Positions 1 to 57,760 of a stretch of 57,760 bases of DNA are shown piece by piece. Numbering within the stretch: position 1 is the first letter of the stretch; each line of letters begins with the position of its first letter. The notes beneath the pieces were generated by a model. That model was given only the letters and a program-made list of their open reading frames with translations, was not told the origin of the DNA and did no database searches. The stretch spans positions 1 through 57,760 of the forward strand of contig CDRNVI010000176.1 in NCBI GenBank assembly GCA_977017575.1, written 5' to 3'. Made by a program: the position numbers and the translations under genes. Source of the stretch: Paramoeba atlantica (Eukaryota > Protista > Discosea).

Positions 1-2
1 CA

Positions 3-1190
3 ATGGAACAAGTAATGAGCCCTAATGAGGAATGGGTCCCTGTTTTTAGAAAAGCACTCAAAAAAGGAGATTTTCATTCTCCTTTGATTACTTCTTCTTT
101 GCTTGGTTATAAAGCTGCTGCTAATCTTGATTTGTTTGTTTTTTTTTGTTTTTTTATTTTTTTATTTTTTTTATTTTTTTTTTTATTTTTTTTTTATTTT
201 TTTATTTTTATTTTTTTATTTTTTATTTTTTATTTTTTATTTTTTATTTTTTATTTTTTATTTTTTATTTTTTATTTTTTATTTTTTATTTTTTATTTTA
301 TTTTATTATTTTTTTTTATGATTTAATTTAATTTGTTATTTAATTTGTGATTCTTTTGTTTTTTATTATTCTGCTCATTGATTACTTGATTTTATTTATT
401 TATTTCTTTCTCGTCATTTTTTTCCAAAAATTCTTCCTTTTAAAAAATTCTATTTGAACAGAGTACCTGATTTGAGTTCAGATCGAAAGGAATTATGGAT
501 GGTTTGGTTAAAAAAATTGCAAGCTTCCAAAGAATCAATCACTTCTTTGACTCTTGCTATGTTGGATGCAGCTGAAAAGGTTTTTTTTTATTTTTTTTTA
601 TTTTTTTATTTTTTATTTTTTTATTTTTTTATTTTTTTATTTTTTATTTTTTTGTTTTTTATTTTTATTTTTGTTTCTTTTCTTGATGGGTTGTGATTGA
701 ATGATGTCTTTCTTCTTCTTTCTCTCTCTCTCTTTAAATTCCTCTCTTTTTCTCTTCTCACCCAATTTTTTGTCTCAAAAATCAGGAATTATTTGAAGGG
801 ATGGAATTTGGAGAGTTTAAAGGAGAAGTAATTATTTTTGAATGTGGAAATGGTGCAAATCCAACTTCTGTTGATATTGGTACACAAATTGTTAAAGATT
901 CTTTTCCTTCTGCTGATATTGTTGAGGTATTTTTCTTTTCTTTTTTTCTTTTCTTTTTTCTTTTTCTTTCTATCTTTATCTCTTTTTCTTCTCTTTCTCT
1001 CTTTCTTCTCTTTCTCTCTCCTTCAAAATTATTTTTTTATTTAATTATTCAATTTTAGATCAAAGGAGGGCCATTATCATTTGTTGTAAAAGGAGATCAA
1101 ATTGCCACGAAATATTCTTCTTTTCTTGCTGATAAATTTGGATCAAAGAAAAAACCAAGTGCAAGAAAAAGTCCTCTCAAAGAGTCTTGA
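3..1190 (+). CDS. Spliced gene, unknown protein (may be 5'-incomplete)
   Basis: Normal-composition peptide blocks (MEQVMSPNEEWVPVFRK..., VPDLSSDRKELWMVWLKKL..., ELFEGMEFGEFKGEVIIFECG..., IKGGPLSFVVKGDQ...SPLKES*) separated by T-rich GT..AG introns. No family recognised. Confidence 0.6.
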
Positions 1191-1409
1191 AGAAAAAAAG
1201 ATTGGATTGTTCTTTCTTCTCTTCTCTTTCTCTTTCCTCTTCTCTTTTTCTTTCTTTCTTCCCTTCTCTTTTTTTCTTCCCTTCTCTTCTCTCTTTTTTC
1301 TTCCCTTCCCTTCTCTCTTCTCTTTCTCTCTTTTTGAACAATATTTATTTTTTTTTGAGCTCAAAAAGGATTGCCTCTTTTTTTGGATAAATTAAATAAA
1401 CAATCAAAG

Positions 1410-1765
1410 TTATTTCAACGCAATTTTTGGCTCCATTCCGACAGCTCTTTTGGGAATTTTAATTGACATTTCACTGGAATTTCTGGGTTAAAATAATATC
1501 TATTTTTTTTTTATCTTTAAAAAAAATAATCAAAACCTGAGAGAGACTCCATTCTGACCAAAGCAATTTGATAAAGTCTTAAAAAAGAAAATTCAATTTT
1601 GTTTTTTCAAAAAAAAAAAAGAAAAAAGAAAAAAAAATCAGCACAAGAAAAAAAAAAGACCTGTTGTCATAATGATGATTTTGGGCAATTTTTTCCCAAA
1701 CGGTGTTATTATATTCTTTTCCCTGGAGATGGAATCAGAAAAGAGAAAAAGGAATGAGAGAAGAA

Positions 1766-1796
<31 letters not shown>

Positions 1797-3900
1797 TGTG
1801 TACATTTCTCGTTTTGTTCAATTCAGGAATTTCGATCCCGTTTCTACGAAAAGAAATCAGAAAAGAGAAAGATGAAGAAAGAAAGAGAAAAGAGAAAAGA
1901 GAAAAGAGAAAGAGAAAAGAAAAAGAACTTAAAAAAGTGAGGGAATAAAGAGGAAAGAAGAGACTCCATTCCCTCCAAATATTCGACAACCACCGACAAG
2001 GTCAAAAGATCCTAAAATGAAAGAGTGAAAAAGAGAAAAGAGAGAGGAGTAATGGGAGAGAAAGAGAGAAAAGAAAAGAGAAAAAGAGAGAGAAAGAGAA
2101 AAAGAGAGAGAAAGAGAAAAGAAGAGAGAAAGAGAAAGAGAGAGAGGAGAAAAGAGGAAAAGAAAGACAGAAAAAGAGAAAAAGAGAAAGAGAAAAGAGA
2201 GAGAAGAAAAAAAAGAGAGAGAAGAAAAAAAAGAGAGAGAAGAAAAAAAAGAGAGAAAGAGAAAAGAAGAGAGGAAGAGAGAAGAGAGAGAGAGAGAAGA
2301 AGAAGAAAAAAAAAGAGAGAGAGAAAAACTTTTTAAATTGCGTTCCGCTTGTACAAAAGAAGAAAAATCAGGAGGAGAAACACATTTTTCTCCATGTCCA
2401 CATAAATGTAATGTTTGATAATTTGGAATTGGACATCCTACTGGTATTTCTGGAGAAGAGAAGAAGAAGAAGAGAGAAGAAGTTTTTTTTATTTGTTTGG
2501 AAGAGAGAGAGGAAAGGGAGAAGAGGAGAGGAGAGGAGAGGAGAGGAGAGAAGGGAAGAGAAGAGATTAGAAGAAGAAAAAAATGGGAGAACGAGAACGG
2601 AAAGAGAAGAGAACCTTTCTGATTTTCTGGTAAAATACATTCTTCCAACGTTTTTCCTGTTTTTTAATCAATTAATTTTGAAAGAAAATTAAAAAATCCA
2701 AAGAAAGAGAAGAGAAAGAAGAGCAAGAAGAGAGAGAAGAGAGGAGAGAGAAGAGAGAGAAGAGAGGAGAGAGAAGAGAGAGAAAGTGGAGATAAAACCT
2801 TGTTGACTTCCAAAATTATTCTTTTCAATTGTTAAATAATGAGAAAAATATCGACTTGCAGGTTCTCTTAAAAGTGTGAACATCCTTGGCTGAAAAGAGT
2901 GTCACAAATTAAAATAGAGAAAGAAAATAGAAAGAGAAGTGTTGAAAGAAAAGAAATTAATTCATATTTTTTAAACAAAATGAAAGATAATTGATTCTTT
3001 AAATAATATTTAAAGAAGAATAAATCAAGAAATAATAAAAAAAATAAGAATAAAAAATAAATAAATTTAAAAAAAACCTGTGGCACAGAAAATTTCGCAA
3101 AATCCAAAAAGAAAGTATTTTGAGAGTGCAAATGAAAGGAAGAGTCTCTCTTTCTCTCTACAATACTTTTTATAATCTTCTCTTCTTCTTGTGAATTTAA
3201 AATATATTCCTTATTTGGTCCCATTGTGATTTCAACATTATTTTGTCTTACTCTGCAAACAACATATAAAAAAATAATAAATAAAAAATAAAAAATAAAA
3301 AAAAATAAAATAAAAAAAATCCCCCAGCTGCTTGTGCCAGAGAAAGAAAAAAAAACCATTTTTAAACACAAAAAATAAATAAAAAAATAAAAATAAATAA
3401 AAAAATAAAAATAAAATAATTACGAGAAAAACCAATTGCGAAGAGAAGAAGAGGCAGTTCTTCCAATAGCAAGATACATTAACGAGCTTGGTTCTGGTTT
3501 GATTCTACATTCTCTTCTTGTTTCTTTCTATTTTTTTTTATTTTATTTTTTAATAAGCTTGGTTCTGGTTAAAAATTTACTTTTCTATTTTTTTGATAAA
3601 AATCAAAATTTGTTCTCTTCTTTTTTCTATCTCTCTTCTTGTTGTTCTTTTTCTTTTTCTTTTTCTTCTTCTTCTCTTTCCCTCCCTTCTTCTCCCTTCT
3701 CTCTCTTCTCCCTCTCTCTTTCACAAAAATTACCTCATCTCCAAAATTTGCCAATTCCGCTTTCGCTCCAGGAATAACAGAACTTTGAAGTCGAAGAAGA
3801 TTTCTTTCTCTTTGTCGAATATTTCCAACAATTGTTGGATAATAGACACCAAATGTTGTTTGGGAAGAGGGAGTCACTTCTTTTTTGGGGGGTTCTTGGA
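1410..3900 (-). CDS. HS2ST/UST-like sulfotransferase (Sulfotransfer_2 family), copy A; start codon not found
   Basis: Exons read MYLAIGRTASSSLRNW (5'-PSB-like), FTLLREPASRYFSHY (3'-PB-like), CPIPNYQTLHLCGHGEKCVSPP and LSVVVEYLEGMESLLSSLFPHFF. The motif order matches heparan sulfate 2-O-sulfotransferase-type enzymes. Confidence 0.75.
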
Positions 3901-4007
3901 GCTGTGTATCTTTTATTTTACATTGTTCTGTTTTTTTTTTTTTAGTCTTTTGGTGAATTAAAAAAAGGTAATCTTTTATTATTTTTTTACTAATTTTTTT
4001 ATTGAAT

Positions 4008-7000
4008 TTAAGATTTTTTTCTAAATGATATAATACAATCTTCTGAAAGGTTCATTTTTAAAATCAAAATAACCTGCCAGTTCTTTCATCCTTTTCAAAG
4101 CAAGCTCATAAAGCCTAACAAGACAAATTTAAAAATGAAAAACATCATCAATTATAATAATAATAAATATTAACAATTCATAAAATAATAATAATATTAA
4201 AATAAAGCCAAAAAAAAAACCTATTATCATACATCTGATTTCGTTCAATTTTCTTCAATGTTGATGAATTATATTTCCTCTCTTCTTGTGGAAGACCGCT
4301 CCCCTTGAAGAAGAAGAAGAAAAAGAGAAAAATTAAAACAAAATCAAAACAAAATCAAAGAAAAATCAATAAAAATCAATAAAAAAGATTTTACTCTTTT
4401 TCTGGTTTTATTTAGTTCAAAAATCCGAATTGTCTCCCTTTTAAAAAAATCTTTAGAAATAAAAATTGATTTTTAAAAAACAAAAAAAAAAGAATTAACT
4501 GAAAAAAGTTTGGATATCTCGAGAAAAGAAGAGCTTCTGTTAGATTTAAATGTTCTATCACTCCAATCATGTCCAGTTCATCTGAATAACAATAAAGAAT
4601 ATGAGATCCAAAGAGAAGAGAAAAAAAAAGAAAAAGAAAGAAAAAAAAAAACAAAGATGTCGTTCTGCTTGTTTAAAAGAAGAAAAATCAGGAGGAGAAA
4701 CACATGGTTCTCCATGTCCACATAAATATAATGTTTGATAATTTGGAACAGGACATCCTATTGGTATTTCTGGAGAGAGGAAAGAGAGAAGAGAGAAGAA
4801 GAGAAGAGAATGAGAGAACAAAGATGAAGAGGAGAGAAGAAGAAGAGAGAAGAGAGAGAAGAAGAGAAGAGGGAGAAAGAAGAGGGAGGAAAAAAGAGGG
4901 AGAAAAAAGAGGGAAAATGAGAAGAGAGAGAGAGAAGAAAAAACTTTTTTGATTTTCCTCGAGGGCGCAACCTTCCAAACTTAGCCCTGGAAAAAGAGTT
5001 AAAATAATGTTCTTAAAAAATTGATTTTTCTCTTTTCTTTACAAATTATAAATATTTTTAATAATAAAAAGAATGAATATTATTATAATTTTTTTTCAAA
5101 ATTATTTTTTCTTAGTATTATTAAAACCCCAAAAAACAAACCTTGTTTCTCAAGACTCTTTCCAAACGGAGTTCGAAGAGATCTCCAATATTCATATTGA
5201 GAAATATAACGGTCTGTTGGATTTCTCATCATTGTAAACATACTTGGCTATCAACAATACAATTATTTTTTTGAAAATGAACCAAAAGAAAAAAAAAGAA
5301 AACAAGACAGTTTTGACCAAAAAAATTAAAGCAATAAAAATATAAAAATAAAAATTAATAAAAATAAAAATAAAAAATAAAACTAAATAAAGAAAAAACC
5401 TGGGGAAAAGAATGACGAGTAAAATTAGGAAAATAAGTATGTTGCCCACCACGCAAATGAAGAGGAGACTTGTTTCCATCATGTACAATCTTTTCTACCA
5501 ACTTTTGTTCTTGTTCAAAATTTAAAATATTTTCGAGAGATTCCCCACTTGACAGGAGAACTCGAGGATATTTTGCTCTGGTAACAATTTCTAAATAAAA
5601 GAAAGAGAAAGGGAGAGAGAGGTAATAATAAAAAAAGAAAAACTCGAATTTCAAAAAAAAAAACACAAAAGAAAAAACAAAAATGAAAAATTTACAAAAC
5701 ACTGGAATGAAGAGAACAGAAAAAGGTTTTTTTTGTGTTTTTAACCAAGAGGATGAAAAATAAGAAAGAAGTTTGTAAGTTTCATACAAACTCGAACAAC
5801 TATAGTTCAAGTAAACTTAATAGCAGCTGCTGCACCATCAAAACGACGGAGAAACATTTCTTCGTCAAAGGAAATATCAGGAGCTCTCAAAGAGAAGTTC
5901 AAAACTCTCCATACCACCCCTCAAAAAGCGAGCGACTGACGTATTGGAGAGTTTTGAACTTCTCTTTGAGAGCTCCTGATATTTCCTTTGGCTTCATGCA
6001 AAGGTTTACATATTGCTGAGAAATGTTTCTCCGTCAAAGGAAATATCAGGAGCTCTCAAAGAGAAGTTCAAAACTCTCCATACCACCCCTCAAAAAGTGA
6101 GCGACTGACTTTCCTTTCTTCGGAAAAATTCACTGATCACACTCCCCCCTCCTTTGGAAAAAAAGCCTGCAGAGGAGGATTCTTCAACAGGCCATTGTAT
6201 GTTTTCTTTCTCTCTTCTTTGTTTTCTCATCCAAGCTTGTCCTTTTTTTGCTCATTTTTTTTGAAGGGCAACAAATTGCAGATCGACTTGCAGAAGTTGG
6301 TGAAGAGGAAGAGGAAGATGATGAAGAAGATGATCTTCCAGCTAAACTTTTCCAAGAATTAGAAGCACATAATGTGATTCAGTTTGAGGCCTTTGTCCGT
6401 TCTGGGTTGATTCACACAAAAGCCTCAAACTGAATCAAGAATTTCTTGATTTATTTGACTCGACCTCCACATGCAAAAATTTCTGTTTTGCAACACCAAG
6501 CTGATGGAGTTCCAGTCGAATACACTTCCCACAAACTCCCATCTGCGTTATTCGAAGAAACTGAGCAAGCAACTGGATTGAGTGCAGTTGATGTAAGAGT
6601 TCCCCAAACAACAGTCTCAATTTTTATTGTCTTCTCCTGAGCCTTTGGATGAACATGCAATACCTGAAATATTACAATGGACAAAGAAAGATGACTGTCA
6701 ATTTCTGGTGGTTATTCTTAAATTGAGAAAAGAAGAATCTGAACAAGTTATTGTTCTTGACGAATAAAAAACACTTGTTTTCTGTTCTCTTTATTCCAGT
6801 GTTTTGTAAATTTTTCATAAACTAAAATAAAAAGAAAAAATAAAAGAAAAAATAAAAGAAAAAATAAAAGAAAAAATAAAAGAAAAAATAAAATAAAAAC
6901 AAAATAAAATAAAAAATAAAATAAAATAAAAAATAAAATAAAAATAAAATAAAAACAAAATAAAAACAAAAAATAAAAAAACCTAGAAAACCAAGAACGA

Positions 7001-7391
7001 AGAGTGGAGGAACCAGCCTTCCCAATTCGAAGATACATGATTGAATGGGGTTCTGGTTCCACCATACATTCTGTTCTTCTTTCTTCTTTCTATTTTTTTA
7101 TTTTTTTATTTTTTATTGTTCTTCTTTGTTTCTTGTCTTTTTGTTTGTTTTATTTGTTTATTTGTTTATTCTTTGTTGAGATTGTTTCTTGTTTCTTCTT
7201 TTTACTTTTTTCTTTCGTTCCCTCTCACTCTCTTTCTCTTTCTCTCTTTTTCTTCTCATCAAAAAGATTCTCAAAAAACTTACATTGAAATCAAGAGAGT
7301 TCACTTGAATCGATTCGAATTGCCAACATCGGAAAGAACAAAAGAACAAAAGAGACAAAACAACAAACTCTCTCCCAACACAAAACTCCAT
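4008..7391 (-). CDS. HS2ST/UST-like sulfotransferase, copy B, type II membrane N-terminus
   Basis: ATG at 7391 followed by hydrophobic FVVLSLLFFCSF. Exons YLRIGKAGSSTLRSW, MMRNPTDRYISQYEYW, CPVPNYQTLYLCGHGEPCVSPP, LDMIGVIEHLNLTEALLFSRYPNFF, ending EDCIISFRKKS*. Splice phases checked at intron 2 (5578-6982). Confidence 0.8.
5683..6818. mobile_element. ~1.14-kb non-autonomous element with ~41-bp terminal inverted repeats, in intron 2 of sulfotransferase B
   Basis: ATGAAAAATTTACAAAACACTGGAATGAAGAGAACAGAAAA at 5683-5723 matches the reverse complement of 6778-6818 with one mismatch. The interior is more GC-rich than the flanking intron and has no intact transposase. Confidence 0.7.
5866..6109. 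repeat. 46-bp unit arranged forward / inverted / forward
   Basis: CAAAGGAAATATCAGGAGCTCTCAAAGAGAAGTTCAAAACTCTCCA at 5866-5911, its exact reverse complement at 5945-5990, and a forward copy again at 6035-6080. The forward copies are parts of an ~83-bp direct repeat (5857-5940, 6026-6109). Confidence 0.9.
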
Positions 7392-7732
7392 CAACAAAAA
7401 AAAAGCAAAAAAGTGGTGCTAAATAAGAACTCTAAATAAATAGGGTTCTAAAATAGCCTTTCAGCTTTGTTCTTTTTTTGTGCAGTGGTCTCCCAGAAAG
7501 AGAAAAAAATCTTATTTGAACTTCTCTTCATTATTTCGAAAATATATCATTGATAAAACTTGGTTTCAACAAGAGTGGTGTTGGTCCAATTTGACTCCAA
7601 AAATGGCATTGGCAATTTGGTGTTGGCAAAGAATAAATTTTTTTTCCAAATTTATTTTAGGTCCAGTTTTGGGGGAAAGGGTTTTTTGTTTTTTGTTTTT
7701 TGTTTTTTGTTTTTTTGTTTTTGTGATTCAAG

Positions 7733-9464
7733 ATGGGGTGGCAAGTTTGTGGTTTCCTTCTTTTCCTTCTTGTGAATATTTGCTTTGCTCAACAACTCCC
7801 TCCTGAAACAATCAACGGTTTGTGGCCACTCTTTTTCAAATCTTATTGTTATCTTCTTCACAATTTGTCTTTTTCTCACAAAAACTCCTTTCCTTCCATC
7901 CCTCTTTTCATTAGCTCTTGAAGAATTGTACAATTCAACAGATGGACCAAATTGGTTTCAAAATGATAATTGGTTGAGCTCTTACTCTCCTTGTGACCCA
8001 TACAATGGTTGGTATGGAGTCTACTGTGCACAGTATTTTCAGGGCTTGTTTGTCTTTCTTTTGTTTGAGAGAGAGAAACAGAAAAACAGATCCTTTCTTT
8101 TCCTTTTCAAACTAAACAAAATCTTTTTGACAATCAGAACCGTGCAGGATAATGGTCTTAATGGAACTTTACCTTCATCTATTTTCACTGATATTTCAGA
8201 TATGGAACGATTGTATTTTACTTTATTTGATTTGAATTCTTTTTTCATTTTCAGTTCTTTTTTCTTGAAGACTCAATTCTCTCTCTTTTCATTTAGGTAT
8301 CTTTCTTACAATACACTTTCAGGAACATTACCTGATTCAATTGGATACACAACAGTTAAGAGCCAGATGTAATTTTTTTTCCTCTTTTTCATTATTGTTT
8401 TTTTCTTTTCTTAGATTATAATTATCAAACAAATAGATTATTAGATCATAACCAATTGATTGGAACCCTTCCTGATACTTTTGTTGTTCAGCAAGACACT
8501 GATGGTTTTGATGACTTCCCTGTTTTGTTTGTCTTTTTTTAAAATGAGATCCATTTTTTTCTTTTTTAAAATGGATTGATTGATTTTTGATCAAAGGTTT
8601 TTGTACAACAATCAACTGACCGGAACTATTCCTCCCTCATTTTCTGTTGTGAACGAGTATGCGGATTCCTATGATCTCGAGGACAATTATCTCTTTTGTC
8701 CTTTCCCAGAATACTGTGATGATAATTACTGTGGAGAATGCTACCAACCAATTGAACAAGTTGAAATTGATTCTTTGACAAGTTTTTACAAAGATACAAA
8801 TGGTCCACAATGGAAACAATCAACAAATTGGTTGAATGGAAATCCTTGTGATTATGATCCAAATTTACAATGGTTTGGTGTTGAGTGTGGATTTGAATGG
8901 AAACACCAACAACATATTGAATCTTTGAATTTGGCGAATAATGGACTTCAAGGACAAGTTGTCTTGGATTCTTTGAGTGGGTTGACTCAATTGGATCTCT
9001 CACAAAATGATTTTGATCCAAGTTCACTTCCTGATTTATCAGATTCTCCTCAACTTGTAAGTCATTCTTTTTTTTTTTGATTTTTGACTTGAGCTAAAAA
9101 CACAATATTTATTTTTTGATTTATTTCAAACAAAAAAGTAACTTTGGATCTTTCTCAAAATAATTTTACTGGAACAATTCCATCTTCTTTTGATCAGTTA
9201 TTGTTGTTGGAAACTCTTAATTTAAGTGGCAATTCGTTGAGTGGAGTTCTTCCAAGATCTGTTTGTGGGAGTTATTATCTCAACTTAACAGTTTTTTCTT
9301 TTTCTTTTTCTTTTTCTTTTTTGGATCATTTTTTTGTTATTAAAAGAAAAGAGAGGAATAATTTGTATTTTTTTCAACAGGGAAATGATTGGGCGTGTCC
9401 ATTACCACCATGTTGTGATCAAGCAACTCCACCAGGAAGTGAACCATGTGGATCTTGCTCTTGA
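7733..9464 (+). CDS. Secreted leucine-rich repeat protein, copy 1 (two N-cap + LRR modules)
   Basis: Signal-like MGWQVCGFLLFLLVNICFAQ; N-caps ALEELYNSTDGPNW..NWL..PC..WYGVYC and SLTSFYKDTNGPQW..NWL..NPC..WFGVEC; plant-type LRRs LDLSQNNFTGTIPSSF and LNLSGNSLSGVLP; Cys-rich end CPLPPCCDQ..CGSCS*. Confidence 0.85.
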
Positions 9465-10408
9465 ACTTCTTGAATTTTGTTCTCTTCATTTCGAATAAAA
9501 AGAAAAAGAGGGAAAAAAATCTTATTTGAACTTGAACTTCTCTTCATTATTTCAAAAATAAAAATCTTCGTTGATAAAACTTTGGTTTCAACAAGAGTGG
9601 TGTTGGTCCAAGTCGAAATTTGACTCCAAAAATGTTTGCAAGGGAACTTTCTTCTCTTTTACAAGCATATTGCTTTCCTCTTTCCTTTGTTTTTTCTGAA
9701 TAACACAAACAAGGAAAAATCACAAAAAAGGAGAAAATCACAACACTTCAGCACACTTCTCGCATGGAGAAAGAAAGAACCTTTCCCTTTCCCTTTCTCT
9801 TTCCCTTTTCCTTTTCCTTTCCTTTCGAGCACTCCAAGCTGCTAAAATGATTGCTGGGAAGGTTCTTTTTCTTCTCTCTTTTCTCTTTTCTCTTTTCTCT
9901 CTTCTCTTTTCACTTTTCTCTTTCTTTCTCTTTCCCTTTTCCTTTCTCTCTCCTCCCTTCTTCTCTCTCTTTTCCTTTCCCTTTTCTTTTCCCTTTTTTC
10001 CCCTTTCCTCTTTTCCTTTCCCTTCCCTTTTCCTTTCCCTTCCCTTTTCCTTTTTCTTTCCTTTCCCTTTTCTTTCGAATATCTTCCTTGAGCAAAAACT
10101 CTCCCCAAATAACTCGGCTCCTCCACTTGTTCTTCCAATTTCTCTTCTTCTTCTTCCTTCTTCTTCTTCCTTCTTCTTCTTCTTCTTCTTCTTTTTCTTC
10201 TTCTTTCATCGCTCAACTTTTTCCTTCGACAACAACCAGGAATCTCCCCCGCTTTCGCGTGACACGAAAAACACAAAGTATTTTTCCGCCTCTTTTTCAA
10301 AAAGTTTGCAAGAACTTTCTTCTCTTTTTCAAATTTTTTGGGGGAAAGCGTTTTTTGTTTTTTGATTTTTGTTTTTTGTTTTTTGTTTTTTTGTTTTTGT
10401 GATTCAAG

Positions 10409-12125
10409 ATGGGGTGGCAAGTTTGTGGCTTCCTTCTTTTCCTTCTTGTGAATATTTGCTTTGCTCAACAACTCCCTCCTGAAACAATCAACGGTTTGTG
10501 TCCACTACTCTTTTTCAAATCTTAGTGTTATCTTCTTCTCAATTTATCTTTTTCTCACAAAAACTCCTTTCCTTCCTTCACTAGCTCTTGAAGAATTGTA
10601 CAATTCAACAGATGGACCAAATTGGTTTCGAAATGATAATTGGTTGAGTTCTTACTCTCCTTGTGACCCATACTATGGTTGGTATGGAGTCGACTGTCTT
10701 CTTCATCAATTGGATGACTTGTTTGTCTTTCTTTTGTTTGAGAGAGAAACAGAAAAACAGATCCTTTCTTTTCTTTTTCAAACTAAAAAAATCATTTTGA
10801 CAGATCCCTGGAGGGTAATGGTCTTAATGGAACTTTACCTTCATCTATTTTCACTGATATTTCAGAGATGGAATACTTGTATTTTACTTTATTTGATTTG
10901 AATTCTTTTTTCATTTTCGGTCCTTTGTTGAAGACTCAATTCTCTCTCTTTTCATTTAGGTATCTTTCTTACAATACACTTTCAGGAACATTACCTGATT
11001 CAATTGGATACACAACAGTCACGCGTCAGATGTAATTTTTTTTCCTCTTTTTCATTATTGTTTTTTTCTTTTCTTAGATTATAATTATCAAATAAATAGA
11101 TTATTAGATCATAACCAATTGATTGGAACCCTTCCTGATACTTTTCAGCAAGACACAGAGGGTTTCTTCCCTAATTTGTTTGTCTTTTTTTAAAATGAGA
11201 TTCATTTTTTTCTTTTTTAAAATGGATTGATTGATTTTTGATCAAAGGTATTTGGACAACAATCAACTGACCGGAACTATTCCTCAATCTTTTTATATTG
11301 TATATTCAACTGCGGCTCGCTTTGATACCAGTGACAATTATTTTCTTTGTCCTTTCCCTTTTTATTGTGATTATTATGATCCTTATTATTATGACTGTGG
11401 AGAATGCTACCAACTGATTGAACAAGTTGAAGTTGATTCTTTGACAAGTTTTTACAAAGATACAAATGGTCCACAATGGAAACAATCAACAAATTGGTTG
11501 AATGGAAATCCTTGTGATTATGATCTAAATTTACAATGGTTTGGTGTTGAATGTGTATTTGATGAAAAGAAACACCAACAACAGATTGGATCTTTGAATT
11601 TGGCGAATAATGGACTTCAAGGACAAGTTATCTTGGATTCTTTGAGTGGATTGACTCAATTGGATCTCTCACAAAATGATTTTGATCCAAGTTCACTTCC
11701 TGATTTATCAGATTCTCCTCAACTTGTAAGTCATTCTTTTTTTTTTTGATTTTTGACTTGAGCTAAAAACACAATATTTATTTTTTTTATTTATTTCAAA
11801 CAAAAAGGTAACTTTGGATCTTTCTCAAAATAATTTTACTGGAACGATTCCATCTTCTCTTGATCAATTATTATCGTTGGAAACTCTTAATTTAAGTGTC
11901 AATTCATTGAGTGGAATTCTTCCAAGATCTGTTTGTGGAAGTTATTATCTCAACTTAACAGTTTTTTTCTTTTTCTTTTTCTTTTTCTTTTTTTTTTGTT
12001 ATTAAAAGAAAAGAGAGGAATAATTTGTATTTTTTCAACAGGGAAATGATTGGGCATGTCCATTACCACCATGTTGTGATCAAGCAACTCCACCAGGAAA
12101 TGAACCATGTGGATCTTGCTCTTGA
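10409..12125 (+). CDS. Secreted leucine-rich repeat protein, copy 2 (tandem paralogue)
   Basis: Same exon/intron layout as 7733-9464 with near-identical sequence, including the introns. Confidence 0.85.
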
Positions 12126-12449
12126 ATTTTAAATAAAGAATAGTCAAGTTTGATCAGTTTTACTCTTGAGACCAATTCTCGAGTGGAATTGAGAAAGCTT
12201 GAGAATTATTGTTGTATGAAACTCTCAATTAAATTTTTCCTGTTTGTATGAAGAGTCTCTTTTTTTTTTTTTTTTCATTGCTACCGTGTGATGTTGTCAA
12301 ACTCCCAACCAACAGGGCGGGTCTTCAATGCACAAAAGAAAAAAGCAAGAGAAAAAAATATCCTTGACCTCCCAGGAGTTAATTTTTTCTCTTTTACCTT
12401 TTATCTTCTATTGACAAGAGCTCTGAGTTGAGATCCAATTCACAATTTT

Positions 12450-15400
12450 CTATTTGTTTGAGTAAATTCATTTTGAGATGGGCAATGTACCAACCAAACT
12501 GAGTATTGATCGAAAATTTAAACCACACAAGAAAAATTGATTAAAAAGAATAAAAAGATACCAAGCATCGATTTCATTTTTTCCAGCGCAATATCATAAA
12601 GTCTATCAAGAGGATGAGAGAAAAAGAGAGAAAAAGAAGAGAGAAAAAGAAGAGAGAAAAAGAAGAGAGAAAAAGAAGAGAGAAAAAGAAAAACCTGTTA
12701 TCATACATGTGATTTTGTTCAATTTTTTGCCAAATGGAAGAATTGTACATTTTTTTTTGAGGGAGCTCTCCTATTTGGAAAGTCTGCGAGTGAAGTGAAA
12801 AGAGAAAAAGGAGATCAGAACAAAAGAAAAAGGAAAAAGATGGAAAAAGGGAAATGATGTAGAAAGTGAAAAGGTACTCAAAAAAAAGAAAATACAAAAC
12901 CTTTTTTCGAGTTTTATTCATCTCAATGTTCATAATTTTCCTTCTAAAGAAAATTAGAGAAATAAAACAGAATTTGGATAATAAGAAAGAAGAGAGAAAG
13001 AGAAAGAGAAAGAAACTACTTGAAAATGTGAGGATATCGTGAAGAAAGAAGAGCTTCCATTCCAAGAAAGTTCTCCAATACGCCAACAACATCCATTTGC
13101 TCTAGAAAATAAAATTAAAAAAAGAAAGAGAGAGAAGAGAGAGAGAAGAGAGAGAGAAGGAAGAAGAGATACTTAAATGTTCTTCTGCTTGTAGAAATGA
13201 ATCTAAATCAGGAGGAGAAACACATGGTGGTCCATGTCCACATAAATATAGTGTTTGATAATTTGGAATGGGGCACCCGCTCGGAATTTCTGGAAGAGAA
13301 GAGGAGAAGGGGAGAGAGTGGAGAGGGAGAGTAAGAGAAGGGGAAAGAAGGAGAAGGAGGAGAAGGTGAAAAAGAAATGAAAAAAACCTTTTTGATTTTT
13401 GTCTTCGATGCATTTTTCCAAACTTGGCTCTGCAAAAAAGTTGAAAAAAAGAATCAATTTTTAGAATACTGATATCAATTAAGAGATATTAACAAAATAG
13501 AAAAGAGAGGGAGAAGAGAAAAAAAAAGAAAAGAAAAACCATTTCCAAAACTAGTGGTAAGAGTTTTCCAATATTCAAACTGAGAAATATAACGATCTGC
13601 AGGCTTTCTCATCATTGTAAACATACTTGGCTATTTGAGTTTTATAATTAATTATTATTTCATTATTTCGTTATTTCGTGATTGAGTTTTTCGTGTTTTT
13701 TGAATTTTATTTTTGTTATTAGATTTTATTGTGCTTTTTTGAGGTTTGGGCGGTTTGTGGTTGATGTGTTTTTTTCTTCTTTCCAATAAACACCCAAACT
13801 AAATCAAACAAAAAAATGAAATAAATAAAATAAAATAAAAAAAGGAATACCTGAGGAAGAGAATAGCGTGTAAAATTAGGAAATAGAAAATGTTGTCCAG
13901 CAATTAAAAAAGATTGGGATCTTTTACCATCATTCATAATTCTGTGAACCATTTTTTCTTCTTCCTCAAGAGAGAGTATTTTTTCTGCTGTCAATCCAAT
14001 TGAATTCCGAACTTTTGGATCCTTTGTTCTAAAAAGTTAAATCTTAAAAAAACAATAATTTTTTTTTGAAAAAAATAATAGGGCGATGGCTCTAATTTGA
14101 GAAACGTCCCCCTTTCAAATTGATTTTGAAGAAGTTTATGAAAAGTATTTATTGTGCTTTTTCAATAAAATAAATTTTTGAAAACTCCACCTTTCAAGTC
14201 GAGGTTTGTTTTGTGTGAGAAACCAGCCAAAACAAAACCATGTCCACTGGCCCCCAGTTTTTTCAGAGAATGTTCCATTTGGGGAGCTCTTTCATCCTTT
14301 TTGAATTTTCCCTTGATGGCTCAATCTTCTTGGAAAAGAAAGTTGCAAGAAACAGTCGTGCATTTTACGTTTGGCAAACGCAGGAGCCACCGGATGCGAA
14401 GAGACCAAAGATTGAACGTCTTTTTGTCGAGTTTTGTGCTGCTCCAAATGGTCATTGAGGTCCCCCGACCGTTTTCAAGTTTCAAGGGCAACTCTTTATC
14501 GAGTTTTAGCCTTGAATGAGGTGGAAGAGGTGCCAGAAGATGGTGTTCAAACAGTGAAAGTTCCACGGAGGGGTCGCCCCACAACTCTGACTGTCAGCGA
14601 AGAAGAGATGATTCTTCGAGCCTGTCAAGCTTTCGAAAGTGTTTACACTATCATTACACTTTCGAAAGCTTGACAGGCTCAATTGTCGTCAATGAAGCTC
14701 ATCATGCTGCTTTGATGAGGCATGGTGATGCAGAACAAGGGAGTGATGTGGTGTGGGAAGCGAATGCCTGTGCACGGTATGATCGGGTCGGGAGGTCGAC
14801 GTTGGGTAGAGGGGCTCCCTCCTGTCTCGTCATCCCCAAATATCTCTTAGCCATTCTCAACGACCAATTGAGAAGGAAAGAGCTGCAAAAACCCAACCAG
14901 AAATTTCTTTACAGCATTTTCGGAACCTTGTTCATGACCATCGCCAAAGGTCAGAGTGTTTCTAGTTGGACTTTGCCTTCATCTGAAGGCTTAGTTACTC
15001 GTGAGGGTGGCCTTGGGCGAGATCCTGGAAGAGATGTCTTGGAGGTGAGAGTGATTGATGACAAACCAACTCTCTTTGTTTTACCCTTAAATGCCCCCCT
15101 TGAACCTCTGGATCCTTTGAGAGTGGTTGCAATTGATGAAAAGCCTTTGAGTCCTGATGCTCCTTGTAGTGAGCGTATGTCAGCATTGGGTGTCCGACAT
15201 TCTGTTGGGTCAAGCCGTTCTTCAACATGGACAGTTACCCCTGTCATTAATGCTGCTGGAGATTTGATTTTCACCCAACTGATTACTCGGGGTGGATCTG
15301 TTGGATGTGGGACTTTGGTCCAGATTGCAAATTATCTGCACTTGGCAAGGACAGAAAAAGGGTTCAAACTGATGACTCTTTTCTGAAATTTGCGGCTGTT

Positions 15401-17748
15401 TGGTTGCCTCACATTCCAACTTCTGAAGAAAATCCTGGTGTTCTGGTTGTTGATGGGCATGCCAGCCATCTGACCCGAGCTTTTTCTCTTCTTGCGGCAA
15501 AACATTATTTATTGGTGATTTGTTGAGTATTCTTCTTCAAGCAGGTGACAATGGTGTGAATCACTGGATTGATGCCAATTATGCTCGGGAATACACAACG
15601 ATTTTTTCAGTGACCAAAGGGTCTGTGACTATTGACCATGTATTCTTGCAATTTCTCGTGTTGTGAAGAGGATGACAGAAAAAAAGAGCCTTGTCCAGCA
15701 CTCTTTTCAGGCTGTCTCTCTGACCGGTGACATCCGAGATTGTATTGGTCATTGGATTCCCGAACAATTTGCCATACAAAGCCCTTCCGAAAGTTTTGAA
15801 GCCTTTTTTGAATGTTTTTTTTTCGCTTGATCAAACGGCACTTCCATGGAATTCTCCCATCTTTCTCCCGGACAGTTATCGCTCTCAAGTCTCACCTGTT
15901 TTGAAAGAAAAGTTTCAAAACTTAGTTGGCAGAAGAAGCCAGTGATCCCCAAAAATTGCTCGTGGGAGAGTCATTCACTGCGTATCAGTTGTCACGGAGC
16001 CAAAATAGCGATGAAGAGTTGGCTGTTCGTCTCTGGGGGCCAAAGATGGAGTGGAAAGAAGAGAACCAAGTATCTCAAGCACCAACAAAATTTTTTTGTC
16101 AATGTTTCAATTGGAGTGGTTCATCAGCCATTGCTGAAGCAGAGGCTGCAGACACAAAAGCAAAAGAAGCAGAACAAGAGCGAGAAAGACGAGAAAAAAA
16201 CTGACAGGAACAACTTGTCAAAGAGGCTCCTCTCGTTGAGGTTTTCCACCAACTTGGATTGTGTGACGAACTGGGAAGCCAAAAAAAGATCTTCTGTGTC
16301 AGTTTGCTCCTTCAGCTTTCCCAACGAAGGAACACAATAAGAACATTGTCTTGTCAACAAGATATTCATCTCGACCACCAGTTCCATCTCCTCGACCACC
16401 AGTTCTATCTCCTCGACCACCAGTTCTATCTCCTCGACCCCAGTTACATCTCAACCTCAGTTCCATCTCGACCAGTAGTAGTTGTTTCATTTCAACCTTC
16501 TCCAACGAGCAGTCCTAGTTATCCTGTTAGTTCCCAACCACCCCCAACTCTCGAGAAAAAGATATATTTGAATAAGCACCCCATCTTGAGTCGGGACAGG
16601 AGGTAATGGTGTATTATTTTTGATGTGTTCCTGGGATAGAGTCGATGGGACTTTTGTATTCACACAATTATATTCCCTCTGGTGGGGGCAAATATTGGTG
16701 GGGAAAACAGTTTTAAAGACTGCACCTTCAATTTTTCAAAACCAAAAAAAAAAGAAACGAAATATTGAAGGAAAGGAGGAAAAAGTGAAGATGATAAAAA
16801 TAAACTTTGTGATCACTCTTTATCTTCAAACTTTTTTTGGACATCAGAAAAGGCCACCTCTCGATATCTGCATGTAAACTCCGTTCAGAGAATGGTTTCA
16901 GGGATCTGTCTGGGGATGTGCACAGCAGCTCTCGTTCCCCAACGCACAAAACAACAAAGTCAAATAGCGAAATCTAGCCAAAACACGATCCTCAACGGTT
17001 ACATCATTCTTCTCGAAATTCCCCCACGAAAACCTGTTGGATCACTTCTCCAATTCTCTCTTCCTCCTTTCGCATTCCAAGAAAAGCTCAATTCCCAGAA
17101 CAGAACTCTCGTAAGGAGTTGACAAACTTTCTTCCTTTTCTGAGAATTTGACAAGTCGTCACAAAACCTTTACCATAAAATATTTTTCAAGAAGATCTAG
17201 AATCTGATTCTTGATAATGTCTGGCTCTGATGATATCCCCTCCTCCACTACCGTGGCATATGAATTTATTCAGCAACTGACATTTTATTTTTCTTGTCAT
17301 GAGTCGTCTTTCTTCCCAAAGGGAAGACAGGAAAAGGCCACAAAAATCAAACAAAGAAAAGAATAAAAAGAAAAAAAGAAAAAAATCTCTCAAACAGAGA
17401 AAACAAAGAAAGAATAAGAAATAAAATAAAAAAAATCACAAACAACATCAACCAAGAACGAAGAGAAGAAGATCCACTTTTCCCAATTCGAAGATACATT
17501 ACAAAGTTTGGTTGAGGGTTCACCATGCATGGTTCTCTTCTTCTTCTCTTCTCTTCTTCCTTTTTTGAAAATCAGATTTTAGGAAGAGGGAAGAGAGAAT
17601 TCCCCATTTTGAGAGGAGAAAGAGAAGAGGGAGAAAGAGAAGAGAAGGAACAAACATCAATCAACCCTTCTTGAAGAAGAAAACCATCTTTTCCAAAAAG
17701 AGAAAAAGAGAAAAAGAACAAACAAACAAAAATCTTTGTTCCCAACAT
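12450..17748 (-). CDS. HS2ST/UST-like sulfotransferase, copy C, with a 3.4-kb intron 2
   Basis: MLGTKIFVCLFFFSFSLFG anchor; exons MYLRIGKSGSSSLRSW, GQHFLFPNFTRYSLPQ, MMRKPADRYISQFEYW, CPIPNYQTLYLCGHGPPCVSPP, MDVVGVLENFLGMEALLSSRYPHIFK. Intron 2 runs 14029-17446 and is phase 2, as in copies A and B. Confidence 0.78.
14434..16340 (+). pseudogene. DDE_1 (pogo/CENP-B-like) transposase with stops and frameshifts
   Basis: HTH-like VSRATLYR and RRGRPTTLTVSEEEMI; catalytic-like LDPLRVVAIDEKP, TWTVTPVINAAGDL, VLVVDGHASHL and QAGDNGVN; charged C-terminal coil. The motifs are spread across several frames. Confidence 0.7.
16370..16443. repeat. 21-bp tandem repeat, ~3.5 copies
   Basis: CTCGACCACCAGTT(C/T)(C/T)ATCTC-type unit repeated head to tail. 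Confidence 0.85.
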
Positions 17749-17952
17749 CCCCAAAAAACAAGAAAAACAAAAAAAAAAAAAAGACAGTGGTGTCCCATTC
17801 GGTGTCCAATTTATTTTTTTTTGGCTCTCAAAAAGCACCAAAACGAAAATGACATTTTTTCTTTTTCTTTTTCTTTTTTTTCTTTTTTTCGGAAAACGGG
17901 AGAGTTTGGAAAGAGAGAAAGGGGAGAGAAAGAGAAAGATTCAATCAAATCA

Positions 17953-18836
17953 ATGGATCCATGGAATGAACCACAGATGGAGGAGTACACTGACAAAGAA
18001 CCATTTGATCTGGAAAAAAGTGCAACTGCAATTTCTGTCAAAAAAAGTGTGGGAGAGGATGGGAGAATGGAAGTGAGCGCTCGTTTTCCTCTTGGACCAA
18101 CTCCTTTGTATTTTGGTCCTCCTTTTACTTTTGATTCTTCTGAGTTTGTTTCTTTTTCTTTTTCTTTTTCTTTTTTCTCTTTTTTTGTGTTCTCAAATTC
18201 TTTCAACAACTTTTTGAGCCGTCCTTCAAATTCAAACAAACTTTTTCCTTTTCTCATTTTCCTTTTTCAAGAATGTCATGGAGTTTCAAAACAAGGACAC
18301 ATAACAACAATTGTTGGATATGTGGTTTGGTTCCAATTGGAAAAAAAGATTATCGAGGTCCCTTCACTCCTGGCAAATCAATCTGTTTGGAAGAAGAAAA
18401 AGATGCTATTGTTGTTACCCCAAATTATGAATCTGCAGGTAGAGGTTGTAATATACCCCGTGAAAAGGAGATGGATTTTCATGAAAAAGATATTGAGGTT
18501 TGTTTTGAACATTTTCTTTTTTTTCTCTCTCTCTCTTTTTGATCAATTTTTTGACTTTTGAATTCTTTGAAAAGGTTCGAGTTTTGGGAAAACGAAAAGA
18601 AGTGATCTTCACAGCCACAAAAGGGGAACAAGTACAAACAACCATTTTTGATGTTTCAGGTTCCAAATGGGCTGATGGTTTTTCTTTGTGTATTGCTGGT
18701 TACTATACAGGAGAACTCGAAGCGGTAATCTTTTTTCTTTCTTTTCTATCTCTCTCTTTCTTTGACTCATCGTTCGATCTTTTCTTCTCAGGAACAAACA
18801 CTGGCACTCTCCATCAAACCTGCAAAGAGATCTTGA
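17953..18836 (+). CDS. Orphan 4-exon gene of ~200 aa, copy 1
   Basis: MDPWNEPQMEEY...FDSSE / MSWSFKTRTHNNNCWICGLVP... / VRVLGKRKEVIF...GELEA / EQTLALSIKPAKRS*. GT-AG junctions give consistent phases. No family recognised. Confidence 0.65.
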
Positions 18837-19109
18837 ATGATGAAAAGTGAGGGGGAAACAATTGTTTTTTGAGTCTTTCTCCTTTTGAGATTTTTTCTTG
18901 AAAAAGAGAAAGAAAAGAAAGAAAAGAAAGAAAATCCTAAATGTGCCAAGAGTAGATCTTGTTTTTGCAGTTTCTTTCGTTGTTTTCTTCTTCGTTGGGG
19001 TTTTGTGTTGCTTTTGTGCAACAGGGACGAGTATTGTGGCAGTGGTTTTGTCAAGGTTGTGATCATTTTTCCTCTTAGAGGGAGAAGAGCGATGATTTGA
19101 AGTTTTGTT

Positions 19110-20130
19110 TGTGTTTTTTTCTTCTTTCCAATAAACACCCAAACTAAATCAAACAAAAAAATGAAATAAATAAAATAAAATAAAAAAAGGAATACCTGAG
19201 GAAGAGAATAGCGTGTAAAATTAGGAAATAGAAAATGTTGTCCAGCAATTAAAAAAGATTGGGATCTTTTACCATCATTCATAATTCTGTGAACCATTTT
19301 TTCTTCTTTCTCAAGAGAGAGTATTTTTTCTGCTGTTAATCCAATTGAATTCCGAACTTTTGGATCCTTTGTTCTAAAAAGTTAAATCTTAAAAAAACAA
19401 TTAAAAAAATTTAAAAAAAAGAATAGAAGTTAATGGGTCGATGATTCGCAGAAAGTTTACTCTCAGGAGAAATACAAGAAGTTTTGGAACACTCTGTTCC
19501 ACAACTTCTTGTATTTGAATTCTATTTTGGTGGATGGAATGGTTGTTGAAGTGAATGATACACAGTGCCCTCTCACATCACGGACTTTTCGGAATGGAAA
19601 AACACTCGGTCCAAGCCATTGTTTTTTTTTGTCTCTCCTCGTCGGTGGAATTGTTTTCTTATGTTTCTGAAAAATTTGAAGGAGGATCGACAATAAAACC
19701 CACCTCTGAAAACTGTCTCTGAAAAACTTGCCCAAAACTTGAGAAATCGAACGAAGAAAAAAAATCTACTCAAGTTTGAGATAGTTGTGGGTGACATCAG
19801 AAAAGGTGGCCACCTCTCGAAATCTGCAAGAAAACATGAACTCACACATGAACCTCTCTTCTTCTTCTCTTCTCTTCTTCCTTTTTTGTTTTAGGAAGAG
19901 AGAAGAGAATTCCCCATTTTGAGAGGAGAAAGAGAAGAGGGAGAAGAGGGAGAAGAGGGAGAAGAGGGAGAAGAGGGAGAAGAGAAAGAACGTCCATCAA
20001 TCAACCCTCCTTGAGGAAGAAAACCATCTTTTCCAAAAAGAGAAAAAGAGAAAAAGAACAAACAAACAAAAATCTTTGTTCCCCCAAAAAAACAAAAACA
20101 AAAAAAAACAAAAAGACAGTGGTGTCCCAT
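19110..20130 (-). pseudogene. Truncated sulfotransferase copy D (exon 1 and exon 3 only; exon 2 and 3' exons absent)
   Basis: 19110-19400 duplicates 13765-14055 and 19850-20200 duplicates 17530-17880. The PAPS-binding exon is missing, and ~450 bp partly similar to 16840-16880 sits in its place. Confidence 0.7.
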
Positions 20131-20274
20131 TCGGTGTCCAATTTTTTTTTTTTTGGCTCTCAAAAAGCATCAAAATGAAAATGATTTTTTTTCTTTTTCT
20201 TTTTCTTTTTTTCGGAAAACGGGAGAGTTTGGAAAGAGAGAAAGGGAGAGAAAGAGAAAGATTCAATCAAATCA

Positions 20275-21172
20275 ATGGATCCATGGAATGAACCACAGAT
20301 GGAGGAGTACATTGACAAAGAACCATTTGATTTGGAAAAAAGTGCAACTGCAATTTCTGTCAAAAAGAGAGTGGGAAAGGATGGGAGAATGGAAGTGAGC
20401 GCTCGTTTTCCTCTTGGACCAACTCCTTTGTATTTTGGTCCTCCTTTTACTTTTGATTCTTCTGAGTTTTGTTTCTTTTTCTTTTTCTTTTTCTTTTTTC
20501 TCTTTTTTTGTGTTCTCAAATTCTTTCAACAACTTTTTGAGCTGTCCTTCAAATTCAAACAAACTTTTTCCTTTTCTCATTTTCCTTTTTCAAGAATGTC
20601 GTGGAGTTTCAAAACAAGGACACATAAAAACAATTGTTGGATATGTGGTTTGGTTCCAATTGGAAAAAAAGATTATCGAGGTCCCTTAACTCCTGGCAAA
20701 TTGATATGTTTGGAAGAAGAAAAAGATGCTATTGTTGTTACCCCAAATTATGAATCTGCGAGTGGTAGAAGTCGTAATATACCCCGTGAAAAGGAGATGG
20801 ATTTTCATGAAAAAGATATTGAGGTTTGTTTTGAACATTTTCTTTTTTTTCTCTCTCTCTTTTTTTGATCAATTTTTTTGACTTTTGAATTATTTTTTTT
20901 TGAAAAGGTTCGAGTTTTGGGAAAACGAAAAGAAGTGATCTTCACAGCCACAAAAGGGGAACAAGTACAAACAACCATTTTTGATGTTTCAGGTTCCAAA
21001 TGGGCTGATGGTTTTTCTTTGTGTATTGCTGGTTACTATACAGGAGAACTCGAAGTGGTGATCTTTTTTCTTTCTTTTCTATCTCTCTCTTTCTTTGACT
21101 CATCATCCAATCTTTTTTTCTTCTCAGGAACAAATACTAGCACTCTCCATCAAACCTGCAAAGAGATCTTGA
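20275..21172 (+). CDS. Orphan 4-exon gene, copy 2
   Basis: Near-identical to 17953-18836, with an in-frame 1-codon indel (ESASGRSR vs ESAGRGC). Confidence 0.65.
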
Positions 21173-21670
21173 ATGATGAAAAGTGAGGGGGAAAAAATTG
21201 TTTTTTTGAGCGTTTCTCCTTTTGAGATTTCTTCTTGAAAAAGAGAAAGAAAAGAAAGAAAATCCTAAATGTGCCAAGAGTAGATCTTGTTTTTGCAGTT
21301 TCTTTCGTTGTTTTCTTCTTGGTTGGGGTTTTGTGTTGCTTTTGTGCGACAGGGACGAGTATTGTGGCAGTGGTTTGGTCAAGGTTGTGATCATTTTTCC
21401 TCAGAGAGGGAGAAGAGCTAATAAAATCTGAACACAAAAAGCTTTTTTTTGTTTTTATTCATTTTCTCATTTTTTCTTTTTCTTTCTCATTTGAGATTAT
21501 GATAAAACTTCATTTTTCCCTGGACCAATGAAACAACACATTCTTTACTTCTTCTCCTGTGGTTTTGAGGACAAAAAACATCAAACTCATCCATTTCACA
21601 GGGGTCAATTTTGGTTCTATTTTTTTTGCAAAAATATAAATTTCCCTCTTCTTTCTTTTTTTTTCTTTCT

Positions 21671-24600
21671 TCACTCAGGACAATACCTCGCATGGCATTC
21701 ATCACAAGTCAAACTATCAACATAAAGCAAAGTATAATTCAAAAATGGACCACATTCTAAATCCCAACACAAACATTGGTACTGATCATAATTTGGAGAA
21801 CCATACCAACAACATTTCACAATTGGAGGAGTTGGAACAGGAGTTGGAGTTGGAGAAAGAGTTGGTGTTGGAGTAGGTGTTGGTGTGGGAGTTGGGGTGG
21901 GTGTAGGTGTGGGTGTGGGTGTTGGGGTTGGGGTTGGAGTTGGTGTGGGAGTTGGAGTTGGAGTTGGTATAGGCAATGGCGAAGGGGAAGGAGGTGAGAA
22001 ATCTAAGCTATTCCCATTGTCAGGGGGAGTAATATCTCCATGGCCGTAGAGAACAATTTTCCATTTTGTGATCATGGCATTGACAAAGATTCCTTTCGCT
22101 TGAAGTGTTGGGTTGACTGAATTTTTAACATAAAGGTTCCAATCCCCTTGTGCTGATTCACCAAAATGGCGAGCTGTTGTAAATTCCCAATCCCGATATT
22201 CTGGATAAGCTCCCCCCGATTCAACCCCCTGAAAAATTTCAATCAAAATCAAATTCTATTTGTTCAAACAATTGGTAATATGCAGAAGTAAAGAGTGATA
22301 CAAACAAACCCAAAGCACAGCCAATTTAAAAAGAAAGAAATGAGAACAGAAAAGAATAGAAGAGCAAAAAAAAAAAGAAAAAAGTTAACAAGACAAGGAT
22401 TCGAACCTTGGACCTTTGGGTTATGAGCCCAATGTGCTACCGCTACACTATCTTGTTTTTTCACAAAAATATTGGTGGAAACAGAATTGATCAAACGTGA
22501 GGGATGAAGATGGATCAGATAAAGGTTCATCAAATCACCGAAAGAGGGAAAGAACAAAAATACAAAGAAAGAACAAAAAAAAAGGTTAACAAGACAAGGA
22601 GTTGAACCTCGGACTCCGGCTTATGGGACCGGCGTGTTACCGCTACACTATCTTGTTTTCACAAAAATGATTGGGGTGTTTACAGTCAATGAAGATCACC
22701 CACAAAAGACGAAAAACAAAATAACAAAAAAAGAAAGAAAGAACAAAAAAAAAGGATTAACAAGACAAGGAGTTGAACCTCGGACTCCGGCTTATGGGAC
22801 CGGCGTGTTACCGCTACACTATCTTGTTTTACATGGAGGAAATTGATATGGACAAAAGTAATAAATGTGAAAAAGGAATTGAGTTCACAGAATCGCCGAA
22901 AGGTGGAAGAGGGGGAAACAAAACAAAAAGAAAAACAGCAAAAAGAGAAGATAACAAGACAAGGATTCGAACCTTGGACCTTTGGGTTATGAGCCCAATG
23001 TGCTACCGCTACACTATCTTGTTTTCACAAAATGATTGGGATGTTTACAGTCAATGAAGATCACAAAAGAGAAAAAAAAACACAAAAAACAATGATTTAA
23101 AGAAAATGACGAAAGAATTTTTTGCACTCCATATCAATGTCGAATCCTCGTTCAATCAAAGAGAAACAAAAAGAAACAACAAAATTAGAAAGAACCTTTG
23201 AAAAATCGAGATATTGGACTTCATTTCTCCACAGACTTGACAACTCTTGTCCGCTTTCCTATTTTGCAAAGGTGATGAGAACAAAAAGAACAGTTTTTTT
23301 TTCAAAAAATCAAATTAACAAACTTTAGTAATCATAAAAACAGGAATTATAAGATCAAGGCCCTCATCTTCAGGAAAGATAAAGAGTGAATCTGCAGAGT
23401 TAATATACAGAATGCACCTTGCCCCTAAAAAAATATTTTAAGAAAAAAGAATCCAAAAACAAAAAAAAAAAATTAAAACCTGAGTTTTGAGCATTTAAAA
23501 ACAAAGTTTGAATGGAACACTTACTCTGCTCCACATAAACGTGAACGCCAGCCCTTTCATCATATGGAGAACAATACTTACTTTTCGGAATTTCAGCCAC
23601 AGAAAAAAACGTTTCACTCCGTCCCTGCGTTCCAAATGAAGGTAGAGCAGTCACGTTCACAGGGTTAGACATAGATCTACCAAGAATAGATAACGTATAT
23701 GTCATGTCGGTAAGATACAGGAGAGGGCTAACGAAATGCGAGAGAGTCCCAGCAGGGGATTCTAAATAGATTCCCAAATTCTCAGACGCAGGGCATGCTA
23801 TATCTACAATGACTGAAACTTTCTCAACAATAAACGAATTTGAATAGAATGATGCAGTTGCACTCCCAATATCACCTGCATTTTTTTTTGTCAATTATAA
23901 GAATCATCAATCATCAAAACAAAAAAATCAAAGAAATTGAAGAAATGGGGAGTAAGAGAGCACACACAAAACAGACAGAAAATTCTCACCAGGAAATAGT
24001 TCTCCATTAAAATCGTCTTCTTCGATTTGAAGGAACTTCATTGGGGGTAATAATTTCCATTTGGATGCCAAAGCAACAGCAGAAGAACCATCAATCAAAC
24101 CATATCCAAAATTTTCATGAATTTTCTTTCCTGCCCCATTTGTTTCCCAATTCAAATCGGAGGTAAGACCTTTGTCAGTTGCTGTTTCAACCAAAATATG
24201 TTGTACATCTCTCCATGTCAACTCATCCCTCACTTCTAACATTAGAGCAACTACCCCACTGACCAATGAAGCGCTCACTGCTGTTCCTTTTCCTCCTTCA
24301 ACGCAATTATTTTCCCCTGTATCAGCCGAAAACAACTGCTTTTTGCTTGAATCTCCAGCTGGTGCAACAACCATTGTCATTGCACAATGTGATGAGTAAG
24401 AGGTAATGAATCCGTCATTGCTCACCGAACCCACGACTATCCCAAAAGGCATATTCAGGTATCCGTTCAGATTGCAATCAACTTTATCTTGAAAATCTCC
24501 GGCTCCCCATAAAAAGACTGTCCCTTTCCCATCCCGTCCATATCTCATCGCCTCCTAAATTTTCTCTTTTTTCAGAAAATTGAAAAAACTATTGAATCAA

Positions 24601-27600
24601 AAAGGGAAAAGGAACCTTCATTATTTGAACTTCTTGGGCATCTGGTTGAAGAAGGAACTGCGATTTCATGGCAGGGTCCAAGACACAAATACTTGTCTGA
24701 GAGCAGTGGTTCAAGGCATCAGTTCTGATAAATAATGGGCTTCTCAAGGAATACAATGCCCACGAGATATTCGCCTGTGATGAAAAAAGAATTAAAACAT
24801 TCAAAGTCTCAAAAAGGAGGTGTTAAAATCTCAATAAAATGTCAAAAAGATACCTCAGGAGCAACACCAACACCACAGACATCATTTGCATTTGCAGCAG
24901 CAAGAGAAGCATGAAAAGTCGCAGGAGAATCTCGGGGTAACGGAGCTTTTGAACTTACATCATAATCAACACTGTCACGAATATCAAGCATATTAAGATC
25001 AACATATTCGGTCAAAAAACCAATCAAGACTCCTTTTCCTGTCACGATTTTTTTCCAAGCTTGACCAAGATTCAAATTAATATCCTCACCACCTCCACTT
25101 AATCCCAAATGCCATTGTTTGTTAAAAATAGGATCAGAAGGAGGGACATAATAGGGTGACACCAACATTCCAGAGCCAGTAAACATTCCGTGCTCTGAGT
25201 TTCCGTACAACTCCAATCTCCAAAATTTTACTTTTCCATGGTCTTGATCAGAAGACGTGAGAGGAGACTCTGGAATCTCATCCACAATTTGAAGTTCCCA
25301 ATCACCAATTGTTTTCTCACCCCAGTACCGAACCTTTTTCGACATTATCAGTTTTACTGTTTTTTAAAAGTTTTGTTTTTTAAAAGAAAAACAAAAACTG
25401 ACCGAACACAAAGGCCACATCTGATATTGTGGGACGTCCGGTTTTTCATAGATCAAACCAAAGGAATAGAGAGCACCATGGGCACGTCGAGAACCTAGTT
25501 CCCTTCCAACTTGAGAACTAACAACATAGCTCGGAATCCAAACACGTTCAGCACCTGTTGTAGCTGGAGCGCTAAACTCTTCCTCAGGTGAAATTAAAAT
25601 CACAACTTTCGCTCCTTTAGCCTAAAAGGATAATCGGAATTAACTTTTTTTTTCGACAAAAAGTAGTGAAAAAGGAGTTTTCTGAAAAGGTTGTTACTTG
25701 AGCTAATAACACTATGTCAACATAAGAGCAGTCATGTTGAGCTTGTTCGATTGCCGACGACAGATGAAGGATATGAACATCAGCATTAGTTGCATAATCT
25801 GTACAAGGGTTCCTATTCAATACCAATTGTGAGAAGAGAAAAGAATCAAAAAAATTGAAAGAAACGAAATAGCATCAAAAAAAAAATATTGAGAAAAACA
25901 AAAATAAATTAAAAACCTGTTGTCGGAAAGGGGTTCATTGACATAGGAAGATTGAGTTTGAATTGTTTCGTCACGACCAATATGTTTCCCAAACGAATTC
26001 TCCAATCCTTGCCACATCCCAACTTCATCCCCCCAATAATCAGTGGCCGTAATCAAAATCTAAAAAAAAAAAAAAAATGTCAGATCGAAAAAAAAGAAAA
26101 AGGGAAAAAAAAAAAAAAAAAAAGACAAACTTTACGATTAATGACACTTCGAGGAGTTGCCAAAGTGGATAATAACCCACGAGGTGACCGTAAAGTAATT
26201 CTCAAGTCACCTGAATAAGGATGATCAATCGTCACAATCACACAAACATGCTCAACACTGATTTGATCAGAGACATGGATGCTTGTGACGAATCGATCTG
26301 ATGACCATTCACCAGATTCTTCTGTCGCACACAAGAGCAAAGGAGGAATTTCTGTCCATGTCTTGGCCACCTCGACCGCTTTTCCTGCATCAACGACCCC
26401 AAAACTATGAAATAAACAGAATTGATGAAAAAGAGAGAGGAAAAAAGAGAGGAAAAGGAAGAAAAGAGAGGAGAAGAAGAATAAACCCGTAATCTTCATG
26501 GACTTTCAAACCTCCCCCATTCGTTTCCCATCCTTTTGAAAGCTTTTTCGCTCTGTTTTTTCAAAATTTTGAGAACTTCACTCCAAAAGAAAAAAAACGA
26601 AAGAAAAATAAAAGACCCCAGTCTTTCTGTACTTGCAGTTCGAACTAAAATATGTTGGACATCTCGGTATGTTAACCTTGGGTTTGCCTCAAGCATCAAA
26701 GCAATTGTGCCAGCAACAACTCCAGCACTGCCAAAAAAAAACAAATGATAAATAAACATAAAAAAAAAATAGATATCTTTAAATATCAAGAAAATCCTAA
26801 ACCTGACGGAAGAAGAAGAAACATCCTCTGTACAACCCCCCTCAATTGGATTTGTAGTAGTGGCAATACCAGGCAAAAAAGATTGAGACTTTGCAGGAGC
26901 AACAATTAACTTGAAAAATTGTTGTAAATATTAAATCACAAAAAAGAAAGAAAAAGAAAAAGAAAAAAAAAAAGAAAAAGAAAAAGAGTAAGCAATCAAA
27001 CACCTGAGCAGCACATTGTTCAGCTTTTGGGCCTGGAATTCCATCATACCCAACACTCCCAACAGTAATTGTATAAATTGAAGAAGCAAACCCATTATAA
27101 TTACAATTATCATTGACCAAACCACCTTCACCACCCGAAACAACAACAATTCCACCACGTCCATCTCGTTTGTGTTGAACCAAATCAAGCAAGACATCAT
27201 TTTCCTCAGGTGAGATTGCCTCCAAGTTAAACCCTGTATCTGGAGGGGAGACGGACGATACCAACACATCCTTTTTGTTGTTGAGTTGAATTAATTTTTT
27301 TTTTAGTCAATTTTTTGAAAGTTGAAAAACAACAAAAAGCAAAATCTCAAAAAAAAGTAACAACTCAAAAAAAAAAAAAAAGAGAAATGACAAAATCAAA
27401 AAACAAGTGTTTGGAAAAAACATTGAACCTGTCCATGTTCAAATGCTCTTTTTAAGGCAAGAGCACGGTCGTATGGATCCATCTCCCAATCACATTGAAT
27501 AGCAGATAATGTGGCATTAAATGCGACACCAACGCTACAATAACTGCCGAAAAAAGTGAATAAGGGAAAGAGAAAGAAGAAAAGAAGAAAGAAGAAGAAA

Positions 27601-28255
27601 GGAAAAGATTGAGATACCCATTCATAACAGTTCCAAGGGCAACACCAGCAACAGAAGTCCCAGAAGATTTAACAACTTCAAAGGAAAAAGAATCACTCAT
27701 CTCTGGTGACCATCTGTATTTTCTTTCATTGAGCAAAAAGAAAAAAAGAAAAAGAAAGACCTTTTCATTGATTTAAAAGAAGTTTGAGAAGAAGAAAAAA
27801 CCTGTCTTTCAGATCAGTATTTTGGACATCGATATAAGAATCCATTACACTGATAATAATTCCAGACCCTAGAAAAAAAAAAGACAATGTAAAAGAGAGA
27901 GAGAAGAGAAGAGAAAAAAACAAACAAACAAAACTGAAAAACCTCGAACAAGAGAACGCCAAGCAGAAGAAACATCAATATGAGTAACATAATCAAAATC
28001 AGAAGAAAAATCTCTTGCAATCTCAGGCCCTAAATGCCAAGCTCTTACACTCATCGGATCTGCCCCTCTTCTTTCTCTCTCTATTTCTCTCTCTCTTTCT
28101 GTTTTTGTTTCTGTTGAAATGAGACCCTCGAGCCATTGATCAAAAGAAAAAGAAGAAGAGTTCGAGATCGAAGAGAGAGACACTGAAGAGAGAAAGAGAA
28201 AGAAAAAGAAAACAAAAAAGGAGGAGGAGGAGGAGGAGGGAGTCTTTAAAACCAT
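21671..28255 (-). CDS. Kexin/furin-like (S8B) protein with two subtilase + P-domain units, PA inserts, a PT-repeat stalk and a Cys-rich tail; probable pseudoprotease
   Basis: Unit 1: [106 protein letters not shown]. Unit 2: [54 protein letters not shown]. The splice phases I checked are consistent. Confidence 0.85.
21838..21970 (-). repeat. Coding Pro-Thr hexanucleotide repeat
   Basis: (PT)n run in ORF 21671-22252. Confidence 0.9.
22386..22457 (-). tRNA. tRNA-Met(CAT), type A (A1:U72, GGG/CCC anticodon stem; initiator-like)
   Basis: AACAAGA-TA-GTGT AGCGGTA GCAC-A-TTGGG CTCATAA CCCAA-AGGTC-CAAGG TTCGAAT CCTTG-TCTTGTT-A folds into a complete 72-nt cloverleaf. Confidence 0.95.
22587..22657 (-). 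tRNA. tRNA-Met(CAT), type B (A1:U72, C33, no GGG/CCC)
   Basis: AACAAGA-TA-GTGT AGCGGTA ACAC-G-CCGGT CCCATAA GCCGG-AGTC-CGAGG TTCAACT CCTTG-TCTTGTT-A, 71 nt. Confidence 0.9.
22758..22828 (-). tRNA. tRNA-Met(CAT), type B, identical to 22587-22657
   Basis: Identical sequence and cloverleaf. Confidence 0.9.
22952..23023 (-). tRNA. tRNA-Met(CAT), type A, identical to 22386-22457
   Basis: Identical sequence and cloverleaf. Confidence 0.95.
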
Positions 28256-28640
28256 TCTTTTCTTTTTTGTTTCTTGAAAAAATAAAAACAAAAAACAAAA
28301 AATAAAAAAACTCCTCACACGCTCTTTTGGCAACACGACAAAAAAAGAAAAAGAAAAAGTTTCATTCCCACCTTCATACAAATTCAGGCTCCTAAAATTC
28401 CGACCCATTTTTTTTCTCACAAACAACAACAAAACCTTCTCTTTGTCTTGATAAAATGTCATGTCTTTTTTTATTCACACAAGAAGACGAAACTAAATAA
28501 AATTATGTGTCTCATCAAAACAGGACAGCAAAAAAAAGCCATCCCAAGAAAAGAAACACAAAAAAATTGATATCGAAAATTTTCACAAACACAAAATATG
28601 AAAATCGAAATCATCCCCTCTTTTGTTAAAAGACCAAACT

Positions 28641-28665
28641 TCACACAGTATCTGGGTATGATCTT

Positions 28666-28705
<40 letters not shown>

Positions 28706-29884
28706 TCTCTCTTTCTCTTCTCTTCTCTCTATTTTCTCTCTCCTCTCTTTTTAACTGCTGAAGATCCAGAAAAGGTGGGAGCGACCATACTTCCGTGTGT
28801 TTTGCTTGGGTCATAAAACTATTTTTGTTCATTTTCAGAAAAAAGAAGAAAAAACAAAAAAAAAAGAAAACAAAACAAAAAAAAAAGAGAAAAAAGAAAA
28901 TAAAAAATCAAATGAACACACACCTTATCACCCGCCTGAGCATAAACCTTGGTCTTCTTAGTCCGCTTTCTCTTCCTGACACTCTTCTCATAACCAGGAT
29001 TCGAAACAACTTGAACCAATTCCGCTCGATATAAAAGACCATTAATTTCCATCCCAAAAAACTCTTGCAACTTTTGGCGAGAGAAGCGTGTTCGTGGTGA
29101 GTCAGGTTTGTTGACTAACCAGGACTATTTTTGTTTTGGTTTTAGAAACAAAATTAAAAAAAAACTCTTTGTCTAACTATTTAACACACACACAAAAAAA
29201 AAAGAGAAAATCAGACAAAGGAGTGACTCCACCTTTTTGATACAACCTCTCTCCCCAAAAAAGGACAAAAAAAAGGACAAAAAAAAATCACAGAGCACAA
29301 AAAAAAAAAATCACAGAGCACAAAAAAAAAACAAAAAGAAAAAAGATTAAAAAAAAAAACCAAATAAATTTCAGATTTACAAAATCGAGGAACACATTCT
29401 TGTGACATGGCAACATAGACATCTTGTTGAACATAATCAAAAACATTAGGAGGAGGAGCATCTCGGTTCTTCTCAATAAAAGCTCTTCTTCTTCCTGCAA
29501 TACACATCTCCATTTCAGCGTTTGGACCAAGATACTTCTTGAAAATGTGTTCAAAGAAAGCTTTTGATTGTCTTCTGTCTTTGATCTATTTGAAAAAAAA
29601 AATTCAGATTCTCGAAAAAAAAAAAGTTTCTTTTTCAAAAAGAGAAAAAAGACACAAAACAACAAAGAGGGAAAAGAAAAGAAAAGAGAAACCGTTTTAT
29701 ACTCTTCAACATCAAGCCAGAAGAGAAAATTTTCATGCATCATTTCCGCTTCAAGAAAATCAATAAAGAGTTGTTTCAGATCAGGGTCTACGATGATATC
29801 AGGAAAGTGAACAATTTTCTTTGCCCCTCTGACATCATCTGCGGTTGGTAAGCTTGGTAAGCTTGGTCTTAAAGAAACCGACAT
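28641..29884 (-). CDS. RGS-domain protein (regulator of G-protein signalling); 3' end approximate
   Basis: IIVDPDLKQLFIDFLEAEMMHENFLFWLDVEEYK / IFKKYLGPNAEMEMCI..R..I...APPPNVFDYVQQDVYVAMSQECVPRFCKSEIY matches the RGS helical pattern. Confidence 0.85.
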
Positions 29885-30442
29885 TTTTTGGAGGAGAAGA
29901 AAAAGAACTCTTTTGTTTGTGTTTTGCTTGTTGTTTTTGTTTTTAAGGACGAACCAAAAAAGAAAAACTTTTCTTTTTCTCTTTGTGTAAAAAAAAAGAA
30001 AAAAAACGCAAAAAACCGGAAAGCCAAAACAGGAAAAGTACCTGAAGTCTTTTTATATTTTTGTTTCGTTGCAAAAAACATAAACAGAAAAAAATAAAAA
30101 GACTCACGGAACAAAAAAATTGTCCTTCTTTCTTTTTTTATTAGGAGGTGTCCCTTTCATTCACAAAGAGACACCATGTTTTTGTTTGATTTGGTAAAAA
30201 AAATTTTTGATAGTCCGAAAAAATCATTTTTGTTCTTTTTTTGTTTTTCAATTTTTTTGACAAAAGCGAACGCTTTCGCTGAGCAAACGGATCGATCTTG
30301 GTTTTCCTGTTGTTGTTGAGATGGTGAGATGATCTCTTTCTTTTCTCTTTCTCTTTCTCTTTCTCTTTCTCTTTCATTTTTTCTTTCTTTTTTAATTTTT
30401 CTTTTCCTTTTTGTCCCAATCTTCAGCTTTTTTCGTTCGATC

Positions 30443-33400
30443 ATGTCTGACTTTTCGCGTTCTTTCAAATTTCGAACCTGTTCATCTCCTCCTCCCCCCT
30501 CCTCTCCCTCTCTCCCTGTTCCCTTTTCTTCTTCCACTCCCTCTCCCACTCCCTCCCATTCTCCTTCCCCTTCTCCCTCTCCCTCCCCATCTCCCTCTCC
30601 CACTCCTTCCCCTTCTCTCTCTCCAACTCTGGGGTTTTATTCAAGCTCCCCTTCATCAAGCTCAGTTCCAAAACCAATCACGCCAATTGCACTCCAAAGA
30701 ACTGACTCAACACCCACTCCTTACCTCTCACCTTTTCGATTCATTGGCCGATTGGGCGCTGGTGAGTTTGTTCCTCGCCCATCTGGTTCTTTAAACCCCT
30801 CCCAATATTATCGAGAGAATGAAACGAAGAGACGTTTTCGATGGAAACTTCAGAATAGTCGACATATCGCCATTGGACAAGAGATGGTTGTAAGAGAGCT
30901 TCTTGAAATTAACAGAGCTTTTTCTGAACATAAAGAAGGCCGCCGAAAAAAGAAAGATTCCGGTTCTGGAATCCAAGAACAACTGGAAGCTGAAAAACCG
31001 GTTAAAGAACAAGAGAAAGAACCTCAACCTGAAGATGAGGATTGGGAAACCAGTGTTTTGGAAAAGATTCCCAGTGGCTCAAAACGTTCTGCTCGCCTCC
31101 TTTCAAAAAATTTTATCGAAGCCCACCAGTATCATTCCTCAGCCTCCAGCTCTTCTTCTTCTTCTTCTTCTCATGATTCAATCCCAAGGAATTCATTCCC
31201 TCCTTTAGCTTCTCGATCTTCATCTTTTTCTTCTCCTCCAATACTTTCTGCTTATTCCTCTATCCGAAATCCTCCACCAAGTTCATCATCTCCTTCTCTT
31301 ACCACTTCTCGTTCTCCTTCTCGTTCTCCCTCTCGTTCTCCCTCTCGTTCTCCCTCTCGTTCTCCTCTGAGATTTCCTCCTCCATCTTCTCCTTCCTCGA
31401 ATGAACAACCAAAACCACCAATTTTATCTGCCTTTTATTTACCGTTAACGCCATCATCCACTCCAGTTCATACTGATTTCGTTCAACCAACAATCCCGCC
31501 GACGAGTCCCTCAACAATCCCACCAACAAGTCCCTCAACAATAATTGAGCAGGAGGGAAAAAAAGAAAAACCAAAGAAAAGAAGTCCAAGGTTGATTATT
31601 CTTTTATCTTTTTTTTCCCTTATCCAAGCAAAAAATCTCACAATTTTTCTTGTGTTTCCAGAACCCAAAAAGACCTTGCAGATTCTCTTCGGACTTCTTC
31701 TGATGGCCTGAGAAGTATAACTTGTGGAGGGGATGCTCTTTGTCCGACTTGCCTTTGTAAATCTTTCAAATCCAATCCCTTTAACCCCGTCTTTTGTTCT
31801 CTTTGCTTTCATATCCATCGGAGTTATCAATTGCAAAATGGTTCTTTGCAAGATGGTGGGCAACAACGTGCAACACCTACAAGAGTAGTGACAATGACTG
31901 TTGGTCAGGAGAAGGACATTCCTGATGGTAAATCTCCAATGATGAGATCCTCTTCTGAAAACCCAGTGGAACAACAGCCAAATGTCGAAGATATTCATGA
32001 TTGCACTGCTGAAGTTGAAGGTCTTTTGAGTTCTCCACCCCCTGTTGATGATGATGGCTCTTCACCAGAACGTTTGGAAGTGGGACGAGGAGTTAATGAG
32101 GGAGATGAAAGAGAAGAGAGTGAAAAGAGTGAGGAAAGTGAGGAGGTCGCTGCTGATGCAGAGGAGGGGTCTAATAGCGAGGATAGTATTGTTGAAAGTG
32201 GGAAACATGTAAAATTGGAACGTGCAAAAGAGCACAGTGATGTTGTAAATTTGACTTCTGCTTTTGTTGTCGATGCGCGAGATGAAGTTGGCAATCCTTT
32301 GATCTCTGGAGCTGAAGATCTTGTTGCTGTTCTAAAAGGTTTGTGATCTCTTTGTTATTTGTGTTGTTGGTTGTTGGTTGTTGGTTGTTGTTGTCTTTGA
32401 GAGGTTGAATTTTAATTAATATTTTTCATAGGGCCCTCTGGCTTATATGTTGAGGCAATTATTGTAGAAAATAAAGATTCCTTTTTAGTGATGTTTTCAA
32501 CTGCTGTGAGTGGTGATTACTCTCTTCACCTCAAACATAATGATCACCGAACTGGTTTTTCTTCTTCCCTCTTTTGGTTTCTCTTCTTTCTTTTTGATAC
32601 TAAGTATCTCTCTCTCCTCTCTCTCTCTCTTTTACTTTGCAGGTATTGCCGAGCCCATGATCGAGCCACTCTTTTTGCATTTTGAACCAGAAAAAACCGC
32701 TGCAAAGAGATGTTTAACTGTTGGGAAAGGTATATGGGGTTCATGTACTCAAAATTTTCCTGAAGAATTCTCGATTATTGCTCGTGATTGCTTTGGAAAT
32801 CACAGGTATTTTTTTTTGTTGACAACAAAATCAATCATTTTGTCCCCCTTCATTCAAAATATTCTTCTTTTTAACATAAAATTGTAGAGTTGCTGTCCCA
32901 AGCGAATTTCGAGTTGTGATTACAAGGTCAAGTGAAATTCCACCATATTTTACGACTGCATTTGAAATTGGTCGAGTTCTTGTTCGAGCTGCTCGTGATG
33001 GAACTCTTCATGTAAAGACTTTTTCTTTTTCCTTTTTTCTTTTTCCTTTTTCTTTTTCTTTTTCTTTTTCCTTTTTCTAAATTTAATTAAACTCTACCTT
33101 CTTCAAATTAGGTGAAATATATGGTTTATCATCCAGGAAACTACTATATTCATATAATTCTTTCATCTACACATACTCCGATCAATAGCAGTCCTTTTCC
33201 TCTTCATTGCTCCGGTTCTTTATCTTTTTTTTATATCAACAATTTTTCCTTTTTTGAATTAGTTCCTGAATTATTTTAATTTTCACAGGAACGGTTGTTG
33301 CTGAGTTATTTTTACCTCATGAAATGGAAATATTTCGACAACAAGGAATTCTGGATCGATGTGGCTGTGGAATCCGAAAATTTCCAATGGAAATTTTACA

Positions 33401-33893
33401 ACTCACCAACCTTCACCATCTCTTTTTGGCAGATAATGAATTGGGAACTTTTCCAGTTGCTGTTTGTCAGTTGGCTCAATTAGAAGCTTTGGATCTCTCT
33501 CGTAATAAGATTCAAGTGAGACTTTTTTTTTGTTTTTTTTTTTGAAAATTTGACCCTCTCACCCAAGAAAAAATCATTCCTGATTTTTCAATTCTAATTT
33601 AAGAATTAAAATGAAGAAAATATTATCTTTTATTTTTAAAATTAATCTTTATGATGAAAAAAAGGTAATCCCGGTGGAAATCTCGAGACTTGATCATCTT
33701 GAAGAATTAGTCTTGAGTCGAAACAGAATAAAAGAAATTCCTGAGGAAATTGGAGCTCTTCAAAATTTGAGAGTTTTAAATGTTTCTTCGAATCTTCTTT
33801 CGACTCTTCCTCCATCTATTGTTCGCCTTAAAGCTCTTACTGAGGTTTGAAAAAGGAAATTGATGGTCAAAAAAAAGTAAGAAAGAGAAGGAA

Positions 33894-33932
<39 letters not shown>

Positions 33933-36900
33933 TAAGAGGTTAAAAAAGGAAGGAGGAAAGAGGAAAAGGAGAAAAGAAAGAAAGAAAGAAAACTGAAACA
34001 ATTTTTTTGATTTATGATAATAATAGTTAATGCTTCTTCCAAATCCATTTGTGTCACCATCAACGGATGTGGTGACGCTGGGGTATCCTGCTATTGTTCA
34101 ATATTTTAATTGTCTTCCTCCTCCCCCTGGTTTCTTTTTTCTTTTGTTTTTGTTTTTGTTTTTGTTTTTATTTTTTTTTGTGATTCTTCTTTTTATTTTT
34201 TTTGTGATCTTTTTGATCTTTTTATTTTTTTTTCTACTTTGAATAATTTAATTAATTAAATTTAATTCATTTTATGAATTATTATATCTTTGTTCAGTTT
34301 CTGATTTTTCTTTTATTTTAACTTCGAAACAAAAAACCAAAAAAAACAAAACAGAGAGTCCATTTGATGTAAAATGGAGATGGTTAAGAAGTGGAGTGAG
34401 AAAATATACAATTACAACAGAAGGTGAACTTCAAATCTTTGTTCGGCGAGAGACCCTTCTTTTTGACTCTTTGTCCCAAATTTCTTCTCTTCAGCCATCG
34501 TATTTTCTTTTCTTTTCTTTTCTTTTCTTTTCTTTTCTTTCTTTTCTTTTCTTTTCTCGATTTTTTGTTCATTTAGATTTCTCCTTTTTTGTTTCTTAAA
34601 TCTACTCTTCTCTTCTTCTCTCTTTTCTAATTTCATAAACAAAATAGTGATTTAAGAAAACCGCTTCGAATAAAGTTTTTAGATGAAGATGCGGTTGATT
34701 TGGGTGGTCCAAGAAAGGAATGGTTTCGAAATCTTTGGCAATCTCTTACTGATACTTATAAGGTTTTTTTTTTTAAAATATCTTTTTGTTCTTTTTGGGA
34801 AGAAGAGAGAAAAAAAACAGAAAAAGAAAAAGAGAAAGAGAGAGAGAGGGGAATAATTTTTGATGAAATTTCCCTCTTTTTCTCTTTTTGTTTTAAAAAT
34901 TGTTTTTTTTTTCTTCTTCTTGTTTTAGGGAATGTTTGAATCTTTTGATGGTGGGAGAACACACCAACCTCATCCACTTTCTGGAGTTATTTATCCTCAT
35001 CATCTTGATATGTTTCGTCTTTTTGGGAGAATATTTGCAAAAGGTTTTTTTTTCTTTTTTCTTTTTTTCTTTCTCTCTTTCCTTTTTTCCTTTTTCTTTT
35101 TTTCTTTTTTTCTTTTTTCCTATTTCTTTTTTCCTTTTTCTAACACCTTTTTTTTCTTCTCTCTCTCTCTCTCTCTCTCTCTCCCATCTCAGCCGTCTGG
35201 GAGAGCAGCCCAATCGATTTTCATCTCACATGGTCTTTTTATAATAAACTTTTGGGCAATACTGGTGCAAATAGTACAGAAGAATTTCGTCTTGTTCATC
35301 CTTCTCTTTATGCTTCGATGATTAAACCTCTTTTGGTTAATAATATTCTGGGGCTTGGCGGGTTTGATTTTCTTTTCTCTGATTTTTTTTTTTTTTTTTT
35401 TTATTTTTATTTTTATTTATTTTTTTTATTTATTTTTATTTGGTTTATTATTTTTTTTTATTTTATTTTATTTTGTTTTTTATTTGGTTTATTTTGTTTT
35501 TTTATTTTATTTTATTTTGTTTTTTATTTTTATTTATTTTTTATTTTTATTTTATTTTATTCTTCATTGTTATTCTCATTATTTATGATTATGACAGTGA
35601 TTATGATTATTATTATTTCCTTATTTTTGATGAGAATGATTATTCCTTTTTTTAATTCTCTTTTCCAAAATGATTATTTTTTCTTTTTCTATTTTTTGAG
35701 ATTTATTTTATTTTCAGATTTGACGATATTCCTTTTTGTTGGGAATCCACAATTGAATTACCAGAATCTGATCCTTCTTTTTCTTCTTCTTCTTCTCTTT
35801 CGAAATCTTCTCATTCTGATTCTTCTTCTCCCTCTTATCAAAACTCTTCTTCTTCTTCTTCTCCTCTTTCTTCTCCTTCTTATAAAACCTCTTCTTCTTC
35901 TTTTCCCTTTTCTTCTTCTTCTATTATTGAATGTGAGGGGCAAAAGATGAGGACTTGGAGGAAACTTTTTACTTTGGGAGATTATGAGACTGATGTTTTG
36001 GTGAATGAACAAAATAAGCATGATTTTGCTGAGGTTTTTATTTTATTTTTTATTTTATTTTTTATTTTTTATTTTATTTTTTTTTATATTTTATTGCAGA
36101 TTTTATTTTTTATTTTTATTTATTTTATTGGAGATTTTATTTTATTTTAATTTAATTATTTTTTGGTCTTTCTTTTTAAATGGACTCATTTTTTTTTTAA
36201 CACTTTGTAGCTTTATTGTCATTCGAGAATGTATGATGCCATTAGTGAACAAACCAATGCATTTGTAAAAGGATTTCATGAGGTTTGATTTTTCTCAATT
36301 TTTTAAAGTATTTTCAAAAAGTTTATTATTATTATTATTATTCTATTCTTATTTATTATTATTCTATTCTTATTTATTATTTCTTATGATTATTTCTTAT
36401 TACTATGATTATTAGTCTAATTGAAGTCTATTAATTCAATTTAAATAAATAAGCAATTCATTATTATTATCATCATTATCATTCTTCTTTATTATTCTTA
36501 TTCTTGTTTATTATTTTTTATTATTATTATTTATTGAATAAAAAATAAAATTAATTTAATTTAAAAATAGGTTCTTCCTCTCGAATTAATTCAACCGTTC
36601 AAAGTTTTGGAACTTGAAAATTTAATTTGTGGCTTTACTTGGGTTGATGTTGATGATCTTAAAAATAATACTATTATTGATCTTCCTGGTTTCTTTCTTT
36701 CTTTCTTTCTTTCTCTCTCTCTCTCTCTTCTCTCTTCTCTCTTCTCTCTTCTCTCTTCTCTCTTCTCTCTTCTCTCTTCTCTCTTCTCTCTTTTCTCATC
36801 TCTCCCCTCTTAATTAGGCAATCATCCAAATCCAATGATTGACCCAAAATTCTGGTCTTGTCTTAGCGAATTTAGTCAATTGGATTTGTCTCGTTTGGTC

Positions 36901-37359
36901 CAATTTGTCACAGGTACTCTCACATTTGATTTGATTTTTTTAAATTGATTTTAAATATTGATTTTTATTATTTGTTTTCTTTTTCCAAAATTTCTCCCCT
37001 TTTTTTTCTTTCAATTTTTTATTTCAAATCATTTTTTCAATTTTGGAATTTCAGGTTCATCACAAGTCCCTGCTGGTGGGTTTGGTTATCTCCAACCTCT
37101 TTTTCAAGTCGAGTTTTATTTCGATGAGGAAAAGACCGAAAGGAGAAGAGAGAGGGAGAGAGAAAGAGAGAGGGAGAGAGAAGAAGGAGAAGAAGAAGAA
37201 GAAGAAGAAGAAGAAGAAGAAGAAGAAGAAGAAATGTTGCCTTCTGCGTCGACTTGTTTTAATACTTTGAGGATTCCAAATTATACAACTCGATCGACTC
37301 TTTTTGAGAAGTTGCGATTGGCTATTCATGAATCGACTGATTATTTTGGTCAATTTTGA
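30443..37359 (+). CDS. HECT E3 ubiquitin ligase with an S/P-rich N-terminus, two filamin-type Ig repeats and an LRR block
   Basis: Filamin-like FVVDARDEVGNPLISG and CLTVGKG..FSIIARDCFGN; LRRs LHHLFLADNELGTFP, LEELVLSRNRIKEIP and NPFVSP..GYPAIVQY; HECT motifs IFVRRETLLFDS, IKFLDEDAVDLGGPRKEWF, RLVQFVTGSSQVPAGGF and LPSASTCFNTLRIPNY..KLRLAI..FGQF*. Confidence 0.88.
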
Positions 37360-38214
37360 GAGAAAGAGAAGAGAAAGAGAAGAGAAAGAGAAGAGAAAGA
37401 GAAGAGAAAGAGAAGAGAAAGAGAAGAGAAAGAGAGAGAAAGAGAGAGAAGAGCTAGAGTGAGTCGATTGTTCATGAGTCTACCGATTTTTGAGTCGAGA
37501 AAGAGAGAAAAGAGAGGTTCTTTTGAGGATTCCGAGTTGTTGAGAAAGAGAGGAGAGAAAGAGAAGAGAGAAGAGAAAAAGTTTTCTTGGCACCTTTTGT
37601 GGAGAGAAAGAAAGAAAGAAAGAAGAGATAGAGAAGGTGCTGATTCTTATTCTTATTTATTTCATTTTTTTTCAAAAATGATGTTTTTATTGTGTAATTT
37701 TTTGTGAATAAAAAAAAACTCAAACACTTTTTTCTTGTTTTGTGGATTTTATTCTTGGTTCTTCACCTTTGAGCTTCACCTTTGAGGCCCAGATCGAAGG
37801 GCAAAGAAAATTTCTGTTTTTTCGTTCCGTCATCAAAAAGTGTTTCCTCTTTCCATGTCGAAATACTTTTTCAACAATCTTTTGTTGAGAAAAAGCAATG
37901 GTTTTTTGACCATTCAGCGATTTCGAAAAAAATGAAACCAAAAGTTGGCATGGTATGGGTTTTTATACATTCCATTGTAGTGGCGGTATGGATCTTTTTC
38001 CTTTCTTGAAATTTCCTTTTTGTGTGTCTTTGTTTTTCTTGGTGACAACACATTTCCTCTTCATTCTGAGTTCTGTTCACCTCTTTTCAACGCCAGATCA
38101 ACTTTTAACTTTTGAGACAGTTCTTCTTCTTTTTTGTTTCTCCTCTTTCGATCTCTGTCTCGGTCTCTGCTGTCTCTCCCCCTCTCTGAGTGAATAACTT
38201 TGTTTTCTCAGAAA

Positions 38215-40494
38215 ATGAGCGAAGAAGAAACAAAAGGGAGAAAGAAAAGCTCTGAGGATGTTGGACTTCGTTGTGGAGTTTGTCTTGAAATAATGTGTTG
38301 GGAAAGAGAACCCCTGACTCTCCCTTGTCATCATTCTTTTTGTTTTAGTTGTCTTCAAAAAATATTCATTTCTTCTTCCTCTTCTTCCTCTTCACCTTCT
38401 TCGTCTTCTTCAGCAACAACAACTTCTTCATCTCCCTTTCCTTTTCCCTCTTCTCCCTCTTCCCCCTCTTCTCCCTCTTCTCCCTCTTCTCCCTCTTCTC
38501 CCTCTTCTCCCTCTCCCTCTCCTAAATCTCTCTCTCCCTCTTCTTCGTCTTTGTCTTCTTCCTCTTCTTCTTCATCAACAGCAACAGCTTCATCTTCCTC
38601 TCCCAAATCCTCAAACAGTGGTATTAACGGAGATTGGAAATGTCCAATTTGTCGAGAAAGAATTGAGTGTGAATCTCTCTCCTCTCTTGAAATGAACTTT
38701 TTAATTCCTGATACAATTGATGCTTTACTTTCTTCCAAAATATTGTCATCCCCTTCCTCCAATCAACAAGGTTTATCTTTTTTCTTCTCTTCTTTTCTCT
38801 TCTCTTTCTCTCTTCTCTTTGTATTTATTCTCTTTGTATTTATTCTCTTTGTATTTATTCTCTTTGTATTCTCTTTCTATTTATTCCTTTTCTTTTGCAC
38901 TTTTTTTTTGATGAAACTCAATCTTCAACAATAGATCAAGAATGTTTCAATTTTGAAATGTGCGGAGAAAGAACTCAAATGTTTTGTTCTAAATGTGAGA
39001 TGTTTATTTGTGAAACTTGTAACCCATCTCACAGTTCAAATGTTTTCACTCGAAACCACAAACGTGAACAACATCATCCTCGAAATTCTGATTTATTCTT
39101 GTTTTTCTTTTTTTTTCTTTTTTCCTTTTTTGTTTCTTTGTTTTCTTTTTTTTTTTTTTCTTTTTTCCTTTTTGTTTGATTGTTTAAAATTGATGATTTT
39201 ATTTAGGGAAGGTGGGTTGGATCTTTTGAAAAAGAAACAATGTTCAAAACACAATTCTCTCATTGTGAGTGGGTTTTGTTTTGTGTGTTGTGAGTTTGTT
39301 TGTGTTTGTTGTCTTCTCGAAAAACATGATGAACACAGAAAGGAAGTGAGTTCTCTTGAAGAGAGTGTTTGTAAGAAGAGAGAAAAAGTTGCGAAGATTG
39401 GAGATCGATTGGAGCATAGATTGAAGAAGATTGAAGAAAGGAAAGAAAAAATTGAAAAAGATATCAAAGATTTAGAAAAAGAATTAGAAATGAAAAGGGT
39501 GGAAAAGAAAGAAATCGAATTGGAGAAAGAAGATTTGAGAATGAGACAAGATACGATTATTCGGTTATCCAACACCCCCAGAGATGTTTCTCTTTTTGAA
39601 GAAGATCTTTTTTCGTTACTCCTCGAAACTGCGAACAACATCGTGAATGAATCATCGCCATTACCAATGAAAGGAGTGGTTTGCGGAGATGATGGTCTTC
39701 GTTTTGTTCGTTCATTGCGATGTGATCAACCTTTTGGAGTGAGTGTGAATCGTGTTGGTACTTTTTTCATTTGTGAAGATTATTTTTTGAGAGTGATGGG
39801 TCGCGAATGGAATGGGGTTGAATCAGTTGAAAAAGCAATCAATTCACAAAAAATGATTCCTGTTGATGTGGCAATTGGATTGAATGATGAAATTGTGATT
39901 CTTGATTGGGCAGAGTTTAAAGTTGTAGTTTTCAACAAAGAAGGAGAATCAATCAGATTATTTGGATCAAAGGGTTCTCAATTTGGACAGTTTAAAGAGC
40001 CTTATGGTTTGGTTGTTGATGGAGAAGGTCGAATTATTGTTGCTGATACTGAGAATCATCGGATTCAAGTGTTCAATAATGATGGATCTTTTCTTTGTTC
40101 TTTTGGTTCGAAAGGTTCTTCTGAAGGTCTGTTTAACAAACCTTTTAGTGTTGGGGTTGATAGAAGAGATGGGCTTCTTGTTATTTCTGATACTTGGAAT
40201 CATCGAATTCAGGTGATGGATATTGAAGGGAATTTGATTCGATGTTTTGGAACAAAAGGAAAAGGAGATTCTCAATTTCTATTTCCAAGAGGTGTTGATG
40301 TGGATGGGGAAGGTCGAATTGTTGTTTGTGATTATGGAAATAAGAGAGTGAGTGTGTTTGAGAAAGATGGAACGTTTCTTTTTTCGTTTGGGAAAGATCA
40401 CTTGGAAAATCCGAGTCGAGTTGTTGTTGATTCATTTGGTTCGATCTTGGTGCTAAACAAACAATCAGTTCAATTGTGGGAATCAAAAATCTAA
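38215..40494 (+). CDS. TRIM-NHL-type protein (RING, two B-boxes, coiled coil, NHL repeats)
   Basis: RING CGVC..LPCHHSFCFSC..CPIC; B-box1 C..C..FCSKCEMFICETC..H..H; B-box2 CSKH..FCFVCCEFVCVCC..H..H; coil; NHL repeats GSKGSQFGQFKEPYGLVVD..IIVADTENHRIQVF. Confidence 0.9.
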
Positions 40495-40723
40495 TAAAAA
40501 AATGATAAAACTCTTTCATTTCCCTTTGAAAAATGTTAAAACAATAACCCCTATTTCTTCTTTTGCTTCACCAAAAAAACAAAAGATGATTTCCATGTGA
40601 GAAAAATGTTCATTTTTTTCGTCGAATTTTTTCGCATTTTTTGTTTTTCCGTTTTTTTTTGGAAGGAAAAAGAGAAAAGAAAAGAAAAGAAAAAAGAAAG
40701 AAAAGAAATAAGAAAAGAAAAAA

Positions 40724-43700
40724 ATGTTTTTGTCTTCTCGTTTGTGGAGTTTTTCTTCTTCTTCTTCTTTCTCTTCTTCTCGAATCCAATCTCTTTCTCT
40801 TTTAAGAAGAGCTTCTTCTTCTCTTTCTCCTTCTCCTCTCTCTCTCTCTCCTTCTTCTCTCTCTTCTTCTCGAATCCAATCTCTTTCTCTTTTAAGAAGA
40901 GCTTCTTCTTCTCTTTCCTCTTCTCCTTTCTCTTCTCTCTCTTCTCCTTTTCTTTCTCCTCTCTCTTCTTCTCTCATTCCCTCTTCTCCTCTCTCTTCTC
41001 CTTTCTTTCTCTCTCCTTTCTCTTCTGTGTCTTCTTCTGAAGAGAATGAAGAGAAAGAGAAGAGAGAAGAAGAAAAGAGAGAAGAGAAAGAGAAAGTTCT
41101 TTTGATTGATGTTAGCTGTATTGTTTATCGGTTCTTTTTTTCTTTTTTTCTTTTTTTCTTTTTTCTTTTTCTTGTTCAATGACCCCATTTGCATTTAATT
41201 GAATTTATTTTTCATAATATTAACAAAAGTGGGAGTGAAATCTATGTCATTTTAATTTCGATTTAATTTAGTTTAATTTTTATTTTTATTTTTAATTTAA
41301 TTTATTTTTTATTTTTTATTTTAATATTAATTGAATATTATTTTAATATTAATTTAATATTATTTTAATATTCATTTAATATTAATTTAATATTAATTTA
41401 TATATGATGACAGGGGATATCATGCAACAAAGGAGGGAGTGAAATCTCATCCTGCTTTGAAATCATTTATCAAGTTTTTCATTTTTCTTTTCTTTTTCTC
41501 TTCTCTTTTTCATTTTTCTCTTTTTCACATTCTTTTTCTCTTTTCTTTGTTTCTTCTTTCCTTTCCCCTCTTCCCCTCTTCCCCTCTTCCCCTCTTCCCC
41601 TCTTCCCCTCTTCCTTTCCTTCCCCCCTCTTCTCTCTTCTCTCTTCTCTCTTCTCTCTCTTCTCTCCTCTCTTTCTAATAATAAAAAAAAAGGTCAACAT
41701 TAAAATTATTAAAAGATTTTAAACCAACTCATTTGGGTTTTGTTTTTGATTCCCAGAAAAATTGGAGAAAAGATATCGATTTTGATTATAAGTTCTTTTT
41801 TTTTTCTTTTTTTTTTCTCTTTTTTTCTTTTTTTTTTTCTTTCTTTTTTTCTTTCTTTCTTTCTTTCCTTTCTTTCCTTTTTCTTTCTTTTTCTCTTTTT
41901 GAGGAAATACAAAGATCAAGGCGACTCTTCAATTGACATTTTTTCTTTCTTTCTCTCTCTCTCTCTTCTCTTCCTCTCCTCTCTTTTCCAGAGCGAACCG
42001 AAAAAAACAAGAGGATAGATTAAGAGACGATTGGCCTCATATCAAAAAGGTTCCTCTTTCTTCTTTCTCTCTCTCCTCTCTCTCTTTTCTCCCTTTCTTT
42101 TCTCCCTTTCTTTCTCTTTCCTTTTTCCCTTTCTCATATCTTTTTTTCTCTTCTCTTCTCTTCTTCTCTTCTCTTCTCTTCTTCTTCTCTTCTTCTTCTC
42201 TTCTTCTTCTCTTCTTTCAGGTGATTGAAGTATTTGGAGGAAAAGAGATTGAGATAGAGGGATTTGAAGCAGATGACACAATCGCCTCTCTTTGTCAATC
42301 TTCTGCAAATTTACATTATGATATTGTTATTGCTTCAAATGATAAAGGTTTTCTCTCTTCTCTCTCTCTTCTCTCTCTCTTCTCTCTCCTTTCTCTCCTT
42401 TTTCTATTTTCTTTTCTTTTCTCGTCTTCTCTTTGTCATTCTTTTGCAAATTTACATTATGATATTGTTATTGCTTCTAGTGATAAAGGTCTTCTCTTTT
42501 CTCTCTCTCTTTTCTCTCTCTCTCTCTCTCTCTCGCCTTTCTCTCTTTCCTCTCTCCCTCTCTTTTCTTTCTCTCTTTTATTTTCTTTTATCGCCTCTCT
42601 TTGTCATTCTTTTGCAAATTTACATTATGATATTGTTATTGCTTCTAATGAAAAAAGGTCTTTTCTTTCTCTCTTTTCCTTCTCTCTTTTCCTTCTCTCT
42701 TTTCCTTCTCTTTATATTTGATAATTTTAATACAGTCATATTGATCACCCCCTCTTACTCTTTCCTCTCTTTCCTCTCTTTCCTCTCTTTCCTCTCTTTC
42801 CTCTCTTTCCTCTCTTTCTTCTTTATTTAAATAATTCCTCTTCAATATTCTTATTTTCTTATTTTAAAAATTAAAAAAAAAAATAGATTTTTGCCAATTA
42901 ATAAACGAGAGAGTCAAAATTTACAATCCACAAAAAAAGATAATGATTGATGAAAAGTATGTGAAACAAGAGTATAAAATTCCTCCTTTTTTGTTTTCTG
43001 ATTATTTGGCTCTTGTTGGTGATGCAGGTTTTTTTTTAGTTTTTTTTTTAATTTTATTTTAATTTTTTTATTTATTTAATTTTTTAATTTTTCGATTTCG
43101 ATTTCTTTTTCTTTTTTTTTATATTTCTTTTTCTTTTTTTCAGTTTTCTAAAATTTTCTACTTATTAAATCAGCTGATGGGATCTCAAAAGTAAACAAAA
43201 TAACAAAAAATCGACTTGTTGAGTTATTACAACAGTCTGGGGGAGTAGAGAATCTTTTGTCTCTTGCTGAAAAAGAACAAGAGGTTTTTTTTTTATTTTT
43301 TATTTTTTTTTTGTTTCTTTTTTCTTTTTTCTTTTTCTTTTTTTCTCTTTTTTCTTTTTCTTTTTTTCTCTTTTTTCTCTTTTTTCTCTTTTTCTCTTTT
43401 TCTCTTTTCTCTTTTTCTCTTTTTCTCTTTTCTCTTTTTCTTTACTGAATTTAACTCTGAATTGAATTTCTATTTTAATTTTTTCTTTTCTTTTTAAAAA
43501 TAGTTGGAAAATTCAAATGTAAATCTCACTCCAAAAGAGAAAGATTTACTAGATCCTCAACAAATCAGACACCACAAAAATTTGGTTTTTTTTTCACTCA
43601 TTATTTAAAAAATTAATTTCTTTTTTTTTTATTTTCTTTTCTTTCTCTTTCTCTTTCTGAAAATTAATTTCTTTTTTTTTTATTTTCTTTTCTTTCTCTT

Positions 43701-46700
43701 TCTCTTTCTGAAAATTCACATTTCCCTCTCTTCTCATTTTCTCTCTCTTCTCTTCTCTCTCTTCTCTCTCTTCTCTTTTTCTCTCTCTTGTAGACGACAC
43801 TTCGAACAGATGGAGATGTTTCAATTTTAGATTTAAAATGGGACAGAATTAAAAGAGGAGAATGGGAGCTATTTAAAAAAGAATATGAATTGACAGCGAT
43901 TTATCCTGAGAATTCATTATTTGTATTTTTTCTTTATTTTTTTGGAAAGGAGAGAGAAAGAGAGAGAAGAAAGAGAGAAAGAAAGAGAAAGAGGGAAGAA
44001 GAGAAAGAAAGAGAAAGAAAGAGAAAGAAAAAGAAAAGAAAAAAAAGAGAAAGAAAAAAGAAATAGGAAGAAAAGAGAGAAAATGAAAAGAAAAATGGCT
44101 TATTTTTTTTAAAAAAGGATCAAGGAAATGAATTTTGTGATGACGGGATTCCTGTACTTGATGAAGACACTGAATGGGACCCTATTGGGGTTTTTTTCCT
44201 TTTCTTTTTTTTTCTCTCTTTTTCTTTCTCTTTTTCTTTCTCTTTCTTCTCTTTCTCTTTTTCTTTTCTTTTCTTTTTTCTTCTCTTTCAAAACTCTCAT
44301 TTTTTTATTTATTTTCAGATTCCCTTTGAAGAACATGGTTTAACTCCCCCAGACCGTGTTACAATCGTCCAAACGTATTTTTCATTTTATAATTATTATT
44401 ATATTATCACTCTTTAATTTTTTTGGAATTTTAATTCAATTATTATTATTAATTTTTAATCATCAATAATAAAGAAAAATAATAAATAAGAAAGAAAAAA
44501 AGAAGAAAAAGAGAAGAAAAAGATTTTGATTTTTTGAATTTTTTGAATTTTTTGAATTTTTTATTCTTTTTTGATGATTATTTTTTTAAAAGTGCAGAGA
44601 AAGCAAGAGAAGTTGTTCAGCAACTGAGAACTTTGAAGGTTGTTTTTCTCTCTCTTCTCTTCTCTCTCTTCTCTTCTCTCTCTTCTCTTTTCTCTCTCCT
44701 CTTTCTTCCCTTTCTCTTCTTCTCTCTCTTTTCTCTCATTCATTATTTTATTTTAATTTTCTTTTTGAAGAAACCATACCATGCTGTTGATACAGAAGTA
44801 ATTGATATTGATGTTAAAAAACAAGTTCTTTTTTATTTATTTTTATTTATTTATATTTTTTATTTCTTTTTTTCTATTTCTCTTTTATTTCTTTTTTATT
44901 TCTTTTTTATTTATTTCTTTTTCTTTCCTTTCTCTTTTCTCTTTTTCTCTTTTTCTCTTTTCAAAAAATAAATCTTCATCTTCGAAACAAACAGTCACCA
45001 GTTTACAACGGAAAAGTAATTTGTCTCTCAATCTTTTGTGGAGATGATGTCAATTTTGGGAATGGTCCTCTTTTGTGGGTCGATACCACTTGTCAAGTTT
45101 TTCTCTCTTTCTTTTTTTTTTTCTCTTTCTTTTTTTCTTTCTCTTTCTTTTTTTCTTTCTCTTTCTTTTTTTTTCTCTTTTTTTATTTTTTGTTTTTTGG
45201 ACAATGTTTTTTTTCTTCTTTGATTTGAGCCTGTTTTTTGCTCTCTCTCTTTTTTGTTATTGTGATTATTTTTTCTCTTTCTTTTTTAACATTCTCATTT
45301 TTTGTTTAAAAAGGGAGTTCTTGAAGAGTTTAAACCTTATTTTTCTGATCCTGAGGTTGCACTTTTTTTTTTTCTTTGAAATGTAAAAAATTGGAAAAAA
45401 AAAATAAAAAAAAATGAAAAAAAACATTTCTTTTTAGATCAAAAAAGTTTTTCATCATTATAGTTTTGATTACCATGTTCTCACCAATCACGGAATCGAG
45501 GTTTACTTTTCTCTTTTCTTTTCTCTTTTTCTTTTCTTTTTCTTCTCTTTTTCTTCTCTCTCTTTCTTTTTCTCTTTTGACAATTATTTTCCCTATTTTT
45601 CTCTTTGATAGGTGAAAGGTTTTGGAGGAGACACAATGCATATGGCACGTCTTTGGGATGCTTCTCGTCTTCGATATTCTCTTGAAGCTTTAACACATGT
45701 TTTCTCTTCTCTTTCTTCTTCTTCTTCTTCATTCTCTCTTCTTCTTTCTCTTCCTTTTTCTTTCTTCTTTTCCTCTTTCTCTTTTCTCAATCCAATATAA
45801 AAAAAAATGTAGGATTGTTTGGAGAAAAAATTTCACAAAATCCCAATCTCAAAATTATTTGGTTATCATTCAAGAAAGAAAGATGGGGGTGTGAGAAAGG
45901 TTTTTTTTTTGTCTTCTTTTTTTTATATCTCTTTCAGAAGAAGAAAAGCATTAGAAAATGAAAACAAATCAAAGGAAAAAATTGAATTAAAATTCAAATT
46001 TTAGGCAATTGAAATTCCCCCTATTATGGAGCTCCAACAAAATCCCAAGTAAAATAATCTCTTTACTCTTTTCCTTTTTCTTTAAAATAACCAAAAAAAT
46101 CGTCTCATTTTCTCATTTTCTCTTTTTTTTTCATCCAATTTTTTTTTATATTAATCAATTTTTTTTTTTTTAAAATATAGTTATATTGAAAAGTGGATTG
46201 ACTATTCTGTTTCTGATGCGGAAGTCACATGGCATTTAAGAGATCAACTTCAAAAAGAATTGTGTGAATTACAAGTTTTTTTTTTTTCTTTTTTTTTTTT
46301 AACATTTTTTTTTCTTTCAAATGTAGAAATTTCTTTTTCTTTTCTCTTTTCCTTCTTGTTTACAATTCTAATTTTATAAATTCTAATTTTCCATAGTGGG
46401 TGGGGAAAAAAGACTCTCAGTTCACACAATGGGATTTATATCAAACTTACTGGCTTCCTTTTGGCCAAGTATTAGTTGATATGGAGGTCTTTCTTTCTTT
46501 TATCTTTTTCTGTTCTTTTTTTTTTTTTTTTTGATTTCTTTTTTGGCAGCGGGATGGGTTTCATATTAATGTTGAATATTTGGAAAATGCAAAAGAAAAA
46601 GCTCTTCAACATCGAGATGACTTTCAACAACATTTCATTTCTTGGGTTTCTCTTTTCTGTTGTGATTCCATAAAAAGTATTCATTTTTTTAAAAGAGAAA

Positions 46701-49296
46701 AAAAAATAGGCAACAAAGTACTCTCCTGATTGTCTTTATATGAACCCAAACAGTGAAGCACAGGTTTTTTTTTTGAACTCAGAAAAAATCTATTTTAAAA
46801 ACTTATTGAAACAATTTTTGGTTTTTTTTTTTTTTAATATTTTCATTCTTTTTGATTTTTTGTTTCATTTTAGCTCCGCCAATTATTTTTTGCTCCTTTT
46901 ACAACCAAAACTGGAGATGTTCATGAACAGTCTACAGTCTTTACTGTCTCTTTTTCTCTTTTTGAATTTTATTTCTTTTTTTAATTTGCAAAAAATAGGT
47001 GGATAATGAAGAAATTGAAAATGAACCATCTTCAAATCTAAAAGTCAAGAAGAAGAGAAAGATTGAAATCAAGTTTGAATTCTTTTTTAAATTGTCAAAA
47101 AAAAGCGGAGAAATGATATCGAAAAATGAATAGCGGATTGGGATTAAAACCTATTTCTTTCACACCAACTGGACTGCCTCAGTGTAACCAAGCAGTTTAC
47201 TTTTCTTCTTATTTATTAAATATGGGAATTATATTTTTGTTTTCTTATATTTCATTGGAAAGGTATTACGGAAATTAGCAGGACCAGACCCAACAGGAGA
47301 TCCACCTGTTTTAGGAGAAGGTTTCTCTTTTCTTTTCTTTTCCCAAAAAAACATATTTTTTCAAGATTTTTTTTGAGATTTTATTGATTGTTGTTTATTT
47401 TCAGCTGCGAAACATTGGAGAAAGAATCCAGAAGGAGGGAAAGAAGTATCAATTGCAATTCACAATTTAATTCAGGTATTTTTCTTTTTATTTCCATCTT
47501 TTTTCCAAAACCAATTTCGTTATCCAGATGCTTCAAGTGAACACAGTTTTGTCATCATTTATTATCCCTCTTCCTCAATTAGCAGACAAAAATAGTCGAG
47601 TTCATGCCTCCTTGAATCTCAATACAGAAACAGGAAGATTGGTACTTTTTTTTTCTCAATCAGTCTGCACACTTTTTTGAAAACTCATTGAAAGAATTTC
47701 AGAGCTGTCGAAACCCAAATTTGCAAAACCAGCCATCTTTAGAAAGAGATGTTTATAAAATTCGGAAGTTTTGAGTTTTTTTAAGATCTTTTGGGATGCA
47801 TATTCTATGTCTTACTCTTCTTTTTAAGTGCTTTCTGTACTCCACCAGGAAAAACTCTTATCGTTGCTGATTATAGCCAACTGGAGGTTTTTTTTGTCAA
47901 AATAACAGTATATTCTTGAAAATATCTCACAATTCATATCTCTGCCAGCTTCGAATTTTAGCTCATGTCACAAAATGTCAATCAATGATCGCTGCATTTC
48001 AACAGGTTTTTTTTCAAAAATGAGAATACAAAAGAAATGAATTCATTTTCTGAATAGGGAGGTGACTTTCATTCTCGCACAGCTATGGGTAACAATTTTT
48101 TCTTTTTTTTTTTTTTCAAATTTCATTGCAAAATTTTGATGTTCTTTTTTTTTGTGCGAATTAGGGATGTACCCACAAATTGAAGAAGCGGTTAAGAATC
48201 AAACAGTCTTATTAGAGTGGTAATACTCTCTCCCAGATCCACTTTTTTTTTTTGTTGAGGTCTTGACATTGATTTTCAGGGACACAACAAAGGGCGCTCC
48301 TCCTGCACCGTTATTGAAGGAAAAATACAAATTAGAGAGAAATAGAGCAAAAGTTCACTTTTTTTCTTTGTTTTGTCACCTTTTTTTTCTTATTTTTGCC
48401 CACCCTTATTATTAATAATAAGGTTCTCAATTTCTCAATTGCCTATGGAAAGACACCCCACGGACTTGCCAATGATTTTGGAGTTTCAGTAAATGAAGGT
48501 CTAATTTATTCATGACTTTTCCAAATTTCTTCTCTCTCTGATTATTTAATTAGCAAGTAATATTCTTGAAAGATGGTATTCTGATCGACCAGAGGTGAAA
48601 GATTGGCAACAAAAAACAATTGCACGCGCTCAAAAATATGGTTGACATTTCAAGTTCAAATTCTTAAAAAATAATCTAATTTATTCTCAAAATAGAATAT
48701 GTTCCAACACTGATAGGTCGTCATCGTCATCTACCTGATATTAACAGGTTTTTAGTTTTAGTTTCCAAATAATTAAATAAAATAAAAAGGTTCCAACCTT
48801 CATCTTCTTTTACAGTACAGTCCAAAAAAAGAAGAAACACAGTGAGCGAGTGGCCATCAACACTCCCATTCAGGTTGATTTTGAATTTTATTTTTTCTGA
48901 TTCTTTTTTTTTTTTAAATCAAAAAATAGGGTGGGGCAGCAGATATTGTTGTTCAGGCAATGATTTTGCTTCACAAAAGTGAACGATTGAAAGAAATGAA
49001 TTGGAGGTTGGATTTTTTTCTTTTGAAGTGTTTTCATTTTCCTTCATTCTGACATTCTTTTGAATATCATAATTAGACAAATTCTTCAAATCCATGATGA
49101 AGTTGTCTTAGAAGGGCCAGAGGAATCTGCTGAAGAGGCACTTCAAATTGTTTTGAGTATTATGGAACAGGTTTTTATTTATTTAAACTATTCATTCAAA
49201 ACCAAGTGAGACTCACTTTTCTTTTAGCCCTTTTCAAAACCACTCTTGGTGCCTTTACAAGCAGATGCTTCAATTACAGATACTTGGTCAAAATAA
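40724..49296 (+). CDS. POP: Family A organellar DNA polymerase (POP type) with an N-terminal 5'-3' exonuclease and a 3'-5' exonuclease; ~35 exons
   Basis: Ser/Arg-rich transit-like N-terminus; 5'-3' exo LLIDVS..YRFF, FDSQKNWRKD..YK, GFEADDTIASL, DYLALVGDA; POP-type exo HAVDTEVIDIDVK, FCGDDVNFGNG, DTMHMARLWD, YSVSDAE; Pol motifs TETGRLSCRNPNLQN, IVADYSQLELRILAH, RAKVLNFSIAYG, AINTPIQGGAAD, LQIHDEV. Confidence 0.9.
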
Positions 49297-49682
49297 ATGT
49301 AATTTAACAGGTCCATCCCTCTCCATTTCACTTTTGGATTTTTGATGAAATCAAACCTCCTTTTAAAAGGAACAGTTCTTTTTTCTCTCTGAAAATTCCT
49401 CTCTTTTTCTTCTTCCCTTTTTCCTTCCCCTCTCTTCAAAAAGAACAAATTTGGGAGAAAAAGGAAGATTTCTTTCACATCCAAAAAAAGCCTCTTTGAA
49501 AATCAATTTTTTTTTGCCAAGAAAACAAAGTTTTGAACTTTTATTGCCCCTGAAAATTCTTTCTTTTTGTCTTTTTCGTTTGTGTTTGGGTTGGAGAAAC
49601 TAAATTGTATTTTTTGTTTGTTCTTTCTTGGAGCGATTTTTTTGACTGTTTCTGAACACAATTGAAAAACTTTTTATTTTCG

Positions 49683-52600
49683 ATGAATCGAGGAAATGAG
49701 GTGATTAGAAAGAGGAGAGAAGAAGAAGAGAAAAAGATAAAGGAAGAAGAAGAAGAAGAAAAAGATAAAAGAAAGTTTGGGGTTGTTGCGTGCGAAAAAT
49801 ATTTTTCTTCTTTTTCTTCTTTTTCTCCTTTTTCTCCTTTTTCCTCTTTTTCTGATTTTTTTTCTCATTTTCAAAGAATGGAGATACAACTCCTCTTCAC
49901 TTGGCTGTTCAAGTAGGATCTGAAGAAGATGTTCAAATTTTATTGGAAAAAGGAGAATCAAATGTTGATCTCCCAGACAAGGTTCTTTTGTGTGATTTTA
50001 TTTTGATATTCTTGAATTTGTTATTTCTTTTTCTTTTTCTTTCTTTTCTTTTTTCACATTCTCATTTTTCTTTTTTTTTGGAAAAAAAGGATGGACAAAC
50101 TCCTCTTTTGATTGCTGCTGAAAATGGGTTTGAACAAATTGTTCGACTTTTATTGGAAAAAGGAAAACCAAACGTTGATCTTCCAGATCAGGTTCTTTTG
50201 TTGATTGTTTCTTTTTCTTTTTCTTTTCTCATTTTTCTTTTTTTTTGGAAAAAGGATGGACAAACTCCTCTTTTTATTGCTGCTCAAAATGGATATGAAC
50301 AAATTGTTCAACTTTTATTGGAAAAAGGAGGAGCAGATGTTGATCTTGAAACTAAGGTTCTTTTGTTCATTATTTTCTTTTTCTTTTTCTTTCACTTTCT
50401 CTCATTTTTTTATTATTTTTTTTAATGTAAAGGATGGGGCAACTCCTCTTTATATTGCTGCTCAAAATGGACATCAACAAACTGTTCAACTTTTACTGGA
50501 AAAAGGAAAATCCAATGTTAATCTTGCAACTAAGGTTCTTCTTTTAAAATTTTTTTTATTTTGAAATTGTTGAATTTGGTTTCTTTTTTTTTTCACTTTC
50601 TCATTTTTCTGTTTTTCTATTTCAAGTATGGGGGAACTCCTCTTTTTATTGCTGTTCAACAAGAATATGAACAAATTGTTCAACTTTTATTGGAAAAAGG
50701 AAAACCAAATGTTGATCTTGCAATGCAGGTTCTTCTTTTTATGATATTTTGAATTTGTTCTTTGGTTTCTTTTTTTTTTTCACTTTCTTATTTTTCTATT
50801 TTTATTTGTATCTAAAGGATGGAGGAACTCCTCTTTTGTTTGCTGCTCAAAAAGGAAATGAACAAATTGTTCAACTTTTATTGGGAAAAGGAAAACCAAA
50901 TGTTGATCTTGCAATGCAGGTTCTTCTTCTTATTATTGTATTTTGAATTTGTTGTTCATTGGTTTTTTTTCTTCACTTTCTCATTTTTCTATTTTTTTTA
51001 TATTCATGTAAAGTTTGGAGTAACTCCTCTTTATATCGCTGCTCAACAAGGACATGAACAAACTGTTCAACTTTTATTGGAAAAAGGAAAACCAAATGTT
51101 GATCTTGCAAACCAGGTTCTTCTTTTTATTATTATTATGTTATTTTGAATAAAATATTAATTTATTGGTATTTGGTTTTTTTTTTCACTTTCTCATTTTT
51201 TTATTTTCTAAAGGAGGGAATAACTTCACTTTTTATTGCTGCTCAATATGGACATGAACAAATTGTTCAAATTTTATTAGAAAAAGGAAAATCAAATGTT
51301 GATCTTGCAAATAAGGTTCTTTTGTTGTTTGTTTTCTTTTCTTTTTTTTTTCTTTTTCACTTTCTCATTTTTCGATTATTTTTTTAATGTAAAGAATGGA
51401 ACAACTCCTCTTTTAATTGCTGCTCAACAAGGATATGAACAAACTGTACAAATTTTATTGGAAAAAGGAAAACCAAATGTTGATCTTGCAATGCAGGTTC
51501 TTCTTCACATTGAATTTGTTGTTAATTTGGTTTCTTTTTCTTTTTTTTTTTTTTCGTTTTCTCATTTTTCTATTTTTTTTTAATGTAAAGGATGGAACAA
51601 CTCCTCTTTATATTGCTGCTCAAAATGGACATGAACAAACTGTTCAAATTTTATTGGAAAAAGGAAAACCAAATGTTCATCTTGTAAATAAGGTTCTTTT
51701 TCTCTTCTCTTATATTTTTTTATATTTTTCTTCACATTGAATTTGTTGTTAATTTGATTTCTTTTTCTTTCTTTTTTTTCACTTTCTCATTTTTCAATTT
51801 TGGTTTTCTTTTTCTTACTATTACTTTGAGTTTTGAATGAAAAATGGAACTCATATTTTCAAAATGAACAAAAAAACTAATAATTAAATTTCTCATTCTT
51901 TCTTTTTTTTTGTTCTCAAGGAACAAGAACAAACTCCACTTGATATTGCTGCTCAAAATGGACATCATCAAATTGTCCAACTTTTATTGGAGAAAGGAAA
52001 AGCAAATGTTAATTCCCAAAGAAAGGTTCTTTTTTTTCTTTTAAAAACAATATTTTTAGAATGAAAGGAAGTTTTTTGTTTTGATATTCAAGAAAATATC
52101 TAGTTCATTTTTTTTTTTTGAACTTTTTGCTGAAATCTTTTGATCTCAAAAGGCAGGAGTAACTCCTCTTTTTATTGCTGCTCAACAAGGACATGAACAA
52201 ACTGTTGAAGTGTTATTGGAAAAAGGGAAAGCAAATGTTGATCTTGCAACTAAGGTTTCTTCTTCTTATTATTATATTTTGAATTTGTTCTTTGGTTTCT
52301 TTCTTTTTTTGAATATTTTTTTTTTTTTTTAATGTAAAGTATGGGGTAACTCCTCTTTATATTGCTGCTCAACAAGGACAAGGACAAATTGTTCAACTTT
52401 TATTGAAAAAAGGAAAATCAAATGTTGATCTTGCAACTGAGGTTCTTTTGTTGTTTGTTTTTCTTCTCTTATTTGGTTCTTGTTCTTGTTAAGAAACTTT
52501 TTAACTTTTGACTTGTTGATTTGGTTTTTTTTTCCTTTTTTTGTTTTCATTTTTCGATTTTTTATCAAAAGGATGGAACAACTCCTCTTTCTATTGCTGC

Positions 52601-53123
52601 TGAAGAAGGATATGAACAAATTGTTCAAATTTTATTGGAAAAAGGAAAACCAAATGTTGATCTTGCAAATAAGGTTCTTTTTCTCTTCTTTTATTATTCT
52701 TTTCTTATTATTATTACTTTTTTTTTTTTTTTTTGAATTTTGATGAAATTTGGTTTTTCTATTTTTTTTATTTAAAGAATGGAATAACTCCTCTTTATAT
52801 TGCTGCTCAAAATGGACATGAACAAATTGTTCAACTTCTATTGGAAAAAGGAAAATCAAATGTTAATCTTGTGACTAAGGTTCTTTTGTTGATTGTTTTT
52901 TTGTGTTTAATTTATTATTTTATTCTTTGGGAAATGGGGACTTTTGGAGTGATTCTTTCTCTTCTTTAGGAAGGTAAAACAGTTCTTGATGTTGCAAAAG
53001 ATGAAAGAATTGTTAAGCTAATCATTCAAAAGGTTTAAGTTTTTTTTTTTGTTTTAATTATTCTTAAAATATTGATTAATGTGATTTCACCTTTTGTTTT
53101 CTTGATTTTAGGGACAAACTTAA
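49683..53123 (+). CDS. Ankyrin-repeat protein, ~15 repeats, one repeat per exon
   Basis: Repeated ~102-nt exons encoding xGxTPL(Y/F)IAAQxGHEQ(I/T)VQLLLEKGKPNVDL, separated by phase-0 T-rich introns. Confidence 0.9.
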
Positions 53124-53545
53124 AAACCAACTTAAACAAAAGTAGAAAATTAAAATGTAGAATTTCCAAAAACTAATTTTCAATATGAAGATATACAATC
53201 TTGTTGGAATAATAATAAAACTTTATTAAATTTTTATTAAATTGTTCTTAAAAGTCTTTGTCTTGTCTTTTCAGTGTACAGTTTAGTAAGGTCTTTTAGA
53301 AATGTACAATAGTTGAATTTTTTTTTTATTCTTTGAATTCTCTTTAAAGAAGATGGAATTGCAAATTTAGAGTAACAAATGAAACAAACAGAAAAAAAAC
53401 TTTTTTTTTTTTTTTTAATTTAGACATCAGAGATGCCATTTATTGAAATGAAGTGTAATCTGAACACCCAAGAATACACTTAAATTAAATTGTTATAATT
53501 AAGTAGGATTAACCCACTTCAATGCCAACTTAGTGGCCAAAAGCT

Positions 53546-53962
53546 CTAATGTTTCTTTCTATTTCTCATTTGAATCTCTTTCAAAATTCTTTTCTTCTCA
53601 ACAGCTTTAATAGGCCTAATAATCTTCCTTACAATGGAAGGTCTCATTGCACTCTTCAACCAGTGGTTCCTTGCTTGCTCATACTTCTCTCTCCACTTTC
53701 AGTTTTCTTTTTCAACAAAACTTTCTAACATCTCACCAGGTGCAGTTTTTTCTGGAAACCACTTAACAATATTATTTGAAATGAACACAAGAGAAATTAT
53801 TGATCCATTCAGTGCAGCTTGCACTGGAAAGTAAACATTATTAGTTGTAATCACCTTGTCCCTATACATTGCAAAAAACTAACGAATTTTTTCGAAAGAT
53901 TTACGAATCGAATCGATTAAGGTGACGATTCTATCCGAAAGAGACGAAAAACGTCGAAGCAT
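53546..53962 (-). pseudogene. Reading frame of ~138 codons with two internal stops; unknown
   Basis: MLRRFSSLSDRIV...KIR*FFAMYRDKV...EKEN*KWREKYEQARNHWLKSAMRPSIVRKIIRP...RKKH*. Composition looks coding and no T-rich introns are present. Confidence 0.35.
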
Positions 53963-55459
53963 AAGGTGTGCTAAAAAAGAAACCTTTTGTTTTTCTTTGA
54001 TTTTCTCAATTCTTTCTTTTGATTGTGTGTGGAAAAGTGAAATGATTGATCTGGTGGTGTTGTTTTTAATAGTTTGTGAATAAAGAAAAAAAAAAAGAAT
54101 AACAAACTAAAACATTCACTTGAAATATGGAATAAAAAAGTTCATTGGTAAATCAAACAATCTATCATGTATCTTTCCAAACCTTTCAACTCTTCTTTTC
54201 TTTCAATTTCTTTCTTTTCTCTTTCTATTTTTCTTTTTTTTTCTCACCCGCCACTTTCTTTTCCGAAAAAGAAAAAAAAAATCCAATTCCCAATCAAATG
54301 TTGCCACATCAGCCATTTTCTTTTTCTTTTTTTGGTTTTTTTTTTGGTTTTTTGTTTCGAACAGTTTTTTTTTTCTTTTTTGTTTGTGAGAAAGAAAGAA
54401 AAAAAGAAAAAGAAAGAGAAAGAGAAAGATTCAACAAAAAAGAGAAAAAAACAAAAAAAAACAAAGAAAAAGGATTGTATGACCAAAATTGATTGAAAAG
54501 ATCCAAATGCAAACCAAAAATAAGATTAAAGAAGAAAAAAAGAAAAAGAATTGAATTTGTATTGGTCTTATCTTGATGGAAGCTTGAACAACTAAGAAAA
54601 AACAAGAACATTTGAATTCTTTTTCACTTTGTCAAATTTCAAGAAAAAAAATTGCACCCAAAATAAAAATCGGTTTTTCGGCAAAAAAGTTTTTCTTTTT
54701 TGTTTTTTGTTTTTGTTTGATTTTTGTGTTTGGTTTTTGTTTTTTGAAAGATGAGAAAAATAGACTTTTAGAAATCAAGAGATTTTTGGTTTTTCAATGT
54801 ATCACTTTTATATTAAGAAAGAGAAACGAAAAACCAATCTATTTTTCTCAAAGTGAGAAAGATAAGAGAATTCACAAAATTTATCCGGTGATCCAATTCT
54901 TTGAGGTTTTCTTTCTTTTCTTTTTTCCTCTTCTTTTTCTTGTTTCTTTTTTTCTTTTTCTCTTTTTCTTTTTCGTTTCTTTTTTCTTCTTTTTCCTTCA
55001 TCTCTTTTTCTTTTTTACTTTTTTTCATACAAAATTGTTTTTTTTTTTCTTTTTCCTTTTTTCTTTTTCTCTTTTTTCTTTTTCTCTTTTTTCTTTTTCT
55101 CTTTTTTCTTTTTCTCTTTTTTTTTTTCTTTTTTGAAAAGATTTAGAAAAATGAAAAACTAATTCTTTTTATTCTCAGAATGAACAAAATAAAAAAAATC
55201 AAAAGGGATTCATTTTCTTTTGTGTTGAGTGGGAACAGGATTTCTTTTTTTTCAATGGTTTTTTGATTTCTTTTTTGATTTCTTTTTTTCTTTTTCTCTC
55301 ATTTTCTTCTTTTTTTTTTCTTTTTGTTTTTTTTTATTTCTTTTTTATTTCAGGGTTTTGAAAGCTTAAAAATATGAAAGTTTGTTTTTTGTTGTTTCTT
55401 TTAAGTTTTAATTTTTTTGTTGATATTCGGAATTTTTTTTGTTTTATTTTTTTTTATTT

Positions 55460-56884
55460 TAATTGTTTTTTTTCTTCAGAGAGTGTTTTTTATCATTGAA
55501 AATGACATCGTCTTATTCCCTGTGATTTACTGTATCCAAAGAATCCTATTTTTCTCTCAGATAAAGCACAATGTGATGTGATGGGTTAGAGGTTCAGTTT
55601 CTTTTTTCCAACATTTTTTTAAACAATATTTAAATAATTAAAGTTTTAATGTTTTTTCCTTCAGAAACTGTTCTTTATCATTGAAAATAATATCGTCTTA
55701 TTCCTTGTGATTTACTATATCCAAAGAAGCCTATTTTTCTCAGATAAAGCACCTGATGTGATATGAGGGGTTCAGTTTCTTTTTTCCGGTATTTTTTTAA
55801 ACAATAACTAATTACTTTTTTTTATTGTTTTTTCCTTCAGAAACTATTCTTTATTATTGAAAATGATATCGTCTTATTCCTTGTAATTTACTGTATCCAA
55901 AGAAGCCTATTTTTCTCAAATAAAACACTTGATGTGATGTGAGGGGTTCAGTTTCTTTTTTTCGATATTTTTTTAAACAATAACTAATTACTTTTTTTTA
56001 TTGTTTTTTCCTTCAGAAACTGTTTTTTATCATTGAAAATACTATCGTCTTATTCCCTGTGATTTACTCTCTCCAAAGAAGCCTATTTTTCTCAGATAAG
56101 CACCTGATGTGATGTGAGGGGTTCAGTTTCTTTTTTTCAGTATTTTTTTAAATAGTAACTAATTACTTTTTTTTATTATTTTTTCCTTCAGAAACTGTTC
56201 TTTATCATTGAAAATGATATCGTCTTATTCCCTGTGATTTACTGTATCCAAAGAAGCCTATTTTTCTCAGATAAAGCACTTGATGTGATGTGAGGGGTTT
56301 AGTTTCTTTTTTTCAATATTTTTTTAAACAATAACTAATTAGTTTTTTTTATTGTTTTTTCCTTCAGAAACTGTTCTTTATCATTGAAAATACTATCATC
56401 TTATTCCCTGTGATTTACTCTCTCCAAAGAAGCCTATTTTTCTCAGATAAGCACCTGATGTGATGTGAGGGGTTCAGTTTCTTTTTTTCGGTATTTTTTT
56501 AAATAGTAACTAATTACTTTTTTTTATTGTTTTTTTCTTCAGAGAGTGTTTTTTATCATTGAAAATTACATCGTCTTATTCCTTGTGATTTACTGTATCC
56601 AAAGAATCCTATTTTTCTCTCAGATAAAACACAATGTGATGTGATGTGAGGGGTTCAGTTTCTTTTTTCTGATATTTTTTTAAACAATATTTAAATAATT
56701 AAAGTTTTAATGTTTTTTTCTTTCAGAGAGTGTTCTTTATCATTGAAAATAACATTGTCTTATTCCTTGTGATTTACTGTATCCAAAGAAGTTTATTTTT
56801 CTCTCAGATAAGCACTTGATGTGATGTGAGGGGTTCAATTTCTTTTTTTCCGACATGTTTTTAAACAATAACTAATTACTTTTT
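55460..56884. repeat. Subtelomeric satellite, 8 units of ~176-185 bp
   Basis: Units start (CTTCAG/TTTCAG) at 55474, 55659, 55835, 56011, 56186, 56362, 56537 and 56721; shared core TATCATTGAAAA..CGTCTTATTCC..GATTTAC..TCCAAAGAA..GTGATGTGAGGGGTTCAG. Confidence 0.95.
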
Positions 56885-57760
56885 TTTAGGGTTTAGGGTT
56901 TAGGGTTTAGGGTTTAGGGTTTAGGGTTTAGGGTTTAGGGTTTAGGGTTTAGGGTTTAGGGTTTAGGGTTTAGGGTTTAGGGTTTAGGGTTTAGGGTTTA
57001 GGGTTTAGGGTTTAGGGTTTAGGGTTTAGGGTTTAGGGTTTAGGGTTTAGGGTTTAGGGTTTAGGGTTTAGGGTTTAGGGTTTAGGGTTTAGGGTTTAGG
57101 GTTTAGGGTTTAGGGTTTAGGGTTTAGGGTTTAGGGTTTAGGGTTTAGGGTTTAGGGTTTAGGGTTTAGGGTTTAGGGTTTAGGGTTTAGGGTTTAGGGT
57201 TTAGGGTTTAGGGTTTAGGGTTTAGGGTTTAGGGTTTAGGGTTTAGGGTTTAGGGTTTAGGGTTTAGGGTTTAGGGTTTAGGGTTTAGGGTTTAGGGTTT
57301 AGGGTTTAGGGTTTAGGGTTTAGGGTTTAGGGTTTAGGGTTTAGGGTTTAGGGTTTAGGGTTTAGGGTTTAGGGTTTAGGGTTTAGGGTTTAGGGTTTAG
57401 GGTTTAGGGTTTAGGGTTTAGGGTTTAGGGTTTAGGGTTTAGGGTTTAGGGTTTAGGGTTTAGGGTTTAGGGTTTAGGGTTTAGGGTTTAGGGTTTAGGG
57501 TTTAGGGTTTAGGGTTTAGGGTTTAGGGTTTAGGGTTTAGGGTTTAGGGTTTAGGGTTTAGGGTTTAGGGTTTAGGGTTTAGGGTTTAGGGTTTAGGGTT
57601 TAGGGTTTAGGGTTTAGGGTTTAGGGTTTAGGGTTTAGGGTTTAGGGTTTAGGGTTTAGGGTTTAGGGTTTAGGGTTTAGGGTTTAGGGTTTAGGGTTTA
57701 GGGTTTAGGGTTTAGGGTTTAGGGTTTAGGGTTTAGGGTTTAGGGGTTTAGGGTTTAGGG
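56885..57760 (+). repeat. Telomere (TTTAGGG)n, ~125 units, G-strand pointing to the window end
   Basis: Pure heptamer array with a single TTTAGGGG variant at 57739-57746. Confidence 0.99.

Follow-up and report, generated by a model that had tools for sequence, protein, structure and literature searches.

A predicted two-headed kexin/furin homologue of Paramoeba atlantica with substituted catalytic residues in both heads

We propose, with reasonable though not high confidence, that an intact and intron-rich gene on the minus strand of the window studied here (the whole stretch of 57,760 nucleotides of Paramoeba atlantica contig CDRNVI010000176.1) encodes a probably secreted, non-catalytic homologue of kexin and furin, whose two heads would serve as binding or coat modules on a stalk. 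The predicted protein opens with a leader, followed by head 1 and by P domain 1, into which a PA-like sequence is inserted; head 2 and P domain 2 come next, and a (PT)n stalk and a Cys module form the C-terminus. The features are given below, with the residues at the Asp/His/Asn/Ser positions of each head in that order.

21671..28255, minus strand: whole gene, 17 exons, 1265 codons plus stop in one frame with no internal stop
28066..28255, minus strand: N-terminal leader, aa 1-63 (hydropathy and motif scan; start codon predicted)
26347..28063, minus strand: head 1, kexin/furin-like S8 domain, aa 65-400, exons 1-9; D,S,E,S
26131..26289, minus strand: P domain 1, N-terminal half, aa 420-472, exon 9 (Pfam P_proprotein 1-37, E=4.7e-9)
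25424..26059, minus strand: PA-like insert in P domain 1, aa 473-624, exons 10-12 (local phmmer)
25202..25423, minus strand: P domain 1, C-terminal half, aa 625-675, end of exon 12 and start of exon 13 (P_proprotein 54-85; Kex2 P-domain alignment)
24048..25138, minus strand: head 2, kexin/furin-like S8 domain, aa 697-1013, exons 13-15; T,P,D,A
22043..23852, minus strand: P domain 2, aa 1041-1142, exons 16-17 (P_proprotein 1-30 on exon 16 and 44-73 on exon 17; alignment to P0108)
22386-22457, 22587-22657, 22758-22828 and 22952-23023, minus strand: four tRNA-Met genes inside intron 16 (ARAGORN)
21824..21997, minus strand: (PT)n stalk, aa 1158-1215 (read directly)
21674..21823, minus strand: Cys module, aa 1216-1265, 8 Cys, pattern approximately CC-x-Y..YD..QC..C..F..L..C..C
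Exons 1-4, minus strand: 28255-27943, 27868-27802, 27713-27618, 27543-27429
Exons 5-8, minus strand: 27270-27004, 26909-26803, 26727-26617, 26552-26487
Exons 9-12, minus strand: 26404-26131, 26059-25917, 25812-25698, 25621-25403
Exons 13-17, minus strand: 25333-24854, 24774-24616, 24554-23990, 23875-23733, 22228-21671

Every border of the 17-exon model is GT-AG and the frame closes with a TGA at 21673-21671; the GC content amounts to 42.5% in the exons versus 30.4% in the introns. Least certain among the borders are the start codon (28255) and the donor of exon 16 (23733). The original prediction of two S8B-plus-P units in one spliced frame, followed by a (PT)n stalk and a Cys-rich C-terminus, is borne out by this model, in which Pfam Peptidase_S8 and P_proprotein each match twice on the minus strand, the stalk and the eight-Cys module are present and all the motifs named in advance lie where they had been placed. 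Querying the PDB with the raw ORF that surrounds exon 3 returned only a methane-monooxygenase match, which was spurious and arose from intron-derived residues.

Pfam was run exon by exon, and the catalytic positions were assigned by MAFFT and by a profile of 15 active S8B domains. Homology to the S8B catalytic domain is supported by PF00082 matches and by alignments to furin (E=1.2e-35, exon 15) and Kex2 (E=1.1e-12, exon 5), the best solved-structure matches in PDB searches, and the local profile alignment spans aa 54-409 and 695-1022. Neither head retains the triad together with the oxyanion Asn. In head 1 the Asp is kept (VMDSY, 27842-27840), the His is replaced by Ser (KSSGT, 27664-27662) and the Asn by Glu (SGGEGG, 27129-27127); the Ser is also kept (26810-26808), yet the GTS motif around it has become SSS. 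Head 2 carries Thr for Asp (FLTEY, 25012-25010), Pro for His (DSPAT, 24925-24923), Asp for Asn (AGDFQ, 24497-24495) and Ala for Ser (GTAVS, 24281-24279). MAFFT and the profile agree on these assignments, confirming the losses anticipated for both units (SGT for HGT and Glu for Asn in the first; LTE, PAT and GTA in the second) and adding to them the oxyanion position of head 2; when aligned to Kex2/furin and S8 profiles, as had been suggested as a check, no catalytic His was placed by either the profile or the multiple alignment. In a single pairwise HMMER alignment to Kex2, the residue facing the catalytic His is a neighbouring His (TFH), for which a 5-residue gap has to be opened; the profile and the multiple alignment disagree with this placement.

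The remainder of the domain has fared differently from the active site. Across 94 active S8B domains, 44 columns are invariant to 90% or more; of these, 33 are kept in head 1 and 32 in head 2. By our grouping, retention outside the active-site motifs is 26/29 and 28/29, respectively, versus 7/15 and 4/15 inside them, nearly all losses in both heads falling within active-site or substrate-strand motifs, and four Cys at furin disulfide positions are present in both heads. The idea that the fold was kept while catalysis decayed by a different route in each head (D,S,E,S against T,P,D,A) is upheld by the retained structural columns and by the residues at the catalytic positions. We read the gene, as far as its sequence goes, as an intact and constrained pseudo-convertase, and the protein itself would do no cutting. 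A maximum-likelihood tree of 47 S8B domains left the two heads unplaced, with branch lengths of 1.98 and 2.31 (median 0.79), long-branch attraction flagged and no starred clade; on these grounds we make no claim about their origin or orthology.

The sole strongly hydrophobic 19-residue stretch of the protein lies at about aa 9-31 and resembles a signal peptide, and a hydropathy scan of the whole protein gave no transmembrane segment outside the N-terminus; secretion is thus probable, judging from these predictions. The start codon and the signal peptide sit in T/C-rich low-complexity sequence. After the hydrophobic stretch comes a charged linker with RERR at its end, directly before head 1, which is the only R-x-[KR]-R site found by a motif scan of the protein. 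No prodomain was found in the window and no prodomain-like ORF upstream of exon 1; the self-cleaved N-terminal prodomain of S8B enzymes is missing, and RERR persists at the equivalent junction. In the genome searched (G000) the S8_pro-domain (PF16470) matches on contig C139 only, where a kexin with prodomain and full triad is the sole live kexin found. The single RERR, situated at the would-be prodomain cut, may be cleaved in trans by that kexin.

Kexin and furin cleave after paired basic residues and their prodomain is self-cleaved; their SWG strand pairs with the substrate backbone. In head 1 this strand has become SVS, in head 2 VLD. Both heads have Asn for the S1 Asp of CN(C/Y)DGY, and Ser or Glu replaces the second Asp of DDG (S2). 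The other S1 Asp, found in the SWGPxDDG stretch, has given way to Met in head 2 and is kept in head 1 (SPPDTG), which also keeps a nearby Asp and Glu, counterparts of the calcium ligands of furin next to S1. Most of the residues with which kexin and furin hold basic substrates have accordingly disappeared. These changes bear on the proposal that the heads act as a decoy or substrate trap, or as a regulator of the live kexin, holding dibasic substrates or inhibitors uncut or escorting the enzyme as CspC/CspA do for CspB. Such a role would fit the retained fold and structural residues, the SWGPxDDG Asp and furin-like calcium-site residues of head 1 and the furin-type site in the leader, and there is a reported case of subtilisin-family pseudoproteases regulating an active relative (PMC7200643). 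The loss of the SWG strand and of most S1/S2 acidic residues nevertheless weakens the trap as originally envisaged, and the gene, on contig C176, does not adjoin the live kexin on C139, so we regard this alternative as possible but doubtful.

A second assembly (L011) differs from the exons by 6 substitutions and no indels over 3798 bp, and from the non-exonic sequence by 24 substitutions and 12 indel events over 3204 bp, which amounts to about 5-fold fewer substitutions in the exons (Fisher p=1.6e-4), a contrast that may be inflated by low-complexity introns mutating or being mis-assembled more often. The 3795 coding bases of the 17 exons are free of stops and frameshifts in both assemblies. 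Database searches found neither a transcript nor an annotated protein of the gene, for which reason its splicing and expression are inferred; a search with P0006 yielded no full-length database protein of it, and exact look-ups of four other ORFs gave no match. The original prediction would have been abandoned on a missing transcript together with a dN/dS of about 1: the transcript was indeed not found, but pN/pS between the two assemblies is 0.30, a value that with 6 substitutions (p=0.14) is not significant alone. A decaying pseudogene, that is, a duplicated kexin array without useful product, would account for the missing transcript, for the very long branches, which relaxed selection would also give, and for the apparent loss of all catalytic function and the low-complexity leader. 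It is nonetheless unlikely, as the frame is open in both assemblies, the losses are concentrated in active-site motifs with the other invariant columns largely kept, and the exons have accumulated fewer substitutions than their surroundings and no indels. Some unconventional hydrolytic activity of head 1, for which the remaining Asp and aligned Ser might speak, is very improbable: the catalytic position of this head has no His in or around it (KSSGTSVAG), Glu stands in place of the oxyanion Asn, the GTS motif has turned into SSS, and the SWG motif is no longer there. Mutation of the triad is reported to cost subtilases their function (as cited in PMC5520436).

Each head is followed by a P (homo-B) domain, PF01483 matching exons 9 and 13 in unit 1 and exons 16 and 17 in unit 2. 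The PA-like insert in the first of these has about 150 residues. By local phmmer it aligns to P0006 437-566 (E=2.4e-8), and likewise to each of the four regions between the heads of P0001. The joined insert matches P0001 1998-2091, a region overlapping a Pfam PA match at 1993-2045, and its position is that of the P-domain insert in the Physarum kexin P0167, a protein annotated with PF02225; scanned separately, exons 10, 11 and 12 gave no match to Pfam PA (PF02225). For the C-terminal half of P domain 1, the junction PLCS/VRYWGEK matches FMSTRHWGES of P0006 without gaps. Exon 13 is one ORF that runs from the last part of P domain 1 into head 2, with a 21-residue linker between WRLELYG and the first residues of the head ([11 protein letters not shown]). 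Because this ORF bridges the two domains we consider the locus one gene and not two; a wrong joining of two neighbouring single-headed genes, conceivable insofar as the splicing is predicted, is barely credible when the domains lie so close in an uninterrupted frame, no stop, start signal or leader intervenes between the heads and the same head-to-tail junction occurs in P0006 and P0001.

The Pro/Thr stalk is likely to be O-glycosylated. The Cys module aligns with the four tandem copies that end a paralogue on contig C156 (C156:136103-136973), and a profile of it finds 33 places in G000, namely this one and 32 on C156, with none elsewhere. Its AlphaFold2 model (pLDDT 85.7) has a beta-beta-beta-alpha layout. 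PDB, Pfam, atlas and word searches returned no match, and structure searches gave none by Foldseek (best E=1.4) and none above Z=4.0 by VIA. As a confidently predicted fold for which no relative could be detected beyond this genome, the module is a candidate new domain.

The gene belongs to a large and so far undescribed family of furin-like, non-cutting proteins encoded in this genome, and shows the family pattern of a dead head, a P domain, a PT stalk and a CC-x-Y Cys module. The genes clustered on C156 share with it the prodomain-less dead head, the P domain, the stalk and the Cys module; they differ in ending in one to four or more copies of that module, where the present gene has one, and this gene is set apart by its other contig, its two heads and its PA-like insert. 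The C156 paralogues were scored in six frames, recovering only the His and Asn columns since the exons are small, and the His is replaced in the three exons that could be scored. P0108, a Paramoeba aestuarina transcript, encodes a signal peptide, a dead head, a P domain and a PT stalk and, unlike our gene, a TM helix as well. Databases also hold unannotated multi-headed S8B-plus-P homologues with dead heads: Styela clava XP_039253008 (P0003/P0151), P0006 and P0001. By profile alignment the Asp/His/Asn/Ser positions read NLNS and SVNG in Styela and GIND and GLDD in P0006, and each of the five heads of P0001, whose gene has a TM helix at its end, is without Asp and Ser. These proteins have two to five S8B-plus-P units per chain against two here, and P0006 and P0001 share the PA-like insert and the head-to-tail junction; in contrast, none of the three combines a PT stalk with a Cys module, and their identity to exon 15 of head 2 is at most 42%. 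We found no description of them in the searchable literature. The assertion that no protein of this architecture had been described thus stands as regards the literature, in which our searches gave none, but has to be qualified by these database entries. The contig ctg3944l (L001) had no match in G000 at the DNA or protein level.

Pseudoenzymes derived from proteases are known, as in iRhoms, CspC and PCSK9-like binding. Furin and Kex2 (PDB 1P8J, 1OT5, 1R64, 2ID4) resemble the predicted protein in having a catalytic fold followed by a P domain; they differ from it in that the latter lacks a prodomain, has two heads per chain and a PA-like insert in P domain 1, has lost triad and Asn residues and changed the substrate strand and the S1/S2 acidic residues, and carries the PT stalk and the new Cys module in place of the Cys-rich region or TM helix of furin. 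PCSK9, of the proteinase-K subfamily, retains both the triad, which it uses for self-processing, and a bound prodomain, and has one head, in contrast to the S8B-type, two-headed protein described here, from which triads and prodomain are gone. PCSK9 is a secreted member of the subtilase family whose known function, the binding of the LDL receptor, is independent of catalysis (PMC13276728, PMC8551645). In Clostridioides difficile, CspC and CspA are triad-substituted subtilase pseudoproteases regulating their active relative CspB, and CspBA is a fusion of two subtilase domains within a single reading frame (PMC7200643). Our gene shares with CspA/CspC a subtilase fold with substituted triad under selection, but is not their orthologue, its best matches being S8B furin and Kex2, with P domain present and prodomain absent; the Csp proteins are bacterial S8A proteins of spore germination without P domain, and CspBA joins a live to a dead head with prodomains kept, whereas here both heads are dead. 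The protist surface protein PIMMS2 of Plasmodium, with a subtilisin-like domain devoid of HGT and GTS, is a proposed pseudoenzyme (PMC5520436); this apicomplexan protein is TM-anchored and single-headed and has no P domain, unlike the present one. Literature searches on Paramoeba kexin or pseudo-convertases brought up no such protein. The P. atlantica paper deals with associated vibrios rather than with the amoeba genome.

In the mechanism that we propose for the stalked, non-catalytic protein, the heads would be folded binding or coat modules that the stalk keeps at a distance from an anchor; the Cys module may attach or oligomerise the protein. More tentatively, the stalked dead kexins with one to many heads might form a lineage-specific surface system of diversified recognition or coat modules, some with PA-like inserts, directed at bacterial prey, symbionts or cell-coat assembly, anchored by the disulfide module and matured by the live kexin at the vestigial prodomain site; if so, the convertase fold would be newly used as a receptor scaffold. 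We found no description of kexin/furin heads that are all dead and prodomain-less, two or more per chain and placed on mucin-like stalks. If these proteins are made, the convertase fold is apparently able to fold without its prodomain chaperone and can be reused as a non-catalytic extracellular module, a use that this amoeba would have expanded into a family while keeping, within the reach of our searches, one working kexin. The finding opens no long-standing question.

Intron 16, of 1504 nt, splits P domain 2 and harbours the four tRNA-Met genes, which together span 22386..23023 on the gene's own strand, within the gene and outside its protein. Like the PA-like insert and the missing prodomain, they had been overlooked in the original prediction. 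The four genes are of two sequence types, arranged in the order A-B-B-A.

The Peptidase_S8 and P domain pair was matched twice in succession on the minus strand at 28255-21671 by Pfam searches of each exon, in DNA that is AT-rich and eukaryotic with short, T/C-rich introns. Seventeen exons with GT-AG borders join into a single frame of 1265 codons, uninterrupted by stops, which bears out the predicted arrangement of two S8B-plus-P units in one spliced frame. The introns measure 61-158 nt, with the exception of intron 16 (1504 nt), and the GC content is 42.5% in exons versus 30.4% in introns. Database and family searches were run on single exons, and the joined model, built from the window sequence, was used for frame checks and for local alignment to fetched proteins. 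The best solved-structure relatives of the exons are furin (exon 15, E=1.2e-35) and Kex2 (exon 5, E=1.1e-12; exon 13, E=3e-9). Exon 13 is one ORF in which the closing strands of P domain 1 (WRLELYG) are followed, after a linker of 21 residues, by the beginning of head 2, the second S8 domain, and therefore both heads belong to one gene.

The catalytic columns were set by aligning the heads with 29 S8B domains in MAFFT and by a profile of 15 of these, all with an intact triad, and the two concur on the following residues.

Residues at the catalytic positions of the two heads
Asp position: head 1, Asp kept (VMDSY); head 2, Thr (FLTEY)
His position: head 1, Ser (KSSGT); head 2, Pro (DSPAT)
Oxyanion Asn position: head 1, Glu (SGGEGG); head 2, Asp (AGDFQ)
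Ser position: head 1, Ser kept, with GTS changed to SSS; head 2, Ala (GTAVS)

The states originally read for head 1 (Asp and aligned Ser kept, His and Asn replaced) are thus recovered in both alignments, as is the loss of the triad in head 2 (LTE, PAT, GTA), to which the change of Asn to Asp is added. The proposed check against Kex2 and furin was run with HMMER and agrees for the Asp, Asn and Ser of head 2 and the Asn of head 1. A His of head 2 lying five residues downstream (TFH) was considered as the catalytic His; this needs a 5-residue gap in one pairwise Kex2 alignment, and it was rejected because it is supported neither by the profile nor by the register read without gaps from the conserved CGVGV motif. 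Head 2 is without the other three catalytic residues whichever register is taken for its His.

Most of the residues with which convertases grip basic substrates are also gone. In place of the SWG strand, head 1 has SVS and head 2 has VLD. Both heads carry Asn for the Asp of CN(C/Y)DGY and Ser or Glu for the second Asp of DDG, and the Asp of SWGPxDDG is retained in head 1 (SPPDTG) and is Met in head 2. The assignment of these residues to the S1 and S2 pockets follows the published furin and Kex2 structures. The substrate trap put forward in the original prediction, in which a dead head would still hold its substrate, is therefore a possible reading but one weakened by the changed pockets.

Both folds seem to be kept while catalysis has decayed differently in each head, as had been proposed. 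In a set of 94 active S8B domains taken from the search, 44 profile columns reach an invariance of at least 90%, and head 1 keeps 33 and head 2 keeps 32 of them. Within the 15 columns that we assigned to the DDG, HGT..G, SWG, GNG and GTS..P motifs the retention is 7 and 4, respectively, versus 26 and 28 of the remaining 29, so that in both heads the losses are clustered in the active-site motifs and not scattered. Both heads have Cys at the four positions that form the two catalytic-domain disulfides of furin, and both also have the Asp, Asp and Asn of the first calcium site.

Contig ctg3726l (L011) of a second assembly is about 99% identical to the window, and the reading frame is intact in both copies. 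The comparison covers 7002 aligned bases of the gene.

Differences between the window and L011
Exons (3798 bp): 6 substitutions, 3 synonymous and 3 not; 0 indel events
Non-exonic (3204 bp): 24 substitutions; 12 indel events

The contrast in substitutions is significant (Fisher p=1.6e-4), although low-complexity introns are possibly more mutable or error-prone, which weakens it. The exons are depleted in differences, and the pN/pS of 0.30 is not significant alone (p=0.14). Taken together, the exon/non-exon contrast, the frames kept in both copies and the conserved-column pattern speak for a maintained gene. No transcript or annotated protein for the gene was found in the databases searched; in a library of 1.84 billion representatives the one entry for it is the exon 15 ORF of 206 residues, from ENA assembly ERZ24900291, and a search with the unannotated homologue P0006 as query, admitting proteins of 517-1645 residues, did not recover the gene's protein. 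Weighing these absences against the signs of constraint, a pseudogene is unlikely. Residual catalytic activity, for which head 1 would still offer its Asp and Ser and neither head its His or oxyanion Asn, is very unlikely.

The gene's product is most likely a secreted protein that does not cut. Residues ~9-31 of the leader, in low-complexity sequence behind a putative start codon, are the only strongly hydrophobic stretch. The S8_pro-domain is absent from the gene, and the family matches one place in the 45.7-Mb genome, in a kexin on contig C139 which, with its signal peptide, prodomain, RRRVRR junction and full D/H/N/S set, is a live kexin. The sole R-x-[KR]-R motif of the 1265-residue model, RERR (residues 60-63; 28066-28077), directly precedes ADP..WHL, where a prodomain would be cut, though the prodomain is absent; it could be a site for the live kexin or have arisen by chance in GA-rich sequence of low complexity.

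An insert of about 150 residues (exons 10-12) splits P domain 1; it aligns to P0006 (E=2.4e-8) and, in another unannotated homologue, P0001, to each of the four inter-head regions, one overlapping a Pfam PA match. The insert has the same location as that of the Physarum kexin P0167, annotated with PF02225. These alignments also back the exon 10/11 and 12/13 junctions, and skipping of exon 10 breaks the frame. Exons 10, 11 and 12, each scanned separately, gave no Pfam match, so we term the insert PA-like and not PA.

P domain 2 runs without interruption in the protein and is followed by the predicted (PT)n stalk and Cys-rich C-terminus, the latter a 50-residue module with 8 Cys (CC-x-Y..YD..QC..C..F..L..C..C). 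It is one copy of a repeat present four times at the end of 136103-136973 on contig C156, likewise behind a P-domain end and PT stalk. A profile of these five copies gave 33 genome matches, one here and 32 inside a kexin-like cluster on C156 (about 136-173 kb, 212 kb and 252-276 kb; e.g. L003:4104-4973), three exons of which are without the catalytic His. The AlphaFold model of the module is confident (pLDDT 85.7), with three strands and a helix. PDB gave no match for it (Foldseek at best E=1.4, VIA at best Z=4.0), nor did Pfam, the atlas or the protein word search, and the module is a candidate new domain.

The exon 15 database matches include several multi-headed proteins. Profile alignment shows only dead heads in P0001 (five), P0006 (two) and Styela clava XP_039253008 (two; NLNS and SVNG at the Asp/His/Asn/Ser positions), and both heads of the bacterial P0005 are live; an animal therefore has two-headed dead convertases too. 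The tunicate protein, with two S8B-plus-P units, is named 'furin-like protease 2'. P0001 and head 2 are reciprocal best relatives (41-42% identity). The P0001 gene lies at 2577-16369 of ctg3944l (L001), in the same ENA assembly, ERZ24900291, as L011; this contig was not found in the searched genome by DNA or protein search. The gene has an amoeba-style intron at 5650-5866 and, read with its flanking ORFs, would encode at least seven dead heads with a TM helix at the end. PA-like inserts in its P domains and a short Pro-rich stalk were also observed. The best local match of head 1 among the fetched proteins, P0108, comes from a complete MMETSP transcript of Paramoeba aestuarina and has a signal peptide, a dead head, a P domain, a PT stalk and a TM helix; a named Paramoeba therefore transcribes at least one such relative. 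Heads 1 and 2 are 31.5% identical to each other and stand on very long branches of the tree, neither with a supported position.

The feature is real and is a protease-derived pseudoenzyme. Its architecture, residue states and constraint are established here; the function that we infer is one in which the two convertase-derived heads would serve as folded binding or coat modules carried on a probably glycosylated stalk, the Cys module would tie the protein to something, and the live kexin may trim it at RERR. The subtilase pseudoproteases CspBA/CspC of C. difficile (PMC7200643), Plasmodium PIMMS2 (PMC5520436) and PCSK9 are the closest described analogues in function, not orthologues. Literature searches turned up no publication about kexin-type proteins that are dead or multi-headed, nor about such proteins in Paramoeba; the claim that no protein of this architecture is described holds for the papers searched, but databases do contain multi-headed dead kexins.

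Three unrelated neighbours and four tRNA genes were located.

29288-29884, minus, RGS-domain gene, just upstream of the dead-kexin gene
38200-40494, plus, RING and NHL-repeat gene
41933-42721, plus, 5'-3' exonuclease-like ORF
22386-22457, minus, tRNA-Met
22587-22657, minus, tRNA-Met
22758-22828, minus, tRNA-Met
22952-23023, minus, tRNA-Met

The tRNA-Met genes are housed in intron 16 (22229-23732) on the gene's own strand and are of two sequence types in the order A-B-B-A; the L011 counterpart has only three, a difference in copy number between the two assemblies.
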